The position numbers were made by a program, and so were the translations under genes. A stretch of DNA of 64,000 nucleotides. It comes from Candidatus Omnitrophota bacterium. Lineage in GTDB: Bacteria; Omnitrophota; Gorgyraeia; Zapsychrales; Fredricksoniimonadaceae. The notes beneath the pieces were generated by a model. That model made no database searches, was not told where the DNA came from, and saw only the letters and a program-made list of their open reading frames with translations. Below are positions 1 to 64,000 of the stretch, piece by piece. Location of the stretch: NCBI GenBank assembly GCA_030650275.1, contig JAUSEK010000011.1, positions 73,890 through 137,889 on the forward strand, given 5' to 3'. Numbering within the stretch: the stretch's first letter is position 1; each line of letters begins with the position of its first letter.

Positions 1-1
1 C

Positions 2-517
2 CGCCGGCTTTATGATGAAGCCCAAGATGTTCCTGAGGGTGTTTATCGTGTTGCTTTTGGTCAGGCCCGTGTGGCCCTTGAGGGCAAGGACGTGACCCTG
101 GTCGCTTCATCCCATATGGTCTCTGAAGCCAAGAAAGCGGTCCGTCTGCTTGGCCTCAAGGGGATTTCAGCGGAATTGATCGATCTGCGGAGCTTAAGGC
201 CATTGGATGTTCAGACCGTGTATTCTTCAGTTAAAAAAACAGGCCATTTGGTCCTTGTGGAGGGGGATTGGAAACCATGCAGCGTTTCCGGCGAGATCAT
301 CGCTTCATTAGCGGAAAAAGACCCGGGGATCTTTAAGTCAGCGCCCCTGCGGGTCATGTGGCCTGATATGCCCGCACCGACGAGCGCGCCCCTGGAGGAA
401 GCATTTTATCCTTCTGTTAAGGATATAGGGGACGCTTGTTTCAAAGTTTTAGGCAGACCCGGCTCAGTGTCTGAAGAGGAAAGCCAGGAAAAAGTCAAGT
501 TTAGCGGGCCATTTTAG
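2..517 (+). CDS. 2-oxoacid (pyruvate/acetoin) dehydrogenase E1 component beta subunit, C-terminal part; 5' end lies outside the window
   Basis: The frame is open from position 2. Translation ...YDEAQDVPEGVYRVAFGQARVALEGKDVTLVASSHMV...LRPLD... matches the transketolase-C-terminal-like domain of E1-beta subunits. An unusual ~19-aa tail (PGSVSEEESQEKVKFSGPF) precedes the stop at 515-517. Confidence 0.7.
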   Translation, partial: RRLYDEAQDVPEGVYRVAFGQARVALEGKDVTLVASSHMVSEAKKAVRLLGLKGISAELIDLRSLRPLDVQTVYSSVKKTGHLVLVEGDWKPCSVSGEIIASLAEKDPGIFKSAPLRVMWPDMPAPTSAPLEEAFYPSVKDIGDACFKVLGRPGSVSEEESQEKVKFSGPF

Positions 518-539
518 CGGCTTTTTCGGATCGGGTAAA

Positions 540-2057
540 ATGTTTTTGCCCCAAGTGATCAAAAGCGCCAGGGTCATGAAAAAGTCTGCGGCTTATTCGA
601 CGCCAGGGGCGGGAACCATTGTGATGGCCACTGTCAAAGGGGATGTCCATGATATCGGTAAGGACATCGTCGGTGCAGTACTGGCTTGTCATGGTTTTAA
701 AATTATTGATCTGGGCGTCATGGTCCCTTGCGAGAAAATCCTGCAAGAAGCTAAACAAAATAATGCGGACATGATCGGCCTTTCCGGGCTCATTACCCCA
801 TCCCTGGATGAAATGGTGCATGTGGCTTCTGAATTGCAGCGTCAGGGCTTTTCCTTGCCTCTTTTGATCGGAGGAGCAACCACTTCGCCCGCGCATACAG
901 CTGTTAAAATTGAGCCCGTTTATAAAAACGGGTTGGTCATCCATGGTCAAGATGCTTCCGGTTGCGCGGCTGTTTGCCGATCACTGATGGATCCCGAATT
1001 AAAACAAGATCTGATCAACAAAGTCCGCAAAGAATTTGAAGAATTGCGTCAGGAACATTTAAGCCGCCGGTCGAGCCAATCCTTTGTTCCCATTAAAAAA
1101 GCCCGTGAAAAAGCTTTTATGACTGATTGGGAACAAGCCGGCATTACCAAGCCTTCATTTTTAGGCATTAAAGTTTTCCAGAATTTTGACCTGACCCTCA
1201 TCCGTAAACGCATCGACTGGTCACCGTTTTTTATTACCTGGGAACTTAAAGGGAAATTTCCACAGATCCTCAAAGATCCAGTCTTGAATGCTGAAGCCAG
1301 CCGTGTTTATCATGATGCCAACGCTCTTTTGGATGAGATTATTAATAAAAAACTTCTTAAGGCTAACGCGGTTGTAGGTTTTTTTCCTGCTAATTCTGTT
1401 GGAGACGATATCGAATTGTATAGCGATGACGATCGTCAGAATGTGGCTGCTATTTTCTATAATCTGCGCCAGCAGATCATTGTCTGGGAAGATCATCCGC
1501 TTTTATCCCATGCGGATTACGTGGCTCCAAGATCATCCGGGGTCAAAGACTATATCGGCGCTTTCGCGGTGAGTACCGGCATTGGTTTAGACGAGTTGGT
1601 CAAAAATTTTAAAGCCGACCACGATGATTACAAATGCATCATGGCCAAAGCTGTGGCTGACCGTTTGGCAGAGGCATTTGCAGAATTGATGCACGAGAAA
1701 GTGCGCAAAGAGCTTTGGGGTTATGCTCCGCAGGAGGATTTGACCGATGAACAAATTATTTTAGGTCATTATCGGGGTATTCGCCCGGCGCCGGGGTATC
1801 CGGCCTACCCCGACCATACAGAAAAAGCGACATTATTTAAAATTTTAGATGCTACTAAGAATACCGGCATTAACTTAACGGAGACTTTTGCCATGTTCCC
1901 CACTGCAGCCGTCAGTGGCCTCTATTTTGCTCATCCACAATCAAAATATTTTGCCATCAACACAATAGACCAGGACCAGATCACCGACTACGCCAAACGT
2001 AAGAAAATATCCGTACAAGAAGCTGAAAAATGGCTAGGGTCGAATTTGAGATACTAG
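540..2057 (+). CDS. metH: Methionine synthase MetH C-terminal half only: B12-binding Rossmann domain plus AdoMet reactivation domain; the N-terminal Hcy/folate/cap modules are absent (truncated gene, possibly pseudogene)
   Basis: Cobalamin-binding DxHxxG motif (TVKGDVHDIGKDIVGAVL). Long stretches are near-identical to recalled E. coli MetH residues ~745-1227 (ADMIGLSGLITPSLDEMV, IDWSPFFITWELKGKFPQIL, HDDYKCIMAKAVADRLAEAFAE, GIRPAPGYPAYPDHTEKATLF). The ORF begins 23 nt after the upstream stop, leaving no room for the catalytic modules. Confidence 0.8.
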   Translation: MFLPQVIKSARVMKKSAAYSTPGAGTIVMATVKGDVHDIGKDIVGAVLACHGFKIIDLGVMVPCEKILQEAKQNNADMIGLSGLITPSLDEMVHVASELQRQGFSLPLLIGGATTSPAHTAVKIEPVYKNGLVIHGQDASGCAAVCRSLMDPELKQDLINKVRKEFEELRQEHLSRRSSQSFVPIKKAREKAFMTDWEQAGITKPSFLGIKVFQNFDLTLIRKRIDWSPFFITWELKGKFPQILKDPVLNAEASRVYHDANALLDEIINKKLLKANAVVGFFPANSVGDDIELYSDDDRQNVAAIFYNLRQQIIVWEDHPLLSHADYVAPRSSGVKDYIGAFAVSTGIGLDELVKNFKADHDDYKCIMAKAVADRLAEAFAELMHEKVRKELWGYAPQEDLTDEQIILGHYRGIRPAPGYPAYPDHTEKATLFKILDATKNTGINLTETFAMFPTAAVSGLYFAHPQSKYFAINTIDQDQITDYAKRKKISVQEAEKWLGSNLRY

Positions 2058-2063
2058 GTTCTT

Positions 2064-2972
2064 ATGAGAATCGTTTCTTTAATTGCCAGCAGCACGGAGA
2101 TTGTCTGTGCCTTAGGTTTTGAAGGCTCCCTGGTTGGGCGTTCACATGAATGTGATTACCCGCTGGACGTCCGGCAGCTGCCCGCCTGTTCCGAGCCTAA
2201 ATTTAATATCCATGGGACCAGCCGTGAGATCGATGAGCGTGTTAAGACGATTGTCCGTGAATCTCTTTCCGTTTATCGTGTTGATACCGAGAGGCTTAAA
2301 GCTTTAAAACCGGATGTTATTATCACGCAGGACCATTGTGAGGTCTGCGCGGTGAGCCTTAAAGATGTACAAGAGGCAGTGTGTGATTGGGTTGGAGACG
2401 AAGTTAAAATAGTTACTTTGCGGCCCAATGCCCTGCTTGATGTGTGGCAGGGAATAAGACAGGTTGCGGATGCCTTGGGTCAGCCCAATCAGGCGGAAAA
2501 GCTTATCAGACACTGTCAAGAGCGCATGTCAGATATTGCGCGGAAAACGAAAAGTTTGCCTCAACACCCATCGGTGGCATGTATCGAATGGATTGAGCCA
2601 TTGATGTGCGCGGGTAATTGGGTGCCGGAATTGGTGGAGATGGCAGGTGGAAAGGACCTTTTTGGAAAACCGGGAGAGCATTCCCCGTGGATGAGCTGGG
2701 AACAATTGCACCAAGCCGATCCTGAGGTGATTATAGTAATGCCTTGCGGTTGGGATATTGAACGTATTCGCCAAGAAATGCCTATTTTAATGAAAAATCC
2801 CGGGTGGCATCAATTAAAAGCCGTCCGGCAAAACAAAGTCTATTTGACGGATGGTAACCAGTATTTTAACCGTCCGGGCCCCCGATTGGTTGAATCATTA
2901 GAAATTCTCGCCGAAATAATGCATCCTAAAGTGTTTCAATTTGGCCATGAAGGAGTCGGCTGGCAGCGTTAA
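2064..2972 (+). CDS. BtuF-like cobalamin/siderophore-binding protein (periplasmic-binding-protein type 2 fold) lacking a signal peptide
   Basis: N-terminus MRIVSLIASSTEIVCALGFEGSLVGRSHECDYP resembles mature BtuF/FhuD-type binding proteins (xVVSLsPsxTElLxALG...lVGvs..sdYP). No hydrophobic leader is present. It sits adjacent to the B12-domain fragment. Confidence 0.55.
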   Translation: MRIVSLIASSTEIVCALGFEGSLVGRSHECDYPLDVRQLPACSEPKFNIHGTSREIDERVKTIVRESLSVYRVDTERLKALKPDVIITQDHCEVCAVSLKDVQEAVCDWVGDEVKIVTLRPNALLDVWQGIRQVADALGQPNQAEKLIRHCQERMSDIARKTKSLPQHPSVACIEWIEPLMCAGNWVPELVEMAGGKDLFGKPGEHSPWMSWEQLHQADPEVIIVMPCGWDIERIRQEMPILMKNPGWHQLKAVRQNKVYLTDGNQYFNRPGPRLVESLEILAEIMHPKVFQFGHEGVGWQR

Positions 2973-3031
2973 AAGCATTTTGGCGAAAAAATTTGTATTT
3001 TTGTAAGAAATGTTGTAGGATAACCCCCCAT

Positions 3032-4000
3032 ATGCAAGCGCCGATCTTATCCATTATTTTTTCTTTTCGCAATGAGGAGCATGTTCTTCAGGAATTAATT
3101 TCACGCGTCAGGGCCGTATTGACCAAAGAAAAAGAACATAACGCCATTGCCGGATGGGAATTAATTTTTGTCAATGATGCTTCCAATGACAGGTCTTTAG
3201 AGGTCCTTTTGCGGCATGCCCAGAACACGAAAGACATTAAAATAATCACCATGTCGAGGGTTTTTGGAGTTGCTCCCTGTGTCATGGCGGGTTTGGCCCA
3301 AGCCCAAGGGGACGCGGCCATATATATGGATGCTGATCTGCAGGATCCTCCGGAATTGATCCCGGAAATGCTTAAAGCCATGCGCGAACAAAACGCCGAT
3401 GTGGTGCATACCGTGCGCCGTTCGCGTCAGGGAGAAAGCGCCTTTAAACTGTTCATTACAAAGATCGGCTACCGTATCCTCAATCGCTATTCAACAGTGC
3501 CCATCCCCCAGGAAGCGGGAGATTTCAAACTGCTTTCCCGGCGGGTCATTGACCATTTGCTGCTGCTCAAAGAGATCAATCCGTTCATGCGCGGGCTTGT
3601 GGCATGGGTCGGGTTTAAACAGGTTTTCATTGCCTATGACCGCCAGGCGCGGTTCGCGGGAAAAAGCAAATTTTTTGTGCTCGGGAAAAAGGTGATCTCC
3701 AATTTTTTAAACTCCGCCATCATCAATTTTTCTTCCGTGCCTTTGAAGATCGCTTCTTATTGCGGTTTATCTGCTATTTTAGTAAGTATCCTGTTTGCCA
3801 TGAATGCTTTGATCCAAAATATCAATGGCGCGGCGATCCCCGGGTGGACGGCCCTGATGCTGGTCATTATTTTTATCGGAGGGGTGCAGTTGTTTTGTAT
3901 CGGCATGATCGGCCTGTATTTAAATGCTGTCCACGAACAAAGTAAAATGCGGCCTAATTATATCATCGAGTCGACCTATGGGATCAACCCCCGCGCGTAA
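3032..4000 (+). CDS. GT2 polyprenyl-phosphate sugar transferase (GtrB/ArnC/DPM1-like) with two C-terminal TM helices
   Basis: MQAPILSIIFSFRNEEHVL...FVNDASND...DADLQDP motifs of GT-A GT2 enzymes. C-terminal hydrophobic segments are typical of bactoprenol-phosphate glycosyltransferases. Confidence 0.75.
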   Translation: MQAPILSIIFSFRNEEHVLQELISRVRAVLTKEKEHNAIAGWELIFVNDASNDRSLEVLLRHAQNTKDIKIITMSRVFGVAPCVMAGLAQAQGDAAIYMDADLQDPPELIPEMLKAMREQNADVVHTVRRSRQGESAFKLFITKIGYRILNRYSTVPIPQEAGDFKLLSRRVIDHLLLLKEINPFMRGLVAWVGFKQVFIAYDRQARFAGKSKFFVLGKKVISNFLNSAIINFSSVPLKIASYCGLSAILVSILFAMNALIQNINGAAIPGWTALMLVIIFIGGVQLFCIGMIGLYLNAVHEQSKMRPNYIIESTYGINPRA

Positions 4001-5018
4001 CAGTTATCACCGCCTTAAGGCCAAACTTTTCCTGACAGGGATGCTCAGCGGAAAGATCACTGTCCGCAAACTTTGGAATGTGCTCCTGTGCACCGCGGCC
4101 TATTTATTAAAAACAAAAAGATCAGCAAGCTCTCCTTTTATCCTTAGCCTTGAACTATGGAATGAATGCAACGCGGGCTGTCTTTTCTGCCGTGATAAAA
4201 AAGGGACCATTTACAACCTCAATCCCAACAACCCCACCTTAGGCAGTATCTCAAAAGGGAAAATGCCGGCTGAAATGGCCATGGACATCATCGACCAGGT
4301 CAAAAAAGATGTTTTGATCGCGGTGCTTTACACCAACGGCGAGCCGTTGCTGTATAAAGACCTTGGAAAAGTGATCCGGTTTGCCACCGAACGCAAGGTG
4401 ATGACCATGATCTCAACGAACGGCTTGTTGTTCACCGAACAGAACGCCCGAGAGATATTGGCGGCGGGACTGGACTTTATCAAGATCCAGTTGGGAGGGT
4501 TCACCCAGGACATTTACAGCATTCAGATCCGTTACGGCGAGGTTGAGAAACTTAAAGAAAATATCCGCATGGTGGCGCGCATCAAAAAAGAATTGAATAC
4601 GCCCGCTTTGATCATGATCGATTGGATTACCTATAATTATAATCGCCACCAGATCCCCTTGATCCGTCAATTCTGTCAGGAATTGGGCGTGATGTTGAGT
4701 TTCCGTCAGGGAAATCCCCGGGGAGGATTGGAAGGCAAAGAAACAGCCCTTCCGACCACGACACTTCCCATTTCTTGCGACTGGTTATGGAAAGCCATGC
4801 AGGTCAATTTCAACGGGGACATGCTGCAATGCTGTGAAGGGGTGGTCTGGAGTAATCTGAAACCATACGCCACCTACAAAGCCGGCGACAGGAATGTCCG
4901 TGAAATTTGGAACGGCCCCGCCGCCATAGCCACCCGTGAGTTGATGGCGACCAAAGGGCGTAAATCCATGCCCATCTGCAGTCAATGCCAACGTTCAGGC
5001 GTGGCATTTAAATGGTGA
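3978..5018 (+). CDS. Radical SAM enzyme with C-terminal SPASM/twitch-like Cys cluster
   Basis: CxxxCxxC motif (ELWNECNAGCLFC). C-terminal cysteines (CDW..., CCEG..., PICSQCQ) are consistent with an auxiliary Fe-S domain. Start is ambiguous (3978 or 4044). Confidence 0.6.
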   Translation: MGSTPARNSYHRLKAKLFLTGMLSGKITVRKLWNVLLCTAAYLLKTKRSASSPFILSLELWNECNAGCLFCRDKKGTIYNLNPNNPTLGSISKGKMPAEMAMDIIDQVKKDVLIAVLYTNGEPLLYKDLGKVIRFATERKVMTMISTNGLLFTEQNAREILAAGLDFIKIQLGGFTQDIYSIQIRYGEVEKLKENIRMVARIKKELNTPALIMIDWITYNYNRHQIPLIRQFCQELGVMLSFRQGNPRGGLEGKETALPTTTLPISCDWLWKAMQVNFNGDMLQCCEGVVWSNLKPYATYKAGDRNVREIWNGPAAIATRELMATKGRKSMPICSQCQRSGVAFKW

Positions 5019-5025
5019 GGGATCA

Positions 5026-6180
5026 ATGCGTTTGATACGGATTTGGACTGGAATTTTATTTGTATTGTTGGCGGCCCTTGGATTGTGGATCGCTTCCCAG
5101 AGGCCCTTATGGAACGATGAGTATTACTCTTTAATCTATATTACCTTGGGGCAGTCCTACAAAGCGATCCTCATAGGACTTCACGAAGGCGGTAATTCTC
5201 CGTTATCTTTTGTTTTACAAAAGGCGCAATGCGACCTGTTTTCTTATCATCTCCCGCAGGAATGGGTCAAAGGGCATTGGGAAGGGACCTATGTCTTTGA
5301 TCAGTTCTTTTTAAGGATACAATCAGTTGTTTTCATGTCAGCGGCCTTGAGCGCGGTATTTTATTATTTTGGACGGCGTCATTCCTGGGGCATGGGCCTC
5401 TACGCGTTAGCCGTGACCATGACATCTTTCTTGTTTTGGATCCATTGGACAGAAGCCCGGCCGTACGCGGAGTGGTTTGCTCTGAGCCTGTTCCAGATCT
5501 TATTTTTATTGAATATTTTAGAAGGCCCGGCCGATCAAAATAAAAAGAGCTGGTACGGTCTTGTTTTCATTCATTGGCTTTTGGCTTTGACGTCGATCAT
5601 CAGTGCCGTTCAAATTACGGCGGCCGGCGCGGTATTATGGATGTTCCGTCGTCCACGGCTCCTTTGGTATGTTCCCCTGGTCCTGCTCCCTCTGGGGATA
5701 TGCGGATTTTATTACATTCATTCGCCGCAATACCTCTCTTACTTTGTTGATGGTCCGGTGGCCTTAATTAATGCTAATATCTCCAAGGATCGATTATTTT
5801 TTATTTTTATGTCCGCCCTTGTTCTTATTGTTCAATGCCGGGGGAAGGATTGGAAGGCGCATTTGGAAATTAAATATTTAGCTTTTTTTCTTTTGATGCT
5901 GGGGGGCTTCGGGCTCCTGCTTTTGAAATTGAAGTATGGTCAAGGAGAAGGACAGAAAATTTTGCAAATTTCTAACCGTTATTTTTTGTCATTGACCCCA
6001 GCGGGGATCGTGGGGACCGTGCTTTTGTCGGAATATTTGATACGCGCCTTTCCGTCAAGGGTATGGAGAGCGGCGGCGATCGTGATTTTGGCCGGCTTTT
6101 TAGTTTTCCGTGCATACAGAACGATCCAACTGGTTCCCAACCAGATCTTACCTACCGGTCTAGAATTCATTAAGAGCTAA
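5026..6180 (+). CDS. Polytopic membrane protein, putative GT-C fold glycosyltransferase (ArnT/PMT-like)
   Basis: About 10 predicted hydrophobic helices, with an N-terminal TM followed by a DE-containing loop (RPLWNDEYYSL). It lies downstream of the GtrB-like gene, as in three-component Gtr glycosylation modules. Confidence 0.4.
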   Translation: MRLIRIWTGILFVLLAALGLWIASQRPLWNDEYYSLIYITLGQSYKAILIGLHEGGNSPLSFVLQKAQCDLFSYHLPQEWVKGHWEGTYVFDQFFLRIQSVVFMSAALSAVFYYFGRRHSWGMGLYALAVTMTSFLFWIHWTEARPYAEWFALSLFQILFLLNILEGPADQNKKSWYGLVFIHWLLALTSIISAVQITAAGAVLWMFRRPRLLWYVPLVLLPLGICGFYYIHSPQYLSYFVDGPVALINANISKDRLFFIFMSALVLIVQCRGKDWKAHLEIKYLAFFLLMLGGFGLLLLKLKYGQGEGQKILQISNRYFLSLTPAGIVGTVLLSEYLIRAFPSRVWRAAAIVILAGFLVFRAYRTIQLVPNQILPTGLEFIKS

Positions 6181-6200
6181 AGGTCATCGATAACTATCTC

Positions 6201-6229
6201 TTGACAGGGGAAAGAGAGAGTTTATAATT
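6201..6229 (+). promoter_or_regulatory. Consensus sigma70 promoter: TTGACA, 17-bp spacer, TATAAT
   Basis: cTTGACAggggaaagagagagttTATAATtgg. Perfect -35 and -10 hexamers at optimal spacing in one of the few intergenic gaps. Confidence 0.6.
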
Positions 6230-6234
6230 GGGAT

Positions 6235-6249
6235 GTTCAATAATTGAAC
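6235..6249. promoter_or_regulatory. Perfect 7-1-7 palindrome GTTCAATAATTGAAC at the predicted transcription start (candidate operator)
   Basis: Seen directly in the sequence. An identical palindrome recurs at 18020-18034 downstream of a second copy of the promoter. Confidence 0.45.
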
Positions 6250-6262
6250 TTCCTAACCGACT

Positions 6263-6820
6263 ATGCCTAAAGAACTTTTAAACGAACGCGAATTTGAATT
6301 GGTGAATATCGTGGGGGCGCAATTAGGCGTTAACCAGCGTGATATTTCCCGCCAATTGAGGGTTTCCTTAGGAATGACAAACATGCTTTTGCATCGTTTG
6401 ATCGCCAAAGGGTATATCCGCATCCATCAGCTGAATAAGCGCAAAATACAATACCTTTTGACCCCCAAGGGGTTTTCCGAGAAATTGCGCAAATCCATCA
6501 GATATACCATTAAAACCCTCAATTCCATTGAAACCATTAAGGATCATTTAAAAACAATTTTTAAGGAATCGTACCAAGAAGGAGAAAGAAACTTCAATAT
6601 TCTTGGCCATTCTGATCTGGCCTTGTTGGCGGAAATGGCTATCAAGGAAGTTTCCAAGGGAGATCACACCATCGTATTTATTCAAACACTTCAGGAAGCC
6701 AATAAAGATGCGTTGGCCTGTATTTGTAAGGAAGGGTATGAAGACCTACCTCTCCAGGGACCAAAAATGATGAATTTGATCACAGAGTTAGCTCAACGGG
6801 AAACAAGATTCATTCATTAA
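6263..6820 (+). CDS. Winged-helix transcriptional regulator (MarR-like N-terminal HTH) with uncharacterised C-terminal domain
   Basis: N-terminal ~80 aa (LVNIVGAQLGVNQRDISRQLRVSLGMTNMLLHRLIAKGYIRI) has the HTH-wing pattern. First gene after the consensus promoter/palindrome. Confidence 0.5.
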   Translation: MPKELLNEREFELVNIVGAQLGVNQRDISRQLRVSLGMTNMLLHRLIAKGYIRIHQLNKRKIQYLLTPKGFSEKLRKSIRYTIKTLNSIETIKDHLKTIFKESYQEGERNFNILGHSDLALLAEMAIKEVSKGDHTIVFIQTLQEANKDALACICKEGYEDLPLQGPKMMNLITELAQRETRFIH

Positions 6821-6826
6821 CAAAGG

Positions 6827-7888
6827 ATGGTTATGGATACGACTATTTTAGACAACAAAAGTATTTTGATCACCGGGGGAACAGGATCATTCGGTAAGAA
6901 AATGGTCCAGATCGTTTTAAAACAATTCCGTCCCAAGCGATTGGTCGTTTTTTCCAGGGATGAATTAAAACAATTTGAAATGGCGCAAAAATGGAAACCA
7001 TCCGAGCATCCTTGCCTGGAATATGTGCTGGGGGACGTGCGCGACGGCAACCGTTTATGCCGGGTTTTTGAAGGCATTGATTATGTGGTCCACGCGGCGG
7101 CGCTCAAGCAGGTCCCCGCGGCCGAGCGCAATCCCGATGAATATATTAAAACCAATGTCATGGGGGCGATGAACATCATTGAAGCGGCATTGCATTGCCA
7201 TGTCAAGAAAGTGATCGCCCTGTCAACGGACAAGGCGTGCAACCCCATCAACCTTTACGGGGCGACAAAATTATGTTCCGACAAACTGTTCGTGGCTGAA
7301 AACAACGCGGTCCTTCCGTCGAGAACGCAATTTTCAGTCGTGCGTTACGGCAATGTCGTCGGTTCCAGGGGTTCCGTCATCCCATTTTTCAGGGAACGCG
7401 CCAAAACAGGGGTCTTGCCCATCACTGATGATCGCATGACGCGTTTTTGGATCACCCTGGATCAGGCCGTTTATCTGGTGCTGATGTCCCTGCAAAGGTC
7501 CACGGGGGGAGAAATTTTTGTCCCTCGTATTCCGTCCATGAAGATCACTGACCTGGCCACGGCGATCGCCCCGGACTGCAAACAAGAAGTCATTGGCATC
7601 CGCCCCGGAGAAAAGATCCATGAAACATTGATCAGCGAGGATGAGGCCAGGTCTGCCATTGAATTTCAGGATTGTTTTGTGGTCCAATACAATGCCGACC
7701 AACGGGACATTCTTTTGGCCCAGGCAGGAAAACATAAAGGGAAGGCCTGTCCGGAAGGATTCACTTATCGTTCGGATTCCAATACCGAATGGATGACGGT
7801 CAACGAATTGAAAGAAATGATTGAGCGCATTGCGGACGATTATGCCATTGAAAAGTCGCGTTTTTCCATGACGGGCGTTTCCCAATAG
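6827..7888 (+). CDS. pseB: UDP-N-acetylglucosamine 4,6-dehydratase (inverting), PseB/FlaA1 family
   Basis: N-terminus MVMDTTILDNKSILITGGTGSFGKKMVQIVL is near-identical in pattern to H. pylori FlaA1/PseB (MLDNQTILITGGTGSFGK). Length 353 aa. Confidence 0.8.
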   Translation: MVMDTTILDNKSILITGGTGSFGKKMVQIVLKQFRPKRLVVFSRDELKQFEMAQKWKPSEHPCLEYVLGDVRDGNRLCRVFEGIDYVVHAAALKQVPAAERNPDEYIKTNVMGAMNIIEAALHCHVKKVIALSTDKACNPINLYGATKLCSDKLFVAENNAVLPSRTQFSVVRYGNVVGSRGSVIPFFRERAKTGVLPITDDRMTRFWITLDQAVYLVLMSLQRSTGGEIFVPRIPSMKITDLATAIAPDCKQEVIGIRPGEKIHETLISEDEARSAIEFQDCFVVQYNADQRDILLAQAGKHKGKACPEGFTYRSDSNTEWMTVNELKEMIERIADDYAIEKSRFSMTGVSQ

Positions 7889-7898
7889 GTGTAAGGAT

Positions 7899-10061
7899 AT
7901 GGCAAAACAACAAAGAATGATCATCACAGGCGTCAGCGGCCTTTTGGGCAATAATCTCGCCCTTTGCCTGAAGGATGATTACACCATTTTAGGATTGTTC
8001 CATCAGCATCCCTGCGCCATTGAAGGCAATAGGCTTGAGCGGGTAGATTTAACGGACCCGGACCGGGTTAGAACTGTCGTCAGGGAGTTTCAACCAGATG
8101 TTATTATCCATTGCGCGGCCCTTTCGGATATCGAATATTGCGAAAGTCATCAGGATCTGGCCACCAAGGCCAATGTTCTGGCAACACGCCATCTCATCGA
8201 AGCCATTGACCAGACCCCCTGCCAATTTATTTTTATCTCAACAGATTCTATTTATGATGAGACCAAGGGTCCTTTGATCAATGAACAGGGAGCGGTCAAT
8301 CCTTCCAATCATTATTCATGGACAAAGATCGAAGCGGAAAAAGAGGCCTTAAAGCATAAAAATACTCTTATTCTAAGGACCAATATTTTTGGCTGGAATA
8401 TCCAGGAAAAATTCAGTTTAGGCGAGTGGATCATCCACGAACTTTCGCATCAGACCAAGATCAAGGGGTTCAGCGACGCTGAATTTTCATCCATTTATAC
8501 TTTTGAACTGGCAAAGCTCATTGACCGCGCCATCCAAAAAAAGATCCGGGGGGTTTACAATGCCGCCAGCCGCACGCATTTGTCAAAATACCAATTTGCC
8601 CGCGCGATCGCCCGGCGCTTTCAACTGGATGAGACATTGATCGAGCCGATCCCTATCGGTGATTTTGCTTTTAAAGCCAAACGCCGGAAGTTCATGGCTT
8701 TGGACACAGGCAAAATACAGCGGGCTTTGAATGTTCCGTGTCCGACCATTGAAGAATGCATAGAGAAGTTCTATCAGGATCATCAAAAAGGAGTGCCTGC
8801 CAGGATCAAACAAGGCCGGCAGGGGAGCGTTTATCCGCAACTTGATTTTATTCCTTATGGGCGTCAGTGCATTGAAGATGATGATATCCGGGCGGTGACG
8901 GATGTTTTAAAATCAGGGTATCTGACGCAAGGGCCCAAGATCGCGGAATTTGAAGAGGCATTGAAAGCAAAGACCGGCGCTTCATTTGCCGTTGCCGTCA
9001 ATTCCGGAACGTCTGCTTTACACATCGGCTGTCTGGCGGCCGGTATTCATGCCGGCGATGAGGTGATCACCTCGCCCAATTCGTTTGTGGCGTCCGCCAA
9101 TTGCATCGTTTATTGCGCAGGCACGCCGGTTTTTGCCGATATTGATCCCAAGACCTATAATATTTCCCCCCTGGCGCTCGAGCAGAAAATGACAAGGGCC
9201 ACCAGGGCCGTCATCCCTGTTCATTTTGCCGGCCAAAGCTGTGATATGCAGGCGATCCATGATATTGTCCGGCAAAAACAGAAGGAATACGGCCACAAAA
9301 TTTATATCATTGAAGACGCTTCCCATGCGTTGGGGTCCTCTTATAAGGCCAAGAAAGTCGGGTCCGGCGCGTATTCGGACATGACGGTCTTGAGTTTTCA
9401 TCCGGTCAAACACATCACCACGGCCGAAGGGGGCGCTGTCCTGACCAATGACGAGAAATTATGCCATTCCTTAAGACGGTTTCGTTCCCATGGGATCACC
9501 AATGATCCCCTGGAATTGGTCAATGAGGATGAGGCCTTTGAGCCCTCTCACGAGGGGGAACGGATCAAGCGGCCCTGGTACTATGAGCAGCAGGATTTAG
9601 GGTTCAATTACCGGATCACGGACATTCAGTGCGCTTTAGGCATTTCCCAGATCAAGAAATTGGACCGTTTTATAAAGCGCAGAAAAGAGATCGTCGGGCG
9701 TTACAATGCCGCTTTTGAAGGGCTTGATCATGTCACGACACCCTTTGAAGCCGATTTTTGTCAAAGCAATTTTCATCTCTATGTTTTGCTGTTTGATTTT
9801 GGGAAATTGGGGATGTCCCGCGCGCATTTGATGCTTGAGTTGCGCAAAAAGGGCATTCAAACGCAGGTGCATTACATTCCCATCCCCACGCAGCCCTATT
9901 ATCAAAAGAAATTCGGATACCGACGGGGTCAGTATCCCCATGCGGAGAATTATTATCAGCGCTGTTTATCGATCCCTCTTTTCGCCGCGATGAAGGACGA
10001 GGAGGTCGGGAAGGTCATTGAAGCCATTCGTAGTTTAAAACCGGTCCCCGTCCACCCATGA
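7899..10061 (+). CDS. pseC: Fusion protein: N-terminal RmlD-like NAD(P)-dependent 4-ketoreductase domain (~300 aa) plus C-terminal PseC-type DegT aminotransferase (~410 aa)
   Basis: N-terminal domain has GxxGxxG (ITGVSGLLG) and YxxxK (NHYSWTK), with the RmlD substrate-binding pattern STDSIYDE...NP.N.Y. C-terminal domain matches recalled PseC strongly (SHALGSSYKAKKVGSGAYSDMTVLSFHPVKHITTAEGGAVLTND...RSHGI). 720 aa total. Confidence 0.75.
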   Translation: MAKQQRMIITGVSGLLGNNLALCLKDDYTILGLFHQHPCAIEGNRLERVDLTDPDRVRTVVREFQPDVIIHCAALSDIEYCESHQDLATKANVLATRHLIEAIDQTPCQFIFISTDSIYDETKGPLINEQGAVNPSNHYSWTKIEAEKEALKHKNTLILRTNIFGWNIQEKFSLGEWIIHELSHQTKIKGFSDAEFSSIYTFELAKLIDRAIQKKIRGVYNAASRTHLSKYQFARAIARRFQLDETLIEPIPIGDFAFKAKRRKFMALDTGKIQRALNVPCPTIEECIEKFYQDHQKGVPARIKQGRQGSVYPQLDFIPYGRQCIEDDDIRAVTDVLKSGYLTQGPKIAEFEEALKAKTGASFAVAVNSGTSALHIGCLAAGIHAGDEVITSPNSFVASANCIVYCAGTPVFADIDPKTYNISPLALEQKMTRATRAVIPVHFAGQSCDMQAIHDIVRQKQKEYGHKIYIIEDASHALGSSYKAKKVGSGAYSDMTVLSFHPVKHITTAEGGAVLTNDEKLCHSLRRFRSHGITNDPLELVNEDEAFEPSHEGERIKRPWYYEQQDLGFNYRITDIQCALGISQIKKLDRFIKRRKEIVGRYNAAFEGLDHVTTPFEADFCQSNFHLYVLLFDFGKLGMSRAHLMLELRKKGIQTQVHYIPIPTQPYYQKKFGYRRGQYPHAENYYQRCLSIPLFAAMKDEEVGKVIEAIRSLKPVPVHP

Positions 10062-10954
10062 CATTATTTTCGCGTATAGGACTTGGGACGGCACAGTTTG
10101 GCCAGGATTACGGGATCGCCAATAAAGGCGGGAAGATCCCCCGGGAAGTGGTTTTTGATATTCTCAAGTCAGCGGCGGACCGCGGCATTCTTCTTTTAGA
10201 CACGGCCTGTGCCTATGGAGACAGTGAAGCTGTTATCGGAGAATTTATCAAGAAGGGTCCATCCCCGTTTCGGGTGGTGTCAAAATTTTCCCTGGATCCT
10301 TACAAAGAAGGAGGATTAAAGCAGCTTTTACGGCAATCTCTGGCAAAAATGAACACCGCCGGCGTTTATGGATATTTGGCCCACCGTTTGACGGATGTTT
10401 TGAATGATGAGCGCCTTTGGGCGGATATGCTGGAGGTCAAAAGGCAAGGCCTTGTTCAAAAGATCGGGGTTTCCGTCTATTCACCGCGTGAACTGGAAGA
10501 ACTGGACAAGCGCGATATCAAATTTGACCTCGTTCAATTTCCTTACAGTATTTTTGACCGGCGATTTGAAAAATGCATGCACGGATTGAAACAAAAGAAT
10601 ATTGAAATTCACGCGCGGTCCGTCTTTTTGCAAGGCCTTGCATTTATGAAGGCCGATCAACTGCCGGGGCATCTCAAAGAAGCGGGGGTCCCGTTGAGGG
10701 GACTTGCGGAACTTTCGCTCAAGCACGGCATTTCCGTTCAATCGCTGTGTTTAAATTTTGCTTTATTAAATCCTCATATTGATCGGGTCATCATGGGGGT
10801 GGGCGGCTTACGGCATTTTGAAGAAAATTTGAAAGGCCTTGAGGATTTTGATAAGGTCCGCGGTATTTATGATCAACTGCAGGGATTGAGCATCGGCAAT
10901 GAAGATATTCTTCTGCCTAACCGTTGGCCGTTAGCAATGCCGAGCAGGCGATAG
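10058..10954 (+). CDS. Aldo/keto reductase family oxidoreductase
   Basis: IGLGTAQFG...LLDTACAYGDSE motifs of AKR (TIM barrel) enzymes. Start overlaps the upstream stop (ATGA). Confidence 0.7.
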   Translation: MTLFSRIGLGTAQFGQDYGIANKGGKIPREVVFDILKSAADRGILLLDTACAYGDSEAVIGEFIKKGPSPFRVVSKFSLDPYKEGGLKQLLRQSLAKMNTAGVYGYLAHRLTDVLNDERLWADMLEVKRQGLVQKIGVSVYSPRELEELDKRDIKFDLVQFPYSIFDRRFEKCMHGLKQKNIEIHARSVFLQGLAFMKADQLPGHLKEAGVPLRGLAELSLKHGISVQSLCLNFALLNPHIDRVIMGVGGLRHFEENLKGLEDFDKVRGIYDQLQGLSIGNEDILLPNRWPLAMPSRR

Positions 10955-10965
10955 GGAATATTCTT

Positions 10966-12294
10966 ATGTTAAAGACAGAAAAAATAAATAAGGGTGCGGC
11001 ATTGTGGAAAAAAGCAAAAACGTTTATTCCGGGCGGCAATCAACTGCTTTCCAAACGCTCGGAGATGTTTTTGCCTGACCAGTGGCCGGCGTATTACAAG
11101 AAAGCCAGGGGCTGTGAGATTTGGGACCTTGATGACCGTCACTATTACGATATGAGCATCATGGGCATTGGGAGCTCTCCTTTGGGCTACGCCCATGAGG
11201 AAGTCAACGCGGCGGTGCACCAGGCGATCGATGAAGGGAATATGACGACCTTGAATTGCCCCCAGGAGGTTGAGCTTGCCCAAAAGCTGGTGGATCTGCA
11301 TGCCTGGGCGGATATGGCGCGTTTTGCCCGTACCGGAGGGGAGGCCTGCGCCATTGCGGTGCGCATTGCCCGCGCCTTTACTCAAAAAGACAGGATCGCT
11401 TTTTGCGGTTATCATGGCTGGCATGATTGGTATCTGGCGGCTAATCTATCAGACGCAAAGAATCTGGACCAACTCCTTTTGCCGGGCCTTAGTCCGGTCG
11501 GAGTTCCCCAACACTTAAAGGGCAGCGCCATCCCTTTTTATTATGGAGATGCGCAAGCGTTTAAGGAATTGGTCCAACAGCATAAAGCTGATCTGGGCGT
11601 TGTGATCATGGAGGTTGCCAGACACTCCCAGCCGGATATTGATTTCTTGCGTACGATCCGTGAAATGACCCGGGACATGGGGATCGTGCTGATCTACGAC
11701 GAGATCTCCTCCGGATTCCGGTTGAATACCGGAGGGCTCCACCTGTTGTATGACCTTCAGCCGGACATGGCTGTTTTAGGAAAGGCCTTGGGCAATGGAC
11801 ATCCCATTTCCGCGATCTTGGGAAGAGAAAAAGTCATGCAGGCCGCTCAAGAGACATTCATCAGCAGTACTTATTGGACGGAACGCACGGGCTATGCCGC
11901 AGCCCTTGAGGTGTTAAAGATCTATGAACGGGACGCTGTGCCCCAGCAATTGATCAAACAAGGAAATAAGATCCGATTGGGTTTGGAAGGCCTATTCAAG
12001 AAACATCAATTGAATATTGAGATTGAGGGACTCGCATCAAACCCCATTTTTATGATTAAAGAAAAAGACGGACTTCTGATCAAGTCCGTGTATACGCAAG
12101 AAATGTTAAAACGCAGCTTTTTAGCTTCTTCCGTTATCTATGTATCCATAGCGCATACGGACAAGATCATTGATCTATTCTTGGCGAATGCTGATGAAGT
12201 TTTTGGATGCATATCTGCCGCGATCAAAGAGGGTCAATTGGCGTCATTATTGAAGGGGCCTGTTTGTCACAGTGGATTTAAAAGGTTAAATTAA
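10966..12294 (+). CDS. Class III PLP aminotransferase, glutamate-1-semialdehyde 2,1-aminomutase-like
   Basis: FIPGGNQLLSKR...ARGCEIWDLDDRHYYD...DEISSGFR pattern of HemL-like aminotransferases. Confidence 0.7.
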   Translation: MLKTEKINKGAALWKKAKTFIPGGNQLLSKRSEMFLPDQWPAYYKKARGCEIWDLDDRHYYDMSIMGIGSSPLGYAHEEVNAAVHQAIDEGNMTTLNCPQEVELAQKLVDLHAWADMARFARTGGEACAIAVRIARAFTQKDRIAFCGYHGWHDWYLAANLSDAKNLDQLLLPGLSPVGVPQHLKGSAIPFYYGDAQAFKELVQQHKADLGVVIMEVARHSQPDIDFLRTIREMTRDMGIVLIYDEISSGFRLNTGGLHLLYDLQPDMAVLGKALGNGHPISAILGREKVMQAAQETFISSTYWTERTGYAAALEVLKIYERDAVPQQLIKQGNKIRLGLEGLFKKHQLNIEIEGLASNPIFMIKEKDGLLIKSVYTQEMLKRSFLASSVIYVSIAHTDKIIDLFLANADEVFGCISAAIKEGQLASLLKGPVCHSGFKRLN

Positions 12295-13040
12295 TGGTCT
12301 TAGCGATCGTGCAGGCAAGAATGTCAGCATCACGGTTACCGGGCAAGGTCATGAAGAAAATCTTGGGCAAACCGATCATCGGGTATTTGTTGGACCGGCT
12401 TAAAGCATCCAAACGCATTGACAAAATTATTTTGGCCACATCTACCAATCAAGAAAACGATGAACTTGTGTCTTATGTTCAAGGCTTGGGATTTGATGTA
12501 TGGCGGGGGAGCGAAGAAGATGTGTTAGGACGCTTCTTTTTTTCCGCTAAGAAATACGCGGCTGATACGGTTGTCCGTATAACGGGAGATTGCCCGCTGA
12601 TAGACACGCGGATCTGTGACCAATTGATAGATGAATTTACCAAACATCAGGTTGATTATGCTTTTCTGGCACCTAGTTTTGCCGAAGGCCTGGATTGTGA
12701 AGTTCTGAAAGCAACGGCTTTAGAAAAATGCCACCAACATGCCAAATTAGCTTCAGAACGCGAACATGTGACGCCCTATATCAAGAACCATCAGGACCAG
12801 TTTAAGTTATTTTGCATGGATAACCGCGAAGATCATAGCGGTTATCGCGTTGTCGTGGATGAACCGGAAGATCTTGCCATGTTAGAGATCTTATTCAATG
12901 ATTTCTACAAAAAGATACATCCGCAGGGCAGTTTTGATGAAATTAAAGCATACCTGGACCAGCATCCTGAATTGGTCCGGATGAATTCTCATGTGGTCCG
13001 TAATGAGGGATTTATCAGATCGCTTCAGAAGGAAAGGTGA
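12294..13040 (+). CDS. pseF: Nonulosonic acid cytidylyltransferase (CMP-pseudaminate synthetase-like; CTP_transf_3 family)
   Basis: MVLAIVQARMSASRLPGKV...GDCPLID pattern of PseF/SpsF/NeuA-type cytidylyltransferases. Confidence 0.6.
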   Translation: MVLAIVQARMSASRLPGKVMKKILGKPIIGYLLDRLKASKRIDKIILATSTNQENDELVSYVQGLGFDVWRGSEEDVLGRFFFSAKKYAADTVVRITGDCPLIDTRICDQLIDEFTKHQVDYAFLAPSFAEGLDCEVLKATALEKCHQHAKLASEREHVTPYIKNHQDQFKLFCMDNREDHSGYRVVVDEPEDLAMLEILFNDFYKKIHPQGSFDEIKAYLDQHPELVRMNSHVVRNEGFIRSLQKER

Positions 13041-13041
13041 A

Positions 13042-13596
13042 ATGAAAAAGGGAGTCCATCTTAAAACAAAACGCTTGGACCTTAAGACCTTGCGTGTCAG
13101 GCATATTTCGGATCAATACGTCAATGGTTTAAATGATGGACAGGTGAATAAATTTTTATTGGCCCCCAGGCAGAAGAAGCAAACAAGAAAAACGGTCAGG
13201 GATTATGTTGAGGCCAATCTCAATTCACCATCGGGCCTTCTATTCGGATTATTTCATAAGACCACAGGGGATCTGATAGGCACTTTGCGCGTTCATGACA
13301 TCTCCTATTTTCACTATTCTTGTTGTTTAGGGATCTGTTTATTTGACAGGTCCTATTGGGGCAAAGGTTACGCGCAAGAGGCCTTAAAAGAGGCCGTTCG
13401 TTTCGCGTTTAAAGAATTGAGGATGCATTACATTGAAGCGGGCATTTACCAGGGGAATAGGGCATCAGTACAATTGTTCAAAAAATGCGGATTCCGGAAA
13501 GTCGCGACCCATAGGGATAAGTACCGGTATGACGCGTCTTTTAGACCAGTGTTTATTTTTGGCAAGACAAATCCAGATTTTAAGCTTCGGTCATGA
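13042..13596 (+). CDS. GNAT family N-acetyltransferase (RimL-like)
   Basis: GNAT acetyl-CoA-binding motif region (GKGYAQEALKEAVRFAF) in RimL-like arrangement. Start chosen at MKKGVHLK after RBS AGGAAAGG. Confidence 0.6.
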   Translation: MKKGVHLKTKRLDLKTLRVRHISDQYVNGLNDGQVNKFLLAPRQKKQTRKTVRDYVEANLNSPSGLLFGLFHKTTGDLIGTLRVHDISYFHYSCCLGICLFDRSYWGKGYAQEALKEAVRFAFKELRMHYIEAGIYQGNRASVQLFKKCGFRKVATHRDKYRYDASFRPVFIFGKTNPDFKLRS

Positions 13597-13605
13597 GGGA
13601 TTTTT

Positions 13606-15681
13606 GTGTACTTTATTGAAAAATTAACAGTTTATTCGTGGTTGTTTTCTGTTCTTCCCGAGATCCAGCGGCGATCCAAGGCGGATAAAGATCAGGGGAA
13701 TACGCTTTTATATTATGTGGATGCGTCTTGCCAGGGGCTATGGTTGTCCCGATCGATGGCGGCTTTTCTTAAAATTGAGATCAAGCGGCTGGATTTCACT
13801 TTTTTTGACGCTAAAGACAAAAATGGCGATTTTCTTTGGTGGACAGTCATGTTTGAGGATCTTGCGGATCTGCAGAAATATATGTTCCGGTATCCGGCCT
13901 TACAGGAGATCATCCAGAAGAATAAGGCGGATGAGCACCTAAGGTTTTTTCTGATGAGACGTATTTTGTATTTTGATTCAAGCCTGTTTATCTTGATGCA
14001 CATTCTCCTGGTGCTCCGGGTCGCTTCTTTAAAGCGGAAAAAAGAGGAAAGGATCAACGTGTTCCTTTTTTCCTCCCAAAGGCCGTGGCTGTCCCAGGTC
14101 AAGAAATGGGCGGAGGCCCGGAATGTCAATATTATTCCCATGCGCCGGGGGCGCGGTTTTAGCGTCAAAGAGATCATGGCAGGCCCCGGTTTTATCAAAC
14201 ATTCCATCAAACAAGTCCTGTTCGCCTGGATGGGCACGCAAAAGGCCCTTGGAATGGCGGGTCAGGGCGATCAGAGGCATAGTCAGGACCTGTCACCCAA
14301 GATAGCCGTTGAATTTTATGGACATCTTAATCTTGATTCCCCGCAATTGAGCTCGGACCTATTTTTCTGTCAACAGGCAAGCACCTTGAATAAAGATATC
14401 CTGATCTATTTTCAGCATCCGGTGTTCCCGGTCTCGGATCAAGCGTGGGATGAGATCAAGGCGCATGGGATGTCAGCGGTTGTTATGAATCCCAGGGCAA
14501 CCACCACCTCCCGGGTCCCTTTATTCAATTATGTCGGTCAGTTGAGAGAAGAAGACCGCTCCAGGGGGGCAGCCGATGACAAGGGTAAGGATGATATCAG
14601 AAGAGATCTGTCCCGACAGGTCGCAGAATATTATAAACAGAAGGATTATTGGTCCAATTTCTTTGCGCGGCACAACATCAAAATGCATGTGTCGTGGTAT
14701 AAGATCGAATCCAAATATTTTCCGATGGCGGATGCTTTGAATGGCTTGGGAGGGGTATCTGTTATTTATCAAAGGTCTTTTGAAAGCGATTCAAATCCAT
14801 GGATGGTGACGAAAGCGGACGTTGTTTTTGGTTTTTCCAAGTTTGGGGCGCATTTGGGAAAAGACACGGATTCTGTGATCCCTTATTATGTTGTCACGGG
14901 CTATTTGGGAGACCACCGGTATCCAATTCTCAAAAAAGAAGCAAGCGTGATACGCCATGATCTGCAGCGTCATGGGGCCAATAGGATATTGGCCTATTTT
15001 GATGAAAGTTCCGTAGATGATCCGCGATGGAATATAGGGCATCAGGTGACGCAGGAGAATTACGCGTTCTTGCTCAAGAAAATCTTGGACACACCATCGC
15101 TCGGATTGATATTTAAGCCAAAGATATATTCAAATTTACGCAAAAGATTGGGGGAGGATATTGCCGATCTTTTGGATCGCGCCCAAGAGACGGGGAGATG
15201 TTATATATTTAAAGAAGTCGCGTTTCATCTGGGATCGCACCCTCCCGCGATAGCGGCATTGGCATCAGATATCGCCATTCATGGCCATCTTTGCGCGGCA
15301 ACAGCGGGCGTTGAATCAGCTTTGACGGGAACACCGACGCTGATGCTGGACAGGGAAGGTTGTTCCAAGAGCCCGGTCTATCAGTTAGGAGAAGGCCGGG
15401 TTGTTTTTAAAAATTGGGATGATCTCTGGAAAGCATGCCTTGATCACTGGGGCCATTCAGACGGGAGGCCCGGTTTTGGCGATTGGTCGCCGATGTTGGA
15501 TGAGCTGGACCCATTCCGCGATGGCCGGGCGGCCCAACGGATGGGCAGCTATCTTGAATGGATCTCCCAAGGGTTAAAAGCAAAGATCCCCCGCGAAATG
15601 ATTCTGGCGGATGCCGCCCAGCGATACGCCAAGATCTGGGGGCAGGACAAGGTATTGGCCATCAATCATGGCAGGTTATAA
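13606..15681 (+). CDS. Large (691 aa) hypothetical protein; C-terminal region has a GT-B/MurG-like donor-binding motif (possible PseG-type UDP-sugar hydrolase or nonulosonate transferase)
   Basis: C-terminal HGHLCAATAGVESALTGTPTLMLD resembles the G-rich loop/E/GxP motif of MurG/PseG-type GT-B C-domains. The N-terminal ~400 aa has no motif I recognise. It sits where pseG would be expected. Confidence 0.3.
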   Translation: MYFIEKLTVYSWLFSVLPEIQRRSKADKDQGNTLLYYVDASCQGLWLSRSMAAFLKIEIKRLDFTFFDAKDKNGDFLWWTVMFEDLADLQKYMFRYPALQEIIQKNKADEHLRFFLMRRILYFDSSLFILMHILLVLRVASLKRKKEERINVFLFSSQRPWLSQVKKWAEARNVNIIPMRRGRGFSVKEIMAGPGFIKHSIKQVLFAWMGTQKALGMAGQGDQRHSQDLSPKIAVEFYGHLNLDSPQLSSDLFFCQQASTLNKDILIYFQHPVFPVSDQAWDEIKAHGMSAVVMNPRATTTSRVPLFNYVGQLREEDRSRGAADDKGKDDIRRDLSRQVAEYYKQKDYWSNFFARHNIKMHVSWYKIESKYFPMADALNGLGGVSVIYQRSFESDSNPWMVTKADVVFGFSKFGAHLGKDTDSVIPYYVVTGYLGDHRYPILKKEASVIRHDLQRHGANRILAYFDESSVDDPRWNIGHQVTQENYAFLLKKILDTPSLGLIFKPKIYSNLRKRLGEDIADLLDRAQETGRCYIFKEVAFHLGSHPPAIAALASDIAIHGHLCAATAGVESALTGTPTLMLDREGCSKSPVYQLGEGRVVFKNWDDLWKACLDHWGHSDGRPGFGDWSPMLDELDPFRDGRAAQRMGSYLEWISQGLKAKIPREMILADAAQRYAKIWGQDKVLAINHGRL

Positions 15682-15691
15682 AGAAGGTTAA

Positions 15692-16471
15692 ATGATGCCG
15701 GTCCATATCGGAATAAAAGTTTGGGCGCAAAACACCGCTTATATCCCGCACATTCAAAAATTGGGCCAACAGGGCCATTGTGATTTTGTGGAGATCTATG
15801 TCGGTGTCAAGGCAGAACAAGAAGAGGCCAGGTGTTGGCAGGATTTAGACCTGCCCATACGCTTGCACGCGCCCCACAGCTATGGCGGGTTTAATCCCGC
15901 GGACAGTGAGGGGATGGAGTTCAAACAAGAGGCCTTGCGTCGCCTTGAGAAGTTCCGGCGGCTTTTAGGGCCTGCCAGCATTATTTTTCATCCGGGGATC
16001 ATAGGCCCTTTGCAGGAAAGCATCAGGCAATATAAATTATTTAAACAGCAATTCCCGAAAATATTTAAAGCGGCGTTCATTGAGAATAAGCCGTCCATAG
16101 GTCCCAAGCAAGAATCTTGCCGGGGAGATAGCGTTGAAGAAATACGGCCATTGATGCAGGCCATCGGTTTTGGCTTTTGCCTGGACTTTGGCCACGCGGC
16201 TTGTCATGCCGCGTGGGCCAAGAAAGATTGGCGTCAGGTCGTTGAGGATTTTATGCAATTACGCCCGCAATTATTTCACATTTCCGACGGAGACATCCAT
16301 TCTCCCGTAGACAAACACCGTCATTTGGGGGCCGGCAGTTTTCCATTAAAGCAGATGCTGGATTTTTTACCCAAGGATGCGTTCTTAACGCTGGAAACTC
16401 CTCATGATCATGAGGACAACCTGGACGATTTTTCCAAAGACGCGGATTTTATCAGGGGTCTATTAAAATGA
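15692..16471 (+). CDS. Xylose isomerase-like TIM-barrel protein (sugar phosphate isomerase/epimerase family)
   Basis: Length and His/Asp/Glu spacing (FHPG..., DFGHA..., HISDG...) resemble AP-endonuclease-2/xylose isomerase-like TIM barrels. Confidence 0.5.
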   Translation: MMPVHIGIKVWAQNTAYIPHIQKLGQQGHCDFVEIYVGVKAEQEEARCWQDLDLPIRLHAPHSYGGFNPADSEGMEFKQEALRRLEKFRRLLGPASIIFHPGIIGPLQESIRQYKLFKQQFPKIFKAAFIENKPSIGPKQESCRGDSVEEIRPLMQAIGFGFCLDFGHAACHAAWAKKDWRQVVEDFMQLRPQLFHISDGDIHSPVDKHRHLGAGSFPLKQMLDFLPKDAFLTLETPHDHEDNLDDFSKDADFIRGLLK

Positions 16472-17502
16472 TGATCCAGGGCAGGCGGATAGGGGCGGGG
16501 CAGCCCTGTTATGTCATTGCCGAATTATCCGCGAACCACGGCGGAAGCCTTGAGCGCGCTTTGCGCATCGTTCGCGCGGCTAAAGAGGCAGGCGCGGATG
16601 CCATCAAGCTGCAGACATACACGGCAGACACAATGACCCTTGATGTGGACAATGAGTATTTTCGCATCAAAGACGGGTTATGGGGTGGTAAGAATTTATA
16701 TCAATTGTATCAGAAGGCCTCGACGCCATGGGAATGGCACAAGACATTAAAAGAAGAAGCAGATAAGCTGCAGATGCATTGCTTCTCCACCCCTTTTGAC
16801 GAAACAGCGGTGGATTTTCTGGAGTCATTGGGGGTTGCGGCATACAAGATCGCTTCTTTTGAATTGGTGGATGACCTTTTATTGATCAAGGTGGCCCATA
16901 CCCGAAAACCTGTCATTATGTCCACGGGCATGGCCACGTTAGAAGAGATCCGGCATGCCCTGCAGGTGCTCCATGACAACGGAACAAAGGAAATAGCATT
17001 GCTCAAATGCGTCAGCGCCTATCCCGCACCCGCACAGGAGATGCATTTGCGCACAATGTCCGATATGCGCGCACGTTTTAAGTGTCCGGTGGGTTTATCA
17101 GACCATACGTTAGGCCCGACGGTGGCCATTGCTGCCGTTGCCGTGGGCGCCGAATTATTGGAGAAACACATCAAATTAAACCAGGAAGACGATACGCCTG
17201 ACGCCGTATTTTCCATGACCCCTGAGGCCTTTGGAGATATGGTCCAGGCCTTGCGTTTGACCGAGTCCGCTTTAGGGGAAGTGCGCTATCAGAAGACGCA
17301 GCAAGAAGGCAATTCAGTGGTTTTTCGCCGTTCCATTTTTGTTTCCAGAGACATTAAAAAGGGCGAAGTATTCACATCGGAAAATATTAAAGTCATACGC
17401 CCGGGACAGGGCTTAAGTCCGAAGTATTATGCGCAATTGCTGGGCAGGAAGGCCAAACAAGATATTTCCCGGGGAACGCCGTTATCGAGGGCTATGATGT
17501 GA
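16468..17502 (+). CDS. pseI: N-acylneuraminate/pseudaminate synthase (NeuB/PseI/LegI family) with C-terminal SAF domain
   Basis: IAELSANHGGSLERALRIVRAAKEAGADAIKLQTY is the hallmark N-terminus of NeuB-family synthases. 344 aa. Confidence 0.8.
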   Translation: MMIQGRRIGAGQPCYVIAELSANHGGSLERALRIVRAAKEAGADAIKLQTYTADTMTLDVDNEYFRIKDGLWGGKNLYQLYQKASTPWEWHKTLKEEADKLQMHCFSTPFDETAVDFLESLGVAAYKIASFELVDDLLLIKVAHTRKPVIMSTGMATLEEIRHALQVLHDNGTKEIALLKCVSAYPAPAQEMHLRTMSDMRARFKCPVGLSDHTLGPTVAIAAVAVGAELLEKHIKLNQEDDTPDAVFSMTPEAFGDMVQALRLTESALGEVRYQKTQQEGNSVVFRRSIFVSRDIKKGEVFTSENIKVIRPGQGLSPKYYAQLLGRKAKQDISRGTPLSRAMM

Positions 17503-17969
17503 TGGAGCTTTCATTTCGAGACGCGGTGTGGGAAGATGCAGAATTTCTTTTGTCATTGCGCAATGATCCTTCAGTTTGGCCCCACTGTATTCAAGCACGT
17601 CCTGTTGGCCGGAGGGAGCATCTGGAGTGGTTTAAAGACGTATTGCGGCGGGATGATGTAAGAATTTTTATTTTGTTTCAGGACCGTATTTCCATTGGGC
17701 AGGTGCGGTATGATCTTAAGCAGGAGGGGGCTTATGTCAGCATTTCCCTTTGCGCAGATCACCAAGGGCAGGGGTTTGGCGTCCAGGCGCTTAAGTTGAC
17801 GGGTCAAAAGATCTTTTCTCTAGCCAATGTGACGGCTTTAAAAGCCCTTATTAAAGAAAATAATAAGGGATCCTTGCGGTGTTTTAAAAATGCAGGCTTC
17901 TGCCGTATAGACAGAGAAAGAAATGGGAACGAATATTTTATGATCATGGAGCTTCGCAAAGCCAGTTAA
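17499..17969 (+). CDS. pseH: Small GNAT N-acetyltransferase, PseH-like
   Basis: 156 aa GNAT immediately after the synthase gene. Size and position match PseH. Confidence 0.55.
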   Translation: MMELSFRDAVWEDAEFLLSLRNDPSVWPHCIQARPVGRREHLEWFKDVLRRDDVRIFILFQDRISIGQVRYDLKQEGAYVSISLCADHQGQGFGVQALKLTGQKIFSLANVTALKALIKENNKGSLRCFKNAGFCRIDRERNGNEYFMIMELRKAS

Positions 17970-17988
17970 CCCTTCGAAGCATTAATTC

Positions 17989-18016
17989 TTGACAGGACTA
18001 CTAATTCTCTTATAAT
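17989..18016 (+). promoter_or_regulatory. Second sigma70 promoter (TTGACA, 16-17 bp spacer, TATAAT), a copy of the 6201 promoter
   Basis: cTTGACAggactactaattctctTATAATt, followed by the same GTTCAATAATTGAAC palindrome at 18020-18034. Confidence 0.55.
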
Positions 18017-18019
18017 TAT

Positions 18020-18034
18020 GTTCAATAATTGAAC
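18020..18034. promoter_or_regulatory. Second copy of palindromic candidate operator GTTCAATAATTGAAC
   Basis: Identical 15-mer to 6235-6249, in the same position relative to the -10 hexamer. Confidence 0.45.
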
Positions 18035-18085
18035 TTTAAAACCTTAACTCCTTATGCCTAAAGAAGTTTTAAACAAGCTTGAATT

Positions 18086-18715
18086 ATGTCGGAGGTGATC
18101 ATGAACACCCTGGAAGAGATATTTAAGGAAAGCGGCCTGCGGGCCGATTATTTCAGAAAATATGGTGATTATGTCCAAAAATTGATCTCCGAGATCGATG
18201 TTGAGTCACTCAAAAGGGCGGTTGACTGCTTTTTGGAAGCCAGAAAGAATGACAAAACCATTTATTTTGCCGGTAACGGGGGAAGCGCTGCCACCGCCTC
18301 TCATTTTGCTCAGGACTTAAGCGAGGTCGGCCGCAAGATCCGGGGCAAAGGTTTCAGGGCCCAAAGCATCAATGACAATTCTTCTGCCCTGACAGCCATC
18401 AGCAATGATTATGGCTATGAAGACGTGTTCTCACTGCAGATCCAATACAGTTTTAATGCCGGCGATGTTCTGGTGGTCATCTCCGCCAGCGGCAATAGCC
18501 CCAATGTGGTCAAGGCCGTAGAACTGGCGAAGGAAAGAGGAGGAAGGACCGTGGCCCTGGTGGGGTTTGATGGCGGCCGCTTGGCCCAGATCTGCGATCA
18601 CGCGGTCCATATTAAGAGCAAAAAAGGGGAATACGGCCCGGTTGAGGATGTTCATTTGATCTTAAACCATATGATCGTTTCTTACCTGATGATGGAGTTG
18701 AAGAAAGAAAGCTGA
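18086..18715 (+). CDS. gmhA: Sedoheptulose-7-phosphate isomerase (SIS domain, GmhA family)
   Basis: SIS phosphosugar-binding motifs ([20 protein letters not shown]...VISASGNS). Alternative start at 18101 preceded by GGAGG. Confidence 0.75.
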
Positions 18716-19710
18716 TGAAAGAAAAGAAAATTTTAGTGACGGGTGGGGCGGGTTTTATCGGGAGCCATCTGGTTGACCGGCTGGTGGAAGAAGGCCATTC
18801 GGTCACGGTCATTGACAATTTTTCCACGGGCCGCCCCGGCAACCTCGCCCATCAAAAGAACAATGTCCGGATCATTGAAGCCGATATCACCGATTTTGAC
18901 GCCATTTTTCCTTATTTTAGGGAGCAGGAGATCGTCTTTCATTTGGCCGCTTTAGCCGACATTGTGCCTTCCATTGTCAAGCCCCGTGGATATTACGTGT
19001 CGAATGTTTTGGGGACCATGAATGTCGCCGAGGCCGCGCGCCTGGCCAAGGTCCAGAAACTCGTTTATTCCGCCTCGTCCTCCTGTTACGGCATTCCTTC
19101 CCGGGAGTTTTACCCGACCCCGGAAGGCGCTCCCATCCATCCCCAATATCCTTATGCATTGACGAAATATTTAGGGGAGCAGACCCTCCTGCATTGGGCA
19201 GGGGTGTATGGCTTGCCGGTTGTTTCCTTACGGTTGTTCAATGTGTATGGGCCGCGCTCCAGGACTTCAGGGACTTATGGCGCTGTGTTCGGGGTTTTTT
19301 TGGCTCAAAAACTTGATGGCAAACCTTATACCGTTGTCGGCGATGGGGATCAGACGCGCGATTTTATTTTTGTCACGGATGTGGCCCGCGCCATGGCGAC
19401 CGCCGCCTTTTCACCGGTCAAAAATGAAATTTTTAACGTAGGGGCCGGAAATCCCCAGAGCGTTAATACCCTGGTTTCTTTGCTCGGCGGAGAAAAAATC
19501 CACATCCCCAAACGCCCCGGCGAACCGGATTGCACCTGGGCGGATATCCGCAAGATCAAATCTGCTCTTTCCTGGGAGCCGAAAGTATCTTTTGCTCAAG
19601 GCGTGCAGGAGATCCTCAAAGACATTGATTACTGGAAAGACGCGCCGGTATGGACGCCCGCCACGATCGAGAAAGCCACAGAGGACTGGTTTAAATATCT
19701 GGTCAAGTAA
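18715..19710 (+). CDS. NAD-dependent nucleotide-sugar epimerase/dehydratase (extended SDR)
   Basis: [18 protein letters not shown]...YxxxK (YALTK) pattern. Confidence 0.7.
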
Positions 19711-19712
19711 AT

Positions 19713-21245
19713 ATGGACCTCAAAATTCTAAAAAAAATACAATCACCCGCCAAGCTGGCCAAGATCGTTGAAGACCTTAAGAAAAAAGGAAAGAAGGTGG
19801 TGCTTTGCCATGGCGTGTTCGATATCATCCATTTAGGGCATATACGCCATTTTAATCAGGCCAAGGAGCAGGGGGATGTTTTGATCACCACTCTGACCCA
19901 AGACAAATATGTCAAACGCGGGCCCGGCCGTCCGTATTTTACCGGCCGCTTGCGCGCCGAGACGCTGGCGTCTCTGGCCATGACGGACTATGTGTCCATC
20001 GTGGATGCCCCCACCGCGACGGATTTTATCCGCAAGGTGCGTCCCGATGTTTATGCCAAAGGCCCCGACTACAAGGCCAAGGACAAGGATGTGACCGGCA
20101 AGATCTTTGAAGAGGAAGAAGCTATCAAGGCCGTGGGCGGAAGGCTGTTTCTCACCGACGATATCACCTTCAGTTCCTCAAAGCTCATCAATGATTATCT
20201 GGATGCCTATCCTCCACGGACCGTGAAATACCTTAAGGCCATCAACAAGCGCTATAACATTGATTACATCGTCGGATCATTGGAGGCTTTAAAGAAATTA
20301 AAAGTGCTGGTGGTCGGTGACACCATCATGGATGAATATCATTACTGTTCGCCTCTAGGTAAGTCTTCCAAAGAACATTTGGTGGTCAACCGCTATGAAT
20401 CCAGGGAAATGTTCGCCGGCGGTGCTCTGGCGACGGCGAATAATGCGGCGAGCGTCTGCGGACAGGTGGATTTGGTGACGATCCTGGGCGCCAAGAGATC
20501 TTACAAGGATTTTATCGGATCGCATTTAAGCCCCAACGTCAAGCCAACTTTTTTCACCCGTCCGGATACCGGCACAATTGTCAAAAGAAGGTATGTTAAC
20601 AAGATCCAGAACCGCAAGCTATTCGAGATCTGTTTTATCGATGATTCCGATATCGCCGGCCGGGAAGAAGAAAAGGTCCTCAAGCATCTCAATAAGGTGA
20701 TCAAAAATTATGATCTGGTCATCATTTCCGATTATGGGCATGGATTTCTCACCAAGCGGATCCGCGACTTGATCTGTGTCAAGGCCAAGTATTTGGCCCT
20801 GAATGTTCAGACCAACAGCGCCAATATCGGGTTTAATCTGATCACCAAATACCGTCGGGCCAACTGCGTATGCGTGGATGAATTGGAATTACGCTATGCC
20901 ACTCACGACCGGGTCAGCGATCTGAGGACCCATGCCAAAAAGGTTTACCAGCAGATGCATTGCGAACACATCATCGCGACCCGCGGATCTTCCGGGTCCC
21001 TGTGTTATTCCAAGAAAAAAGGTTTTCATGAAACGCCGGCTTTTTCCAGCCGCGTGGTCGATGCCATCGGCGCGGGAGATGCTTTTTTCGCGTTCATCGC
21101 ACCCTGTTTTGCGGCACGCTTGCCCCAGGAAGTCGTTTCTTTTATCGGGAACGCCGTCGGATCCTTGGCGGTCCAGATCGTTTGTAACCGTGAACCGGTC
21201 AATGCGATCGACCTTATTAAATTCATCACAAGATTATTAAAATAA
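19713..21245 (+). CDS. Bifunctional heptose-phosphate nucleotidyltransferase/kinase, HldE-like but with permuted domain order (N-terminal cytidylyltransferase-like, C-terminal PfkB kinase)
   Basis: N-terminal CHGVFDIIHLGHIRHF (HxGH nucleotidyltransferase motif, RfaE domain II-like). C-terminal PfkB signature DAIGAGDAF. E. coli HldE has the kinase first. Confidence 0.65.
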   Translation: MDLKILKKIQSPAKLAKIVEDLKKKGKKVVLCHGVFDIIHLGHIRHFNQAKEQGDVLITTLTQDKYVKRGPGRPYFTGRLRAETLASLAMTDYVSIVDAPTATDFIRKVRPDVYAKGPDYKAKDKDVTGKIFEEEEAIKAVGGRLFLTDDITFSSSKLINDYLDAYPPRTVKYLKAINKRYNIDYIVGSLEALKKLKVLVVGDTIMDEYHYCSPLGKSSKEHLVVNRYESREMFAGGALATANNAASVCGQVDLVTILGAKRSYKDFIGSHLSPNVKPTFFTRPDTGTIVKRRYVNKIQNRKLFEICFIDDSDIAGREEEKVLKHLNKVIKNYDLVIISDYGHGFLTKRIRDLICVKAKYLALNVQTNSANIGFNLITKYRRANCVCVDELELRYATHDRVSDLRTHAKKVYQQMHCEHIIATRGSSGSLCYSKKKGFHETPAFSSRVVDAIGAGDAFFAFIAPCFAARLPQEVVSFIGNAVGSLAVQIVCNREPVNAIDLIKFITRLLK

Positions 21246-21258
21246 GAAAGGGTATTTT

Positions 21259-22284
21259 ATGGGCAAAGTGAACACTGTTCTGGTGACCGGCGGGGCGGGA
21301 TATGTCGGCGCGATCCTTATCCCGAAGTTATTGGAGAAAGGTTACCGGGTCAAAGTCCTGGATCTCTACACTTACGGAACGGATGTTTTCGACGGGATTA
21401 AGGATAAATCACGCTTAGAAGAGATCAAGGGCGACATTTGCGATACAGATTTGCTTAAGAAAAGTTTGGTTGGCGTTGAAGCCGTCATCCATTTGGCCTG
21501 TATTTCCAATGACCCGACCTTTGAATTGAATCCCGCGTTAAGCCGCAAGGTGAATTACGATGCCTTTGAACCCCTGGTGCGGACAGCCAAAGAAAGCGGG
21601 GTGCGCCGGTTTGTTTATGCTTCGACCTGCAGTGTTTACGGTGTCAGCGACGCCGAGAATGTTACCGAAGATCATCCGCTTTTGCCCGTCACTGATTACA
21701 ACAAGTATAAAGGATTATGTGAGCCCATTCTCTGGAAATACCGATCGCCGGGATTTACGGCCACGACCATCCGGCCGGCCACGGTTTGCGGGTATTCTCC
21801 CCGGCAGAGGTTTGACCTGACCGTCAATATTTTGACCAATCACGCGTATAACAACAATCATATCATCGTTTTTGGCGGTCAGCAGGAGCGTCCGAATCTG
21901 CACATTGAAGACATGACGGACCTGTATTGTTTACTTTTGGAATTGCCGGATGAAAAGATCGCGGGCAAAACCTACAACGCCGGTTATCAGAACCGTTCGG
22001 TCGCTGATATCGCCGAGATCGTTCGCCGGGTCATGGCTGAGGAATTGCCGGAGCGCCCCCCGATCACTGTGGAAACGCGGCCGTCCGACGACATCCGTTC
22101 CTACCGTATTTCTTCGGAAAAGATCAAACGCGAATTGAATTTTGTCCCCAAGCACACCATTGAAGATGCCGTGCGGGATCTCATCAGGGCCTTTAAAGCC
22201 GGGAAGTTCCAGGACCCCTTGAATAATATCCGGTATTTCAATATTAAGACGCTCAAATCGACGGAGCCCCAATGCGCTGTTTGA
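21259..22284 (+). CDS. NAD-dependent nucleotide-sugar epimerase/dehydratase
   Basis: VLVTGGAGYVGAIL...YxxxK (YNKYK) extended SDR pattern. Confidence 0.7.
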   Translation: MGKVNTVLVTGGAGYVGAILIPKLLEKGYRVKVLDLYTYGTDVFDGIKDKSRLEEIKGDICDTDLLKKSLVGVEAVIHLACISNDPTFELNPALSRKVNYDAFEPLVRTAKESGVRRFVYASTCSVYGVSDAENVTEDHPLLPVTDYNKYKGLCEPILWKYRSPGFTATTIRPATVCGYSPRQRFDLTVNILTNHAYNNNHIIVFGGQQERPNLHIEDMTDLYCLLLELPDEKIAGKTYNAGYQNRSVADIAEIVRRVMAEELPERPPITVETRPSDDIRSYRISSEKIKRELNFVPKHTIEDAVRDLIRAFKAGKFQDPLNNIRYFNIKTLKSTEPQCAV

Positions 22285-23387
22285 TGAATATCCCTTATGT
22301 GGATTTGGCCGAACAGCACGCTCCCCTCAAAGAGAAATTGCTGGAAGCGGTCAGCAGGGTCTTGGATCACGGGAAGTTTGTTTTAGGCGAAGAGGTGGCC
22401 GAATTTGAACGGCGTTTTGCAAAATTGTGTGGCGTGCAATATGCAGCGGCGCTCAATTCCGGGACAGATGCGCTTATTCTGGCTTTGCGGACGCTGGGGG
22501 TCACAGCCGGGGATGAGGTCATCACCGTTTCCAATTCTTTTGTGTCCTCGACGAGCTGTATTGTTTGCGCGGGAGCCAAGCCGGTTTTTGTGGATGTGGG
22601 AGAAGATTATCTGATGGATCCGGCTTTGATCGAAAAATCCATCACGCCGCGGACCAAAGCGATCTTACCGGTGCATTGGACCGGCCGCCCGGCGGACATG
22701 AAAGCGGTCATGGCCATCGCGAAGAAACATAACCTGCCCGTGATCGAGGATTGCGCGCAGGCCGTGAGCGCCGAACTCAACGGACAAAAGGTGGGCTCTT
22801 TTGGCGATGCCGGGTGTTTCAGTCTTCACCCTCTGAAAACCCTCAACGCCTGCGGTGATGGGGGTATTTTGACAACCAACGATCAAGAGACGTATGACAA
22901 GATCCTGGCCTTGCGTGATAACGGATTTTACCGGCGCCATGAATGCATTTACTGGAGCAATAATTCCCGGCTTGACACCATTCACGCGGCCATGCTTTTG
23001 GTGAAACTGGATCATCTGGAAGACTGGACAGAGGCCCGCCGCGCCAACGCGCATTTTTATCAAAAACATTTGGCCGGTTTATCGGCGGTTCAGGCGCCCA
23101 TTGCAGAAGAAAATATGCGCGCGGTTTACCACACCTTTATCATCCAGGCGGACCGCCGGGATGAACTTCAGGCCTTTTTAGCGGATAAGGGAGTGGGGAC
23201 CAAGGTGCATTACGCGGTGCCGATCCATCTTCAGCGGGCTGCCAAGGAGTTGAAATACAAAAAGGGCAGCTTGCCGGTGACCGAAGGGCAGGCCGAGCGG
23301 GTTTTAAGTCTGCCGGTTTCCCAGTCGCTTCAGCCGGACATGCTCGAGTATGTCGTTAACGCCGTTAAAGATTTTTATAAACGATAA
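22284..23387 (+). CDS. DegT/DnrJ/EryC1/StrS family sugar aminotransferase (PLP)
   Basis: NSGTDALILAL...ITVSNSFVSST...SLHPLKTLNACGDGG pattern. Start overlaps the upstream stop (ATGA). Confidence 0.8.
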   Translation: MNIPYVDLAEQHAPLKEKLLEAVSRVLDHGKFVLGEEVAEFERRFAKLCGVQYAAALNSGTDALILALRTLGVTAGDEVITVSNSFVSSTSCIVCAGAKPVFVDVGEDYLMDPALIEKSITPRTKAILPVHWTGRPADMKAVMAIAKKHNLPVIEDCAQAVSAELNGQKVGSFGDAGCFSLHPLKTLNACGDGGILTTNDQETYDKILALRDNGFYRRHECIYWSNNSRLDTIHAAMLLVKLDHLEDWTEARRANAHFYQKHLAGLSAVQAPIAEENMRAVYHTFIIQADRRDELQAFLADKGVGTKVHYAVPIHLQRAAKELKYKKGSLPVTEGQAERVLSLPVSQSLQPDMLEYVVNAVKDFYKR

Positions 23388-23395
23388 GGATCATT

Positions 23396-24544
23396 ATGAA
23401 CGTACCGTATTCTTACTTGGATGAACAATTCGCGCAGATCGATGACTATCTGGAGGATGTCCGTAAGCTTGTTCAAAGTGGAGATTTTACCCTCGGCAAA
23501 CCCGTGACGGAATTCGAAGAGCGATTTGCTGAATTATGCAACCTCCCGCACGCGATCGGTGTCGGTTCCGGAACGGATGCGCTCATTCTTTCTTTAAAGA
23601 TCATTGGCGTTGGGCCGGGAGATGAGGTCATTACGACCCCTAATACCTTTATTTCGACGGTTGGCGCGATCGTCATGGTGGGCGCCAAGCCGGTCTTTGT
23701 CGATAATAACGATGAATACACGATCGACGTGGACAAGATCGAGCAGGCGATCACCCAAAAAACCAAAGCACTTTTGCCGGTTCATTTGACCGGATGTCCG
23801 GCGGACATGCCGCGGATCATGGCCATCGCCAAGAAACATAAGCTGTTGGTCGTCGAAGACGCGGCCCAGGCGATCCTGGCTAAGATCGACGGTAAACATG
23901 TGGGCTTCTGGGGAGAAACCGCCTGTTTTAGTTTGCATCCTTTGAAAAATTTGAATGTTTGGGGCGATGGCGGCGTGATCGTGACCCGTTGTGCAGAATT
24001 GGATCGAAAATTAAAACTTTTTCGCAACCACGGCATGACCACCCGTGATGAGATCGAGATGTTTGCGCACAATTCCCGTCTGGATTCACTTCAGGCGGTG
24101 ATCGGCAATCGTTTGATCAACGAGGTTGAGGACATCACCCAAAAGCGCATTGCCAATGCCCGGCAGTATGACGAGGCGTTCAAGGACCTGAAAGAATCCA
24201 TCACGGTCCCCAAGCGCCGGCCCAATGTTCAACAGGTTTATCACACTTATGTGCTGCGCGTCAAAGATCGCGATGTGCTTTTGGAGCATCTGATCAAGCG
24301 TGGCATTAAGGCCAAGGTCCATTATCCGATCCCGGTCCATTTGCAAAAAGCAGCCGCGTATCTTGGATATAAGAAAGGCGATTTCCCGGTGTGCGAAGCG
24401 GATGCCAAGAGGATCCTCAGCCTGCCGGTCCATCAGTATCTGAGCCCTGAGCAAATGGCCTATGTGATCGATGCTGTGCGGGACTTTTATCGCAAGGGCG
24501 CCCCGGGGAGCGCGAAAGAAGATGCATTTTATTCTCGGCGTTGA
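23396..24544 (+). CDS. DegT/DnrJ/EryC1/StrS family sugar aminotransferase, tandem paralog
   Basis: GSGTDALILSL...ITTPNTFISTV...SLHPLKNLNVWGDGG. Clear paralog of the upstream gene. Confidence 0.8.
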   Translation: MNVPYSYLDEQFAQIDDYLEDVRKLVQSGDFTLGKPVTEFEERFAELCNLPHAIGVGSGTDALILSLKIIGVGPGDEVITTPNTFISTVGAIVMVGAKPVFVDNNDEYTIDVDKIEQAITQKTKALLPVHLTGCPADMPRIMAIAKKHKLLVVEDAAQAILAKIDGKHVGFWGETACFSLHPLKNLNVWGDGGVIVTRCAELDRKLKLFRNHGMTTRDEIEMFAHNSRLDSLQAVIGNRLINEVEDITQKRIANARQYDEAFKDLKESITVPKRRPNVQQVYHTYVLRVKDRDVLLEHLIKRGIKAKVHYPIPVHLQKAAAYLGYKKGDFPVCEADAKRILSLPVHQYLSPEQMAYVIDAVRDFYRKGAPGSAKEDAFYSRR

Positions 24545-25145
24545 TTTTGACAACACGCTGGTGAATTACGACGATGTTTTTTTGAAAACAGCCCGGCAGA
24601 TGGGATTGATCGAGAACGGCGCCGTCCGGCATAAAAAGAATATACGGGATGCGGTCCGTCAGCTGCCCGATGGAGAAACCAAATGGCAGCAAGTCCAGGC
24701 GCACGTGTATGGTAAGGCGATGGATGAAGCTGTTCTGATCAGCGGTGTCGGAAGATTTTTAAAGGCCTGCCGGTCTGCCGGTCTGCCGGTGTACATTGTC
24801 AGCCATAAAACCCGATTTGCCGCGCAAGATACCGACAGGATCGATTTGCGGCAAGCAGCCTTGGATTGGATGAAGCAAAAAGGGTTTTTTGATTTCCAGG
24901 GCTTTGGATTCTCGACCGATCAGGTTTTTTTTGAATCGACGCGCCAGGATAAGGTTGGGCGGATCAAACAATTGAACTGCACGCATTTTATTGATGACCT
25001 GGAGGAAACATTTTTAGAAAAGTCGTTTCCTGAACAAACCGCCAGGATCCTTTATTCCTCACAGGGGGAAGGTCCTCGCGGGGATATGAAGGTCCTGCAT
25101 GACTGGAAAGAGATCTATGACCACTTCTTTAGTAATGGAAGATAG
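24522..25145 (+). CDS. HAD-superfamily phosphatase (candidate heptose bisphosphate phosphatase, GmhB-like role)
   Basis: HAD motif I DxDxT (GVDFDNTLV) near the N-terminus. Contains an in-frame 3x CTGCCGGT tandem repeat at 24767-24790. Confidence 0.5.
   Translation: MHFILGVDFDNTLVNYDDVFLKTARQMGLIENGAVRHKKNIRDAVRQLPDGETKWQQVQAHVYGKAMDEAVLISGVGRFLKACRSAGLPVYIVSHKTRFAAQDTDRIDLRQAALDWMKQKGFFDFQGFGFSTDQVFFESTRQDKVGRIKQLNCTHFIDDLEETFLEKSFPEQTARILYSSQGEGPRGDMKVLHDWKEIYDHFFSNGR
24767..24790 (+). repeat. Perfect tandem repeat (CTGCCGGT)x3 inside the HAD phosphatase ORF
   Basis: Read directly: ctgccggtctgccggtctgccggt, 24 nt, in frame as present. Confidence 0.9.
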
Positions 25146-26187
25146 CCGGACCATTGCGCAAGTCGAGGATCTGGCCGCGAAAATGCTCAAACGCGTTGGT
25201 GTACGCGCGAAGCGTTTGGATCGCGGGAGAAACAGCCAAGTTTTCGTTCTGGAATCCGGTGGAGAAACCCCAAGGCACGTCGTGAAATTTTATTTTCGTC
25301 ATCCGGCCGACCCGCGGGACCGCCTGGAAACCGAGTTTACCAGCTTTTCGTTTTTATGGGGACAGGGCATCGCCAGCATCCCGCGTCCCGTTGCCGTCAA
25401 TCGGGAAGGATCCTGCGCGATCTATGAATTGATCGAAGGCGATAAGATTTTACCGGCAGATATCACGACGGAAGACATCAAATACGCCGTGAATTTTCTG
25501 GCAGATCTAAAGAGGCTGAACAATACCGCGCGTTCTTCCCCTATCGCGCCTGCCTCCGACGCGTGTTTTTCGATCTCAGCGATTGTTGCGGGCATTGAAA
25601 GGCGATTGGACCGGCTGACAAAGATCAGGCCCAAAGGGCAGGAGTATGAGGAGTTGGGGTCTTTTTTACGGGAAGATTTCAAACCGTTTCTGGGCATTTT
25701 AACCCAGTGGGCCAAAGAACAATGTTCCAGGAAACGCATTTTTTTTGATTCTGAAGTTTCTTGGGAAGAAAGGACTTTAAGTCCGTCGGATTTCGGGTTT
25801 CACAATGCCATTCGCGCGCGGGATCAACGCATTGTTTTTCTGGATTTTGAATATTTCGGCTGGGATGATCCCTCGAAGATGGTCGTTGATTTTTTATTGC
25901 ATCCCGCAATGAGTTTGAGTGAATCGATGAAAAAATGTTTTGCGCGGGGAATGCTTGATGTTTTTAAGGAAAATGAAAGGTTGATCGACAGGATCAGGGT
26001 GGTTTATCCGTTACATGGCTTAAAATGGTGCGCGATACTGCTCAATGAATTTATTCCAAACGATTTTTCCCGCCGGTCTTTTGCCGCGGGGAATCCATTG
26101 GACCCAAGCCAGGTGCGAAGACAACAATTGTTAAAGGCCAAGGGCCTGTACCGAACGATCAAAGAAACCTACCAACAGAACATATGA
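25117..26187 (+). CDS. Aminoglycoside phosphotransferase/choline-kinase-like (APH fold) small-molecule kinase, putative sugar kinase
   Basis: Brenner-like motif FHNAIRARDQRIVFLDFEYFGWDDP (catalytic HxD...D pattern of the APH/ChoK family). Start is ambiguous (25099, 25117 or 25135). Confidence 0.55.
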   Translation: MTTSLVMEDSRTIAQVEDLAAKMLKRVGVRAKRLDRGRNSQVFVLESGGETPRHVVKFYFRHPADPRDRLETEFTSFSFLWGQGIASIPRPVAVNREGSCAIYELIEGDKILPADITTEDIKYAVNFLADLKRLNNTARSSPIAPASDACFSISAIVAGIERRLDRLTKIRPKGQEYEELGSFLREDFKPFLGILTQWAKEQCSRKRIFFDSEVSWEERTLSPSDFGFHNAIRARDQRIVFLDFEYFGWDDPSKMVVDFLLHPAMSLSESMKKCFARGMLDVFKENERLIDRIRVVYPLHGLKWCAILLNEFIPNDFSRRSFAAGNPLDPSQVRRQQLLKAKGLYRTIKETYQQNI

Positions 26188-26990
26188 AACTGGACCAACG
26201 ATCGAAATATTTACGCTGTAGGATCATTGAAACGCTCAACGCCACCCGCCGCGGGCACGTCGGCGCGGCGTTGTCTTTAGTGGAAATTTTAAGAGCGCTT
26301 TATGACGATGTGCTCCGTTATGATGTCAAAAATCCCAAATGGGAAGAGCGCGACCGCTGTATTTTAAGCAAAGGCCATGGATGCCTGGCTTTGTATGTGG
26401 TTCTGCAGGACAAAGGATTTTTTCCGGAAGAAGAACTGTGGAGGTTTTGCGAGGCCGACGGGCTTTTGGGCGGGCATCCTGAGGTCAAAGTGCCCGGAGT
26501 GGAGGCCTCGACCGGAAGCCTGGGGCACGGATTACCGATCGGGATCGGTTTTGCTTTGAACGCCAGGCACGAGAAGGCCAGTCATCGCATTTTTGTGATC
26601 CTGGGTGACGGCGAATGCAATGAAGGATCGGTCTGGGAAGCGGCCCTTTGCGCCGGCAAACATAAATTGAGCAATTTAACGGTCATTGTTGATTACAACC
26701 AATATCAATCTTACGGCCCGATGCGCGAGGTCCAGAATTTGGAACCATTTGCCAAGAAGTGGGAGGCGTTTGGTTTTGCTGTCAAGGAAGTGAATGGTCA
26801 TGATGTTGCGGCGTTACGCGATGCGTTTTCCGCTTTGCCGCCCGACAACGAAAAGCCGACGGCGATCATCTGCCACACGCTCAAGGGCAAGGGCATGAAA
26901 TGCACGGAAGGCAATTTGAAATGGCATCACAAAAGCGGGATCAAGGACGAAGAGATCCGCCAGCTTTTAGACGAAGCGGAGGCATACTGA
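26184..26990 (+). CDS. Transketolase, N-terminal (TPP-binding) subunit of a split transketolase
   Basis: GHVGAALSLVEIL...LSKGHG...GSLGHGLPIGIG...ILGDGECNEG motifs. Confidence 0.8.
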   Translation: MKLDQRSKYLRCRIIETLNATRRGHVGAALSLVEILRALYDDVLRYDVKNPKWEERDRCILSKGHGCLALYVVLQDKGFFPEEELWRFCEADGLLGGHPEVKVPGVEASTGSLGHGLPIGIGFALNARHEKASHRIFVILGDGECNEGSVWEAALCAGKHKLSNLTVIVDYNQYQSYGPMREVQNLEPFAKKWEAFGFAVKEVNGHDVAALRDAFSALPPDNEKPTAIICHTLKGKGMKCTEGNLKWHHKSGIKDEEIRQLLDEAEAY

Positions 26991-27961
26991 TGCGTAAGAT
27001 GTGTCTGGATGTGGTCCATGAGCTTGCGCGCCGGGACAAGCGCGTTTTTTTTATTGGATCAGATCTCGGGATCGGCACCCTGCAGAAATTCAAAGAGGAA
27101 ATGCCGGAGCGTTTTTTTATGGAAGGTATCAGCGAAGCCAACCTGATCGGCATGGCCGCGGGGCTGGCCATGGAAGGGAAAATCCCCTACGTCAATACGA
27201 TCGCGACCTTCATCACCCGACGGTGTTTCGAGCAAGTCGTCGTTGACCTGGGGTTACATAATCTGAATGTGCGCTTGCTGGGAAATGGCGGCGGGCTGGT
27301 GTATGCGCCCTTAGGCCCTACTCATGAGGCCATTGAAGATATCGCGATCATGCGCGCGATCCCGAACATGACGGTGATCGCGCCCGCGGATGCCAATGAA
27401 ATGCGCCGGGCCATGCTGCAATCTCTCGATCACAAAGGCCCGATGTATATCCGGATCGCCAAGGGCGGAGATCCCATTGTGACCACCGACAATATTCCTT
27501 TTAAGATCGGCAAGGCTTTGGTCATGCGTCACGGCCTGGACGCCCTCATCATCACAACCGGGATCACGTTAAATAACGGATTGGAAGCCGCCGGCCGCCT
27601 GGAACAGGAAGGGATAAAAGCCAGTGTTGTGCATGTGCCGACCATTAAGCCGCTCGATCACGAGGCCATTTTGCGTCATGCCAAAGAGGTTCCGGTGATC
27701 GTGACCATCGAGGAACACAGCATTCTGGGCGGACTGGGCGGGGCGGTAGCTGAAATTGTGAGCGAAGCGAACTTCCCGACCCCCAAAAAGTTTAAGCGTT
27801 TGGGCATCCCGGATGTGTTCGCTGAGCAGTACGGTTCACAAGCGGGCTTGATGAAAGGCTTCGGTATCACCACAGACAATATCGTAGTCACCATAAGGAA
27901 TTTATCAAAGACAAAAGCACCATCGGGAAAGCTAATTGAACCGCAACTCATAAAGGAGTAG
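26990..27961 (+). CDS. Transketolase, C-terminal (pyrimidine-binding plus C-terminal domain) subunit
   Basis: FFIGSDLG...EANLIGMAAGLAMEGKIPYVNT pattern. ATGA overlap with the N-terminal subunit gene. Confidence 0.8.
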   Translation: MRKMCLDVVHELARRDKRVFFIGSDLGIGTLQKFKEEMPERFFMEGISEANLIGMAAGLAMEGKIPYVNTIATFITRRCFEQVVVDLGLHNLNVRLLGNGGGLVYAPLGPTHEAIEDIAIMRAIPNMTVIAPADANEMRRAMLQSLDHKGPMYIRIAKGGDPIVTTDNIPFKIGKALVMRHGLDALIITTGITLNNGLEAAGRLEQEGIKASVVHVPTIKPLDHEAILRHAKEVPVIVTIEEHSILGGLGGAVAEIVSEANFPTPKKFKRLGIPDVFAEQYGSQAGLMKGFGITTDNIVVTIRNLSKTKAPSGKLIEPQLIKE

Positions 27962-27969
27962 AACCAGAC

Positions 27970-28635
27970 ATGGGAACATTCGTTGAGATCTTCACACCGC
28001 TGCATAAAAAAACCGCGAGAAAATACATCGATCGCATGGTGGATGATAAGGTCCATTGCATGATCAAAGCCAAAGAATATGAGGCGGATTATTGGGACGG
28101 CAATCGCCGCTACGGTTATGGCGGCTACAAATATGATGGACGATGGAAGCCCGTCGCCGAAAGCCTTATTCAGCATTACAATCTTAAAAGCAATGTCAAA
28201 ATTTTGGATGTCGGCTGCGGCAAGGCCCATCTTCTGTACGAATTAAAACAACTTTTGCCCAATGCCGAACTGCATGGGTTTGATGTTTCCCGGCATGGCA
28301 TCGCCGATGCCCCGGAGCCGATCCGTAAATCCCTGACCCTCCGCAAGGCACAGGATGTTCCTTATCCCTGGCCGGATCAATATTTTGATCTGGTCATTGC
28401 TTTAGGAAGCCTCCATAACCTGCGCGTGCCCGAGTTGGCGGTGGCGGTCCCCGAGATCGAGCGCGTCGGTAAAAATAAATTCATCATGGTGGAAAGTTAC
28501 CGCAATGAACAGGAGTTGTTCAATATGGAGTGCTGGGCGCTGACAGCCGAGGCCTTTTTTGACAACAAGGCCTGGATATGGCTGCTTGAACATTTTGGGT
28601 ACACCGGAGATTACGAATTTATTTATTTTGAATAA
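27970..28635 (+). CDS. Class I SAM-dependent methyltransferase
   Basis: Motif I ILDVGCGKAHLL. Confidence 0.7.
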   Translation: MGTFVEIFTPLHKKTARKYIDRMVDDKVHCMIKAKEYEADYWDGNRRYGYGGYKYDGRWKPVAESLIQHYNLKSNVKILDVGCGKAHLLYELKQLLPNAELHGFDVSRHGIADAPEPIRKSLTLRKAQDVPYPWPDQYFDLVIALGSLHNLRVPELAVAVPEIERVGKNKFIMVESYRNEQELFNMECWALTAEAFFDNKAWIWLLEHFGYTGDYEFIYFE

Positions 28636-28660
28636 ACCATTTTTAGGAATAGAGAAAATT

Positions 28661-29746
28661 ATGGAACAAGCACAAATGACATTAGAAAACACAAGCCTTC
28701 CTGTTAAAACGATGAAGGCCGCGATCTTAACCGAGTTGAACAAGCCCTTGGTTGTTGCCCAAATAGAGCTTCCTAAAACGCTCGCTTTTGGACAGGTCCT
28801 GGTCCGTGTCCATTACAGCGGGATCTGTGGAGCACAGTTTAATGAAATTCAAGGGGCCAAAGGCCCGGATAAATTTTTGCCGCATCTTTTGGGACATGAA
28901 GGTTCGGCGACCGTCCTGGCCGTTGGAGAGGGCGTTGTGCGCGTTAAACCCGACGACCACGTCGTCATGCATTGGCGTCAAAGTGACGGGATCCAATCCC
29001 CGACGCCGACTTATCATTGGAACGGACAAAAGGTCAATTCCGGCTGGGTGACGACCTTTAATGATCATGCCGTTGTTTCAGAGAACAGGCTGACGGTCAT
29101 ACCGAATGATTTTGACATGAAGATCGCCCCTTTGTTTGGCTGTGCCGTCACAACAGCCATGGGGGTCATTAACAATGATGCCCATGTTAAGATCGGTCAA
29201 TCGGTCGTCGTTTTTGGAGTTGGAGGGGTTGGTTTAAATATTATCCAATCCGCGCAAATGGTTTCAGCTAATCCCATCATCGCCGTTGACCTTTTTGATA
29301 AGAAATTAGACATGGCCAAACGTTTCGGGGCCACCCATGGGTTCAATTCAAAGGACAATAAAGATCATCTGGCCCAGATCCGAAAGATCGTTGGTGAAAA
29401 GGGGGCGGATGTCGTTATTGATACGACGGGCAGCGCGCGGGTGATCGAAACAGCGTATGAACTGACCCATCCGGACGGCAAAACGATCCTGGTCGGCGTT
29501 CCGCGCAAAGGGGACAATATTTCCATCTATTCTTTGCCGCTGCATTTTAAGAAAGTTTTAAAAGGATCGCATGGCGGAAGCGCACAGCCCAATCTGGAGA
29601 TCCCGCGTTATATCGATCTCATGAAAAAGGGCAAGATGACGCTCGAGGGCATCATCACGCATGAGTTTAAGTTGGAACAGATCAACGAAGCGCTGAATAC
29701 CATCCGAAGAGGCGAAACCGGACGCGTTGTCATTGCGATGGATTAA
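28661..29746 (+). CDS. Zinc-dependent alcohol dehydrogenase (MDR superfamily)
   Basis: VHYSGICGAQ...GHEGSATVLAVGEGV and Rossmann VVFGVGGVGLN. Alternative start at 28712 (MKAAIL). Confidence 0.75.
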   Translation: MEQAQMTLENTSLPVKTMKAAILTELNKPLVVAQIELPKTLAFGQVLVRVHYSGICGAQFNEIQGAKGPDKFLPHLLGHEGSATVLAVGEGVVRVKPDDHVVMHWRQSDGIQSPTPTYHWNGQKVNSGWVTTFNDHAVVSENRLTVIPNDFDMKIAPLFGCAVTTAMGVINNDAHVKIGQSVVVFGVGGVGLNIIQSAQMVSANPIIAVDLFDKKLDMAKRFGATHGFNSKDNKDHLAQIRKIVGEKGADVVIDTTGSARVIETAYELTHPDGKTILVGVPRKGDNISIYSLPLHFKKVLKGSHGGSAQPNLEIPRYIDLMKKGKMTLEGIITHEFKLEQINEALNTIRRGETGRVVIAMD

Positions 29747-29764
29747 AGGGAAAAAGATGATCTT

Positions 29765-30316
29765 ATGAATACCCCCGTCAATATAAGGATAGAAGGCGAA
29801 GGGATTTTTTTTGCAAAAGGCCCCATTGTGAGCATCGGGGACAGTGAGATCAATTTTCTCAAAGAAGCAGCGTTACGCAACAGCCGCAAAAGCGCCAGAT
29901 TGTGTATGCATAAAGACATCGCGGATGATGTTCATGAGATGTTCATTTTACATTCAAAAGAGACCTATGTTCGGCCTCACAAGCATCCAGGCAAAGACCT
30001 GTCCTATCATATTATTGAGGGCATTGCCGACATGGTTTTGTTTGACGAGCAAGGGGAAATCACCGATGTCATTCCCATGGGCGAATATGGGACCGGGCGC
30101 AAATTTTATTATCGCCTTAATGAGGCGGCTTACTATGCTCCATTTGTGCGTTCGGATCTTTTATTATTCCATGAGACCATCAAGGGTCCATTTCAGCGCT
30201 CCGGCACCATTTATGCCCCATGGGCCGCTGAGGGAGATGACCCGGCTGAGGTCGATCAATTTCAGCAGGGATTAGCATCAAGGATCAGCAAATTCAGAAA
30301 GCCAGGCATGTCATGA
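29765..30316 (+). CDS. WbuC-family cupin-fold protein
   Basis: ~180 aa cupin with HKH...H pattern (CMHKD...HKHPG...YH). Position and size typical of WbuC in O-antigen loci. Confidence 0.5.
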   Translation: MNTPVNIRIEGEGIFFAKGPIVSIGDSEINFLKEAALRNSRKSARLCMHKDIADDVHEMFILHSKETYVRPHKHPGKDLSYHIIEGIADMVLFDEQGEITDVIPMGEYGTGRKFYYRLNEAAYYAPFVRSDLLLFHETIKGPFQRSGTIYAPWAAEGDDPAEVDQFQQGLASRISKFRKPGMS

Positions 30317-31563
30317 AGAACACGACACAGGCCGTCTACAGAAGAACGGATTGCCGGCTCTGCGGGAAAACCAGCCCGGAGACCGTTTTGTCCCTTGAGC
30401 CGATACCCATTGCCGGTGATTATGTTTCCCGGCAAGAGTTGGACATGGCCCAGGACAGATACACCATGGATCTTGCCTTATGCCGTCACTGTGGGAACGT
30501 ATTCTTGCTGGACGTCGTCGACCCGGAGATTTTATACAAAAATTTTAAATACACCTCATCAAGCTCTCCGGATTTAGGCGGGCATTTTAGAGGATACGCC
30601 GAGTATGTCTTGAAGAATTTTCCCATGCCCCAAGGGGCTTTTATTGTTGATGTCGGCAGCAATGACGGCCTGTTCCTTAGAGAATTTCAAAAGAGGGGAT
30701 TGCGGGTCTTGGGCGTCGATCCGGCGAGGGACATTGCCAGAAAAGCGACGGAATCGGGGATCGAGACCCTGGGCGCGTATTACGATATTGAACTTGCCCG
30801 GCAGACCAGGAATGAACGCGCAGCGGCCAATATCATTACCGCCAACATGGTCATGGCCAACGTCGACAATATGGCCATTTTTATTCAGAGTATCCGTGAA
30901 TTATTGGCCGATGACGGCATTTTTATATTTGAAACGGGTTATCTGCTCAAGTTGGTTGAAAATATGGTTTTTGATAATATTTATCATGAACATTTGTCTT
31001 ATTTTTCAGTTAAAGCGCTGGATCTGTTTTTCAAAAATAATGGGATGGAATTGCTGGACATCAATGTTGTGGCCACTAAGGGCGGGTCCTTGCGCGGCGT
31101 GGTGCAGCTGCAGGGCGGGCCCCGCAAAAGGCTGGCCTCCGTGGATAAAATGATACGGTTGGAAAAAGAGTTCGGCTTGGACCGCCCAGAAATCTTTTCA
31201 AACCTGAAAAGGCGGATCGACGCCGAGAAAGAGAAATTGTTGACCCTGATCGGGGACCTAAAGAGGAACAATAAGAAAATCGCGGGGTATGGGGCGTCCC
31301 ATAGCGTGACGACATTCCTTTATTATTTCGGCCTCGGAGATCAATTGGAATGTTTATTTGATGACAATGCGGCGAAATTCAACACGTTCAGCCCGGGCCA
31401 CCATATTCCCATCCTGTCATCCGAGGAAATTGATCAGCGAAAGTCCGATCATATTATTATCTTGGCCTGGCGTTTTCATGAAATGATCGTCAACAAACAC
31501 CGCTTGTACTTGGAAAAAGGAGGGCATTTTATTGTGCCCTTGCCTCAAATGAGAGTTATATGA
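30313..31563 (+). CDS. Sugar C-methyltransferase-like SAM enzyme with N-terminal zinc ribbon (TylCIII/NDP-hexose C3-methyltransferase-type architecture)
   Basis: N-terminal CxxC...CxxC (CRLCGK...CRHCGN), then class I MTase motif I (VDVGSNDG), then C-terminal domain typical of C-methyltransferase family members. Confidence 0.6.
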   Translation: MKNTTQAVYRRTDCRLCGKTSPETVLSLEPIPIAGDYVSRQELDMAQDRYTMDLALCRHCGNVFLLDVVDPEILYKNFKYTSSSSPDLGGHFRGYAEYVLKNFPMPQGAFIVDVGSNDGLFLREFQKRGLRVLGVDPARDIARKATESGIETLGAYYDIELARQTRNERAAANIITANMVMANVDNMAIFIQSIRELLADDGIFIFETGYLLKLVENMVFDNIYHEHLSYFSVKALDLFFKNNGMELLDINVVATKGGSLRGVVQLQGGPRKRLASVDKMIRLEKEFGLDRPEIFSNLKRRIDAEKEKLLTLIGDLKRNNKKIAGYGASHSVTTFLYYFGLGDQLECLFDDNAAKFNTFSPGHHIPILSSEEIDQRKSDHIIILAWRFHEMIVNKHRLYLEKGGHFIVPLPQMRVI

Positions 31564-32348
31564 AGAAAGAACATGTGCTTGTCATCGGCGGGAGCAAGGG
31601 CATAGGCCGGACGGTCGTGCAAACGATGGCCCAAAGGGGTTATCTGGTGTCTGTGATCAGCAGAAAACAGCCACAAGAAAAGACCGAAAAAGTCCATTAT
31701 TGGGACGCGGACATAACGAAGCCCGGCCGTTTCCTAAAAGTTTTCAATGAGATCATCCGCCGGCAGGGCCAATTGAATCATCTTGTTTTTTGTCAGCAGT
31801 TTAGGGGCGTCGGCGATGATTGGGCCGGGCAGATCGAGACGAGTTTGACCGCGGTCAAGCACGTGATCGAATCAGCCGTCGATCATTTTGAGAATGTCAA
31901 AGGAAGAAACACGATCATTGTGGTCACCTCCATCGCCGGCCGCCTGATCGCGGCCGAGCAGCCCGTGGGATACCACGTGGCCAAAGCGGGCCTGGAGCAA
32001 ATGACGCGTTACTATGCCCTGGCCCTGGGAGCTAAAGGGATCAGGGTCAATGCCATTGCGCCCAACATGGTCCTTAAGGAAGAAAACAAAGATTTTTATC
32101 TTAGAAACAAAAAAATTTACGACCTTTATAGAAAAATATCGCCGTTGGGAAGAATGGTGGCTTCTGATGACGTGGCCCACACGGTAGCGTTTTTCTGTAG
32201 TTCCCAGTCGGCCGGAATCACCGGGCAAATTCTGGTCATTGATGGGGGCGTCTCATTGCAAGAACACGCGGCCCTGGCGCGCGCGTTGATGTCTTTGGAC
32301 GGCACACAGATCACACAAAAGAACCGTCAACAAAAGAAATTTTCTTAG
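31560..32348 (+). CDS. Short-chain dehydrogenase/reductase (classical SDR)
   Basis: VLVIGGSKGIGRTV...YxxxK (YHVAK). Confidence 0.7.
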   Translation: MKKEHVLVIGGSKGIGRTVVQTMAQRGYLVSVISRKQPQEKTEKVHYWDADITKPGRFLKVFNEIIRRQGQLNHLVFCQQFRGVGDDWAGQIETSLTAVKHVIESAVDHFENVKGRNTIIVVTSIAGRLIAAEQPVGYHVAKAGLEQMTRYYALALGAKGIRVNAIAPNMVLKEENKDFYLRNKKIYDLYRKISPLGRMVASDDVAHTVAFFCSSQSAGITGQILVIDGGVSLQEHAALARALMSLDGTQITQKNRQQKKFS

Positions 32349-32358
32349 GAGATCGATC

Positions 32359-33984
32359 ATGAATGTTTTGGGGATCCACTGTGCGTTCTCTCATTTGAAC
32401 CATGATCCAAGCGCGGCCTTGATCTGCGATGGGAAGTTAATAGCCTTGGGTGAAGAAGAGCGCTTTACAAGGATCAAAGGGGCCAGAGGATTACTCCCTT
32501 TTTTCAGCATCCGGTTCTGCCTGAAACAGGCCGGATTAAAGATGGAAGATATTGATCTGGTTGTTTCGACCGGAGAAACGATCAAGGAACAATTGGACAA
32601 TAATGTGAAGTTGTTTTTCAAGCATTATTTCGGAGTGGTCCCGCCCATTCAATACATTAACCATCAGTTCTCTCACCTGGCTTCCGCCTTTTTTTATTCT
32701 GGATTCGATCGGTCCATGTGCATCTCTTATGACGGCCGGGGAGATGATTTGAGCGGAATGCTTGCGGTGGGTTCTTCCAAGGGGATCAAAGTATTGGAAA
32801 AGATGCCGATCAAGGATTCCGTGGGGCTTTTTTATTGCGCCGTAACTCAATTTTTGGGGTTTCGGCAAGCCCAAGATGAATACAAGGTGATGGGGCTGGC
32901 TTCCTTTGGAAAAGAAGGGGAAGATATCAGTTCTCTCGTGAGAATTTCCGATGATGGTTATTCTGTCCGTCAGGAGAATTTTGGCCACCCGTTCCCGATC
33001 AGAACTTTGGACGAGCCGATCTATAATGAAAACCTTATTCGCGCGCTGGGAACCCCCCGCCGTTTCGGTGAGCCCATCACGGACAGGCATAGAAATCTTG
33101 CTTTTGCCGTTCAAAGATCCTTGGAAGAATGCGTCGTGCGCCTTGTTAAACGGCTGCATGCCAAGACAGGATTGGATTCCTTATGCATTGCCGGCGGAGT
33201 TGGATTGAATTGCTCGGCTAACCGGATCATTCATCAATTGCCGTTTATCAAGCGGTTATTCGTGCAGCCGGCCGCTTCGGACAGGGGGTTATGTTTAGGC
33301 AATGCCTTGGTAGGCGCTTATGAAAATGGCGAGAAGATAGAATTGCCGGGACATGTGTTTTTTGGCCCTAGCTATACCAATGGGCAATTGTTAAGCGCCC
33401 TTAAGTTAACGGGGCAGGACTATATTGAGCTTCCGGACCCGGGGACAAAGGCCGCGGAAATGTTGGCTGAAGGTAAGATCATCGGATGGTTTCAGGGCCG
33501 GTCTGAATTTGGTCCGCGGGCGTTGGGTAACCGTTCTATTTTGGCTGATCCCCGCTCGATCAAGATGAAAGATGAGATCAATGCCCGAATTAAGTTTCGC
33601 GAAGAGTTTCGTCCTTTCGCGCCGGCGGTGCTGGAGGAGCGGGCTTCGGAGGTCTTCGAGATGGATCAACCATCCCCCTACATGACGGTTACTTTTACGG
33701 TGCGCCCCCACTGGGTAGAGAAGCTGCAGGCCGTCACCCATGTCGACAAGACGGCCAGGGTACAGACGGTGAGTAAGGAAACGAACCCGTTATTCCACGG
33801 TTTGATCGCGGCTTTTGGCCGCTTGACCGGAGTTCCCGTGGTATTAAATACCAGCTTTAACGCCCGGGGAGAGCCCATTGTGGAGACTCCATTGGATGCC
33901 CTGGCGACTTTTTCATCCGTCGGGATGGATGCTCTTTTTCTGGGGCCATACCTGATCACGAAGCCAAAACCACCCAGGCGGTAG
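32359..33984 (+). CDS. NodU/CmcH-family O-carbamoyltransferase
   Basis: MNVLGIHCAFSHLNHDPSAALICDGKLIALGEEERFTRIKG is the characteristic N-terminus of this family. 541 aa, two-domain length. Confidence 0.8.
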   Translation: MNVLGIHCAFSHLNHDPSAALICDGKLIALGEEERFTRIKGARGLLPFFSIRFCLKQAGLKMEDIDLVVSTGETIKEQLDNNVKLFFKHYFGVVPPIQYINHQFSHLASAFFYSGFDRSMCISYDGRGDDLSGMLAVGSSKGIKVLEKMPIKDSVGLFYCAVTQFLGFRQAQDEYKVMGLASFGKEGEDISSLVRISDDGYSVRQENFGHPFPIRTLDEPIYNENLIRALGTPRRFGEPITDRHRNLAFAVQRSLEECVVRLVKRLHAKTGLDSLCIAGGVGLNCSANRIIHQLPFIKRLFVQPAASDRGLCLGNALVGAYENGEKIELPGHVFFGPSYTNGQLLSALKLTGQDYIELPDPGTKAAEMLAEGKIIGWFQGRSEFGPRALGNRSILADPRSIKMKDEINARIKFREEFRPFAPAVLEERASEVFEMDQPSPYMTVTFTVRPHWVEKLQAVTHVDKTARVQTVSKETNPLFHGLIAAFGRLTGVPVVLNTSFNARGEPIVETPLDALATFSSVGMDALFLGPYLITKPKPPRR

Positions 33985-33991
33985 AAAAAAA

Positions 33992-35209
33992 ATGAAAGAT
34001 ATCGGTCAGGGGCCAATAAGGAAGTTATATCAGTGTCTTTTGGTCCCTCCGGCTGTCCTGATCGCCATAGGTATACGGATATTGCGGCCATTGATCGTTG
34101 TGCGATGGGGAAGGATCGACATCGCAAGGATAGGCGGAATATACCGGGCGGATTGGTACCTGTCTTTGTATCATGGCCGCATGTGCAGGGATAAATACTT
34201 TGATATTTTTTACTTCGATTGGTCCGGGGTCGTCGGCAACAGCCAATGGTGGGCGATGTGGAAGCGAGTTTTGCGTATTTTTCCATTCGGAGGATTGGCA
34301 AAACTCGTCGGGAGGATATCATGCATATTGCCAGGGGATAAGCTTTACATTGTTCCGGTGATGGATGCCACTCCATCAACGATCAGCGAGCATCAAGATA
34401 TTCTTAAGCGCATCCTTGAACATAAAGAACCTAATGTTGCTTTTACTCCGCAAGAAGAGCATTTTGGCCATCAAGAGATTCGGGGGTTAGGCATACCAGA
34501 AAAGGCCCCCTTTGTCTGTTTTCATGCCCGCGACGCGGCATATCTGGACGCCGTATATCCTGATAGAAGTTGGGGTTATCACGATTATAGAGATTCCAAT
34601 ATTTTTAATTATCTTCCTGCGGTCGAAGGACTTGCCCGGCGAGGTTACCATGCGGTTAGAATGGGCAGCACGGTGAAGGACAGGTTGCCCGCGTCGAACG
34701 CGGCCATTATCGATTACGCCGCCAATGGAAGCCGAACAGATTTTTTGGATGTTTATTTAGGAGCTAAGTGTCATTCTTTTTTATGCTCCGATACCGGGAT
34801 GTCTATTATCCCGGAGGCCTTTAAGCGTCCTGTTGTTTACGTGAATTGGGTCCCGATCCAGCGGATATCGATCTGGGTTTCAAACGGGATATTCATCTTC
34901 AAAAAATTCTACTCTGTGAGCAAAAAGCGTTGCTTAACGTTTAGTGAAATAATTCAGTCCGGCCTGGGGAACTGTTGGGATGGCAGAGATTTTGAAAAGA
35001 ATGAAATAGAATTAAGAGAGAATAGCCCGGAAGAGATCATGGCGCCGGTCTTTGAAATGGAGGATCGTCTTAAGGGCAAGTGGAAGGCTGGGCCTGAAGA
35101 CGAAGAGCTGCAGAGGCGTTTTTGGGCATGTTTAGGGTGGGATAATCTAAATCCTAACGTAAGGATCGGGGCCGAATTTTTGCGTCAAAATCAGGATCTC
35201 TTGAACTGA
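33992..35209 (+). CDS. Hypothetical protein, putative glycosyltransferase of the TIGR04372-like family (distant KpsS/KpsC-like); paralog of 39303-40901
   Basis: No classic GT motif I recognise. Shares conserved blocks with the 39303 paralog (VCFHARDAAYLD / VCLHVRESGWND; IDYA; VVYVNWVP / VVMTNCLP). Family assignment is from memory and uncertain. Confidence 0.35.
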   Translation: MKDIGQGPIRKLYQCLLVPPAVLIAIGIRILRPLIVVRWGRIDIARIGGIYRADWYLSLYHGRMCRDKYFDIFYFDWSGVVGNSQWWAMWKRVLRIFPFGGLAKLVGRISCILPGDKLYIVPVMDATPSTISEHQDILKRILEHKEPNVAFTPQEEHFGHQEIRGLGIPEKAPFVCFHARDAAYLDAVYPDRSWGYHDYRDSNIFNYLPAVEGLARRGYHAVRMGSTVKDRLPASNAAIIDYAANGSRTDFLDVYLGAKCHSFLCSDTGMSIIPEAFKRPVVYVNWVPIQRISIWVSNGIFIFKKFYSVSKKRCLTFSEIIQSGLGNCWDGRDFEKNEIELRENSPEEIMAPVFEMEDRLKGKWKAGPEDEELQRRFWACLGWDNLNPNVRIGAEFLRQNQDLLN

Positions 35210-35286
35210 TTTTATTACTTGCCTTACTCGGAAATATGCAATAAACTATAATTTGGTAATCCTTTAATCCTCTCAGGGAGGTCGGT

Positions 35287-37023
35287 ATGAAGATTTTAGT
35301 TGTCGTCCCCAAGTATGAACCAGATATTGAAAAAACAGGAGCGCCGTATTTCTTACCATTAGGGCTCATGTATGTTTCATCCTATTTGAAACAAAAGGGT
35401 TTTGATGTCCAGAATTTGAATCTTAACCATTATACAGATAATAAATTGCGGACGGTCCTTCAAGAGCAACCGTTCGACGCGATTTGTACGGGAGGTTTGT
35501 TTACGGAAATCAAACCTATTATGACCGTGATCCAGACAACGCGTGATGTGCGGCCCCATGCAAAAATAATTCTGGGAGGCGCTTTGGCCAGCGGGGACCC
35601 TGAATTTGCTTTGGAAAAAGTTGGCCCGGATTTTTTGGTATTAGGAGAGGGAGAGGCAACGTTGGCGCATCTTCTGGGTACCCTTAGAGATGGTTTGGAT
35701 TTAAAAGAGGTTAAGGGGATCGCCTATTTGAAAGATGGCACTATGTTCAAAACGTGCGGCCGGGAACTGATCTCGGATCTGGATAGTCACCCCTGGCCTG
35801 ATTATGAAGGTTTTGAATACAGGCATCACCTTGATCATCATTATGAAAAGGATTCATGTTTTGAAACGGTGATGGATCCTGCAAAACGGCGTATCGCCAA
35901 CATCATTACGAGTAGAAATTGTGTGGCCAAATGCACTTTTTGCTATCGGTTGATGACGGGCGGCCATCGGGTTCGCACCATTGAGAACGTTATGAAAGAA
36001 GTCAAGTTTTTGATGGATGAATACGGTGTTAATGAAATCAATTTGATCGACGAGATGTTTGCCAATGACAAACAACGTATTTACGATTTTTGTGAAGGGA
36101 TCAAACCGCTCAATGTCCGTTGGCAATGCCAGTTGAGATGCGGCGTTATTGATGAAAATGTGTTAGCGGCAATGAAAGACGCCGGTTGTCGTTATATCAG
36201 TTATGGATTTGAAAGCGCCAGTAAAGAGGTTTTAAAAAGTATGAAAAAAGGGCTTCACCCGACACAAATTGACAATGTTATCCGTTGGACATTAAAAGCA
36301 GGCATCACGATCCAAGGGAATTACATATTCGGGGACCCGGCCGAGACTTTAGGGACGATGGAAGAGACCCTTCGTTTCAGGCGGAGATTCCCGGCGCTTA
36401 ATTTGGGGATGTTTATGATCATCCCCTATCCCGGGACAGTCCTTTACCACGATTTAAAGGCAAAGGGAAGGTTTGAAAACCTGTATGATTTTTACATTAA
36501 CCCAAGTTCGGTGTTTCAGGGCAGACCCTTGAATATGACTAAATTGTCCGAAGACGATTTTGATTATATGTGTAAGAAGGTTTGGCATGAGGGAATTGTC
36601 TCGGTTGCTTATACAAAGATCCTCGGATCCAAACATCTTGATAAAATGACTTCATTGGTCAGTTATAAATGTCCCCATTGCTTAGAAATGCATAAAGACA
36701 TACCGATAACATTTTCTGGCAATGATGCGGAAACCCGTTTCTGTAAAAAATGTCTTCAGAGAGTGCATATAAAGAAATCATCCGTGTATTTTGATCTATA
36801 TGCCAAACTTCGCGAGTTTTATCACTACGCCATAGTCACCCCGGTCCTTATTCATCCAAAAGTTTATAAGACATGTAATCCTTTAATCAATCTTTTTAAA
36901 GGAACCGGAAAGATCGGGAAATTGATCAAACTATGCTTAAAGACAAGCAGACCTAAGGTGGTCCCTAAATTTCAAACTACGGCTTTAGAATTGCAAGGAG
37001 AGCTGGTGGCGTCTAAGGCATGA
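35287..37023 (+). CDS. B12-binding-domain radical SAM enzyme (class B radical SAM, methyltransferase-like) with C-terminal Cys4 ribbon
   Basis: N-terminal B12-binding Rossmann (KILVVVPKY...ICTGGLF). CxxxCxxC (SRNCVAKCTFC). C-terminal CPHC...CKKC. Confidence 0.8.
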   Translation: MKILVVVPKYEPDIEKTGAPYFLPLGLMYVSSYLKQKGFDVQNLNLNHYTDNKLRTVLQEQPFDAICTGGLFTEIKPIMTVIQTTRDVRPHAKIILGGALASGDPEFALEKVGPDFLVLGEGEATLAHLLGTLRDGLDLKEVKGIAYLKDGTMFKTCGRELISDLDSHPWPDYEGFEYRHHLDHHYEKDSCFETVMDPAKRRIANIITSRNCVAKCTFCYRLMTGGHRVRTIENVMKEVKFLMDEYGVNEINLIDEMFANDKQRIYDFCEGIKPLNVRWQCQLRCGVIDENVLAAMKDAGCRYISYGFESASKEVLKSMKKGLHPTQIDNVIRWTLKAGITIQGNYIFGDPAETLGTMEETLRFRRRFPALNLGMFMIIPYPGTVLYHDLKAKGRFENLYDFYINPSSVFQGRPLNMTKLSEDDFDYMCKKVWHEGIVSVAYTKILGSKHLDKMTSLVSYKCPHCLEMHKDIPITFSGNDAETRFCKKCLQRVHIKKSSVYFDLYAKLREFYHYAIVTPVLIHPKVYKTCNPLINLFKGTGKIGKLIKLCLKTSRPKVVPKFQTTALELQGELVASKA

Positions 37024-37254
37024 TCCTGATGTGATTCCTTTTGGCGCCAAACGGACTTGACCCCACCCCACCAATTAAAGCCATTTGCATGTAGAGTTTC
37101 CTAATAAGGGTAAACTAACCCAACAAGGAGGCTTTGCATGGCAACGCTACACCCCCGAAAACAGATCATTGAAGTCTTAAAAGAGGCCGAAACCGGGGCC
37201 AAAACTGCGGAGATTTTCCGCAAACACGGCGTTTCATATGAATACTCAATCTGA
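37021..37254 (+). mobile_element. IS3-family insertion-sequence relic: putative left end (TGATCC...) plus truncated orfA (38 codons, 37138-37254)
   Basis: ORF MATLHPRKQIIEVLKEAETGAKTAEIFRKHGVSYEYSI* matches the N-terminal HTH of IS3/IS911 OrfA (..EQIIRILQEAEAG..ELCRKHGIS..) and is preceded by the RBS CAAGGAGG. The rest of the element is absent. The next gene starts inside it in another frame. Confidence 0.5.
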
Positions 37255-38407
37255 GAAACCTTACGTTGATTTTTATAAGAAATACAAAATTTCGCCTGTT
37301 GCGCAGGATATTTCTGATGTAAGGAAACATTTTGAAAGAAGAGAGTTTTTATACAGACGTTTGGGTATTGTGGGTTCGTTCATTAAGGATCGATCGATCA
37401 TAGAATTTGGGCCAGGCAGCGGTCACAACGCCCTTTATACATATAGCTTACAGCCTTCGCAATACGTCCTTGTTGACGGAAATCCGAAAGGTTTAAAAGA
37501 TTGTGAGGACCTTTTCGGGAAGTATTTTCCGGACCAGAAATACCATGAACTGGTGGCGAGCTTAATTGAAGAATATAAAAATGACCAATTATTTGATCTG
37601 GTATTATGCGAAGGATTATTGGCGGGCCAAAAAGATCCACAGCAAAGTTTAAGGTCCGTTGCCAAGTTCACCAAACCCGGGGGAGTTTGCATCATTACGA
37701 CCCATGATTGTGTCGGCTTTCTCACAGACCTGCTGCGCGGTTTGATCGGCGGGATCGTTATGAAAGAAGAGATGTCTTTTGAGGAAAAGGCCGGGATATT
37801 ATCGGCGACTTTTGAAGGACACTTTGCCCATTTGAAGGGAATGAGCCGGTCATCCAAAGATTGGGTGGTGGACAGCATTATGAATAAAGCACTTTGGGGG
37901 AATAAAGAAACGGACATGCTCTCCATAGAACGTGCGATCAGGACGCTGGACGCCTCATTTGATGTGTACGGGGTATCTCCCTATTTTTTTGTTGACTGGC
38001 GCTGGTATAAAGATGTTTATGGGGAAAAAAGGGATCTTAATAAAGTGGCCATCGATTGTTATCGCAAGAACCTGCACAATTTACTGGATTGCCGCGACCA
38101 GTGGGGGCCGCGGCCTGCCGAAGAGAACACGGATCTTTTAAATGTCTGTCTGGAAATACGGCGTTTGATCGCATGTTTTGCCCATGAAAAAAACAGATCG
38201 CATATTGAGGGCATTTCTCAAAATGTCCATGCGCTGGAGGCGATGGTCAGGAGGTTTTCCAAGGTCACGGCGGACGCCTTGTCTGATTTTAATTCCGCGC
38301 TCAAAAAGTATCCTTCCATAACCCCGAAAACCGATTGGAAAAGTTTTTCTTCCTGGTGGGGGAGAGGATCGCAATATTTGAGTTTTATCCGTAATAAAAA
38401 CGAATAG
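37238..38407 (+). CDS. Class I SAM-dependent methyltransferase
   Basis: Motif I IIEFGPGSGHN. Confidence 0.65.
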   Translation: MNTQSEKPYVDFYKKYKISPVAQDISDVRKHFERREFLYRRLGIVGSFIKDRSIIEFGPGSGHNALYTYSLQPSQYVLVDGNPKGLKDCEDLFGKYFPDQKYHELVASLIEEYKNDQLFDLVLCEGLLAGQKDPQQSLRSVAKFTKPGGVCIITTHDCVGFLTDLLRGLIGGIVMKEEMSFEEKAGILSATFEGHFAHLKGMSRSSKDWVVDSIMNKALWGNKETDMLSIERAIRTLDASFDVYGVSPYFFVDWRWYKDVYGEKRDLNKVAIDCYRKNLHNLLDCRDQWGPRPAEENTDLLNVCLEIRRLIACFAHEKNRSHIEGISQNVHALEAMVRRFSKVTADALSDFNSALKKYPSITPKTDWKSFSSWWGRGSQYLSFIRNKNE

Positions 38408-38409
38408 AT

Positions 38410-39309
38410 ATGGTCCCCAAAACAGCCATCATCGGAGCATCAGGATTTATCGGAAAGGCCCTTTTATCTCTCCATCGCGAGACGCATCCGGACTGTGTCG
38501 GAACGGCTTTGAACCGATTGAAGGGAGATTTGAAACATCTGGACCTGCTTTCCTGCGACATTGCTTCCTTAAAACTTGCTGAGTCCGGGCATCAGGATGC
38601 GATCATTACGGCAGGGATAGCACGGATCCATGTCCCCCAGAAAGAAAAAGAATATACAAAAAAAGTCACCCAAGGGACGTTAAAGATCATTCAACAGCTT
38701 GTGGATGAAGGGATCAAGCCCATATACATTTCCAGTGAATGTGTTTTTGATGGACGCACGGGAAACTACGACGATGACGCGCCGGTGAACCCGATCAACG
38801 GATATGGACAACAGAAGGCGGAAATAGAACAAGGCATCCGGGAAATTTCTAAAGGCAGGTATCTGATCGCCCGGTTCAGCAAGGTTTTTACCATTGAAAA
38901 GAAAGATGGATCTATTTTTGATGAAATGGCGGCCGCGTTGACATCAGGCGGCACAATACGCGCGGCATACGATCAAATTTTTTCACCGACGCTTTTGTCT
39001 GATGCCATCAACGCCCTGAAAATATTACAAACGAAGAACGCGACAGGGATTTTTAACATCAGCACGACCGAAGTGTGGTCACGGTATGATCTAGCTTTAA
39101 TAATGGCCGATCATTTAGGGGTCGGCCATGAAAAAGTTGAGAAAATATCCCTGGATGATCTTAAGGAGGTCATCAATAATGAAGTTTTTAATCGTCCCAA
39201 GAATACGAGTATGAATGTCATGAAATTGATCAGGGAAACAAAGAGCACGTTTACGCCGATCTCCCAATGCATGGAGATCATAGCGAAAAATTGGACAACC
39301 CCATGTTGA
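38410..39309 (+). CDS. RmlD-like NAD(P)-dependent 4-ketoreductase (dTDP-4-dehydrorhamnose reductase family)
   Basis: IIGASGFIGKAL...SSECVFDG...NPINGYGQQK (YxxxK) pattern. Confidence 0.65.
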   Translation: MVPKTAIIGASGFIGKALLSLHRETHPDCVGTALNRLKGDLKHLDLLSCDIASLKLAESGHQDAIITAGIARIHVPQKEKEYTKKVTQGTLKIIQQLVDEGIKPIYISSECVFDGRTGNYDDDAPVNPINGYGQQKAEIEQGIREISKGRYLIARFSKVFTIEKKDGSIFDEMAAALTSGGTIRAAYDQIFSPTLLSDAINALKILQTKNATGIFNISTTEVWSRYDLALIMADHLGVGHEKVEKISLDDLKEVINNEVFNRPKNTSMNVMKLIRETKSTFTPISQCMEIIAKNWTTPC

Positions 39310-40901
39310 TCTCTTTCCTTCGGCGTCAGATGCTCCACATGAAAGAGGGGGGCATGCGCGTTTTTGGTCAAAAGGTAAGAAATTTATTTAAGTTCTTATA
39401 TATGAGCCTCTTGGCCCCGGCGGCTGTTTGCCTAAAAATTGATTGGCCTGAGGCCTATTATTTTGTTTTGCTTCGTATGTATAAGCAACATAAAGACATT
39501 TGTTTAAATCCTGCCTGTGACAGCAATTTAAGCAAGCGTATTAAATTAAAAAGAAAGATCGTTTATTGTATTAAAAAATACATCGCGCATGAACCGAGTT
39601 TGACTGATCTTTCCGTTTTTATATCAGCGAGCACCCTCCTGATCAATTTTTGTTATACCGGTCAAGAATTCGTAAGATCCATGGGTATTTTACGGAATAC
39701 TGAAAAAATGAGACGCCGGATATTGAAAGATCACCAATTGGATGAGCTTGGTTTTGAATTTATTCCCAGGGCTTTTGCCACAGGGAGCATCGGCGCCTGG
39801 GAGATCCTCGGGGTCCATATAAAAATGGGGATCCTTGGATTGAAGACCCCTAAAAAATTGGTGTTATTGCTTGATCCTGAAAGTCGTGTTAATAATCCCT
39901 GTTATTTAAAATACTGGCGCCAGTATATCACTGTTATCTCTGATCCATTATTGATTCAGGCGCTTTCTCCTTTGGAAAAATGCATGACCGTTCCGATCAA
40001 TTATTATATGTCGTTCCAAGGAAGGGTCATGTTGAGCCCGCAAGCCCTTGGATTCGTGCGAAAACAATGGAATGAAGAAAAGCGTCCGGCTCTTCTCAAG
40101 CTTTCCGATGATGATTTTGTGAAAGGATGGAAGCGCTTAAGCTCTTTAGGCGTCCCGAACCACGCATGGTTTGTCTGTCTTCATGTGAGAGAATCAGGAT
40201 GGAATGACAATAGCCACGCGGGGAACTTTCGCAATGCGGATATTAAGACCTATGTGCCGGCCATAAAGGCCATTGTTGATGCCGGGGGGTGGGTGGTCCG
40301 TATGGGAGACCTCGGAATGACCCCATTGCCGCCGATGGACCATGTGATCGATTATGCCCATAGTGATGCGAAAAGCGATTGGATGGACATTTTCTTGTGT
40401 TCGCAATGCCGTTTCCTTGTAGGAACATCTTCGGGAGTGCATACAATATCTTTAGTTTTCGGCGTACCTGTTGTCATGACAAACTGTTTGCCGGCCGCGG
40501 CGATGTACCAGTTCACTGTGAATGACCTGTTTATCCCAAGGCTTTGTCTGTCTAAAGATGACGATCATTATCTAAGTTTCCGTGAATTGATGTGTCCTCC
40601 TGTCAGCATGGGTGCCGAGCAGTATGTTTATGACAGGCTTAATCTTAAAGTCATGGAAAATACACCGGAAGAGATCAAGGATATCGTGATGGAAATGTTG
40701 ATGAGGGAAAGCGGCACTATTCAATATAGTCAAGAAGATGGATCTCTGCAGGAGCAGTTCAGGTCTTTGTCAGCCCGTTGCGGTGCATTATACGGAGATG
40801 ACGATATTGTTGTCCATGCCAGGATGGGGCGGGATTTTTTGCGAAAATATGCCGGGCTTTTACCCGTTGGTATGATGGAAGAATGCCGGAATAAAGGATA
40901 A
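39303..40901 (+). CDS. Hypothetical protein, second TIGR04372-like putative glycosyltransferase with N-terminal extension
   Basis: Paralogous blocks with the 33992 protein (see there). Start is uncertain (39267/39303). Confidence 0.35.
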   Translation: MLISFLRRQMLHMKEGGMRVFGQKVRNLFKFLYMSLLAPAAVCLKIDWPEAYYFVLLRMYKQHKDICLNPACDSNLSKRIKLKRKIVYCIKKYIAHEPSLTDLSVFISASTLLINFCYTGQEFVRSMGILRNTEKMRRRILKDHQLDELGFEFIPRAFATGSIGAWEILGVHIKMGILGLKTPKKLVLLLDPESRVNNPCYLKYWRQYITVISDPLLIQALSPLEKCMTVPINYYMSFQGRVMLSPQALGFVRKQWNEEKRPALLKLSDDDFVKGWKRLSSLGVPNHAWFVCLHVRESGWNDNSHAGNFRNADIKTYVPAIKAIVDAGGWVVRMGDLGMTPLPPMDHVIDYAHSDAKSDWMDIFLCSQCRFLVGTSSGVHTISLVFGVPVVMTNCLPAAAMYQFTVNDLFIPRLCLSKDDDHYLSFRELMCPPVSMGAEQYVYDRLNLKVMENTPEEIKDIVMEMLMRESGTIQYSQEDGSLQEQFRSLSARCGALYGDDDIVVHARMGRDFLRKYAGLLPVGMMEECRNKG

Positions 40902-40919
40902 GATATTCAAGAGGGATCG

Positions 40920-42716
40920 ATGAAAAATTTAAGGAAGATCTGGTTTTTATTGACGCTGGATAACCCCAGGAAGCTGTATATCACGGTGATCGCGATCGTC
41001 GTCATGTCATTATTCGATATGATGGGGGTTGCGTCCATATTCCCGTTTTTGAGCGTCATGTCAGACCCCGAGATCATTCACAAGAGCCATAAGATCGCAT
41101 GGGCATACGATCGGTTCGGGTTTACAAGTATAAACTCCTTCCTCATCGCCTTGGGCACGGCCTCTTTTGTCATCCTGATCGTCAGCAATGTCCTGCGCGC
41201 GGTCACCATGAAGTCCCTGATCCGGTTCACCTGGATGAAGCATCAAAGCATTGCCAAACGATTATTGGCCCAATACCTGTATGAGCCGTATGCTTTTTTT
41301 CTCAATCGCAACAGCTCTGAACTGACCGCTTATCTGATGTCGGAGGTGGCCCGTGTCGTCACCGGAACGCTGATCCCCTGCATGCAGATATTCGCGAGGT
41401 TTTTGCTGATCATCTTTATCCTTGGGCTTTTGTTCCTGGTGAACCCCCTGGTGGTCTTGCTGGTCCTGGGGGTGATCGGAGGGGGTTATGCCGCGATCTA
41501 TTTGTTCTTCCGCAACCGCATCGCCCGTACCGGAGAGGATTTTCAAAAACACAGCAAGATCATGTATAAGACCCTCAACGAGGCCTTTGGAGGGATCAAG
41601 GACGTTAAGCTCATGGGCAAGGAACATATCTTTATTGAGCAATATGCCACCCAAGCCAAACAGATCATCCATTGCTATTGTTCACAATTTTTGATCGCCC
41701 AGCTGCCCCGTTATGCCTTTGAGGCGGCCGCGTTCGGCGGGATCCTGATCATCATGATGTACATGGTCATCGTCACAAAAGATTATCAGCAGATCGTTCC
41801 GCTGGTCGGCTTGTATGCGCTGGCGGCTTATCGGCTGATGCCCGCTTTACAGCAGATCTTTCAGGACATCACCTCCGTGCGCTTTAGCCGTTCAGCCCTG
41901 AATGTGGTTTATAACGATTTTACGCAATGCGCGTATAAGGACCGCGAGCCGATCACCCCCGGAACAGAGCGGCCCTTGCCGTTCTCCAAAAGCATTGAAT
42001 TTCGCAAGCTGACGTTCCAATATTTTAAAGCGTCCAAGCCCGTTATTGAGGATTTTGATCTCCTGATCAATGCCAATACGACGATCGGGCTGGTCGGCAG
42101 TACCGGGGCCGGCAAAACGACGATCATTGATATTCTGCTTGGCCTCCTGGTCCCCCAGAAAGGGGACATTCTCGTCGATGGCGAAAAAGTGGATGAGAAA
42201 AATATCCGCGGCTGGCAGAAAAATCTGGGCTATGTTCCCCAGCACATTTATCTGTGCGACGACACGGTCACGCGCAATATCGCCTTTGGCGTGCCGGACC
42301 ATGAGATCGATGCGCAGGCGGTCCGGCGCGCGGCCTTGCTTGCCAATATCCATGATTTTGTTGAAAAGGAATTGCCTGATGGATATGAAACGGAAGTGGG
42401 CGAACGCGGGATCCGTTTGAGCGGCGGACAAAGGCAGCGCATCGGGATCGCCCGGGCCCTGTATCACAACCCTCCGGTCATCGTGTTTGATGAGGCAACG
42501 AGCGCCCTGGACGGCATCACGGAAGAGGTCATTTTGGAGGCGATCCATCATCTGGCGCATAGGAAGACCATCGTGATCATCGCGCACCGGCTGGGCACGG
42601 TGAAGGAATGCGATTGTATTTACCTTCTGGAACAGGGCCGGATCGTGAACCAGGGCACTTACCAGGAACTGCTGGCGAATGACCAGCGGTTCCGCAAGAT
42701 GGCCAAGGTGGCCTGA
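40920..42716 (+). CDS. ABC exporter, fused transmembrane plus ATP-binding domains (MsbA/PglK-like type I exporter)
   Basis: Six N-terminal TM helices. Walker A GSTGAGKTT, signature LSGGQRQR, Walker B VIVFDEATSALD. Confidence 0.85.
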   Translation: MKNLRKIWFLLTLDNPRKLYITVIAIVVMSLFDMMGVASIFPFLSVMSDPEIIHKSHKIAWAYDRFGFTSINSFLIALGTASFVILIVSNVLRAVTMKSLIRFTWMKHQSIAKRLLAQYLYEPYAFFLNRNSSELTAYLMSEVARVVTGTLIPCMQIFARFLLIIFILGLLFLVNPLVVLLVLGVIGGGYAAIYLFFRNRIARTGEDFQKHSKIMYKTLNEAFGGIKDVKLMGKEHIFIEQYATQAKQIIHCYCSQFLIAQLPRYAFEAAAFGGILIIMMYMVIVTKDYQQIVPLVGLYALAAYRLMPALQQIFQDITSVRFSRSALNVVYNDFTQCAYKDREPITPGTERPLPFSKSIEFRKLTFQYFKASKPVIEDFDLLINANTTIGLVGSTGAGKTTIIDILLGLLVPQKGDILVDGEKVDEKNIRGWQKNLGYVPQHIYLCDDTVTRNIAFGVPDHEIDAQAVRRAALLANIHDFVEKELPDGYETEVGERGIRLSGGQRQRIGIARALYHNPPVIVFDEATSALDGITEEVILEAIHHLAHRKTIVIIAHRLGTVKECDCIYLLEQGRIVNQGTYQELLANDQRFRKMAKVA

Positions 42717-42727
42717 AAAAGGGGACT

Positions 42728-43504
42728 ATGAAAAAAAACATATTAAAAACGAAATTGGCCAAACATCAACAAACTCTTGGGTGTTGGGTCACGCTGGCGC
42801 ATCCCTTGATCCCTGATATCCTGGCGCCGGCAGGTTTTGACTGGCTTGCGGTGGACATGGAGCATAGTTCCATCGGCCTGGGAGAGCTTTTGCCCCTTAT
42901 CATTTCCATTGAACATAGCGGGATGGTGCCCTTGGTGCGTGTAGGAGAGAACGATCCTAATCTTATTAAGCGTGTCATGGATGCGGGGGCTTACGGCGTG
43001 ATCGTCCCTAATGTGAATACGGCCCGTGAAGCACAGGCGGCGGTGAACGCGGTGAAATATCCTCCGCAGGGGACTCGCGGAGTAGGGCTTTATCGGGCCC
43101 AAGGGTATGGCCGGCAATTTGAGGCCTATAAGAAGTGGGTGGCCCAAGAGAGCGTGGTCATTATCCAAATTGAACATATTGATGCGGTCAATCATATTGA
43201 GGCCATTTTTTCTGTTGGGGGCATTGATGCGTTTCTCGTCGGTCCCTATGATCTTTCCGGGTCCATGGGCATGCCCGGGGCATTGACCCATCCTAAGGTT
43301 GAGGCCGCGATCAAAAAGGTTTTGGCGGCGGCGAAGAAATATAAGATCCCTGCCGGGTACCATTCCGTTTCAGCGGACCCAAAGATGGTCCTTAAACGCG
43401 CGAAGCAGGGATTTAAGTTTTTGGGTTTCAGCCTGGACTCCATATTTCTTGGCACGGCGGCGGCCGATGCCATGGCTGTCGTCAAGAAAGGCATGAGAAA
43501 GTGA
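42728..43504 (+). CDS. HpcH/HpaI-family class II pyruvate aldolase
   Basis: VRVGENDPNLIKRVMDAGAYGVIVPNV...YPPQGTRG pattern of HpcH/HpaI/KDR aldolases. Poly-A8 at codons 2-4. Confidence 0.75.
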   Translation: MKKNILKTKLAKHQQTLGCWVTLAHPLIPDILAPAGFDWLAVDMEHSSIGLGELLPLIISIEHSGMVPLVRVGENDPNLIKRVMDAGAYGVIVPNVNTAREAQAAVNAVKYPPQGTRGVGLYRAQGYGRQFEAYKKWVAQESVVIIQIEHIDAVNHIEAIFSVGGIDAFLVGPYDLSGSMGMPGALTHPKVEAAIKKVLAAAKKYKIPAGYHSVSADPKMVLKRAKQGFKFLGFSLDSIFLGTAAADAMAVVKKGMRK

Positions 43505-44412
43505 AGATCACCATCAACACTTCTTCTTTCGCGCAGGGTGATATTCAGCCGCTGGAAAGATTGCGCGCCAAGGGCATTGTGCCTGTTATGAATCCGCATA
43601 AGAAAACGATGACCGCCAAGCAGGTCATTGAGTTTTGCGCGGATGCCGATGGGATGATCGCGGGGACAGAGCCGTTGACCACGGAAGTTCTGGCGCAATT
43701 ACCATTGTTGAAGGTCATTTCCCGTTGCGGGACAGGGCTGGATCATATTGATCTGAAGGCGGCCCAGGCCCGGGGGATTAAGATTTTTAATACTCCTACA
43801 GCTGTGATACAGCCGGTTGCGGAACTGGCTGTAGGCCTGATGCTTTCTCTTTTGCGTCAGACCAATGCCATGGACCGCAACCTTCATGCCGGTATGTGGG
43901 ACAAGAAGATGGGGCATCTGCTGAATGGTAAGACGGTGGGGATCGTGGGGTTCGGGCGTATCGGGCAGAAGATCGCGGAGCTTCTGTTACCATTCGGCGT
44001 AGAAATTCTTTATACAGATCTCCGGGAAATAAAAATTTCTTTGAAGAGCATGCGGGTCAATTTAGATGAGCTTCTGAAACGTTCGGACATTGTCAGCCTG
44101 CATCTTTCCATGGAAGAGGGGAGATCTGTCATGAACGCGCCTCAGTTTTCTCTAATGAAAAAAGGCGCGTGGTTCTTGAATCTTTCCCGCGGAGAGGCCG
44201 TTGATGAGAACGCGCTTTATACTGTTTTAGAAAATGGGCATTTGGCAGGCGCGGCCCTGGATGTTTTTGGTCAAGAGCCCTATCAAGGGCCTCTTCAAAC
44301 ATTGGACAATGTTATTTTAACCCCGCATATCGGTTCCTATGCGCAGGAGGCGCGCGTTCTCATGGAGCAAGAGGCGGTTGAGAATCTTTTAAAAGGGCTG
44401 AATATCATTTGA
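43501..44412 (+). CDS. D-isomer-specific 2-hydroxyacid dehydrogenase (phosphoglycerate dehydrogenase-like)
   Basis: NAD-binding GKTVGIVGFGRIGQKIAELL and catalytic region typical of the D-2-HDH family. GTG start overlaps the upstream stop. Confidence 0.8.
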   Translation: MKITINTSSFAQGDIQPLERLRAKGIVPVMNPHKKTMTAKQVIEFCADADGMIAGTEPLTTEVLAQLPLLKVISRCGTGLDHIDLKAAQARGIKIFNTPTAVIQPVAELAVGLMLSLLRQTNAMDRNLHAGMWDKKMGHLLNGKTVGIVGFGRIGQKIAELLLPFGVEILYTDLREIKISLKSMRVNLDELLKRSDIVSLHLSMEEGRSVMNAPQFSLMKKGAWFLNLSRGEAVDENALYTVLENGHLAGAALDVFGQEPYQGPLQTLDNVILTPHIGSYAQEARVLMEQEAVENLLKGLNII

Positions 44413-44422
44413 GGGGAATCAT

Positions 44423-45301
44423 ATGAAAGCGATTGTTTTTGGAGGCGCAGGATTCTTGGGAAGTCATGTGGCGGACGCGTTGACGGATGCCGGATACGCG
44501 GTCACTATTTTTGACCGTAATCATTCGCCGTATGCGCGTTCTGATCAGAAAATGGTCGTTGGTGACATCCTGGACCGCCAGGCCGTGAATGACGTGGTCC
44601 GCGGCGCGGATGTTGTTTATAATTTTGCCGGGATCGCGGAGATCGATGAGGCGGCCCAGCATCCTTTTGACGCCGTGCAGGACAATATTGTTGGGAATAC
44701 AACAGTGCTTGAGGCCTGTCACGGAGCAAAGGTCAAACGTTTTGTTTTCGCGAGTTCTCTTTACGTGTACGGCAAAAGCGGTTCTTTTTACCGCAGCACC
44801 AAACTTGCCTGTGAACTTCTGATCGAGAATTATCATGAGGTCTACGGGCTTTCGTATACGATCTTGCGCTATGGTTCGTTGTACGGCCCGCGTGCGGGGG
44901 ACACGAACGCGATCCACCGTTTTGTCAAACAGGCGCTGACAGAGGGGAAGATCGTCCGTCATGGCGATGGCGATGAGTTGCGCGAATATATCCATGTTTT
45001 AGATGCCGCAAAGGGGAGTGTGGCCATTTTGGCGGATGAATTCAAGGACCAGAATGTGATCTTGACCGGCCAGCAGCAGATGCGGATGCGCGATTTTCTC
45101 ACGATGATCCGTGAGATCATGGACAATAAAGTGGCGGTTGAATATGTTCCGGCCACAGAGTCCTATCATTATGAAATTACGCCATATACCTTCATGCCCA
45201 AGATGGGCAAACGCCTTGTGCAACCTACGTATTTTGATCTCGGACAGGGGATTTTGGATGTTATTCACAGCATGTCCAGGGAGTTGAATTCACCTGTTTA
45301 A
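44423..45301 (+). CDS. NAD-dependent nucleotide-sugar epimerase/dehydratase
   Basis: MKAIVFGGAGFLGSHVADAL...YxxxK. Confidence 0.7.
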   Translation: MKAIVFGGAGFLGSHVADALTDAGYAVTIFDRNHSPYARSDQKMVVGDILDRQAVNDVVRGADVVYNFAGIAEIDEAAQHPFDAVQDNIVGNTTVLEACHGAKVKRFVFASSLYVYGKSGSFYRSTKLACELLIENYHEVYGLSYTILRYGSLYGPRAGDTNAIHRFVKQALTEGKIVRHGDGDELREYIHVLDAAKGSVAILADEFKDQNVILTGQQQMRMRDFLTMIREIMDNKVAVEYVPATESYHYEITPYTFMPKMGKRLVQPTYFDLGQGILDVIHSMSRELNSPV

Positions 45302-45323
45302 GTAGATGTTGAAAGGTTTAAGG

Positions 45324-45980
45324 ATGATCAAGGCCTTGATTTTTGATTTTGACGGGGTAATTCTTGAATCGGTGGATGTGAAGGGCTGGGCATTCCAAAA
45401 GATCTTTGAGGGCTATCCCCAGCGGCAAGAGCAGATCTTAGCCTACCATTATGAGCATGGGGGATTACCACGGGCGAATAAGATCCGGCATATTTTGAAG
45501 GAAATTTTAAAACTTTCTTATGATGACGCGATCGTCGCGCAATATTGCGAACGTTTTGGAGAGCTTGTTTTTAAAAGGGTCGTTGATTCACCCTTTGTCC
45601 CCGGCGCCCGCGAGGCATTGGAGGCCTTTCAAGGGCGCTTTTTGACCTTTGTTGTCTCCGGAACACCTCATGAAGAGATGAACCGCGTTGTGGATGCCAG
45701 GGGTTTGCGTTCCTGTTTTTCCGCTGTTTATGGTTCGCCGGTGATGAAGGATGAACGGACAGGAATGATCTTGGCCGAACACGGCCTTGCCCCGCGGGAG
45801 GTCCTTTGGATCGGCGATGCGACAAGCGACCTGCGGGCCGCGGCAAAATACGGGATCCGTTTTGTCCTGCGTTCCTGGCCGGGCAATGAAGGGATATTTC
45901 GTCATGCCAGGGCCGATTTCAGGATGAATGATCTCACAGGCCTGCCGTCTTTGATCCAACAATTGCAGGAGAAAAAATAG
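45324..45980 (+). CDS. HAD-superfamily hydrolase (beta-phosphoglucomutase/phosphatase subfamily)
   Basis: Motif I LIFDFDGVIL. Later GDATSD motif. Confidence 0.7.
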   Translation: MIKALIFDFDGVILESVDVKGWAFQKIFEGYPQRQEQILAYHYEHGGLPRANKIRHILKEILKLSYDDAIVAQYCERFGELVFKRVVDSPFVPGAREALEAFQGRFLTFVVSGTPHEEMNRVVDARGLRSCFSAVYGSPVMKDERTGMILAEHGLAPREVLWIGDATSDLRAAAKYGIRFVLRSWPGNEGIFRHARADFRMNDLTGLPSLIQQLQEKK

Positions 45981-46759
45981 TGAATATCGTAGGCGTCATT
46001 CCGGCCCGTATGAGCGCGTCGCGGTTCCCGGGAAAACCTCTGGCCAAGATCTGCGGACTGCCCATGATCGAGCATGTTTATAAACGCTGCGCGATGTCCT
46101 CCATTTTATCGGACCTTTATGTCGCGACTTGCGATGAAGAAGTTTTCAAGGCAACAGAGGCCTTCGGGGGGCGGGCGGTGATGACCAGCGATTCCCATCA
46201 ACGGGCCTCTGATCGCGTGGCTGAAGCTGTGGGGAAGATCGAATCTTCCAGCGGGCGGAAAATGGATATTGTGGTGATGATCCAGGGGGATGAACCCATG
46301 GTGTTCCCGGAGATGATCGACATGGCTGTTGGTCCGCTCATTAAGGAAAAAGATATTTTTGTGGCCAATCTGACGGCCGCCATCACCTCCAAACAAGAGC
46401 ACGAAGACCCCAACTGCATTAAGGTCGTCGTTGACCGTCACTTCAATGCCCTTTATTTTTCACGTCAACCGATCCCTTTTTTCAAAGGCCCCGCCGCTCC
46501 TCTGACGCTGTATAAACAAGTGTGCATTATCCCGTTTAAACGCGATTTTCTTTTTACATACTCCGCGCTGGAACCAACGCCGCTTGAAAAGGCGGAGTCC
46601 GTTGATATGCTGCGCGTCCTGGAGCATGGGTATAAGGTGCGCATGGTGCCTTTTGATCTGCTGACCTTTAGCGTGGACACGCCGGAAGACCTCGTGCGCG
46701 TGGAGGCATTGCTGTGTCAGGACCCGTTGAATGCCCAATATAATAAAAAAGGGAAATGA
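45980..46759 (+). CDS. Cytidylyltransferase of the KdsB/NeuA family (CMP-ulosonic acid synthetase-like)
   Basis: VIPARMSASRFPGKPL compares with the KdsB pattern IIPARyaSTRLPGKPL. 259 aa. Confidence 0.65.
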   Translation: MNIVGVIPARMSASRFPGKPLAKICGLPMIEHVYKRCAMSSILSDLYVATCDEEVFKATEAFGGRAVMTSDSHQRASDRVAEAVGKIESSSGRKMDIVVMIQGDEPMVFPEMIDMAVGPLIKEKDIFVANLTAAITSKQEHEDPNCIKVVVDRHFNALYFSRQPIPFFKGPAAPLTLYKQVCIIPFKRDFLFTYSALEPTPLEKAESVDMLRVLEHGYKVRMVPFDLLTFSVDTPEDLVRVEALLCQDPLNAQYNKKGK

Positions 46760-46760
46760 T

Positions 46761-47696
46761 ATGCCGGGCAAGCGTTATTTAGTGACAGGGGCAGCGGGAT
46801 TCATCGGCGCCGCCGTTGCCGGCAAGCTTTTAAATAACGGGCATGAGGTCTGGACGATCGATAATCTGTCCACGGGTTTTGAAGCCAATGTCCCGAAAGG
46901 TGTCCGTTTGATCAAGGGGAATTGTCAGGATCCAGAGATCATTGCCCAGCTTGAAGGCACACAGTTTGACGCCATCGTGCATATCGCCGGGCAATCATCG
47001 GGCGAGATCAGCTTTGATGATCCCGCCTATGACCTGCGCACGAATACCGAATCAACCCTGCGTTTGATCCAGTTCGGTCTTGGCACCGGCTGTGACCGTT
47101 TTGTTTATGCGAGTTCAATGTCCGTGTATGGTCCTGTGCCCGAGACAGCCATTCCGGAAACCCATGAACCCAAGCCGCTTTCTTTTTACGGAGTAGGAAA
47201 ATTAGCGAGTGAACATTATTTACGGATCTATCAGACCAAGGGCCTGAAATCCACGGCGCTTAGGTATTTTAATGTCTATGGCCCCTGTCAGAATATGCAA
47301 AATTTACGGCAAGGCATGGTCAGTATTTTTTTGGCCCAACTGATCAAGCACGACAAGGTGGTTGTCAAAGGCCCCCTGGACCGGTTCCGCGACATGATCT
47401 ACATTGATGATATTGTCAACAACACGATCAAGGTCATTGATCATCCGGGGACGTTCGCAGGAGTGTTCAATTTCGGTACAGGCGTGAAAACAACGGTGGG
47501 AGAGCTTTTGGAATTGATGATGAAACTCGGCAAGATCAAGAAAGAGATCGTCATTGCCGCCGGGACGCCGGGCGATCAAAAAGGGATCTACGCGGATATT
47601 TCCCTGGCCCGTGATACATTCGGGTTCAAGTGTGACTGGACCCTGGAGCAGGGGCTGACGAAAATGGTCCACTGGGCTAAAACAGCGCGATGGTAA
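46761..47696 (+). CDS. NAD-dependent nucleotide-sugar epimerase/dehydratase
   Basis: YLVTGAAGFIGAAV...YxxxK (YGVGK). Confidence 0.75.
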   Translation: MPGKRYLVTGAAGFIGAAVAGKLLNNGHEVWTIDNLSTGFEANVPKGVRLIKGNCQDPEIIAQLEGTQFDAIVHIAGQSSGEISFDDPAYDLRTNTESTLRLIQFGLGTGCDRFVYASSMSVYGPVPETAIPETHEPKPLSFYGVGKLASEHYLRIYQTKGLKSTALRYFNVYGPCQNMQNLRQGMVSIFLAQLIKHDKVVVKGPLDRFRDMIYIDDIVNNTIKVIDHPGTFAGVFNFGTGVKTTVGELLELMMKLGKIKKEIVIAAGTPGDQKGIYADISLARDTFGFKCDWTLEQGLTKMVHWAKTARW

Positions 47697-47707
47697 AGGC
47701 GGTTGTT

Positions 47708-48613
47708 ATGAAACCGGAGTGCCGGTTTTGCAAAGCGGGCAGTGCGGCCCAGTCCATTAAGGGAAAGAACGTGTACGGCGGCCGGCCGGACCAGCATTTC
47801 TGGCTGTGCGCGGAGTGCGGGATCATTTATCTTGATCCGCCTTTGAATGAGGATGAAGAACTTGATTTTTATAAGAAAGAATTTGAGAAGTTCATGGAGC
47901 GCCGCGCGGGGAGCGATATGGACTGGAGCGGTCCGGACCAGCATGTCCGGTCTAATCAACGGGAGGTCAAACGCCGCATGCCGTTCTTGGCCAGGCATCT
48001 GAAAGCGGGAGAGCGTGTTTTGGAGATCGGATGTTCATCCGGATTCATGTTGAGCGCCTTGCGGGAGAAGGGTTTGAACGTGACCGGTTTAGACCCCTCC
48101 GGGGGGTTTATGGATTATGTGCGGGCCAAAAAGATCCCTGTATTCCAGACCCTGGACGAACTGAAAGCGGCCGGCGCCCGAAATTTTGACGCGATCATTC
48201 ATTATTATGTTTTTGAACACATCCGTCATCCCCTTGATTTTATCAAGCAATACATGGAACTTCTTAAAGACGGGGGCCTCATGATCTTTGAAGTGCCTTG
48301 CGCCACCGACCCTCTTGTTGAGCTTTATAAGGTCCCGGCATTTGATGAGTTTTACTGGTCGGTCGCGCATCACTGGTATTTTACCCGCGATAGTTTGGGG
48401 AAGGTCCTTAAAAAGGCGGGGGTTGCTTTCGAGCTTTACCCGGACCAGCGTTATGATATTTCCAATCATATGACGTGGATGCTCGACGGCAAACCCGGCG
48501 GCTTGGCCCGCTGGAGCGCCGCTTTTGGAGAGGCGCTGGACCAACAGTACAAAGAACGCCTGAAAGAATTGTGGCTTTGCGACACCATTATTGCCGTTTT
48601 GAAAAAGACATAG
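47708..48613 (+). CDS. SAM-dependent methyltransferase with N-terminal zinc-ribbon
   Basis: CRFC...CAEC ribbon. Motif I VLEIGCSSGF. Alternative start at 47690. Confidence 0.6.
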   Translation: MKPECRFCKAGSAAQSIKGKNVYGGRPDQHFWLCAECGIIYLDPPLNEDEELDFYKKEFEKFMERRAGSDMDWSGPDQHVRSNQREVKRRMPFLARHLKAGERVLEIGCSSGFMLSALREKGLNVTGLDPSGGFMDYVRAKKIPVFQTLDELKAAGARNFDAIIHYYVFEHIRHPLDFIKQYMELLKDGGLMIFEVPCATDPLVELYKVPAFDEFYWSVAHHWYFTRDSLGKVLKKAGVAFELYPDQRYDISNHMTWMLDGKPGGLARWSAAFGEALDQQYKERLKELWLCDTIIAVLKKT

Positions 48614-48617
48614 AGAT

Positions 48618-49277
48618 ATGAAACTTCTGGCGATCATAGCGGAAAAGATGTATCTTCTCGCCCCCTTACGTCCGTTTGCCTTGCGTCTTTTAAAGAAGTC
48701 GCGGAAAAATGAGCTGGATAATGACCGCCTGCGTTCTATTTTTAAGAAGTATCATGGCGTTGAGATCGGCGCCTATAGTTATGGAGGGTGTTTTGACCCC
48801 AACAAGGTCCCGTCAGGGACAAAGATCGGCCGGTTTTGTTCATTTGCGGATGAAGTGATGATCATCCCGACGGACCATTTGGTTTCAGCGGTCTCAACGC
48901 ATCCGTTTTTGTTTAAACCGCATCTTGGGTTCATTGAAAAAGACCCGCGTCCTGCGCATGATTTAGAGATCGGCAACGATGTTTGGGTGGGGTATCGGGC
49001 TGTGATCCTCCCCGGGGTCAGAAGGATCGGCGACGGGGCCATCCTGGCCGCCGGCTGTGTGGTGACAAAGGATGTGCCTGCCTATGCGGTCATGGCCGGT
49101 GTTCCGGCCAGGGTCATTAAATACCGTTTTAACGAAACGATCGTGAAACGGTTATTGGAGGTCCGTTGGTGGAATTGGCCGGCGGAAAAGATCTTTTCCA
49201 AGGCCAGGGTTTTTTTGGATCCGGATGAATTTATGAGACGGGAGGGAATGGATGAGTTTAAAAAGAAAGGCCTTTGA
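48618..49277 (+). CDS. Hexapeptide-repeat (left-handed beta-helix) acetyltransferase, Vat/CatB-like sugar O-acetyltransferase
   Basis: Hexapeptide repeats ([36 protein letters not shown]). Confidence 0.7.
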   Translation: [219 protein letters not shown]

Positions 49278-50091
49278 TTGGCTTTCCTCTTTGGCTGTTC
49301 GCCGGGCCGTGAGGCAAGATCCTTCTTTGCGGCAGATGTGGGACCTTTCCAACAGGGTTTTGCCTGAGCTTGGAGATCATTACGCCACGGTCCACATCAA
49401 GGAGGAAGAAACCCTGCTTCGTTTGAGATTGCTTGTCTGCGCCCAGGCCTTGTTTGTCAAGAAAGTGATTGCCCGTTTGAAGGGCCAGGGCCAGCGGGTC
49501 AGCTCCTGGGTTGATGTGGGCGATTCCGACGGCGCGGCGCGGCTTTTGTTCCTTGCCGGCGTTGATCCGGGGGATGCGATCAAAACCTTGGGGGTCAATC
49601 TTGAGAAAGAGGCCATTGCCCTGATCAGAAGCAAGGGGCTTGAGGCCGAGCATATGAACGCGATGGATCTGCACAAAAAAGGGATCGGATGCGATCTGGT
49701 TTCGGTTTTTGAGACCCTGGAACATATGCCTGATCCGATCGGTTTTTTGGAAAACATGCAGGAGGTGGTCGGCGAACGGCTGTTGATCTCTGTGCCGCTG
49801 ATCGTCAGAAGCAGGGTCGGCCTGCGGTATTTGACCAAGAAATGGGAGCCCTCCAAGAAACCGGGGTATAGCAACAATCATATGTTTGAACTCTCTCCGG
49901 CGGATTGGCAAAAATTGTTCCAACACTCCGGCTGGGCCATCGACGAGGAGTGGAAGGTCCGTCAATATCCCCGCTCGGGGTTATTGAAGAATGTGATGCA
50001 GGCGGCCTGGCGCAAGATCGCTTTTGAGGGCTACTGGTTCGTTTCTTTAAAGAAGGACAAGACGTTTTCCAACCAATTTATTAAAGGTTAA
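49252..50091 (+). CDS. SAM-dependent methyltransferase
   Basis: VDVGDSDG motif I-like, and DLVSVFETLEHMPDP (the MTase motif that follows LEH). Confidence 0.55.
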   Translation: MSLKRKAFDWLSSLAVRRAVRQDPSLRQMWDLSNRVLPELGDHYATVHIKEEETLLRLRLLVCAQALFVKKVIARLKGQGQRVSSWVDVGDSDGAARLLFLAGVDPGDAIKTLGVNLEKEAIALIRSKGLEAEHMNAMDLHKKGIGCDLVSVFETLEHMPDPIGFLENMQEVVGERLLISVPLIVRSRVGLRYLTKKWEPSKKPGYSNNHMFELSPADWQKLFQHSGWAIDEEWKVRQYPRSGLLKNVMQAAWRKIAFEGYWFVSLKKDKTFSNQFIKG

Positions 50092-50095
50092 GATC

Positions 50096-51871
50096 TTGGC
50101 CGGCTGTAAAATCCATATTCTTTCAGGCCTTACTCATCGCAATGTCCCACTCAATTCGAATGGGATATTTTTCTTTTGCTCCCGCAAGCTTTCCCGCGCC
50201 GAGATCCGGGTCATCCGCTCCACAGGCCTCAAGAGGTATTATTTAAAGCCCTTATCAGCAGGGCAAGAACAAAAGTTTTTTTCCGCTTTCGGGGAGTTAT
50301 GGGAGAAGGTGGTCAAGGGCAAGGGCGCCGATGACCCCTTTTGGCGTAATGGTGTTTCTTCCAAGATGCAGGAATGGGAAAATTCAGCCGGGTATTTAGC
50401 CGTCACTCTTTTCGCCTTATCGCAAGACCCCCTGCTTGCGAAAACGGAATTGATCGTTTTACCCGACAGCGTTGAGGAAGCTTCGGTATGGCGCGCCTGG
50501 GGCTTGGCGCATGACTGGACCGTTGTTTCGTATACATTCGGTTTATGGCAGGGGATCAGGCAGGAGTTGGAGAATGGGATGAGGGCTTTACGTCTGGCCG
50601 GCCTTTTTCTTAGGAAGAAATGGCGCGCGCGGCCGCGGACTTTTCAAATAAGGCCGGGGGCTTTTTTAGTCGTGACATTGTTTTACCGTCGGGTTTTTGA
50701 TCGTCAAGAATATGAAGACCTGTTCTTTGGAGATCTGCGCAAAGAGAATGCCCGTTCGGAACGGGACATCTTTTATTTAGGGGACGCGATCGACGGACTT
50801 GAAAGCGGTGACCAAAAGCGAATGGGAAAAGAGAGCTGGCCGGTCAGTATTTACAGCCTGTTGTCCTGGCCCGATATGTTCGCGGGGTTGTCATCCGTGC
50901 TCATGGGGAGACCGCGTTTTGTCGGTTGTTCTTTTGCGGGCGTGGACTTTTCCGCTGTCCTGACGTGGCACGCGCGCCGGTCCCGCTATGATCATAACTT
51001 GACCGCCGAGTTTTTTTATCGCGCTGTGCGTCGGGCGTGTCAGAGATGCCGTTTTGATAAAATGCTTTTCGCCTTTGAGGGAAACGCGTATGAGCGCGCG
51101 GTGATACAGGCTTTCCGCCGGATGGGACACGGCGTGATCGACGCCTACAGCCACGCGGTGATCTATCCTTTAAATCTTAAATTATATCTTTCGGTCTCCG
51201 AGATCGCCCGGGCCCCGCAACCGGATCGTTACCTGGTCTGCGGCAGTTGGGTTCGGGACGCGTTCATGCGCGTCAGGCGTGTACAGGTGCCTGTGATCAG
51301 TGTTTGTTCTTTGAGGGCCATCCCCAGGACCATAGAACGGGCCGTAACTCAAAAGGAAGAAATTTTAGTGGTTTTAGACGGGGTTTGGTCCACGGTCCAT
51401 CTGGTGAACTGGCTCTATGAGAACCGGAATATTTTTACAAAATATAAGGTCTTCATCAGGCCCCATCCGAATGTGAACGGCCCGCGTCTTTTCAGCCAGT
51501 GCCCGCAATATCAAGAAGGGGTATTTGCTATTTCCAACCGGTCCCTTCAAGAGGACCTGCGGCAGGCGGCGTGTGTGCTCTATAGACAATCCTCCGTGGG
51601 AGTGACGGCCCTGATGAACGCGGTCCCTGTGATCCATTTGAGAATTGACCTGCCGCTTTCCGGGGATCCATTGGAAGGCCTGGAGGCGGGCAAGCTCTGT
51701 GTGGAAGATGCCGAAGGTTTAAGGCAGGCATTGCTTCGCATCCCTGATCTGCAGGCACAGCTCAATGATGATCAGGGGAAGGCCATTGACATCGCGCGTC
51801 ATTATTTTGACGCCTCTTCTTCAGAGCTGATCCGGCCTTTTTTAGAAATTTTTCCTTTAGCACGTTCTTGA
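50096..51871 (+). CDS. Hypothetical protein (591 aa), no confident family
   Basis: Long ORF with consistent codon usage in the operon. No motif I recognise. Possibly glycosyltransferase-like. Confidence 0.3.
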   Translation: MAGCKIHILSGLTHRNVPLNSNGIFFFCSRKLSRAEIRVIRSTGLKRYYLKPLSAGQEQKFFSAFGELWEKVVKGKGADDPFWRNGVSSKMQEWENSAGYLAVTLFALSQDPLLAKTELIVLPDSVEEASVWRAWGLAHDWTVVSYTFGLWQGIRQELENGMRALRLAGLFLRKKWRARPRTFQIRPGAFLVVTLFYRRVFDRQEYEDLFFGDLRKENARSERDIFYLGDAIDGLESGDQKRMGKESWPVSIYSLLSWPDMFAGLSSVLMGRPRFVGCSFAGVDFSAVLTWHARRSRYDHNLTAEFFYRAVRRACQRCRFDKMLFAFEGNAYERAVIQAFRRMGHGVIDAYSHAVIYPLNLKLYLSVSEIARAPQPDRYLVCGSWVRDAFMRVRRVQVPVISVCSLRAIPRTIERAVTQKEEILVVLDGVWSTVHLVNWLYENRNIFTKYKVFIRPHPNVNGPRLFSQCPQYQEGVFAISNRSLQEDLRQAACVLYRQSSVGVTALMNAVPVIHLRIDLPLSGDPLEGLEAGKLCVEDAEGLRQALLRIPDLQAQLNDDQGKAIDIARHYFDASSSELIRPFLEIFPLARS

Positions 51872-51886
51872 TCGAGAGGGGTCCTG

Positions 51887-52543
51887 ATGAGAGGGGTTGG
51901 TCATAAAAAGTGGATCGATGTCACGGTGCCTATTTGTCACGGGATGATCTCTTGGCCCAGTGATCCTCCCGTGGAAATTTCGCGGTACAAATGTATCGGC
52001 AGGAATGGGCAATTGAACAACGTTGCCTTATTGAAGATGGGGAGCCATACAGGCACGCATATTGATGCTCCCAGGCATTTTTTGAAAGACGGCCTGACCG
52101 TAGATGCCATGAGCCCTGAACTTATGGTGGGGCCTGTGAATGTTATTCAGATCAAGGACCCCGTTGCGGTCCGTGCCGCACAACTTAAAGATCAAGGAAT
52201 AAGACCGGGACAAAGGATCATTTTAAAGACGCGGAATTCTTCCACTCAATGGTGGCATAAAGGATTTAATAAGGATTTTGTATATTTGACATTGGAGGCC
52301 GCCGAATTTTTGGCCTCCCGACGGGTCAAATTGGTGGGGATCGATTACCTTTCCGTTGGCGGTTACAAACACGAAGACGGCGGTAAGGTCCATAAGGCCT
52401 TGCTGGAGCGTGGGATATGCATTGTGGAAGGCCTGGCTCTTTGTGATGTAAGGCCGGGACTTTATGATATAATGTGCCTTCCGATGAAGATAGGACAGGG
52501 GGACGGGGCCCCGGCCCGGGTTTTATTGCGCAAGAAGAGATGA
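51887..52543 (+). CDS. Cyclase-family protein (kynurenine formamidase/arylformamidase-like fold)
   Basis: GSHTGTHIDAPRHF is the signature metal-binding motif of the cyclase (KynB-like) family. Confidence 0.7.
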   Translation: MRGVGHKKWIDVTVPICHGMISWPSDPPVEISRYKCIGRNGQLNNVALLKMGSHTGTHIDAPRHFLKDGLTVDAMSPELMVGPVNVIQIKDPVAVRAAQLKDQGIRPGQRIILKTRNSSTQWWHKGFNKDFVYLTLEAAEFLASRRVKLVGIDYLSVGGYKHEDGGKVHKALLERGICIVEGLALCDVRPGLYDIMCLPMKIGQGDGAPARVLLRKKR

Positions 52544-52557
52544 GAAAGAGAACATCC

Positions 52558-53364
52558 ATGCCGGATAAAAAATTCAGTTATGAAGAGCCCCAGGAGGCCT
52601 TGAGTTCAAGAATATCCGCTCATCTGCGATATAGCGATTTTAACCTGCATGACTGGATCAGAAACAGATTTGTCATTGCTCGCGGCAGTAAAGTCCTTGA
52701 TCTGGGGTGCGGTAACGGGAATTTTACAAAGTTGTTTTGGGAATGCGTGCGGCCCAATGGGGCGGTGATCGGCTTGGATAAGAACGCGCAAGTCATCACG
52801 GATGCCAAAAAACAGAATAAGGGACTTCCGCCGTCGCTGGTCAAATATTTTGTGCAGGATTATGACCGTCCTTTCGCGGACCTTGGGATGCGGTTTGATT
52901 GGATATTCGCGATCTACTCGTTGTATTATACGGAAGACAGCGCCAGGATCCTGGATATTACAAAAAAAATGCTGTCATCGGGCGGGACGTTCGTGGTCAT
53001 CGGACCGGCCCCTCAAAATGTCCGCGATCTTACTGATTTCAGCCGGGACCTGACCAAAAAAGATCCTGATCAACAGCATTTTGGACGGATCGAACGGATC
53101 TCCAAAGAATTCCATCCGTTATTTGATCAAATGTTCGGCAAAGCCAATGTCACCTATGAAGAAATTGACAGTGTCATGACATTCCCTGACGCGCACAGTT
53201 TTGCGGAATATTACTGGTCAACGCTGTTATGGCGTGAAAGCATCCAGGGTCTTTCCGCGGACAAGATCGGGTCCCTGAAAGCGGAAACATTAAAACGGGC
53301 CTCAGCGCTCCCGGCCCTTCAGATCAAAAAACAGATGTCCTGTCTTGTCGGCAAGGTCAATTAG
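52558..53364 (+). CDS. Class I SAM-dependent methyltransferase
   Basis: Motif I VLDLGCGNGNF. Confidence 0.7.
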   Translation: MPDKKFSYEEPQEALSSRISAHLRYSDFNLHDWIRNRFVIARGSKVLDLGCGNGNFTKLFWECVRPNGAVIGLDKNAQVITDAKKQNKGLPPSLVKYFVQDYDRPFADLGMRFDWIFAIYSLYYTEDSARILDITKKMLSSGGTFVVIGPAPQNVRDLTDFSRDLTKKDPDQQHFGRIERISKEFHPLFDQMFGKANVTYEEIDSVMTFPDAHSFAEYYWSTLLWRESIQGLSADKIGSLKAETLKRASALPALQIKKQMSCLVGKVN

Positions 53365-53372
53365 GGGGGGTT

Positions 53373-54071
53373 ATGGATCTCAATTCAAAAACACGGTTGT
53401 TGATCATTGCCGCCCATCCTGATGATGAGTTATTAGGATGCGGGGGGACCATTGTCAAAGCCCTCAAATATAAAGCCAAGGTGGAAGTGGTCTTCTTGGG
53501 CGAAGGGATCTCGGCCCGTTTTCCCGTCGGCCGGTATGATTCTCCCGAATTTAAGAAATTCACTCAACAGAGAAGAAAAGAAGCGCAACAGGCGCTGAAG
53601 ATCTTGGGTGTCAAAAATGTTCATTTCGGCACAAGGCTGTGCGTCCAGTTCGATACATACCCCATGATCTCCATTGTCAAAGAGATCGAAGAGAGGATGA
53701 AGGCCTTTCGTCCCACCATGCTGTTGACCCACAATCCTTCAGAAGTGAACATTGACCATCGTATCACTTATGAAGCCGTTGAAGCGGCCTGCCGTCCGAC
53801 CAATCCGTGGGTCCCCAGGGCCATTTACACCTTTGAGGTCATCTGCAGCGGCAATTGGAAATTTGATCCATTTTTCAAACCGAATGTTTTCGTTGATATA
53901 GAAAAATATTGGCCCAAAAAGGCCATGGCGTGGCGTTGTTATAAGGGGGAGCAGAGGCCTTTTCCGCATTTCCGTTCTGAAAAAGGGCTGGAAACGCTCG
54001 CCATTTTTCGGGGATTGACGGTGGGCATCAGCAAAGCCGAAGCGTTCCGCCTGGTCCGCCGGATCGTTTAG
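53373..54071 (+). CDS. PIG-L/LmbE-family N-acetylglucosaminyl deacetylase
   Basis: AHPDDE motif near the N-terminus (LLIIAAHPDDELLGCGGT) and downstream His/Asp pattern. Confidence 0.75.
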   Translation: MDLNSKTRLLIIAAHPDDELLGCGGTIVKALKYKAKVEVVFLGEGISARFPVGRYDSPEFKKFTQQRRKEAQQALKILGVKNVHFGTRLCVQFDTYPMISIVKEIEERMKAFRPTMLLTHNPSEVNIDHRITYEAVEAACRPTNPWVPRAIYTFEVICSGNWKFDPFFKPNVFVDIEKYWPKKAMAWRCYKGEQRPFPHFRSEKGLETLAIFRGLTVGISKAEAFRLVRRIV

Positions 54072-54072
54072 A

Positions 54073-54987
54073 ATGACCTATAGCATCATCCTTCCGACAT
54101 TGAATCGCGCAAAGCTGGTCAGGAATTCACTGGCCTGTTTTGAGAAACAGACGGTCTTGCCCTATGAAGTCATCGTTGTGGATCAGAGCGATGATCAGGG
54201 CACCCGTGATATTTTTTCGGCATGGAACCCGCCGGGGATCAGGAAGAAATACATCCACCGGGAGGTCAAATCACTGATCCTGGCGCGGCATGCCGGTTTA
54301 GACGCCACAGATGAGACCGATCTGGTGACATTTTTTGATGATGACATCACGCTGGACCCTTTGTTTTGTGAGGAGATCATCAAGGTATTTATCAGCGATC
54401 AAGCGCACCGGTATGCCGGCGGCATGGGCACTGTTGCGGGTTGGAAATACCGGTTCAAACCATTTCAGGCCTTTTTTTTAATGCCGCATGAGGGCAGCGG
54501 CCGTTTTCTTGCCAGCGGGGCCCAAACGTTCCCTCACTGGAAGAAAGAATTTTCTGAAACGGAATTCCTGTCCGGCGGGTGCACATTCTGGCGACGGAAG
54601 ATCATTCAGAAATATCGTTTTGATGAACGGTTAAGCGGTTACGGCCATGCGGATGATGTGGATGTTTCGTATAGGGTCTCGCGGGACCATAAACTTTTTT
54701 TTCAACCCAAGTCGGTGTGTTATCAGATCAAAGATCCTGCGGGAAAAGATCCCGGCCGACAATATCGGCGGGTATGGATACAAAATATGTATTATTTAGT
54801 GCAGAAAAACAAATTGTCCATGGCCGCGTATGCCTGGTGCGTTGTGGGGCACATGTTGCGCGATCTGATATGCCTGGATCTCCAGAGATTTCTCGGATGC
54901 ACCGAAGGCGTATGGAATATCATCCGTGATCGCGTGGATACGGTCCAGGGATACGATGATTTTAAACACAGGACAGAGGCATTATGA
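54073..54987 (+). CDS. GT2 family glycosyltransferase
   Basis: SIILPTLNRAKLV...VIVVDQSDD...FFDDD (DxD). Confidence 0.7.
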   Translation: MTYSIILPTLNRAKLVRNSLACFEKQTVLPYEVIVVDQSDDQGTRDIFSAWNPPGIRKKYIHREVKSLILARHAGLDATDETDLVTFFDDDITLDPLFCEEIIKVFISDQAHRYAGGMGTVAGWKYRFKPFQAFFLMPHEGSGRFLASGAQTFPHWKKEFSETEFLSGGCTFWRRKIIQKYRFDERLSGYGHADDVDVSYRVSRDHKLFFQPKSVCYQIKDPAGKDPGRQYRRVWIQNMYYLVQKNKLSMAAYAWCVVGHMLRDLICLDLQRFLGCTEGVWNIIRDRVDTVQGYDDFKHRTEAL

Positions 54988-56003
54988 AGACCGGCAGGAC
55001 TAAATATTTGATCACAGGCGCGGCCGGTTTTATCGGGAGCAATTTCGTCCATTATTTATACCAGCAGCATAAGGATATTGAGGTGGTTGTGCTGGATAAA
55101 ATGGCTTACTCGGGCAGTCCGCAAAGCATCAAAGAGCTTAAGGCCTATCCCGGATTTCATTTCATTCAGGGTGATATTTGCGATCCCGCGGCAGTCAAGA
55201 AAGCCATGGCAGGAGCGCGGGTGGTGGTCAATTTCGCGGCTGAAGTGGCGGTGGACCGGTCCATCCTTGACCCGGATTCATTTCTTAAAACGGACATCAT
55301 GGGGACCTATACCCTCCTGCAGGAGGCCCGCCGGCAAAAGCAGCTGCAAAGGTTCGTCCAGATATCCACCGACGAGGTCTATGGCCAGATCCTGGAGGGC
55401 AGTTTTACGGAAAGCTCCGAATTGAAACCCCGCAACCCTTATGCCGCTTCCAAACTGGGAGCGGACCGTCTGGCATATAGTTTCTTTGTGACCTACGGTC
55501 TTCCGGTGCTTGTGACCAGATCGTCCAATAATTACGGACCGCGGGCCTATTTGGAAAAAGTGGTCCCGCTATTCATCACCAATCTGATCGACGGACAGCA
55601 GGTGCCTGTGTATGGCGAAGGCAAACAGATCCGGGACTGGTTGTTCGTGGAAGACCATTGCAGTGCCATTGATCTGCTCATTGAGCGCGGCATTAATGGT
55701 GAAACTTATAATATCGCGGGCGAACAAGAACTGACGAACATGGAATTGACGGGCCTTATCTTGAAATTCATGGGCAAGGACAAGTCATCGGTCAAATTTG
55801 TCCAGGACCGTCCCGGGCACGATTTCAGGTATAGTCTGGATTGTTCCAAGATGAAACAATTGGGCTGGCGCCAGCGGCACGGCATCAAAGAGGGGCTTCA
55901 AAAGACCATCGCGTGGTATCAGGACAATCCCGGCTGGTGGCGTCCGGTCAAGGAGCAGATGGACGCCCGTTATCCGGCCGGTTATTGGGGGGAGAAAAAA
56001 TGA
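54984..56003 (+). CDS. rfbB: dTDP-glucose 4,6-dehydratase
   Basis: YLITGAAGFIGSNFV...ISTDEVYG...YAASK motifs. 339 aa. Confidence 0.85.
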   Translation: MKTGRTKYLITGAAGFIGSNFVHYLYQQHKDIEVVVLDKMAYSGSPQSIKELKAYPGFHFIQGDICDPAAVKKAMAGARVVVNFAAEVAVDRSILDPDSFLKTDIMGTYTLLQEARRQKQLQRFVQISTDEVYGQILEGSFTESSELKPRNPYAASKLGADRLAYSFFVTYGLPVLVTRSSNNYGPRAYLEKVVPLFITNLIDGQQVPVYGEGKQIRDWLFVEDHCSAIDLLIERGINGETYNIAGEQELTNMELTGLILKFMGKDKSSVKFVQDRPGHDFRYSLDCSKMKQLGWRQRHGIKEGLQKTIAWYQDNPGWWRPVKEQMDARYPAGYWGEKK

Positions 56004-56725
56004 GAGGTGTTCTGCTTGCCGGAGGCACCGGCGCAAGGCTGCGTCCGCTGACCAATGTGACCAACAAGCATTTGCTGCCCGTGTATAAGAAGCCGATGAT
56101 CTTTTATCCGCTGCAGACATTGATCGATGCCGGCATCAAGGATATTTTGATCGTCACCGGAGGAGAGCATGTCGGGGATTTCTTCAGGCTGTTGGGGTCC
56201 GGAAAGAATTGGGGCGCGCGCTTCAGCTATGAGATCCAGGAAGGCAATGCCGGGACCGGGGCCGCTTTATTACTGGCGGAAGATTTTGTGCGTGATGAAG
56301 AATTCATGGTGATCCTGGGTGACAATGTGGTCACCGAAGATGTGTCGCGGTTCGTGAAAAGTTTTAAGAAAGAAAAAGAGCGGTTCAAGGCCAAAATTTT
56401 GATCGCCAAGGTCCCGGACCCGCAAAATTACGGGGTGGTGACCTTTAAGGGTAAAAAGATCTCCGGCATCATTGAGAAACCCAAGGACCCCCGTTCCCCA
56501 TACGTCAATACCGGTTTATGGATGTTTTTGCCCGACGTATTCGGACACCTGAAACAGCTTAAGAAAAGCCCCCGGGGAGAGTATGAGATCACCGATGTTC
56601 TGGCTTATTATGTCAAGCAGGGGCTGTTGACGTACTCCGTTTTAAGGTCCGCGTGGACCGATGCCGGTTCGTTTGATTCTTTGTATAGAGCAACGGTCCT
56701 GATGAGGCGGCTGGAATCAAGATGA
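56000..56725 (+). CDS. Sugar-1-phosphate nucleotidyltransferase (RmlA-like, short form)
   Basis: GVLLAGGTGARLRPLT...KHLLPV signature of glucose-1-phosphate thymidylyl/uridylyltransferases. ATGA overlap with rfbB. Confidence 0.7.
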   Translation: MRGVLLAGGTGARLRPLTNVTNKHLLPVYKKPMIFYPLQTLIDAGIKDILIVTGGEHVGDFFRLLGSGKNWGARFSYEIQEGNAGTGAALLLAEDFVRDEEFMVILGDNVVTEDVSRFVKSFKKEKERFKAKILIAKVPDPQNYGVVTFKGKKISGIIEKPKDPRSPYVNTGLWMFLPDVFGHLKQLKKSPRGEYEITDVLAYYVKQGLLTYSVLRSAWTDAGSFDSLYRATVLMRRLESR

Positions 56726-57558
56726 ATATCCTGGTGACAGGGGCCGGCGGCTTTGTCGGCAAAAGCTTGTGTCCGCGCCTGGTCCAACGCGGGCATAACG
56801 TGTCCGGCCTTGCCCACGACATCACCACACCTTTTCCTTCACCTCTTCGTTTTGATCTGGTCGTTCATTTGGCCGCGCATAATGTGACTCACGTCGGGGA
56901 CCAGGACAACGGTCTTTACGCGCGCGTCAATGTCCAGGGCACAAAGAACGTGCTGGAGGCCGTTGACGCCGGGCATTTTATATTTTTGTCCACGGCGAAG
57001 GTCTATAAGAACGAAGGCCTGCCTGCCGGCCAGGCAGGCCTGCCGTTGACCGAAGATTCTCCCCTGGGTCCCGTGGGCGCTTATGAAGCAAGCAAGTTGA
57101 AAGCGGAAGAGGCCTGCCGTTCATTTTTTAAAGGCAAACGTCTGGTCATTTTAAGGCCGGTCAATATCATGGGCGAAGGCCAGGCGCCCAAAGCCCTGCT
57201 TCCTATTTTCTTTCAGAAGGCCAGACAGCATCAGCCCTTAGAGATCATGGGTTCAGCCCGCACGCCTGTTCAGTTCGTCTATGTGGACGATGTGGCGGAT
57301 GCTGTTGAAGCTGTGATAGATCATCAGGAAGTTGACGGCATTTTCAATATTGCCTGTGATCAGATCGTGACCATTGAAGAATTGGCCCGCAAGGTCATTG
57401 CGTTGACCTGTTCGTCTTCACCGTTAAATATGCCCGGCGGCAGGGAGGATGTCCCCTGCTCGAGGGTCATTTGCGATAAGGCCCTGCGGCAATTGGGGTG
57501 GAAGGCCAAAACCGGTTTGGAAGAAATCCTGCAGAGATACCAGGAAAATGCCGCCTAA
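56722..57558 (+). CDS. NAD(P)-dependent sugar-nucleotide reductase/epimerase (short SDR-extended, RmlD-like)
   Basis: ILVTGAGGFVGKSL...YEASK. Confidence 0.6.
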   Translation: MNILVTGAGGFVGKSLCPRLVQRGHNVSGLAHDITTPFPSPLRFDLVVHLAAHNVTHVGDQDNGLYARVNVQGTKNVLEAVDAGHFIFLSTAKVYKNEGLPAGQAGLPLTEDSPLGPVGAYEASKLKAEEACRSFFKGKRLVILRPVNIMGEGQAPKALLPIFFQKARQHQPLEIMGSARTPVQFVYVDDVADAVEAVIDHQEVDGIFNIACDQIVTIEELARKVIALTCSSSPLNMPGGREDVPCSRVICDKALRQLGWKAKTGLEEILQRYQENAA

Positions 57559-58663
57559 GAAGATCAAAATATTGGTTTGCGGTGTTTTGCCGCCGCCGAA
57601 TTTCGGACATAGCATGATTTATAAGATGCTGATGGCGTCCTCGTTTGCCAACGCGTTTGAGACCAAATTCCTGAACATGCGGTTTTGGACCTACGGCACT
57701 GATCAAAAGGTGACGGCGGGAAAGCTTTTTAAGATGGTCAAATATTATGCGGTGTTCGTTTGGACCCTGCTTTTTTGGCGGCCTGAATATGTCCTTTATA
57801 ACAGCAGTTTCTATCGGATGCCGTTTTTGAAGGACCTTTTATTCTGTTGGACAGGGATCATTTTAGGAAGCAAGTTCATATTTCATGATCTGGGACAGTA
57901 TGTGAGGGAACTGGACGGGTCCTTGGAGGGGCTCAAGAAGTCGGCCCTGCGCTGGATGCTTAAGAACATGGGCGGGAGCATCATCATGGGCGAGAAAGTG
58001 CGTCAGGATTACGACGGCCTGGCAGATCCAGCGAAACTTTTTGTCGTCCCCGGCGCGGCAGAGGACTCCAAAGAGACCGTGATCGATGCCCCCAAAATTT
58101 CAGGGCGGATCAACGTTTTGTATTTTTCCCATATGAGCCGTTTAAAAGGCGTGTACACGGCTTTTGAGGCGGTGTCCCGCGTCCTTCAAGAACGCGCGGA
58201 TATTATGGCGACCTTTGGCGGGCCGATGGAGGACCAGGAAGTCAAAAGCCGCCTGGAAGAATTACAAAAGGGTTATCCCCAAAGGGTCCATTATCTGGGA
58301 TATGTAGAGGATGCGGTTGAACGGACAAGAATTTTCAGGCAGGCGGACATTTTTATTTTTCCGACCCTCAGGGACGTATTCGGACTTGTTCTTTTGCATG
58401 CGATGGCCGAGGGATTACCGGTGGTGGCCTCGCGAGAAGGCTCGATCCCTGAAATTGTACCGGAGGACACGAACGCCCTGCTCGTTGATAAAGGGGATGC
58501 AAAGGCCCTGGCTGACAAGATACTTCTTTTGGCGGACGATCGTCATTTGCGCGAGGAGATGGGCCAGGCCAACCGCCGCAGGTATTTAGACCACTATTCG
58601 CCGCAGGTGTACGGCCGCAAAATGGTTGAAGTTTTTGAACAGATCCACGGTATTATTCGTTAG
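57548..58663 (+). CDS. GT4 family (GT-B, retaining) glycosyltransferase
   Basis: C-terminal E-x7-E region FPTLRDVFGLVLLHAMAEGLPVVASREGSIPEIV. Confidence 0.75.
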   Translation: MPPKKIKILVCGVLPPPNFGHSMIYKMLMASSFANAFETKFLNMRFWTYGTDQKVTAGKLFKMVKYYAVFVWTLLFWRPEYVLYNSSFYRMPFLKDLLFCWTGIILGSKFIFHDLGQYVRELDGSLEGLKKSALRWMLKNMGGSIIMGEKVRQDYDGLADPAKLFVVPGAAEDSKETVIDAPKISGRINVLYFSHMSRLKGVYTAFEAVSRVLQERADIMATFGGPMEDQEVKSRLEELQKGYPQRVHYLGYVEDAVERTRIFRQADIFIFPTLRDVFGLVLLHAMAEGLPVVASREGSIPEIVPEDTNALLVDKGDAKALADKILLLADDRHLREEMGQANRRRYLDHYSPQVYGRKMVEVFEQIHGIIR

Positions 58664-58746
58664 ACAACTAAAAGCATGAACGCTATACTATTTGCGATTT
58701 ATGGACGATCCGACGTGTATTTTAGGCAAATGTTGACCAGGATGAA

Positions 58747-60201
58747 ATGATGGAACGTATCGCCTTATTTTTGATCGGCTTGTATTCGCTGGGCAGCGCC
58801 AGGTGGGGGTCCAATTTTTCCGAATACCACCTGTCGCTTCCTTCCCTGGATTTTCCTGTATTTATCAGCGAGATCCTGCTCGCCGTTTGTCTGCTGCTGT
58901 GGGCGGTCCAATATGAGCGGCAGAAGATGGTCTGGACCAAGGGACATAAACTGTTCGTTATTTATTGGGCTTTTGTGGTGGTCAAGGCCCTGGGAGAGTA
59001 CGGGGCATGGGGGCCGCTGGCCTTTCGTAACGCGGCGCTTTTTTATTATCCGGCGTTCGCTTTTCTGGGCTATTGTTTTTATAAACGGGAATATTTCAGT
59101 CCATGGTCCATTTACGCCGCCTTGGCATTGTGCATTGTCCTTTCGATCCGGCTTTTTGACACCGGTTATTTCGTATACACCCTGTTCGCGCTGGCCGTGG
59201 TGCTGCTCTTTCATGTCCGTCCTGTGGTCTTGCGCGCGGTGTTGGCCGTTATTTTGATAGGATCGGCGAACTATGCGGGGATGTTTGTCGGCAGCCGCAC
59301 GAATTTGATGGGAACGCTGGCGGCTTTGCTTTTTTTGATCGTGGTTTTTGTCCGCTATTTTTTAAAAGGCGGGTCCAGAGTCAAGACAGCGGTTGGCGCT
59401 GCCGTTGTCCTTGCCGTGCTGGCCGGGGTGGTCCATTTCGCGGACAGGAATGGCGTCCGGTCCCTTTTAAAAGTACGTAACCTGTATCAGATCTATCTGG
59501 ACGACAACGCGTATATCGCACAATTGAAGCAGCATTATCAACCGCGGCCGTTGACGGTGGCTTTGTATAACGACAATGCGGCGCTGAAGATACAGCGCAC
59601 GCCGGCAGCACCGGCCCCGCAACAACAGATGGTGAGTCCGCCGGCTTCCGTTCCTGTTGCGGCTCCTGCCCCACAGAGGCAGACATCTTCGGCATCTACG
59701 GAGCCTACGGGGCCTGTTGCCGCGCAACAGATCTACAGGTCCCTGGCGGATGCCCAAGGCAATGCCGTGTTCAGGCTTTTGATATGGCGAGATATGTTCG
59801 AAGAGTTAAAAGAGCATCCTCTGCGGGGTGTGGGGTTTGGAAAGCCCCAACGTTCGCCGTCGCTTGAGATCATGAATTGGGGGTTTGGTGACTGGAACCG
59901 GGATGGATGGATCACGCCGCACAATGTGTATTTGCACATGATCTACCGTCTGGGCATTGTGGGCGCGCTGGTGATCGTAGTCCTGTTCGGCGTGGTATTT
60001 TATCTGACCAAAAACTTTATATTATTGCGGTCCAAGGACGGGATACTTTTGGTCAGCATCTTGATTTACTGGCTGATGGCATGCAATTCCCTTGTGATCC
60101 TTGAACTGCCTCATTATGCCATCCCTTTCTGGACGCTGATGGGCCTGACATTGGCGTATTGTAACGAACAACGTAAAAATAAGGCCTTAAGGAACACATG
60201 A
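58747..60201 (+). CDS. O-antigen ligase/polymerase-like polytopic membrane protein (Wzy_C-type) with Pro/Ala/Gln-rich insertion
   Basis: Multiple TM helices. Large loop with RGVGFGKPQ...ITPHNVYLHMIYRLG resembles the WaaL/Wzy_C periplasmic loop motif. A low-complexity P/A/Q stretch is encoded around 59560-59740. Confidence 0.5.
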   Translation: MMERIALFLIGLYSLGSARWGSNFSEYHLSLPSLDFPVFISEILLAVCLLLWAVQYERQKMVWTKGHKLFVIYWAFVVVKALGEYGAWGPLAFRNAALFYYPAFAFLGYCFYKREYFSPWSIYAALALCIVLSIRLFDTGYFVYTLFALAVVLLFHVRPVVLRAVLAVILIGSANYAGMFVGSRTNLMGTLAALLFLIVVFVRYFLKGGSRVKTAVGAAVVLAVLAGVVHFADRNGVRSLLKVRNLYQIYLDDNAYIAQLKQHYQPRPLTVALYNDNAALKIQRTPAAPAPQQQMVSPPASVPVAAPAPQRQTSSASTEPTGPVAAQQIYRSLADAQGNAVFRLLIWRDMFEELKEHPLRGVGFGKPQRSPSLEIMNWGFGDWNRDGWITPHNVYLHMIYRLGIVGALVIVVLFGVVFYLTKNFILLRSKDGILLVSILIYWLMACNSLVILELPHYAIPFWTLMGLTLAYCNEQRKNKALRNT

Positions 60202-61013
60202 TGACCCTGATCCAGCCATCCCGCGGCTGGCGCCACATTGATTTTCGTGAAATTTGGGCCTACCGCGAGCTTTTATATTTTTTCACCTGGCGGGACCTGA
60301 AGATCCGCTATAAACAAACCGTCATCGGTGTTTTATGGGCGGTCCTGCAGCCATTTTTAACGATGGTTGTCTTCTCTGTATTTTTTGGCCACTTTGTTAA
60401 AGTCCCGTCGGAAGGGGTCCCGTATCCCATCTTTGTTTATTTGGGGCTTCTGCCATGGACATTATTTTCACAGAGCTTATCCAGAGCATCTGAAAGCGTT
60501 GTTTCCCATTCAAATCTTATCAAAAAAGTGTATTTTCCGCGGTTGATCATTCCGGTCTCGGCTTCCTTGTCCGCTGTGGTCGATTTTTTCATTTCCCTTG
60601 TCATTCTTTTGATCATGATGTTGTTTTATAAGATCGTCCCTGCCGTGGGCATCATTTACCTTCCTTTTTTGGTCATGTTGTGCTTTTTGTGCAGCATTGG
60701 AATAGGTTTTTGGCTGGCCGCGATCAATGTTATGTACCGGGACGTCCGCTATGCCATTCCATTTCTGATCCAGTTGGGGATGTATGTTACACCCGTGATC
60801 TATCCCGTGAGCGTCGTTCCGGAAAAATTTTCCTGGATCATTTATCTGAATCCAATGACCGGCATTATTGAAGGTTTTCGGGCGTCTCTGTTGGGATACA
60901 AGGCCATGCCGGTCGCCGGGATCGGCATTTCATTTTTGGTGACGGTCATTTTTTTGTTATCCGGCCTGTTTTATTTTCGTAAAGTGGAACGCGTTTTTGC
61001 CGATGTGATCTAA
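60198..61013 (+). CDS. wzm: ABC-2 type polysaccharide export permease (Wzm/KpsM/TagG family)
   Basis: N-terminal REIWAYRELLYFFTWRDLKIRYKQTVIGVLWAVLQP is the classic ABC-2 permease start. Six TM helices. Confidence 0.8.
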   Translation: MMTLIQPSRGWRHIDFREIWAYRELLYFFTWRDLKIRYKQTVIGVLWAVLQPFLTMVVFSVFFGHFVKVPSEGVPYPIFVYLGLLPWTLFSQSLSRASESVVSHSNLIKKVYFPRLIIPVSASLSAVVDFFISLVILLIMMLFYKIVPAVGIIYLPFLVMLCFLCSIGIGFWLAAINVMYRDVRYAIPFLIQLGMYVTPVIYPVSVVPEKFSWIIYLNPMTGIIEGFRASLLGYKAMPVAGIGISFLVTVIFLLSGLFYFRKVERVFADVI

Positions 61014-61016
61014 ATT

Positions 61017-62288
61017 ATGAGCCGATCTGTGATCAAAACCTGGGGTCTGGGGAAGGAATATCAAGTCGGCGAGCGCGGGCCCGGGTATCAGACCCTGCGC
61101 GATACGTTATCCAACTATTTTAAACCGGGCAGTTCCCATGTCAAAATTAGCCAGGAGAAGATCTGGGCGGTCAAGGATGTTTCATTTGAGGTCCAACAGG
61201 GTGAAATTATCGGGATCATCGGAAAGAACGGGGCCGGGAAAAGCACCCTGCTCAAGGTCCTTTCGCGTATTACGGAACCGACGGAAGGAAAGGCACAGAT
61301 CCATGGCCGTGTGGGGTCACTTTTGGAGGTGGGGTCCGGTTTTCATCTGGAATTGACCGGACGGGAAAATATTTTTCTCAACGGCGCTATTTTGGGGATG
61401 TCTAAAAGAGAAATAACCGGAAAATTTGATGCCATTGTGGATTTTGCCGAGGTGTCCCGGTTCATTGATACGCCGGTCAAGTTTTATTCAAGCGGCATGT
61501 ATGTCCGGCTTGGTTTTGCCGTCGCGGCTTTTATGGAAACCGAGATCCTTTTGCTGGATGAGGTTTTGGCTGTTGGCGATGTGGCGTTTCAAAAGAAATG
61601 CCTTGGAAGGATCGGAGACATCGCGCAAAGCGGAAGAACGATCTTCTTTGTCAGTCACAATATGGCCGCGATCAAGAACCTGTGCCACCGGGTATTGCTT
61701 TTTGAGCAGGGAAGGATGGTTCTTGATACGCATGCGGATGAAGCAGTCGCGCGTTATTTAGAGCAGCATATTACTGAAGGGGCCGTGGCTGACGAAGCAG
61801 AATGCGCCAAGAATGTTGTCGGAAAACGGGAGGTCGATGTAAACTTACGTTATCTTGAGGTGGCTGTTTTGAACAAGGAAGGAAAGCCGGCTGATCATTT
61901 CTTTTCGGATGAGCCGATCGATATTGCCGTCACCTATCAGTGCTTGTGTCCCGTTGCTGATCTATGGATAGCGGTGCAAATTGTTGATGAGGACAACCAG
62001 CCGCTTTTGATCAGTAATAATGTGGACGAAAAAAAAGAGTTTGAGTTCTATAAGCGTGAAGCCGGTATTTATAGATCGCTGTGCCGCATCGAAGGGAACC
62101 TTTTGGGAGAAAAACAATTCTATATCAGCGTCCAGTTGTTCTCTGTTACGACAGAGCGCCTCAGATTGAATAAAATACTTAAGTTTGCGGTCCAGTTCAA
62201 AGGATACAACAACATCCACGATGATCTGACAAAAAGCGTGTATTTCAGGCCGCATTGCAAATGGGAAACACGGTTAATACAAAAATAG
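61017..62288 (+). CDS. wzt: Polysaccharide ABC transporter ATP-binding protein (Wzt/TagH/KpsT) with ~170-aa C-terminal extension (candidate carbohydrate-binding domain)
   Basis: Walker A GIIGKNGAGKSTLLK. Signature region YSSGMYVRLGFA. Walker B ILLLDEVLAVGD. The C-terminal extension beyond the NBD is the length of Wzt terminal-modification-binding domains. Confidence 0.8.
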   Translation: MSRSVIKTWGLGKEYQVGERGPGYQTLRDTLSNYFKPGSSHVKISQEKIWAVKDVSFEVQQGEIIGIIGKNGAGKSTLLKVLSRITEPTEGKAQIHGRVGSLLEVGSGFHLELTGRENIFLNGAILGMSKREITGKFDAIVDFAEVSRFIDTPVKFYSSGMYVRLGFAVAAFMETEILLLDEVLAVGDVAFQKKCLGRIGDIAQSGRTIFFVSHNMAAIKNLCHRVLLFEQGRMVLDTHADEAVARYLEQHITEGAVADEAECAKNVVGKREVDVNLRYLEVAVLNKEGKPADHFFSDEPIDIAVTYQCLCPVADLWIAVQIVDEDNQPLLISNNVDEKKEFEFYKREAGIYRSLCRIEGNLLGEKQFYISVQLFSVTTERLRLNKILKFAVQFKGYNNIHDDLTKSVYFRPHCKWETRLIQK

Positions 62289-62980
62289 GGGCGATCATTT
62301 TGAGCCGGTACAATTCCGCGCGGCTTCCCGGAAAAGCTTTGATCAAAATAGCCGGTAAGGAAGCACTAGGTTATATCTACGAACGTTTGCTTTGCGTGAT
62401 GGCCCCGGAAGATATTGTTGTGGCGACGTCGGAAGAAAAAGATGATCAGGCGATCGTTGATTATTGCGCGGCCCGGAAGATGAATTATTTCCGGGGCCCC
62501 AAGGACAATGTGGCCCAGCGGTTTCTTTTATGCGGACAACAATTTCATTTTGATCACCTGGTCCGGATCTGCGGGGACAATGTTTTGGTGGACCATCGTT
62601 TATTAAAGAGGATGATCGAAATTGCTTTGAAAGGCGAATATGATCTTGTCAGCAATGCCAAGGACAGGACGTTTCCTGCGGGAATGAGCATAGAAATTGT
62701 TAAGCGCAGTTTTTATGAGCGCATCATCCAGCAAATCATGTCTAAAGAAGACCAAGAACATGTCACAAGCTATCTTTATAAACGCGAAAATCTTGGGAAA
62801 TATTTCTTTGTTTACAATGAGGATTGTCCACGGATGAAAGGCGTTAAATTGGCCCTGGATGATGCGGCTGATCTTCATTTTTTAACGAAAATTATTACAG
62901 CCATGGAAAAAGATCACTGCTCGTATTTGCTCAAGGACATTGAGCGGCTCATGGACCGGTTTAAAATATGCAGAAGCTAA
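62255..62980 (+). CDS. Cytidylyltransferase (acylneuraminate/SpsF-like CTP_transf_3 family), third CMP-sugar synthetase-like gene in the window
   Basis: KIGAIILSRYNSARLPGKAL N-terminal motif. Start is ambiguous and overlaps the wzt 3' end. Confidence 0.6.
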   Translation: MQMGNTVNTKIGAIILSRYNSARLPGKALIKIAGKEALGYIYERLLCVMAPEDIVVATSEEKDDQAIVDYCAARKMNYFRGPKDNVAQRFLLCGQQFHFDHLVRICGDNVLVDHRLLKRMIEIALKGEYDLVSNAKDRTFPAGMSIEIVKRSFYERIIQQIMSKEDQEHVTSYLYKRENLGKYFFVYNEDCPRMKGVKLALDDAADLHFLTKIITAMEKDHCSYLLKDIERLMDRFKICRS

Positions 62981-63978
62981 ACGTCGGTATCATCGGTTTG
63001 GGGGTAGGCGAAAGGCATTTGGAGGCGTACGCGGAACACGCGCGGTGCGGCTCGATCACCGTTTGTGATTTTGACGGCAAGAAAGTCAAACGCATCCAGA
63101 AAGAATATCCTGCCGTTAAGGTGGCCCGTGATGCCAACGAGATCCTGACAGATCCGAACATACAGGTCGTGTCCATCGCCTCCTACGATCATTATCATTA
63201 TGCCCAGGTGTGCCAGGCCGTCAAAAACAACAAGCATGTGTTCGTTGAGAAACCGATATGCCTTCATCCGCGTGAAGCAAAGACCATCAAAAAACTCCTG
63301 AACACCAGGCCGCATTTGAAGATCTCTTCCAATCTCATTTTGCGCAAGTCCCCGCGTTTTCAATTATTGAAAAAGATGATCGCTTCAGGAAAACTGGGGA
63401 CCATTTATCACGTGGAAGGCGACTACAATTACGGCCGGCTGCATAAAATTACTGAAGGGTGGCGGGGAAAGATCGATTTTTATTCAGTTGTGTATGGCGG
63501 GGGGGTCCATATGATCGACCTGATCCTGTGGTTGACAGGCGATCAAGTTGTCGAGGTCAGCGCCTGCGGGAACAATATCTCCAGCCGCGCCACCCAATTC
63601 CGCTACAATGACATGGTCACAGGTCTGTTGAAATTCAAAAGTTCAATGACGGCAAAGGTGTCTGCCAATTATAGTTGTGTCCAGCCGCATTTTCACGGCC
63701 TTACGATTTACGGGACCAAAGGCACCTTTATCAATGGTCCCCAGCATGCCTTGCTATATACCTCGCGGGACCCTTTGATCAGACCAAAGAAGATCGTTGG
63801 TCCCTATCCGGGAATTCATAAAGGGGCTTTGATCCGCGGGTTTGTTGATGCGATCGTCCGTGGGACCGAACCCGAGGTCACCCAAAAAGAGATCTTTCAG
63901 GTGATGGATGCGTGTTTTGCCTTAGAAAAAGCGGTCCAAAGAAACGGAGTTCGCGTTGCGCAGCATCCCATTCGGTAA
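62968..63978 (+). CDS. Gfo/Idh/MocA-family NAD(P)-dependent oxidoreductase
   Basis: LNVGIIGLGVGERHLEAY Rossmann N-terminus and the family's EKP motif (VFVEKPICL). Confidence 0.8.
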   Translation: MQKLNVGIIGLGVGERHLEAYAEHARCGSITVCDFDGKKVKRIQKEYPAVKVARDANEILTDPNIQVVSIASYDHYHYAQVCQAVKNNKHVFVEKPICLHPREAKTIKKLLNTRPHLKISSNLILRKSPRFQLLKKMIASGKLGTIYHVEGDYNYGRLHKITEGWRGKIDFYSVVYGGGVHMIDLILWLTGDQVVEVSACGNNISSRATQFRYNDMVTGLLKFKSSMTAKVSANYSCVQPHFHGLTIYGTKGTFINGPQHALLYTSRDPLIRPKKIVGPYPGIHKGALIRGFVDAIVRGTEPEVTQKEIFQVMDACFALEKAVQRNGVRVAQHPIR

Positions 63979-64000
63979 ACCGATCATTTTGGAAGAAGAA

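Follow-up and report, generated by a model that had tools for sequence, protein, structure and literature searches.

A conserved GtrB-type glycosyltransferase and radical SAM gene pair beside a GT-C-fold membrane protein in an Omnitrophota bacterium suggests a possible route to tailored lipid-linked sugars

Introduction

Lipid-phosphate sugar donors are a universal strategy in extracytoplasmic glycosylation, as in the Gtr and Arn systems, mycobacterial arabinan and protein O-mannosylation. O-antigen glucosylation by Gtr involves a flippase (GtrA), a synthase (GtrB) and a serotype-specific GT-C glycosyltransferase, and related systems of Gram-positive bacteria include CsbB/GtcA/YfhO and PgfS/PgfM. 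Tailoring of the donor is combined with GT-C transfer in ArnC-ArnD-ArnT and in the Francisella system FlmF2-NaxD-FlmK. To our knowledge, every enzyme known to tailor lipid-linked donors is either a hydrolase or an oxidoreductase that depends on flavin or NAD, and none is a radical SAM enzyme. ORF13 of C. youngae O2, an SDR epimerase, tailors a lipid-linked monosaccharide donor in a system with a GT136 GT-C, and mycobacterial DprE1/DprE2 provide a precedent for tailoring a lipid-linked donor (PMC11127046).

The chemistry of ORF13 and DprE1/DprE2, in which oxidation and reduction lead to epimerization, is an outcome that a radical SAM enzyme resembling BtrN or HygY could also deliver. BtrN is a 2-deoxy-scyllo-inosamine dehydrogenase, and NeoN and HygY are other radical SAM enzymes that act on sugars. 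The substrates of these enzymes, and of DesII and BlsE, are soluble aminocyclitols or nucleoside/nucleotide sugars, not lipid-linked sugars. In the HpnH/HpnI/HpnJ pathway of hopanoid side chains, a GT2 attaches a sugar to a lipid, where it is reshaped by a B12 radical SAM enzyme; radical SAM chemistry on a sugar that a GT2 put on a membrane lipid thus has a precedent.

Omnitrophota are a phylum of uncultivated nanobacteria, some of them host-dependent, and their envelope is essentially uncharted. Here we analyze a 64-kb stretch of DNA (64,000 nucleotides, hereafter the window) from an uncultivated Omnitrophota bacterium, in which a preliminary description had noticed a radical SAM gene between genes for a GtrB-like GT2 and a GT-C-like membrane protein, had suggested by analogy with BtrN-type enzymes that the radical SAM enzyme could oxidize or epimerize the lipid-linked sugar, and had known of no described parallel. 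Our search agrees with the last point: we found no description of such a GT2-rSAM(-GT-C) arrangement in the searchable literature (rSAM, radical SAM enzyme). As in Gtr systems, a full-length GtrB homolog is followed by a polytopic GT-C-fold protein; here, unlike in those systems, an rSAM is interposed and is more conserved than any other partner of the synthase.

Results

The three genes are densely packed on the plus strand at positions 3032–6180 of the window, and all three co-directional reading frames are real. The GT2 gene occupies 3032–4000. The longest reading frame of the rSAM gene extends from 3924 to 5018, and homologs support a start at the ATG at 3978; translated from there (3978–5018) the protein has 346 amino acids, is 100% identical to P0001, and its gene overlaps the end of the GT2 gene by 23 nt. 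The pair is probably translationally coupled. The membrane-protein gene (5026–6180, encoding 384 amino acids) begins 8 nt past the rSAM stop. The 3' boundary of the module is a plus-strand sigma-70 promoter consensus at 6201–6228 (TTGACA-16-TATAAT, matching at 12 of 12 positions), located in the 82-nt gap upstream of a MarR_EPS gene. Both MarR_EPS and PseB genes were identified downstream of the module, and the consensus appears to mark a separate transcription start for a pseudaminic-acid/glycan cluster.

The GT2 is a true member of the GtrB/ArnC type, as had been proposed. It matches PF00535 (E = 7e-28) and aligns with the Synechocystis GtrB sll0501 (5EKP) over residues 6–318 of 322, including the C-terminal transmembrane region (E = 1e-71), and with ArnC structures over residues 6–314 (E = 1e-28). 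It has a GT-A domain with a DXD-type motif, and its DADLQDPPE motif is identical to the aligned stretch of 5EKP. A hydropathy scan finds transmembrane segments in the reading frame. The GT-A domain is cytoplasmic, and two transmembrane helices lie at the C-terminus. The best NCBIfam match is PgfS (231 bits), and ArnC also matches (120 bits); both matches are full length and both lie under the equivalog cut-offs (500 and 529 bits, respectively). By this homology the protein is predicted to be a polyprenyl-phosphate glycosyltransferase that transfers sugar from a nucleotide sugar to polyprenyl phosphate.

The second protein matches the radical SAM model PF04055 (E = 4e-13) and the SPASM model PF13186 (E = 5e-8). 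Its CX3CX2C motif (C64-X3-C68-X2-C71) is invariant in 30 sequences, and the core of its AlphaFold2 model (pLDDT 82.6) matches radical SAM structures, which confirms the radical SAM core. Further invariant cysteines in the alignment are C233, C267, C285, C286, C334 and C337. In a profile alignment C267, C285, C334 and C337 fall on the auxiliary-cluster ligands of BtrN, and C233 and C286 are additional. We rejected an assignment to full SPASM, because the CX2CX5CX3C motif is absent and the protein ends only 9 residues past C337: beyond the core there are only C267, C285/C286 and C334-X2-C337, and the PF13186 match spans a shortened version of the domain. The twitch pattern (C...C...CXXC after the core) is present, and the NCBIfam model N_Twi_rSAM gives a partial match to the same region. 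Thus the auxiliary cysteine cluster of the preliminary description stands and its SPASM label does not; judged by its cysteines, the C-terminal domain is a BtrN-like twitch (truncated SPASM) predicted to hold one auxiliary cluster.

The likeness to BtrN that had been drawn also holds up at the level of sequence and fold. BtrN is the best PDB match of the rSAM profile (E = 1.3e-10, 44 bits, over both core and twitch), followed by BlsE, and the leading Foldseek matches of the model are DesII, SuiB, BlsE and BtrN, with RiPP enzymes (SuiB, SkfB) mixed among sugar enzymes in the fold ranking. Similarity is remote–about 16% identity to BtrN, and 14–17% with TMq 0.50–0.58 for the solved sugar-acting relatives–and the enzyme is only distantly related to any that has been characterized. 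No NCBIfam model reaches its cut-off. It differs from BtrN, BlsE and DesII by about 45 extra N-terminal residues, forming two short conserved basic helices in the alignment and model, as well as by the invariant C233 and C286. Many Arg and Lys residues are also invariant. We found 161 homologs, and the best 120 of the 161 are all at least 51% identical.

The 384-residue membrane protein has about 11 transmembrane helices, a predicted cytoplasmic N-terminus and no large periplasmic domain. Sequence searches with it gave no match in Pfam or NCBIfam at E ≤ 0.01 and none in the PDB at E ≤ 10. Its AlphaFold2 model (pLDDT 88.5, pTM 0.89), in contrast, has only GT-C enzymes at ranks 1–27 of the Foldseek search of the PDB, with probability near 1 and TMq 0.39–0.61 at marginal E-values (1e-3 or worse); they include Pmt4 (TMq 0.61), AftA, STT3, ALG9, ArnT, DPY19, PglB, AftD and Emb. 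Matches outside GT-C, to unrelated transporters, come after these at TMq of about 0.15. Among 30 homologs, the motif W29-x-D31-E32, which opens the first external loop, is invariant (D31-E32 in 28 sequences); in the model D31-E32 lies directly past TM1 (helix 2–25), at the start of helix 30–40. Other invariant motifs are E143-x-R145-P146-Y147 and R318-Y319. The predicted fold and the acidic motif support placement in the GT-C superfamily, as first suggested, while the GT-C HMM signature, whose lack had been named beforehand as grounds for rejecting the proposal, is absent, and it is the fold prediction alone that rescues the assignment. Compared to PMT/GT39, ArnT/GT83, PglB/STT3, ALG and Aft/Emb enzymes, the protein shares the predicted fold and the D31-E32 position in external loop 1, but it is very small, has no soluble periplasmic domain and matches no sequence family. 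It would represent an unclassified minimal GT-C family with a DE motif, which has about 30–60 members, nearly all in Omnitrophota-type metagenomes. A neighboring distant paralog at locus L032 scores 25.4 bits against PMT_2, for which the cut-off is 26.1.

Comparison of gene neighborhoods upheld one part of the proposed three-gene module, the GT2-rSAM pair, and not the other, since the GT-C partner varies between genomes. Of 26 species-level loci, nearly all from Omnitrophota, about 21 have a GT2 ortholog (52–93% identical) directly upstream of the rSAM gene and a further 3 have one no more than 3 kb away, so the two genes are adjacent or near each other in about 24. Their reading frames often overlap. 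The genes flanking the pair differ from locus to locus, and the identities of GT2 and rSAM to the window proteins covary across loci (r = 0.79); on these grounds the arrangement is not due to chance. The contexts are glycan clusters, not lipid-biosynthesis clusters. The conserved core is thus the GT2-rSAM pair, with GT-C as the variable component, just as the synthase is conserved and the GT-C varies among Gtr clusters.

The complete order GT2-rSAM-GT-C recurs at only three other loci (L041, L042 and L050), where the rSAM is 93–98% and the GT-C 60–82% identical to the window's. At L005 (rSAM 92% identical), the pair is directly upstream of MarR-PseB and the window's GT-C family is absent. In a set of 60 metagenome loci, this GT-C family lies behind GT2-rSAM in only 3; in about 20 it is straight behind a methyltransferase-GT2 fusion (MT-GT2), often as tandem paralogs. 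The GT2 of the fusion is of the polyprenyl-phosphate type, and L050 contains both MT-GT2 and GT2-rSAM-GT-C. No MT-GT2 ortholog is present in the 64-kb window. Because the GT-C family normally follows a polyprenyl-phosphate-type synthase fused to a methyltransferase, a synthase plus a tailoring activity and then a GT-C is a recurring design.

More distant rSAM relatives have surroundings typical of soluble sugar tailoring, in which no GtrB-type GT2 is present. A distant relative, P0238, is fused to two soluble GT2 domains. In some Omnitrophota lineages a B12-rSAM partner is fused or adjacent to members of the rSAM family; it has weak matches to HpnJ (85–93 bits), far under the cut-off.

A nearby precursor peptide, which would have pointed to a peptide-modifying enzyme, was sought in 30 loci and no conserved one was found: apart from frames inside the GT2 and rSAM genes, small ORFs were common to at most 4 of the 30, and those common to several are shadow ORFs of a B12-rSAM gene. 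The rSAM itself has no peptide-recognition domain that we could find, its N-terminal extension being just the two helices. A hydropathy scan of the 64-kb window gave no GtrA-like flippase candidate (small ORFs of 90 amino acids or longer with several TM helices were absent), in which the locus differs from Gtr, and no small flippase gene is conserved beside GT2-rSAM at other loci.

Discussion

We tentatively favor, at somewhat under even probability, a reading in which GT2-rSAM is a conserved two-gene cassette that makes a radical-tailored lipid-linked sugar donor, which a GT-C then transfers. On the cytoplasmic face, the GtrB-type GT2 would load polyprenyl (undecaprenyl) phosphate with a sugar taken from a nucleotide sugar. 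The twitch rSAM would cleave SAM to give a 5'-deoxyadenosyl radical and take a hydrogen from a ring carbon of the lipid-linked sugar. The sugar radical may then be oxidized by a BtrN-like auxiliary [4Fe-4S] cluster, giving a keto sugar, or it may take back a hydrogen on the opposite face from one of the conserved cysteines C286 and C233, giving an epimer. A flippase would carry the modified donor across the membrane, where a GT-C–here the 384-residue protein–would pass the single sugar to a membrane-proximal periplasmic acceptor, probably the glycan of the adjacent cluster. We infer the order of the first two steps, the substrate, the chemistry, the flippase, the acceptor and the use of this donor by this particular GT-C. 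Among the points that weigh against the reading, gene order does not give reaction order, and GT2-rSAM usually has neighbors other than the GT-C family of the window. The remoteness of the rSAM from characterized enzymes, the lack of a GtrA-like candidate in the 64-kb window and the absence of a GT-C HMM signature count against it too.

The layout parallels the ORF13, DprE1/E2, ArnD and NaxD systems in running from polyprenyl-phosphate synthase to sugar-changing enzyme to GT-C, though the rSAM has no sequence relationship to any known donor-tailoring enzyme. With BtrN it shares the CX3CX2C core and the C-terminal twitch. In the Hpn pathway, unlike the window, the lipid is a hopanoid, HpnI is not GtrB-like, and there is no GT-C transfer step.

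The rSAM could instead tailor a soluble nucleotide sugar (by oxidation, epimerization, deoxygenation or decarboxylation), which the GT2 would afterwards load for the GT-C, a sequence of events that we consider rather unlikely. DesII and BlsE, which use nucleotide-linked substrates, are among its closest folds, its distant relatives sit amid soluble GT2s, SDRs, methyltransferases, acyltransferases and Asn-synthase-like genes, P0238 is fused to soluble GT2 domains, and the invariant Arg and Lys residues would suit a substrate of either kind that carries a (di)phosphate. Yet in the core orthogroup one neighbor alone is universally conserved, the GtrB-type GT2, which is membrane-bound and whose frame often overlaps that of the rSAM; genes of nucleotide-sugar pathways show no such conservation, a modified soluble nucleotide sugar would be expected to go with Leloir glycosyltransferases too, and the basic N-terminal helices are weakly compatible with binding at a membrane surface. 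It is very improbable, in our judgment, that the target is a lipid and not the sugar, for example that the polyprenyl carrier or a different membrane lipid gains a 5'-deoxyadenosyl group or a cross-link at a double bond, as in HpnH or Tes/GDGT-MAS chemistry, and is glycosylated by the GT2. The twitch domain can be aligned with BtrN's, and the genomic contexts speak for glycans. The N-terminal helices are hydrophobic as well as basic. HpnH is matched weakly, at 27.8 bits and with the N-terminal helices inside the aligned part, as is the tetraether synthase Tes/GDGT-MAS, at 37.8 bits in NCBIfam and at E = 8e-6 for 7tol, but these matches are far under the family cut-offs and weaker than the match to BtrN. 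A peptide or protein maturase (RiPP-type or metalloenzyme), with GT2 and GT-C glycosylating its product or unrelated to it, is scarcely credible: SuiB, SkfB, PqqE and EpeE are among the fold matches and the top NCBIfam matches are maturase families, but at 50–54 bits against cut-offs of 380 or more, the 30 loci share no conserved small ORF, the extension of about 45 residues is too short for a peptide-recognition element, and the sole conserved partner is a GtrB-type GT2.

A different objection concerns the GT-C, which may have come to lie beside a GT2-rSAM cassette through recombination at a hypervariable glycan locus. It would then use the donor of another synthase (for example an MT-GT2 elsewhere in the genome), and the cassette's product would go to other variable GT-Cs. 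The preference of this family for MT-GT2, the arrangement at L005 without such a GT-C and the presence of both synthases at L050 are all in keeping with this, and the rSAM being far more conserved than the GT-C at the three other complete loci fits cassette exchange. We nevertheless think it decidedly unlikely that the three genes are not one module. The rSAM-paired GT2 is the only polyprenyl-phosphate-type synthase near the GT-C in the window, just 8 nt separate the rSAM and GT-C genes, the strong promoter comes after the GT-C gene and not before it, and the gene order is repeated at three more loci despite the divergence of their GT-Cs. Furthermore, GT-Cs can be promiscuous towards related donors, as with ORF12 (PMC11127046).

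On the cassette reading, the module suggests a new, still unproven route by which a sugar is altered before its attachment to the cell surface. If this is true, radical chemistry joins the means of diversifying lipid-phosphate sugar donors, and GT2-rSAM could bring to light a new kind of rare sugar on the Omnitrophota cell surface. A bolder proposal, which we regard as possible and on balance doubtful, is that the rSAM would be the first of its superfamily to act on a polyprenyl-phosphate-linked sugar, diversifying donors on the carrier by radical oxidation, epimerization, deoxygenation or C-C chemistry; the B12-rSAM partner may add a second radical step in some Omnitrophota lineages, and the cassette may feed a large GT-C repertoire that is as yet unclassified. 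Aside from the cassette, the analysis exposes the minimal GT-C family itself and the recurrent coupling or fusion of a polyprenyl-phosphate synthase to a tailoring activity ahead of a GT-C. Large and diverse polytopic membrane proteins are encoded less than 8 kb from GT2-rSAM at most loci. One of them has C-terminal TPR repeats, a feature of TMTC-type GT-Cs, and a Pfam GT87 (GT-C) gene lies directly 3' of an rSAM relative that is 32% identical to the window's.

A GtrB-type synthase gene overlapped by a radical SAM gene

Three closely packed genes lie on the + strand at window positions 3032-6180. The first (3032-4000) encodes a GT2 glycosyltransferase (PF00535, E = 7e-28) that matches the structurally characterised polyprenyl-phosphate glucosyltransferase GtrB of Synechocystis (5EKP) with E = 1e-71 over residues 6-318 of 322, including the C-terminal membrane region, and ArnC with an alignment E-value of 1e-28. 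The catalytic stretch DADLQDPPE is kept. The nearest NCBIfam models are PgfS and ArnC, and the protein misses both equivalog cut-offs, so these matches do not name the transferred sugar. The second gene, for a radical SAM enzyme (rSAM), is an ORF at 3924-5018 whose homologue-supported start at 3978 gives a 346-residue protein and a 23-nt overlap with the GT2 gene. Beginning 8 nt past its stop codon is a gene (5026-6180) for a polytopic membrane protein of 384 residues. Both of the latter proteins are 100% identical to NCBI entries of a Candidatus Omnitrophota MAG (P0001 for the rSAM and P0121 for the membrane protein; P-numbered handles denote homologous proteins, and L-numbered handles the genome and metagenome loci compared).

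The gap between the membrane protein gene and the next gene, for a MarR_EPS regulator, is 82 nt long and contains a perfect sigma-70 consensus (TTGACA-16-TATAAT, 12/12 matches, at 6201-6228), thus separating the three genes from the cluster downstream. This predicted promoter suggests that the pseudaminic-acid/glycan cluster is transcribed separately.

The radical SAM enzyme has a twitch domain related to that of BtrN

The preliminary description had labelled the second protein a radical SAM/SPASM enzyme. Its Pfam matches (PF04055, E = 4e-13; PF13186, E = 5e-8) make it a radical SAM enzyme, but its cysteine pattern does not fit the second half of this label. In an alignment of 30 family members with 50-80% identity to the window protein, the invariant cysteines are C64-X3-C68-X2-C71 together with C233, C267, C285, C286, C334 and C337, the protein ends nine residues past C337, and the canonical SPASM motif CX2CX5CX3C is not found. 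The best PDB profile match is BtrN (E = 1.3e-10), aligned over core and C-terminal domain alike, and C267, C285, C334 and C337 align with the four cysteines that bind the BtrN auxiliary cluster. The missing SPASM motif and the aligned ligand cysteines together mark this as a twitch domain with one predicted auxiliary cluster; C233 and C286 are invariant cysteines beyond the BtrN ligands.

The second PDB sequence match is BlsE, a cytosylglucuronate decarboxylase. The AF2 model (pLDDT 82.6) comes closest in fold to DesII, SuiB, BlsE and BtrN (TM-scores 0.50-0.58), and peptide-modifying enzymes are mixed among the sugar enzymes in this ranking. The closest characterised relatives are thus sugar-tailoring radical SAM enzymes, remotely related. 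Neither the rSAM nor its more distant relatives score above the cut-off of any NCBIfam model.

The membrane protein resembles GT-C glycosyltransferases

The membrane protein belongs to a small family, with 30 matches in a search of 5.8 billion proteins and members at 60 metagenome loci. Invariant in the family are W29-x-D31-E32 directly past the first transmembrane helix, E143-x-R145-P146-Y147, and R318-Y319. Its AF2 model (pLDDT 88.5, pTM 0.89) has about eleven transmembrane helices and a long first external loop. Ranks 1-27 of a Foldseek search of the PDB are exclusively GT-C glycosyltransferases (Pmt4 with a TMq of 0.61, AftA, STT3, ALG9, ArnT, DPY19, PglB, AglB, AftD, EmbA/B, ALG3 and Pmt1), followed by unrelated transporters at a TMq of about 0.15, and the Asp-Glu pair occupies the position of the catalytic acid in PMT, ArnT and PglB. 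Because of this exclusive ranking and the Asp-Glu pair, GT-C is the only reasonable assignment for the modelled fold, despite marginal Foldseek E-values (1e-3 at best). The GT-C character proposed beforehand is therefore upheld at the level of predicted fold but not as an HMM signature, since Pfam, NCBIfam and PDB profile searches gave no match; the model describes a predicted, unclassified minimal GT-C that lacks a periplasmic domain.

At locus L032 the homologue of this protein is followed by a 349-residue membrane protein (8109-9158) that scores near the PMT_2 threshold (25.4 versus 26.1 bits) and has GDD past its first transmembrane helix and EFRPYA, resembling the invariant E-x-R-P-Y. It may link the window GT-C family to PMT_2-type GT-Cs at the sequence level.

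The conserved unit is the GT2-rSAM pair

In all, 161 members of the rSAM family could be detected; the best 120 listed share 51% identity or more with the window protein. Scanned with one genome per species, the family yielded 26 loci, nearly all from Omnitrophota MAGs or PVC-labelled bins. At about 21 of the 26 an orthologous GT2 (52-88% identity) directly precedes the rSAM, often in an overlapping frame, and at L014, L018 and L022 it lies within 3 kb. Only L012 and loci truncated at a contig end lack it. The genes flanking the pair vary widely, and the identities of GT2 and rSAM to their window counterparts co-vary (r = 0.79). It is therefore the GT2-rSAM pair that forms the conserved unit.

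In L018 (5794-7935) and L022 (5818-7907) two genes without a Pfam family, coding for about 300 and 400 residues, stand between GT2 and rSAM. They are joined by minimal gaps or overlapping frames, so they may be additional components of the pathway.

The third gene is variable

The preliminary description treated all three genes as one module. They are indeed packed together in the window, but the window GT-C family is absent from 26 of 26 genome loci in the pair survey. At L005, for example, where the rSAM is 92% identical, the pair is directly followed by MarR and PseB genes, with no GT-C of the window type. A profile of the GT-C family searched against all ORFs of 30 rSAM loci gave a single weak N-terminal match (L016, E = 1e-6), so at other loci the pair has polytopic neighbours from different families. 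Most pair loci have between one and four such proteins within 8 kb, large and highly diverse (360-1145 residues, 7-18 predicted transmembrane segments). Almost none of them matches Pfam. There is an acyltransferase_3, a protein with C-terminal TPR repeats as in TMTC-type GT-Cs, and one with a weak match to the possibly carbohydrate-binding F5/8-type C domain. They are candidate GT-Cs.

The window GT-C family has another habitual neighbour. Its members, often as two tandem paralogues, stand immediately behind a 467-residue methyltransferase-GT2 fusion (MT-GT2) at about 20 of the 60 metagenome loci (L031, 504-4311; L033, 4103-8161; L044, L046, L048 and about 15 further loci), and the MarR-PseB genes known from the window often come next after this block. 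The closest solved relatives of the GT2 domain of the fusion are the polyprenyl-phosphate enzymes DPMS and ArnC, making this a second design in which a synthase plus a tailoring activity precedes a GT-C. The order GT2-rSAM-GT-C recurs only in L041 and L042 (rSAM 98% and GT-C 82% identical to the window proteins) and in L050 (93% and 60%), where an MT-GT2 is also present further upstream. We read the head of the glycan locus as a swap site, both for cassettes of a polyprenyl-phosphate sugar synthase plus a tailoring activity and for GT-Cs. The 64-kb window has no MT-GT2 orthologue, so the rSAM-paired GT2 is the only candidate donor synthase near the GT-C there.

Distant relatives and a B12-binding partner

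Searching 1.84 billion cluster representatives yielded 157 at E <= 1e-30. In three of these relatives (P0159, at L034 2154-4649; P0151; P0169) a B12-binding radical SAM enzyme is fused N-terminally to the twitch enzyme. Orthologues of the fused B12 enzyme adjoin the pair in at least four species (L002/L017, 9939-11390 in L002; L013, 11600-13048; L008, 39-1607; L016, 4987-6495). This recurrent fusion and adjacency points to a two-step radical tailoring. The window has its own B12-rSAM (35287-37023, 578 residues), which we rejected as a partner of the pair because it is only 23% identical to the partner enzyme elsewhere; it adjoins methyltransferase and RmlD-like genes inside the glycan cluster.

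At L036 (51-2405) a 32%-identical relative (P0176) has a Pfam GT87 gene 37 nt downstream; GT87 is a recognised GT-C family. The L036 contig is high in GC and ends just upstream of this relative. P0238 is a relative fused to two GT2 domains. Relatives at a still greater distance lie in sugar-tailoring clusters that contain soluble GT2s, SDRs, methyltransferases, acyltransferases and an Asn-synthase homologue but no GtrB-type GT2. In its broader membership the rSAM family is thus associated with glycans, and only the core Omnitrophota group pairs the enzyme with a GtrB-type synthase.

What the radical SAM enzyme may act on

In the proposed mechanism the GT2 would load a sugar onto polyprenyl phosphate, the rSAM would tailor it, and the GT-C would transfer it. 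A missed precursor peptide would instead point to a RiPP maturase. We compared ORFs of 20-110 codons at 30 loci. Beyond the GT2 and rSAM coding regions, no such ORF was common to more than four loci; those that were shared were shadow ORFs of the B12-rSAM gene or came from same-species duplicates. A RiPP role is therefore unsupported and we rejected it, in line with the original expectation. The N-terminal 45 residues of the rSAM, two conserved and partly amphipathic basic helices in the alignment and AF2 model, are below the size of a peptide-recognition element. Weak matches to HpnH and tetraether synthase would fit a reaction on the lipid, which we consider less likely than one on the sugar. 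If the sugar is the substrate, the rSAM could act before the GT2, as DesII and BlsE act on nucleotide-linked sugars. We favour action after the GT2, on the lipid-linked sugar, because the exclusive conserved partner is a membrane-bound GtrB-type synthase, because the two genes overlap, and because nucleotide-sugar pathway genes are not conserved with the pair. The three components and the GT2-rSAM pairing are solid; the tailoring mechanism in the form stated is a well-motivated hypothesis to which we give slightly less than an even chance.

The window module shares its logic with the Gtr/CsbB/Pgf three-component systems and the Arn pathway. Conceptually nearest are systems in which an auxiliary enzyme alters a lipid-linked sugar ahead of GT-C transfer, such as DprE1/E2 and the SDR epimerase ORF13 of Citrobacter youngae O2 (PMC11127046), and in none of them is that enzyme a radical SAM protein. 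In the searchable literature we found no description of such a pairing, whether in connection with GtrB, undecaprenyl phosphate, a GT-C or Omnitrophota, which agrees with the initial impression that no such arrangement had been described.

The surrounding glycan cluster

A co-directional glycan cluster of about 57 kb fills the rest of the window. Among its genes are MarR_EPS, PseB, an RmlD-PseC fusion, a cytidylyltransferase, GNATs and a NeuB/PseI homologue, as well as heptose-pathway genes, several SDRs, DegT aminotransferases, a sugar C-methyltransferase, a carbamoyltransferase, the B12-rSAM, ABC transporter components, a GT4 and a Wzy_C/O-antigen-ligase-like protein. The putative natural role of the synthase/GT-C module at the head of this cluster is periplasmic decoration of the cluster product with a single sugar. 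The 64-kb window showed no small GtrA-like membrane protein, and an Rfam scan of it returned no families. Four large cluster ORFs of 405-691 residues (13606-15681, 33992-35209, 39267-40901 and 50096-51871) match no Pfam family at E <= 1e-5.

The RmlD-PseC fusion, unusual in a pseudaminic-acid pathway, is a single ORF of 720 residues (7899-10061) with an RmlD-like reductase at residues 6-294 and a PseC aminotransferase, scoring above the TIGR03588 cut-off, at 317-712. Upstream of the three genes, positions 540-2972 encode a stand-alone B12-binding plus activation half of MetH and a Peripla_BP_2 binding protein. MetE and/or MTHFR genes occur at other Omnitrophota loci (L032, 2773-5713; L033, 260-1162; L004, 10927-11808), so that genes of the methionine/SAM cycle recur beside SAM-consuming glycan modules in the window and at these three loci.

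What the first reader, a model, noticed from the sequence alone, without database searches (positions are those of the whole stretch)
6198..18098. Duplicated consensus promoter, palindromic operator and leader bracket the nonulosonic-acid operon
The segment 6198-6300 is repeated at 17986-18085. It comprises TTGACA-17 bp-TATAAT, the perfect palindrome GTTCAATAATTGAAC at the predicted +1, and the first codons of the winged-helix regulator. The second copy keeps only a 14-codon stub of the regulator ORF ([14 protein letters not shown]) and instead drives gmhA and the ~19-kb tailoring operon. This points to promoter capture by duplication. It also suggests one repressor, probably the wHTH protein at 6263, co-regulates two glycan operons and itself. 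The palindrome overlapping the start site is classic repressor architecture.
Basis: partly seen in the sequence, partly recalled or inferred. Interest (0 to 1): 0.7.

Follow-up and report, generated by a model that had tools for sequence, protein, structure and literature searches.

The report
Conserved promoter-operator cassette, one orphaned copy
The two look-alike 100-bp segments are two copies of a promoter-plus-repressor-site cassette found in front of one regulator gene family across the uncultured phylum Omnitrophota; the second copy has lost its own regulator gene and is probably controlled by the surviving regulator, which is ordinary repressor logic in an unstudied phylum.

Summary
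Both segments carry TTGACA-16 nt-TATAAT (not 17), the 7-1-7 palindrome GTTCAATAATTGAAC, and ATGCCTAAAGAA.TTTTAAAC. These are the only two perfect promoters and the only two exact palindromes in the 64 kb.

It is not a recent duplication. The copies are 72% identical, no closer than either is to the equivalent region in distant Omnitrophota genomes.

The same cassette (perfect promoter, then T-GTTCA-N5-TGAAC-A 0-12 nt later) lies upstream of the orthologous 185-aa winged-helix gene in about 72 of 80 genome loci. It also precedes that gene at 74 of 121 metagenome matches. This is a phylum-wide footprint of an autoregulated repressor that heads sugar-nucleotide operons.

Copy 2 is a relic. The six next-closest gmhA orthologues (79-86% identity) all have cassette, full-length regulator, then gmhA. 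The closest (87-90%) have cassette, decaying stub, then gmhA. So a second regulator paralogue was deleted, rather than a promoter being captured.

In the stub lineages the promoter and operator are invariant while the stub loses its start codon or gains a stop. This fits control in trans by the remaining regulator. Binding, repression and ligand are inferred, not shown.

The result is a new member of a known kind, of moderate interest.

The parts
6201..6228 (+). Copy 1 promoter: TTGACA (6201-6206), 16-nt spacer, TATAAT (6223-6228)
   Evidence: It is a 12/12 consensus match and one of only two in the 64 kb, against 0 expected. The same perfect promoter with a 16-nt spacer lies upstream of orthologous regulator genes. 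50 of the 68 sites within 300 nt upstream of a regulator are 12/12. 56 of the 60 perfect promoters in 1.18 Mb are followed by the palindrome.
6235..6249 (.). Copy 1 operator-like palindrome GTTCAATAATTGAAC. It starts 6 nt after the -10 hexamer and covers the predicted +1 (about 6234-6236).
   Evidence: The family consensus is T-GTTCA-wwaaT-TGAAC-A with symmetric flanks, from 67 sites. GTTCA-N5-TGAAC occurs 82 times in 1.24 Mb against 1.25 expected, and almost always sits just upstream of the regulator gene.
6263..6820 (+). 185-aa winged-helix regulator. It has an N-terminal MarR-like wHTH, a long helix, and a small C-terminal alpha/beta domain. It is the presumed repressor and the first gene of the Pse operon.
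6827..17969 (+). Pseudaminic-acid-type operon. In order: PseB, RmlD-like::PseC fusion, aldo/keto reductase, class-III aminotransferase, CTP_transf_3 cytidylyltransferase, GNAT, unknown 691-aa protein, TIM-barrel protein, PseI, PseH-like GNAT.
   Evidence: PseB scores 489 bits, PseC 506 and PseI 485, all above their NCBIfam cut-offs.
17989..18016 (+). Copy 2 promoter: TTGACA (17989-17994), 16-nt spacer, TATAAT (18011-18016). It starts 19 nt after the stop of the PseH-like gene, and there is no terminator between them.
   Evidence: Both hexamers are invariant in the orthologous cassettes of L149, L156 and L084/L112.
18020..18034 (.). Copy 2 operator-like palindrome GTTCAATAATTGAAC. It starts 3 nt after the -10 hexamer and covers the predicted +1 (about 18022-18024).
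   Evidence: It is invariant in four independent stub lineages, whereas 22 of 51 non-motif positions vary (Fisher p = 1e-5).
18054..18098 (+). Relic of a deleted second regulator gene. It is a 14-codon [17 protein letters not shown]. Codons 1-7 match the family N-terminus MPKEVLN, and the stop TGA is at 18096-18098.
   Evidence: The orthologous stubs differ: ATG has become ATA in L156, L084/L112 read MSK* and carry an 82-nt insertion, and L149 has a different frame and length. The six next-closest gmhA orthologues have a full-length regulator at this position.
18101..35209 (+). gmhA-like/heptose-derived sugar operon. In order: SIS isomerase, SDR, HldE-like, SDR, two DegT aminotransferases, unknown, APH-like kinase, split transketolase, methyltransferase, Zn-ADH, unknown, C-methyltransferase, SDR, carbamoyltransferase, unknown. 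A B12-radical SAM gene (35287-37023) follows after a 78-nt gap.
   Evidence: The Shine-Dalgarno GGAGG lies at 18091-18095.

Best explanation
**What the segments are.** Both segments are copies of one conserved regulatory cassette of the phylum Omnitrophota. The cassette is a maximal-strength sigma-70-type promoter (TTGACA-16 nt-TATAAT). A 15-17-bp palindrome (T)GTTCA-N5-TGAAC(A) follows 0-12 nt later and covers the transcription start.

**Inferred mechanism.** A dimer of the 185-aa winged-helix protein would place one recognition helix on each GTTCA half-site. The half-site centres are 10 bp apart, which is one helical turn. Binding there would block RNA polymerase from opening or leaving the promoter. 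The protein would thus repress its own gene and the sugar-nucleotide operon behind it. An unknown signal would release it, possibly through the C-terminal alpha/beta domain.

**Copy 1** (6201-6249) is the normal arrangement: cassette, regulator, Pse operon.

**Copy 2** (17989-18034) is the cassette of a second regulator paralogue that once headed the gmhA/heptose operon. A deletion of roughly 560-620 bp removed that gene. It left about 10 codons fused close to the gmhA ribosome-binding site.

**Present-day control.** The orphaned operator is now most likely served in trans by the surviving regulator. One protein would then control its own gene, the Pse operon and the heptose operon. Read-through from the Pse operon may also feed the second operon, because no terminator separates them.

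**Shown versus inferred.** Shown here are the sequence anatomy, the phylum-wide co-occurrence of cassette and regulator gene, the ancestral gene order, and purifying selection on the hexamers and the palindrome. Inferred are the protein-DNA binding, the sign of regulation, action in trans, and the nature of the signal.
For: 1. The cassette is real and exceeds chance. It supplies the only two perfect promoters and the only two exact palindromes in the window.
2. Phylogenetic footprint in loci fetched by protein similarity alone:
   - 75 of the 81 sequences scanned (80 genome loci plus the window) contain GTTCA-N5-TGAAC, at 82 sites against 1.25 expected.
   - 78 of the 82 sites have a promoter matching at least 10/12 that ends 0-12 nt upstream.
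   - Nearly all sites lie 18-100 nt before the regulator ATG.
3. The flanks of the palindrome are symmetric: T at -1 in 57/67 sites and A at +15 in 57/67.
4. 56 of the 60 perfect consensus promoters in 1.18 Mb carry the palindrome, and 55 of those 56 have a 16-nt spacer.
5. An unbiased pattern scan of metagenomes gave 121 cassettes.
   - 74 are followed by a gene of the regulator family.
   - Most other Omnitrophota-type matches precede glycan genes.
6. The distance from the -10 to the palindrome varies from 0 to 12 nt, but the palindrome is always downstream of the -10. This fits steric repression, not activation.
7. The recognition-helix region (S35-L36-G37-x-T39-N40-M41-L42...R45) is invariant or nearly so across the aligned homologues (20, 98). 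This matches the invariant half-sites.
8. Deletion origin of copy 2:
   - gmhA orthologues at 79-86% identity (L067, L139, L167, L174, L069, L063) all show cassette, full-length regulator, gmhA. Their palindrome lies 629-690 nt upstream of gmhA.
   - Those at 87-90% (L156, L149, L084) show cassette, stub, gmhA, with the palindrome 63-145 nt upstream.
   - The gmhA-linked regulators form one clade, separate from the window's regulator.
   - Two MAGs carry two full regulators.
9. Continued function of copy 2 without a cis regulator. Across four stub lineages 0 of 29 motif positions vary against 22 of 51 others (p = 1e-5). Meanwhile the stub ORF decays.
10. The relative contig Ga0209824_10000014 holds both a full regulator and an orphan gmhA cassette.
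Against: - No experiment supports any step. Binding, the start sites and repression are all inferred.
- The organism is uncultured.
- The N-terminal wHTH of the AF2 model has only moderate confidence (pLDDT 41-77 for residues 1-80).
- The protein fails the curated cut-offs of Pfam MarR and of TIGR04176.
- In the closest long relative (L203) the regulator has no cassette directly upstream. It is the third gene behind a cassette, so the arrangement is flexible.
- The number of cassettes per whole genome could not be counted.
- The cassettes are too short and too constrained for a tree to prove which regulator clade the stub came from.
Confidence: 0.65

Rival explanations
1. A segment of about 100 bp, holding the promoter, the operator and the first codons of the regulator, was duplicated from 6198-6300. 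It was inserted in front of gmhA, which thereby captured a promoter.
For: The second copy contains the first codons of the regulator ORF, so it did derive from a regulator gene start. Within this window the palindrome and its immediate flanks (ATGTTCAATAATTGAACTT) are identical in both copies.
Against: - The copies are only 72% identical. Copy 2 matches the cassette of L006 slightly better, and copy 1 matches those of L013 and L006 better. The regulators of those genomes are only about 56% identical to the window's.
- All six next-closest gmhA orthologues already have cassette plus a full-length regulator directly upstream. gmhA therefore did not lack this promoter ancestrally.
- The central N5 sequence ATAAT is the commonest in the family. 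Its identity between the copies is thus weak evidence.
Confidence: 0.17
2. The palindrome is not the site of the adjacent winged-helix protein. It would instead be bound by another factor, such as a global regulator. Alternatively it is an intrinsic promoter feature, such as a discriminator or initially transcribed sequence that tunes a very strong promoter.
For: No binding data exist. The palindrome is always coupled to a perfect consensus promoter with a fixed 16-nt spacer. It could therefore be part of one promoter module. Unrelated MarR-type genes of other phyla show a similar GTTCA-N5-TGAAC next to their promoters.
Against: - The site co-occurs with this one gene family in 75 of the 81 sequences scanned (80 genome loci plus the window) and at 74 of 121 unbiased metagenome matches.
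- Its dyad symmetry extends to the flanking T/A pair, which is typical of a dimeric protein site.
- Its distance from the -10 hexamer varies by 12 nt, which argues against an intrinsic promoter element.
- The similar sites in other phyla also precede wHTH regulator genes. That supports the assignment to regulators of this type.
Confidence: 0.1
3. The conserved leader acts at the RNA or translation level. The palindrome would form a hairpin in the mRNA, or the 14-codon stub would be a regulatory leader peptide translationally coupled to gmhA.
For: The stub's stop codon (18096-18098) lies between the gmhA Shine-Dalgarno sequence and its ATG. Coupling is therefore geometrically possible. The palindrome alone can form a small hairpin of -3.8 kcal/mol.
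Against: - Leaders folded from the predicted start sites are no more stable than shuffled sequences (z = -0.32 and +0.57).
- No Rfam family matches either region.
- In 47 of 67 loci the palindrome begins 0-3 nt after the -10 hexamer. Transcription would then start inside it.
- The stub ORF is not conserved. Its start is ATA in L156, it stops at codon 4 and carries an 82-nt insertion in L084/L112, and it has another frame in L149.
Confidence: 0.04
4. The element is a generic dispersed repeat or mobile promoter, similar to a MITE or REP element, with no dedicated regulator.
For: Orphan cassettes occur in front of several different glycan genes: an epimerase, GT2 genes, Wzz-like genes and a CysD-like gene.
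Against: - There is about one cassette per 15-20 kb regulator neighbourhood, and almost always at the regulator gene.
- No terminal repeats or target duplications were seen.
- Only 4 unrelated hits were found in 2.9 million viral contigs.
- Only two copies occur in the 64-kb window.
Confidence: 0.04

Closest known systems
Autoregulated MarR-family repressors, for example E. coli MarR at marO and S. aureus MepR at the mepR/mepA operators (from established knowledge; structures 5h3r and 4l9j appear among the fold matches)
   Same: Both have a dimeric winged-helix protein and a palindromic operator overlapping the -10/+1 region of the regulator's own promoter. In both, the regulator gene is first in the operon it controls. 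One regulator can serve two operators, as MepR does for mepR and mepA.
   Different: - The protein does not reach the Pfam MarR cut-offs.
- Its wHTH sits at the extreme N-terminus. A long helix and an extra alpha/beta domain of about 75 aa follow. Canonical MarR proteins have a central wHTH flanked by dimerisation helices.
- The target genes make nucleotide sugars, not efflux or stress proteins.
- No ligand is known.
NCBIfam TIGR04176, 'MarR family EPS-associated transcriptional regulator'
   Same: It is the best-scoring named family (E = 2.5e-14 over residues 8-102). Like this protein, it is a wHTH regulator associated with surface-polysaccharide loci.
   Different: The score of 53 bits is well below the cut-off of 88. 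That family model is about 105 aa long and lacks the C-terminal domain. No operator is described for it in the papers searched.
TrmB-type sugar-sensing regulators of archaea (from established knowledge; TrmBL2, 5bpi, was a weak Foldseek hit)
   Same: The domain logic is the same: an N-terminal wHTH, a long helix, and a C-terminal domain that could sense a sugar-related ligand. Both control carbohydrate genes.
Orphan operators left after loss of a paralogous regulator, with regulon merging by cross-talk between paralogous repressors (a general concept from comparative genomics of transcription factors)
   Same: The cis-encoded regulator was deleted, the operator was retained under selection, and a paralogue that recognises the same half-sites is present nearby.
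   Different: Here the event can be read directly. About 10 codons of the lost gene remain, and sister lineages keep the intact gene.

Membership tests
MarR family (Pfam PF01047 / PF12802) | Sequence score at or above the Pfam gathering threshold | tested here: not met
   PF01047 scores 20.7 bits against a cut-off of 24.6. PF12802 scores 21.7 against 27. Some homologues do carry precomputed PF01047 or PF13412 hits.
MarR family (Pfam PF01047 / PF12802) | Winged helix-turn-helix fold of the DNA-binding domain | tested here: met
MarR family (Pfam PF01047 / PF12802) | Canonical architecture: about 140-160 aa, with a central wHTH flanked by N- and C-terminal dimerisation helices | tested here: not met
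   The wHTH occupies residues 8-66 at the N-terminus. Helix 73-105 and an alpha/beta domain at 110-184 follow.
MarR family (Pfam PF01047 / PF12802) | Binds a palindromic operator in its own promoter region (autoregulation) | not testable with these tools
   A conserved palindrome next to the -10 hexamer of its own gene is present in 75 of the 81 sequences scanned (80 genome loci plus the window). Binding itself needs EMSA or footprinting.
TIGR04176 MarR_EPS (NCBIfam equivalog) | Score at or above the curated cut-off of 88 bits | tested here: not met
   53.2 bits, E = 2.5e-14, over residues 8-102.
Sigma-70-type promoter | -35 TTGACA and -10 TATAAT hexamers separated by 16-18 nt | tested here: met
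   Both copies match 12/12 with a 16-nt spacer. The same holds at 50 of the 68 sites within 300 nt upstream of an orthologous regulator gene.
Sigma-70-type promoter | Transcription starts 6-8 nt downstream of the -10 hexamer | not testable with these tools
   No transcript data are available. This needs 5'-RACE, dRNA-seq, or metatranscriptome 5' ends.
Pseudaminic acid biosynthesis operon | PseB, PseC and PseI equivalogs above NCBIfam cut-offs | tested here: met
   PseB scores 489 against 407.75, PseC 505.7 against 423.5, and PseI 485.2 against 340.25.
Pseudaminic acid biosynthesis operon | PseH, PseG and PseF present | tested here: inconclusive
   The PseH-like GNAT scores 34.4 against 93.1. 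A CTP_transf_3 cytidylyltransferase is present by Pfam only. No PseG was recognised, and a 691-aa protein has no family.
GmhA / HldE heptose-nucleotide pathway | Equivalog scores above NCBIfam cut-offs | tested here: not met
   GmhA (TIGR00441) scores 124.5 against 209.45. HldE (NF008454) scores 183.6 against 521, and its domain order is reversed. These genes should be called gmhA-like and hldE-like.
Leader peptide / attenuator | A short ORF conserved in frame and start codon among orthologous leaders | tested here: not met
   The start codon is ATA in L156. L084/L112 read MSK* and carry an 82-nt insertion. L149 has 22 codons in another frame.
Dispersed repeat / mobile promoter | Many copies per genome in front of unrelated genes | tested here: inconclusive
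   There are two copies in 64 kb. There is about one copy per 15-20 kb neighbourhood in the 80 genome loci, and only 4 unrelated viral hits. Whole-genome counts were not possible.

The most novel reading that the evidence does not exclude
The 185-aa protein would found a previously undescribed, phylum-wide family of nucleotide-sugar-responsive repressors, built as wHTH, long helix and mini alpha/beta sensor domain. Through one invariant operator, paired with a maximal-strength promoter, it would act as the master switch for surface-glycan synthesis in Omnitrophota (pseudaminic acid, modified heptoses, and glycosyltransferase and chain-length genes). The paralogues would be interchangeable enough for regulons to merge when one paralogue is lost. 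Most Omnitrophota are ultra-small cells with host-dependent traits (PMC10066038). An on/off switch for the cell-surface coat could therefore relate to attachment to hosts.
Probability: 0.3. Interest if true: 0.55.

Novelty: new member of a known kind. Interest (0 to 1): 0.4.

Why it matters
- It provides what appears to be the first inferred promoter-operator-regulator unit for the uncultured phylum Omnitrophota. No paper in the searched library describes it.
- It shows that these bacteria use canonical -35/-10 promoters.
- It defines a 17-bp operator consensus and a small glycan regulon. Both can be tested in a heterologous host without cultivating the organism.
- It is a clean, datable example of regulon merging. 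One regulator paralogue was deleted and its operator survived under selection.
- Mechanistically it is textbook repressor logic. Its value lies in annotation and in evolutionary illustration, not in conceptual novelty.

Tried and rejected
- **RNA element.** Rfam searches of both regions found nothing except a noise hit to a coronavirus UTR. Leader folding gave z-scores near 0.
- **Leader peptide.** Rejected because the stub ORF decays among orthologues.
- **Recent duplication.** Rejected because copy 1 and copy 2 are no more similar than orthologous cassettes from distant genomes.
- **Placing the stub in a regulator clade from cassette similarity.** This was uninformative. The cassettes are short and their similarity is dominated by the constrained motifs.
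- **Further operator-like sites in the window.** One-mismatch matches at 10479 and 51395 lie inside ORFs and are at chance level. The intergenic gaps at 35210-35286 and 37024-37237 contain no palindrome.
- **Phage or mobile origin.** The viral collection gave 4 unrelated hits.
- **Literature.** Four look-ups found no description of this regulator or operator.

Full report
**1. The observation**

- Copy 1 has TTGACA at 6201-6206, TATAAT at 6223-6228, GTTCAATAATTGAAC at 6235-6249 and an ATG at 6263.
- Copy 2 has the same elements at 17989-17994, 18011-18016, 18020-18034 and 18054.

Three corrections are needed.
- The -35/-10 spacer is 16 nt, not 17.
- The palindrome has 7-nt arms around a single central base.
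- The similarity is a mosaic. The hexamers, the palindrome with its immediate flanks, and ATGCCTAAAGAA.TTTTAAAC are conserved. The promoter spacer and the leader have diverged and carry indels. Overall identity is 72%.

The pattern is far beyond chance. A perfect TTGACA-N15-19-TATAAT occurs only at these two places in 64 kb, against 0 in 100 shuffles. GTTCA-N5-TGAAC also occurs only there.

The stub ORF 18054-18098 reads [14 protein letters not shown]. Its TGA lies between the GGAGG (18091-18095) and the ATG (18101) of the gmhA-like gene. Orthologues of that gene start MNTLEEIF.

**2. The genes**

The ORF 6263-6820 encodes a 185-aa winged-helix protein.
- It matches Pfam MarR and HTH_24 only below their cut-offs.
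- It scores 53 bits against NCBIfam TIGR04176 (MarR_EPS), whose cut-off is 88.

A pseudaminic-acid-type operon follows it.
- PseB, a RmlD-like::PseC fusion and PseI are all above NCBIfam cut-offs.
- The operon also holds a cytidylyltransferase, two GNATs, an aldo/keto reductase, a class-III aminotransferase and two unknowns.
- It ends at 17969.

Copy 2 starts 19 nt later, and no terminator lies in between. An uninterrupted + strand array follows, from 18101 to 35209.
- It encodes an SIS isomerase, SDRs, an HldE-like enzyme, two DegT aminotransferases, a kinase, a split transketolase, methyltransferases and a carbamoyltransferase.
- A B12-radical SAM gene lies after a 78-nt gap.

The gmhA and hldE labels are approximate, because both proteins are below their equivalog cut-offs.

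**3. Where it comes from, and the key comparative result**

The regulator has 572 homologues of nearly constant length (about 185-190 aa). Essentially all named ones come from Candidatus Omnitrophota/Omnitrophica MAGs. Eighty genomic loci were fetched by protein similarity alone.

In these loci plus the window (1.24 Mb), GTTCA-N5-TGAAC occurs 82 times against 1.25 expected, in 75 of the 81 sequences scanned.
- 78 of the 82 sites have a sigma-70-type promoter matching at least 10/12 that ends 0-12 nt upstream.
- Almost all sites lie 18-100 nt before the regulator's ATG.
- At 50 of the 68 sites within 300 nt upstream of a regulator, the promoter is a perfect 12/12.

Conversely, 56 of the 60 perfect consensus promoters in those 1.18 Mb are followed by the exact palindrome. 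Two more are followed by a one-mismatch version. 55 of the 56 have a 16-nt spacer.

The site consensus is T-GTTCA-wwaaT-TGAAC-A with symmetric flanks: T in 57/67 and A in 57/67.

- 74 are followed within 900 nt by a gene of this family.
- Most other Omnitrophota-type matches precede glycan genes or are orthologues of copy 2.
- About 16 belong to MarR-type genes of other phyla, and a few are chance matches.

The viral collection gave 4 unrelated hits.

The '100-bp repeat' is therefore two instances of a phylum-wide promoter-operator cassette tied to one regulator family. It is neither a generic repeat nor a private duplication of this genome.

**4. How it most likely works**

The palindrome always lies downstream of the -10 hexamer. 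The gap varies from 0 to 12 nt. The site therefore covers roughly -3 to +25 relative to the start and is not phase-locked to the promoter. That is the geometry of a steric repressor, not of an activator.

The half-site centres are 10 bp apart, which suits a winged-helix dimer.

The predicted recognition-helix region is invariant or nearly so across the aligned homologues (20, 98). This matches the invariant half-sites.

A maximal-strength promoter held in check by its own product is the classic design of an autoregulated repressor at the head of its operon.

In other genomes the regulator is followed directly by:
- PseB-like genes (33 cases);
- the 18715-like SDR of the heptose operon (16 cases);
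- gmhA (5 cases);
- other sugar-nucleotide genes.

The family is thus a dedicated glycan-operon regulator.

The AF2 model (mean pLDDT 75) shows a wHTH at residues 8-66, a long helix at 73-105, and a confident small alpha/beta domain at 110-184. Fold searches match the wHTH to MarR proteins. The C-terminal domain matches only generic Rossmann-like folds. The signal therefore remains unknown.

RNA-level explanations were tested and rejected.
- There is no Rfam match.
- The leaders show no excess folding stability.
- In most loci transcription would start inside the palindrome.

**5. What copy 2 is**

The two window copies are no more similar to each other (72%, score 110) than to cassettes of distant MAGs. 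L006 and L013 reach 71-75%, although their regulators are only about 56% identical to the window's. Nothing points to a recent intragenomic duplication.

Ranking gmhA orthologues by identity to the window protein gives a clean picture.

| gmhA identity | Loci | Arrangement | Palindrome to gmhA |
|---|---|---|---|
| 87-90% | L156, L149, L084 | cassette, stub, gmhA; no regulator | 63-145 nt |
| 79-86% | L067, L139, L167, L174, L069, L063 | cassette, full-length regulator, gmhA | 629-690 nt |

In the second group gmhA starts 36-107 nt after the regulator's stop.

In a neighbour-joining tree these gmhA-linked regulators form one clade. That clade also includes L028 and L191, whose operons contain gmhA further downstream. 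The window's regulator lies elsewhere in the tree. Two MAGs in the sample carry two full regulators, each with its own cassette.

The parsimonious history is as follows. The ancestor had a second regulator paralogue heading the gmhA operon. A deletion of roughly 560-620 bp removed it in the lineage of the window. About 10 codons were left fused near the gmhA ribosome-binding site.

The stub is a decaying relic, not a leader peptide.
- Its ATG has become ATA in L156.
- L084/L112 have a stop at codon 4 and an 82-nt insertion.
- L149 reads on in another frame.

In contrast, the -35, the -10 and the 17 bp TGTTCAATAATTGAACT are invariant in all four stub lineages, while 22 of 51 other positions vary (Fisher p = 1e-5). 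The upstream context also differs among these lineages, so the cassette belongs to the gmhA module.

Selection on an operator with no regulator encoded beside it implies a regulator acting in trans. The obvious candidate is the surviving paralogue, the 6263 protein in the window. In the relative contig Ga0209824_10000014, a full regulator and an orphan gmhA cassette also coexist.

It replaces 'promoter capture by duplication' with 'orphaned operator after loss of a regulator paralogue'.

**6. Comparison with known systems**

Functionally this works like autoregulated MarR-family repressors such as MarR or MepR. It has a palindromic operator over the -10/+1 region, the regulator gene comes first in the operon, and one regulator can serve two operators.

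Membership of the MarR family is not established.
- The Pfam and TIGR04176 cut-offs are not met.
- The architecture is not canonical: N-terminal wHTH, long helix and extra alpha/beta domain. In outline it resembles TrmB-type sugar regulators, but without any sequence support.

Four look-ups of the paper library, including the main Omnitrophota genomics paper, found no description of this regulator or operator.

**7. Verdict**

- The regulatory interpretation is supported by strong comparative evidence but no experiment.
- The evolutionary interpretation is revised.

This is a new member of a known kind. It is a useful, testable regulon for an uncultured phylum and a neat example of regulon merging, but it is mechanistically conventional. 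Interest is 0.4. Confidence in the overall explanation is about 0.65.

The weakest links are the actual protein-DNA binding, trans-action at copy 2, the unknown ligand, and the uncounted number of cassettes per whole genome.

Noticed in passing
window 37139-37237: The 215-nt gap after the B12-radical SAM gene contains a short ORF fragment, MATLHPRKQIIEVLKEAETGAKTAEIFRKHGVSY. From memory it looks like the N-terminus of an IS3-type transposase OrfA. It may mark an old insertion at an operon boundary.
   Followed up: no
Upstream of the regulator genes in L002-L081; window 6250-6262 and 18035-18053: Regulator genes of this family mostly lack a Shine-Dalgarno motif: 7 of 76, against about 42% of downstream ORFs. 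In 23 of 76 the 8 nt before the ATG are pyrimidine-rich, as at both window copies. In L002, L004 and L007 the palindrome ends 3 nt before the ATG, which implies nearly leaderless mRNAs.
   Followed up: partly
L084 and L112 (orthologues of copy 2): An 82-nt insertion rich in inverted repeats sits inside the stub, between the cassette and gmhA. It may be a small mobile hairpin element.
   Followed up: no
L091, L095, L121, L124, L157 (human gut), L176, L179; L086, L171, L190, L193: MarR-type genes of other, apparently Firmicutes-like, organisms carry the same architecture. TTGACA-16-TATAAT is followed by GTTCACAAAGTGAAC or GTTCACATTGTGAAC directly upstream of the regulator ORF. The proteins are not detectably related to the Omnitrophota family by HMM.
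   Followed up: partly
L203 7690-10045 (contig Ga0209824_10000014): In the closest long relative the cassette (GTTCACAAATTGAAC at 7736) precedes two SDR epimerase genes, and the regulator (79% identical to the window's) is the third gene. No palindrome lies directly upstream of the regulator. The position of the regulator within its operon is therefore flexible.
   Followed up: partly
L114, L117, L119, L170, L197; L108, L125; L154; L145: Orphan cassettes without an adjacent regulator precede other glycan-related genes. These are family-2 glycosyltransferases (operator GTTCATATCTTGAAC), Wzz-like chain-length proteins, a CysD-like protein and an SDR epimerase. The protein labels for the Wzz-like and CysD-like genes are by eye from N-terminal sequence. 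This hints at a wider glycan regulon.
   Followed up: partly
window 19713-21245: In the HldE-like bifunctional protein the adenylyltransferase domain is N-terminal (residues 18-159) and the PfkB kinase domain is C-terminal (190-490). From memory, this is the reverse of E. coli HldE. The protein scores well below the equivalog cut-off.
   Followed up: no
window 7899-10061; L202-L204 11638-13812: PseC is fused to an N-terminal RmlD-like reductase domain, giving a 720-aa protein. The fusion is conserved in the relatives.
   Followed up: no
window 5026-6180; at least 13 of loci L006-L079: Homologues of the 384-aa protein with no Pfam family, encoded just upstream of copy 1, recur 1.2-4.6 kb upstream of the regulator in many Omnitrophota loci. 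This is a conserved neighbour of unknown function.
   Followed up: no
window 13606-15681 and 33992-35209: Two large ORFs inside the two operons, of 691 aa and 405 aa, have no Pfam match. The 691-aa protein sits where a PseG-type activity would be expected.
   Followed up: no

Follow-up and report, generated by a model that had tools for sequence, protein, structure and literature searches.

We confirm that one real, uninterrupted gene in the analyzed DNA, a 64,000-nucleotide stretch of a Candidatus Omnitrophota contig (hereafter, the window), encodes a 720-aa protein in which an RmlD-like SDR domain is fused to the aminotransferase PseC (Table 1). The architecture of this protein, the conservation of its catalytic residues, the family membership of both halves and the synteny of the locus are direct observations. 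As for function, we see an even chance that the fusion is a bifunctional branch-point enzyme, whose N-terminal domain would act as an NAD(P)H-dependent 4-ketoreductase producing UDP-6-deoxy-L-AltNAc and whose C-terminal domain would act as PseC. Each half falls into a well-known enzyme family, and thus nothing categorically new is involved; the new points are that PseB has a fixed partner in a very large, distinct family of RmlD-like proteins, that this SDR family has been repeatedly fused to, or split from, PseC, and that it is a concrete candidate for a 4-reduction to which our search found no enzyme assigned.

Table 1. Features of the fusion gene and of its neighborhood, in window coordinates.
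Feature	Position	Strand	Basis
MarR-like winged-helix regulator	6263..6820	+	weak Pfam MarR/HTH matches
PseB, FlaA1-type dehydratase	6827..7888	+	TIGR03589, PDB comparison
Whole fusion ORF, 720 aa	7899..10061	+	ORF list, Pfam/NCBIfam, homologues, AlphaFold2
RmlD-like extended-SDR domain, residues 6–294; proposed NAD(P)H-dependent C4-ketoreductase	7914..8780	+	PF04321, TIGR01214, PDB matches
SDR landmark TGxSGxLG	7926–7949	+	codons read
SDR landmark T115	8241–8243	+	codons read
SDR landmark Y139	8313–8315	+	codons read
SDR landmark K143	8325–8327	+	codons read
Inter-domain linker, approximately residues 300–316	8796..8846	+	lowest pLDDT, lowest identity, stand-alone homologues stop approximately here
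PseC domain, residues 317–712; predicted PLP-dependent UDP-4-keto-6-deoxy-L-AltNAc 4-aminotransferase	8847..10034	+	TIGR03588, PLP lysine, Foldseek
Schiff-base Lys504	9408–9410	+	PseC domain
Aldo-keto reductase (AKR), start overlaps the fusion stop by 4 nt	10058..10954	+	PF00248, 120 bits
Class-III aminotransferase (AT3), glutamate-1-semialdehyde aminomutase-like	10924..12294	+	PF00202, 142 bits
SpsF/FlmC-type cytidylyltransferase (CTP_transf_3)	12294..13040	+	PF02348, 112 bits
GNAT N-acetyltransferase, candidate PseH-type step	12991..13596	+	PF13302, 86 bits; PseH, 33 bits, weak
PseI, pseudaminic acid synthase	16468..17502	+	TIGR03586, 485 bits (cutoff 340)
Second small GNAT, PseH-like	17499..17969	+	PF13302, 49.5 bits; PseH, 34 bits

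The Fusion Gene

The fusion ORF starts with ATG, which is preceded at a distance of 4 nt by an AAGGA Shine–Dalgarno-like motif and separated from the pseB stop codon by a 10-nt gap. It runs in a single reading frame with zero in-frame stops, as the earlier note had claimed, and the GC content is even across the domain junction (0.47 and 0.50).

The same fusion was found in all 120 best database matches, drawn from the ENA, JGI, NCBI, and Logan assemblies (98–100% coverage, 54–97% identity), and at 50 of the 80 loci from GTDB species that the search returned; more than 115 full-length homologues with identical architecture come from independent assemblies. Since the junction recurs so consistently, a frameshift or mis-join at this locus is excluded in practice, and the idea that a sequencing or assembly artefact has merged two ordinary genes, for which we found no supporting point, can be dismissed with near certainty, the more so because the ORF is continuous and its translation has no Met codon in the linker region for a separate PseC start.

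In the alignment of fusion proteins, identity in the linker is 38%, compared to 50% in the N-domain and 65% in the C-domain; the linker is also the minimum of the AlphaFold2 pLDDT profile (68–77 in blocks 301–320), and stand-alone SDR homologues terminate at about this position. The full-length model has a mean pLDDT of 92 and a pTM of 0.66, that is, both domains are modeled confidently and their mutual orientation is undefined. With the pTM this low and the linker of low confidence, the model provides no defined inter-domain geometry that would support coupling. The Foldseek search of PDB with the fusion model yielded matches covering the aminotransferase half only, and hence no two-domain precedent in PDB.

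The earlier note knew of no such fusion in characterized pathways, and indeed our literature search found no paper characterizing an RmlD–PseC fusion or an RmlD-like enzyme in pseudaminic acid clusters. The fusion is, however, not rare: it is found widely among metagenome-assembled genomes from many phyla, and JGI already annotates it automatically as “PseC transaminase/dTDP-4-dehydrorhamnose reductase.”

The Two Domains

The C-domain matches the PseC profile TIGR03588 with 505.7 bits (cutoff 423.5) over residues 317–712. Its SxHxxK motif, S499-F-H501-P-V-K504, is invariant in 121 out of 121 aligned sequences, and the same sequences show little or no variation at D473 and H476. Foldseek matches of this domain include ArnB, perosamine synthase, and PseC (2fnu), with target-normalized TM-scores of 0.88–0.93, and the gene cluster contains both PseB (489 bits with TIGR03589, cutoff 407.75) and PseI, which also exceeds its cutoff. 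From the profile match, the motifs and this context, the segment is a genuine PseC, in agreement with the PseC-type DegT aminotransferase of the earlier note.

The N-domain matches the Pfam family PF04321 (RmlD_sub_bind) with 147 bits over residues 6–294. In the 121 fusion sequences, the glycine-rich motif T10-G11-x-S13-G14-x-L16-G17 is near-invariant, the S114-T/S115-D116 motif is conserved, with position 115 always Thr or Ser, and Y139 and K143 are invariant (121/121); the invariance reaches residues E129, E147, R160, and R262 of the C-terminal substrate lobe. The domain thus has the extended-SDR fold, modeled with pLDDT > 90, and the Ser/Thr–Tyr–Lys triad, and no catalytic residue of the SDR motifs named in the earlier note has been lost. 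Its best PDB matches are RmlD (2ggs, 3sc6) and MAT2B. RmlD reduces dTDP-6-deoxy-L-lyxo-4-hexulose to dTDP-L-rhamnose. With the RmlD equivalog profile TIGR01214, the N-domain scores 150.3 bits, below the cutoff of 224.05, and rmlA, rmlB, and rmlC are absent from its neighbors, which are PseB, AKR, AT3, CTP_transf_3, and PseI. Judging by these profiles and motifs, the N-domain is an intact SDR of the RmlD/MAT2B clade and not an RmlD orthologue: of the earlier designation “RmlD-like 4-ketoreductase,” the likeness to the extended SDRs of PF04321 holds, whereas orthology to RmlD does not.

Genomic Context

Among PDB sequences, the product of the upstream pseB gene is most similar to H. pylori FlaA1 (2gn4, 380 bits), followed by CapE (237 bits) and Pen (6bwc, 211 bits). 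Of the 50 fused loci, 16 have a homologue of the MarR-like regulator (25–55% identity) upstream of pseB, and so do 10 of the 28 stand-alone ones. Downstream, AT3 scores 255 bits with NF004856, below the cutoff of that model. The cytidylyltransferase has only 32 bits with the PseF profile TIGR03584 and is probably a CMP-nonulosonate synthetase. We take FlmC of Caulobacter to be an enzyme of the same SpsF type. FlmC is cytidylyltransferase-like, has no homology to PseF, and served as the sixth enzyme in the reconstitution of the pseudaminic acid pathway in E. coli (PMC7591256). Pse-type clusters of Vibrionaceae/Moritella viscosa encode an AKR domain in fusion with an SpsF-like cytidylyltransferase domain (PMC7371886).

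PseI is the sole NeuB-family gene in the window. A PseG homologue was detected there neither by the profile search nor by BLAST with PseG-like proteins taken from related loci, and thus the pathway is not canonical. A neighboring 691-aa protein has no Pfam or NCBIfam matches, and a profile of seven of its homologues revealed no PDB relative.

The SDR family, to which the N-domain belongs, comprises 1003 representative clusters at E ≤ 1e-30. Among the best 150 clusters, about nine in ten are stand-alone proteins of 260–330 aa. Stand-alone representatives score 170–325 bits, as compared to 87 bits for the best RmlD from PDB, and hence are members of the family; the names given to stand-alone members in their sources, “SDR family oxidoreductase” or “dTDP-4-dehydrorhamnose reductase,” are uninformative. 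Thirty-one alignment columns are conserved at ≥93% in both fused and stand-alone SDRs, and the two forms interleave in the NJ tree (constructed without support values), which argues for one common function. Other fusion partners of the family are a GT2 glycosyltransferase and a GNAT, and these fusions fit a nucleotide-sugar donor as the product.

Across the 80 GTDB loci, PseB is the conserved partner of the SDR, whose gene directly follows pseB in 31 out of 39 fused and 15 out of 25 stand-alone loci, also where PseC is absent. For example, in Ca. Scalindua (locus L023), pseB and a stand-alone SDR gene are followed by a complete set of LegB, LegC, NeuD, NeuB, NeuC, and PtmE, each exceeding its NCBIfam cutoff, so that the SDR is the one enzyme nearby that would use up the PseB product. 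Other loci (L075, L082, and L092/L093) have the order pseB, SDR, NeuB-type synthase, and GT4 with no DegT gene between them; in L084, a methyltransferase gene is additionally inserted between the SDR and the synthase. The NeuB-type synthases of L075, L079, L082, and L084 score below both the NeuB and the PseI cutoffs.

Predicted Function

PseB would convert UDP-GlcNAc to UDP-2-acetamido-2,6-dideoxy-beta-L-arabino-hexos-4-ulose. At the C-terminal PLP domain (Lys504), this 4-keto sugar would be transaminated at C4, with L-glutamate as the donor expected for PseC, to UDP-4-amino-4,6-dideoxy-L-AltNAc, which the GNAT, PseI, and the SpsF-type cytidylyltransferase would successively turn into a CMP-pseudaminic acid. 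From the same PseB product, the N-terminal SDR (T115/Y139/K143), using NAD(P)H, would make UDP-6-deoxy-L-AltNAc by reduction of the keto group and so provide a second building block for glycans; the altro product is expected if hydride delivery follows the RmlD stereochemistry. The fusion would then fix two competing enzymes at the ratio of 1:1.

We infer the substrate, stereochemistry, and cofactor of the N-domain, as well as the activity of both halves within one polypeptide, from several congruent observations. In all 121 aligned fusions, both active sites are preserved intact. With the FlaA1-type PseB encoded directly upstream, the 4-keto-6-deoxy-L sugar is likely made next door, and by the established chemistry of PseB and RmlD it differs from the RmlD substrate in its configuration at C3 and in carrying a 2-acetamido group. 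The position of the SDR gene after pseB in loci without PseC, the identity of the conserved residues in the fused and stand-alone forms, and the known natural occurrence of L-6dAltNAc, the product predicted here, all point in the same direction. Between the two options considered earlier, a branch point and a reductase re-purposed for another position, this evidence, all of it from comparative genomics, favors the former, so that the original suggestion is supported in part.

Counting against the branch point, a fusion of two competitors for one substrate is unusual; enzyme fusions more often join sequential steps. The similarity of the N-domain to MAT2B, a non-catalytic relative, also counts against it.

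The co-occurrence of AKR and AT3 almost exclusively with the fused form is unexplained and leaves room for different, sequential chemistry. Of the 50 fused loci, 33 encode AT3 and 26 encode AKR, compared to two and one, respectively, of 28 stand-alone loci; moreover, protein P0012 is a triple RmlD–PseC–AKR fusion of 1043 aa, and in locus L013 AT3 is joined to CTP_transf_3. Together with the failure to detect PseG in the window, these data are consistent with the SDR acting at another, non-adjacent step of a modified pseudaminic acid pathway, e.g., reducing a keto intermediate made with the co-conserved AKR, AT3, and TIM-barrel proteins, in which case the fusion would join steps of one linear route, much as ArnA combines steps 1 and 3 of Ara4N synthesis. 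We consider this unlikely, as the most constant partner of the SDR is pseB rather than AKR or AT3, and the SDR adjoins pseB even in the absence of AKR, AT3, or PseC. The conserved residues, too, are shared by the fused and stand-alone SDRs, and the identified enzymes predict no keto intermediate besides the PseB product.

A still less probable explanation is that the N-domain binds NAD(P) without catalyzing a reaction and serves, like MAT2B, as a scaffold or regulator that modulates the activity or oligomerization of PseC or PseB. MAT2B is among the top PDB matches, scoring 77 bits in the single-sequence search and 127 bits in the profile search, and an intact catalytic motif alone does not prove activity: MAT2B retains the Tyr-x-x-x-Lys motif though being regulatory. 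On the other hand, a non-catalytic SDR would leave pseB, in such loci as that of Ca. Scalindua, without a nearby enzyme for its reactive 4-keto product, the invariance of the triad and of the substrate-lobe residues extends beyond the dinucleotide-binding motif, and members of the family are fused to a glycosyltransferase. No methionine adenosyltransferase partner is encoded in the window.

Relation to L-6dAltNAc and 7-Hydroxy Nonulosonic Acids

The O-antigen of Fusobacterium nucleatum 25586 contains both L-6dAltNAc and a 7-hydroxy 3,5,9-trideoxy-nonulosonic acid (PMC13014188, PMC9912281), and both were reported from it in 2017. In the literature on the biosynthesis of fusaminic acid and L-6dAltNAc we found structures and no genes, and a protein search for an F. 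nucleatum homologue of the SDR, started from an AT-rich archaeal member, returned only proteins from MAGs and metagenomes. Having found no enzyme assigned to it, we suggest the SDR family as a candidate for the 4-reduction that would give L-6dAltNAc and 7-hydroxy trideoxy nonulosonic acids, the candidate link to F. nucleatum being by chemistry only.

[quoted passage not shown] If confirmed in the role of 4-reductase, the SDR family would extend the pathway map of nonulosonic acids, improve the prediction of glycans for Omnitrophota, Planctomycetota, Desulfobacterota, CPR bacteria, DPANN archaea, and other uncultured phyla, and allow for correction of the “dTDP-4-dehydrorhamnose reductase” and plain “PseC” annotations.

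Comparison With Known Systems

The gene order of the cluster, dehydratase, SDR, and aminotransferase, matches the first three steps of the Bacillus thuringiensis pseudaminic acid pathway, Pen, Pal, and Pam (PMC5109656, PMC7439481). By this analogy, the PseB-like enzyme would release UDP-6-deoxy-GlcNAc-5,6-ene, the SDR would complete the 4-keto-L-altro sugar, and PseC would aminate it. We rejected the analogy as very improbable: Pal (6bwl), a UDP-6-deoxy-GlcNAc-5,6-ene 4-oxidase/5,6-reductase/5-epimerase, scores 43.4 bits with the family profile over positions 44–151 only, no better than generic SDRs, whereas RmlDs reach 100–137 bits over the full length; Pal was not matched by the single-sequence PDB search at E ≤ 0.001, so that homology does not extend beyond the SDR core; and the dehydratase, exceeding the PseB equivalog cutoff, is of the FlaA1 and not of the Pen type.

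The C-domain shares the PLP lysine and the cluster with PseB and PseI with PseC of H. pylori and C. jejuni (TIGR03588; 2fnu). It differs by the additional N-terminal SDR of approximately 300 residues, while to our knowledge characterized PseC enzymes are single-domain, and the cluster has no recognizable PseG or PseF.

RmlD (TIGR01214; PDB 2ggs, 3sc6, 1kc3) and the N-domain belong to the same extended-SDR subfamily, are aligned over the full length within PF04321, and have in common the Thr–Tyr–Lys triad and the glycine-rich motif. The substrate of RmlD, a 6-deoxy-L-hexos-4-ulose, is the C3 epimer of the PseB product lacking the 2-acetamido group. In contrast to RmlD, the N-domain has its own motifs, RTNxFGWN, K171-x-S173, and F196-S-x-x-Y200-T, its partner is PseB of the UDP-GlcNAc pathway, and it is fused to an aminotransferase.

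The pairing of a UDP-GlcNAc 4,6-dehydratase with an adjacent NAD(P)H-dependent 4-ketoreductase, as in the systems of WbvR and of Pdeg/Preq, follows the same logic. WbvR is RmlD-like, while Preq resembles GDP-4-keto-6-deoxymannose reductase rather than RmlD. As the dehydratase here is of the PseB type and no C3 epimerization takes place, the expected product has the L-altro (or L-ido) configuration and not L-rhamno, L-quinovo, or D-quinovo. The Pdeg/Preq pair is described in PMC4514872.

Finally, ArnA (formyltransferase/UDP-GlcA decarboxylase), acting together with ArnB, is a precedent for a fusion of two nucleotide-sugar-modifying domains that includes an SDR, and in its route, too, a UDP-4-keto sugar is the substrate of a DegT-family aminotransferase. 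The fused domains of ArnA, however, catalyze steps 1 and 3 of a single linear route and leave the transamination to a separate protein, whereas here the aminotransferase is itself the fusion partner of the SDR, and both domains probably compete for the same substrate.

Architecture and Distribution of the SDR–PseC Fusion

The 720 amino acids are encoded by a single unbroken ORF with an ATG start, preceded directly by an AAGGA ribosome-binding motif and lying 10 nt from the stop of the preceding gene; base composition is constant across the domain junction. Residues 6–294 form an RmlD substrate-binding/extended-SDR domain (PF04321, 147 bits), and residues 317–712, according to Pfam and NCBIfam, a DegT-family aminotransferase scoring 505.7 bits with the PseC equivalog model (cutoff 423.5), and hence the earlier reading of one ORF joining an SDR to a PseC-type aminotransferase stands as written. 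It had also described the SDR as apparently intact, which the alignment of 121 fusion proteins confirms: catalytic Y139 and K143 are invariant, as is the PLP lysine K504, only Thr or Ser occurs at residue 115, and at least 120 of the 121 sequences keep the dinucleotide motif T10-G11-x-S13-G14-x-L16-G17. Mean identity to the query in this alignment is 65% for the C-domain, 50% for the N-domain, and 38% for the linker.

In a search of 5.8 billion proteins, the 120 best matches, coming from ENA, JGI, NCBI, and Logan assemblies, cover 98–100% of the query at 54–97% identity and all contain both domains; JGI annotates several as “PseC transaminase/dTDP-4-dehydrorhamnose reductase,” and NCBI names PseC only. 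N-domain peptides, run against a single genome of each GTDB species, yielded 183 relatives, and the same fusion is present in 50 of the best 80; among its carriers are Omnitrophota, Planctomycetota, Desulfobacterota, Nitrospirota/Thermodesulfovibrionales, Bacteroidota, CPR (Uhrbacteria), and Gammaproteobacteria MAGs. Thus, the fusion is not the rarity it had seemed, being widespread, though uncharacterised. Since the best protein matches, from assemblies of several sources, and 50 GTDB loci show the same two-domain build, the probability of an artefact is negligible.

The AlphaFold2 model (117 sequences; mean pLDDT 92, pTM 0.66, lowest confidence at residues 301–320) shows two domains predicted to be well folded with a flexible tether between them, and gives no evidence of a fixed channel joining the active sites. 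Foldseek matches in the PDB are restricted to the aminotransferase half (query-normalised TM-score ≤0.49), and hence no solved structure has the SDR–PseC architecture. Score, motif, and context all identify the C-terminal half as an ordinary PseC; PseB directly precedes the fusion (489 bits, cutoff 407.75), and PseI lies 6.4 kb downstream (485 bits, cutoff 340).

Family Assignment of the N-Domain

With 150 bits on TIGR01214, under the cutoff of 224, and no rmlABC neighbours around the fusion in the window, the N-domain is ruled out as an RmlD orthologue. Its closest solved relatives are RmlDs of archaea and bacteria together with MAT2B, a regulatory protein; they align over the full length with 77–87 bits for the single sequence and 100–137 bits for the family profile. 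When 1.84 billion cluster representatives were searched exhaustively with HMMER, 1003 reached E ≤ 1e-30. Of the 150 best, about nine in ten are stand-alone proteins 260–330 aa long, and stand-alone representatives score 170–325 bits, far over canonical RmlD. The N-domain thus belongs to a large and distinct SDR family whose members are mostly unfused; databases call them simply “SDR family oxidoreductase” or “dTDP-4-dehydrorhamnose reductase.”

On a neighbour-joining tree without support values, stand-alone and fused members are intermixed, with stand-alone forms on the deepest branches. Fusion has left the conservation pattern of the SDR unchanged, because both groups conserve the same 31 columns to at least 93% and, at every column conserved in the fused group only, the stand-alone group has the same majority residue. 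Other fusion partners of the family are a GT2 glycosyltransferase and GNAT.

Genomic Context of the SDR Family

Considering GTDB loci with enough upstream sequence, a PseB orthologue (>40% identity to the window’s PseB) is immediately upstream of the SDR unit in 31 of 39 fused and 15 of 25 stand-alone cases, and PseB lies within 1.5 kb in several further loci; the pseB and SDR genes overlap or are closely spaced. In the Ca. Scalindua locus L023, pseB and SDR are followed by LegB, LegC, NeuD-type acetyltransferase, NeuB, NeuC, and PtmE-like nucleotidyltransferase, each of the latter set over its NCBIfam cutoff. As the legionaminic-acid route there comes with a dehydratase and an aminotransferase of its own, PseB and SDR would constitute a self-contained two-step module.

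In L075, L082, and L092/L093, loci from Anaerolineae and other lineages, pseB is followed by the SDR, a NeuB-type synthase, and a GT4-family protein, and often then by a GFO/IDH/MocA oxidoreductase (L075, L092) and a CTP_transf_3 cytidylyltransferase; the order in L084 is similar, but a methyltransferase separates the SDR from the synthase. None of these loci has a DegT aminotransferase between dehydratase and synthase. The synthases of L075, L079, L082, and L084 score 255–284 bits with NeuB and 237–264 bits with PseI, under both cutoffs, which apparently marks a third synthase type; L092 also carries a NeuB–CTP_transf_3 fusion (594 aa). The pseB–SDR–atypical NeuB block is a candidate route for making a 7-hydroxy 3,5,9-trideoxy nonulosonic acid.

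Proposed Function and Alternatives

By established PseB chemistry, the product of the window’s dehydratase is UDP-2-acetamido-2,6-dideoxy-beta-L-arabino-hexos-4-ulose, the C3-epimeric 2-acetamido analogue of the RmlD substrate. An RmlD-clade enzyme beside PseB would, in its simplest role, catalyse NAD(P)H-dependent reduction of the C4 ketone in this product, which, with RmlD-like stereochemistry, would yield UDP-6-deoxy-L-AltNAc (L-ido being the configuration of its C4 epimer). If the PseC half aminates the same ketone, both halves being active at once, the fusion protein would be a branch-point enzyme, setting 4-amino against 4-hydroxy product: one branch would lead via GNAT, PseI, and the SpsF/FlmC-type cytidylyltransferase to CMP-pseudaminic acid, the other to a 6-deoxy-L-HexNAc donor. 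Of the two readings in the earlier note, this one, to which we assign about an even chance, is the best supported, and a reductase re-purposed for another position is less so.

A sequential role of the N-domain in a non-canonical Pse route seems unlikely. It would agree with co-occurrence of the aldo-keto reductase (AKR; 26 of 50 fused vs. one of 28 stand-alone loci) and class-III aminotransferase (33 of 50 vs. two of 28) with the fused form, with an RmlD–PseC–AKR triple fusion in one homologue (P0012, 1043 aa), with a cytidylyltransferase–class-III aminotransferase fusion in one locus (L013, 683 aa), and with the lack of detectable PseG in the window; however, the constant partner of the SDR is PseB, whether or not these two enzymes are present. 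Still less probable is a MAT2B-like non-catalytic role, under which no enzyme nearby would consume the PseB product at loci like L023 and the substrate-lobe conservation would be unaccounted for. A Pen/Pal-type split dehydratase is very improbable, as Pal aligns with the family profile over just some 100 residues (43 bits) and the window’s dehydratase is FlaA1-type (380 bits to 2gn4, 237 to CapE, 211 to Pen).

Surrounding Glycan-Biosynthesis Region

The fusion heads a glycan-biosynthesis region, all on one strand, that reaches the window end.

Features of the window and of related GTDB loci
Feature	Locus	Position	Strand	Remark
Radical-SAM/SPASM protein, 384-aa multi-pass membrane protein, MarR-like regulator	window	3924..6820	+	precede pseB
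SDR–PseC fusion	window	7899..10061	+	720 aa
AKR	window	10058..10954		
Class-III aminotransferase	window	10924..12294		
SpsF/FlmC-type CTP_transf_3	window	12294..13040		
AKR/class-III aminotransferase/cytidylyltransferase trio	window	10058..13040		
Same trio	L003	10001-13132		
Same trio	L013			
691-aa protein	window	13606..15681	+	no Pfam or NCBIfam match
GmhA	window	18086..18715		adjoins HldE-like enzyme, as does an SDR
HldE-like bifunctional heptose enzyme	window	19713..21245	+	adenylyltransferase residues 18-159, PfkB kinase 190-490
Two adjacent paralogous DegT aminotransferases	window	22272..24544	+	under all equivalog cutoffs
Split transketolase (N-terminal + pyrimidine-binding/C-terminal subunits) region	window	26184..27961 and 30313..31563	+	
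Two further CTP_transf_3; Wzt-type ABC transporter ATPase with Wzt_C	window	45980..46759, 61017..62288, 62255..62980	+	
pseB/SDR/atypical NeuB block	L075	1040-7010		
Same block	L082	8985-16004		
Same block	L092	6988-13951		

Upstream of pseB, a GT2 accompanies the radical-SAM/SPASM protein, membrane protein, and regulator. The membrane protein has no family matches, and its N-terminus contains an NDEYY sequence, a possible GT-C-like motif. Homologues of the membrane protein and of the regulator also precede pseB elsewhere, including other phyla; the loci concerned, L054, L061, L062, L067, L068, and L073, are from Omnitrophota and Planctomycetota. The Pse cluster (6827..17969) contains PseB, PseC, PseI, and GNATs, with no recognisable PseG and no PseF equivalog; PseF is probably replaced by the SpsF/FlmC-type CTP_transf_3. 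The trio of AKR, GSA-aminomutase-like class-III aminotransferase, and SpsF-type cytidylyltransferase is conserved almost only with the fused form; an SpsF-like/AKR fusion is known from Pse-type clusters of Vibrionaceae/Moritella viscosa (PMC7371886). A profile of seven homologues found no PDB sequence relative of the 691-aa protein, whose homologues in related loci (22–66% identity) are directly upstream of the RmlD-like gene in L008, L010, and L078; its residues 449–519 are faintly similar (E = 0.5) to the C-terminal end of the PseG-like protein encoded in L001.

Downstream of the fusion are the Pse genes, a heptose module, the two DegT aminotransferases, which share 48% identity between them and about 30% with the PseC domain, the split transketolase, C- and other methyltransferases, several SDRs, the two further CTP_transf_3, and a Wzt-type ABC exporter. 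The HldE-like enzyme has the adenylyltransferase N-terminal and the kinase C-terminal, the reverse of the E. coli-type HldE model. The split transketolase, a comparable one occurring near the SDR in L088, adjoins a sugar C-methyltransferase (Methyltransf_13/14), a Zn-dependent alcohol dehydrogenase, and other methyltransferases, a gene set that suggests synthesis of a branched-chain or C-methylated sugar. Only one NeuB-family synthase is present in the window, despite the two further CTP_transf_3. The Wzt_C carbohydrate-binding domain of the Wzt-type ATPase indicates that glycan export is likely ABC-transporter-dependent.

Comparison With Known Sugars

Our literature search found no paper assigning genes to L-6dAltNAc or the 7-hydroxy trideoxy nonulosonic acid, and a protein search for a Fusobacterium nucleatum homologue, seeded with an AT-rich member of the SDR family, matched MAG proteins throughout; the tie between this family and the F. 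nucleatum sugars would be chemical, not genetic. The predicted products of the SDR branch are not hypothetical. The O-antigen of F. nucleatum ATCC 25586 contains 2-acetamido-2,6-dideoxy-L-altrose and a 5-acetimidoylamino-3,5,9-trideoxy-non-2-ulosonic acid in which C7 bears a hydroxyl rather than an amine (Vinogradov et al., 2017, cited and described in PMC13014188 and PMC9912281), and a 7-hydroxy nonulosonic acid is the expected product of condensation of 6-deoxy-L-AltNAc with PEP. The SDR of the fusion is a simple, testable candidate for the unassigned step in the biosynthesis of such nonulosonic acids and 6-deoxy-L-AltNAc.
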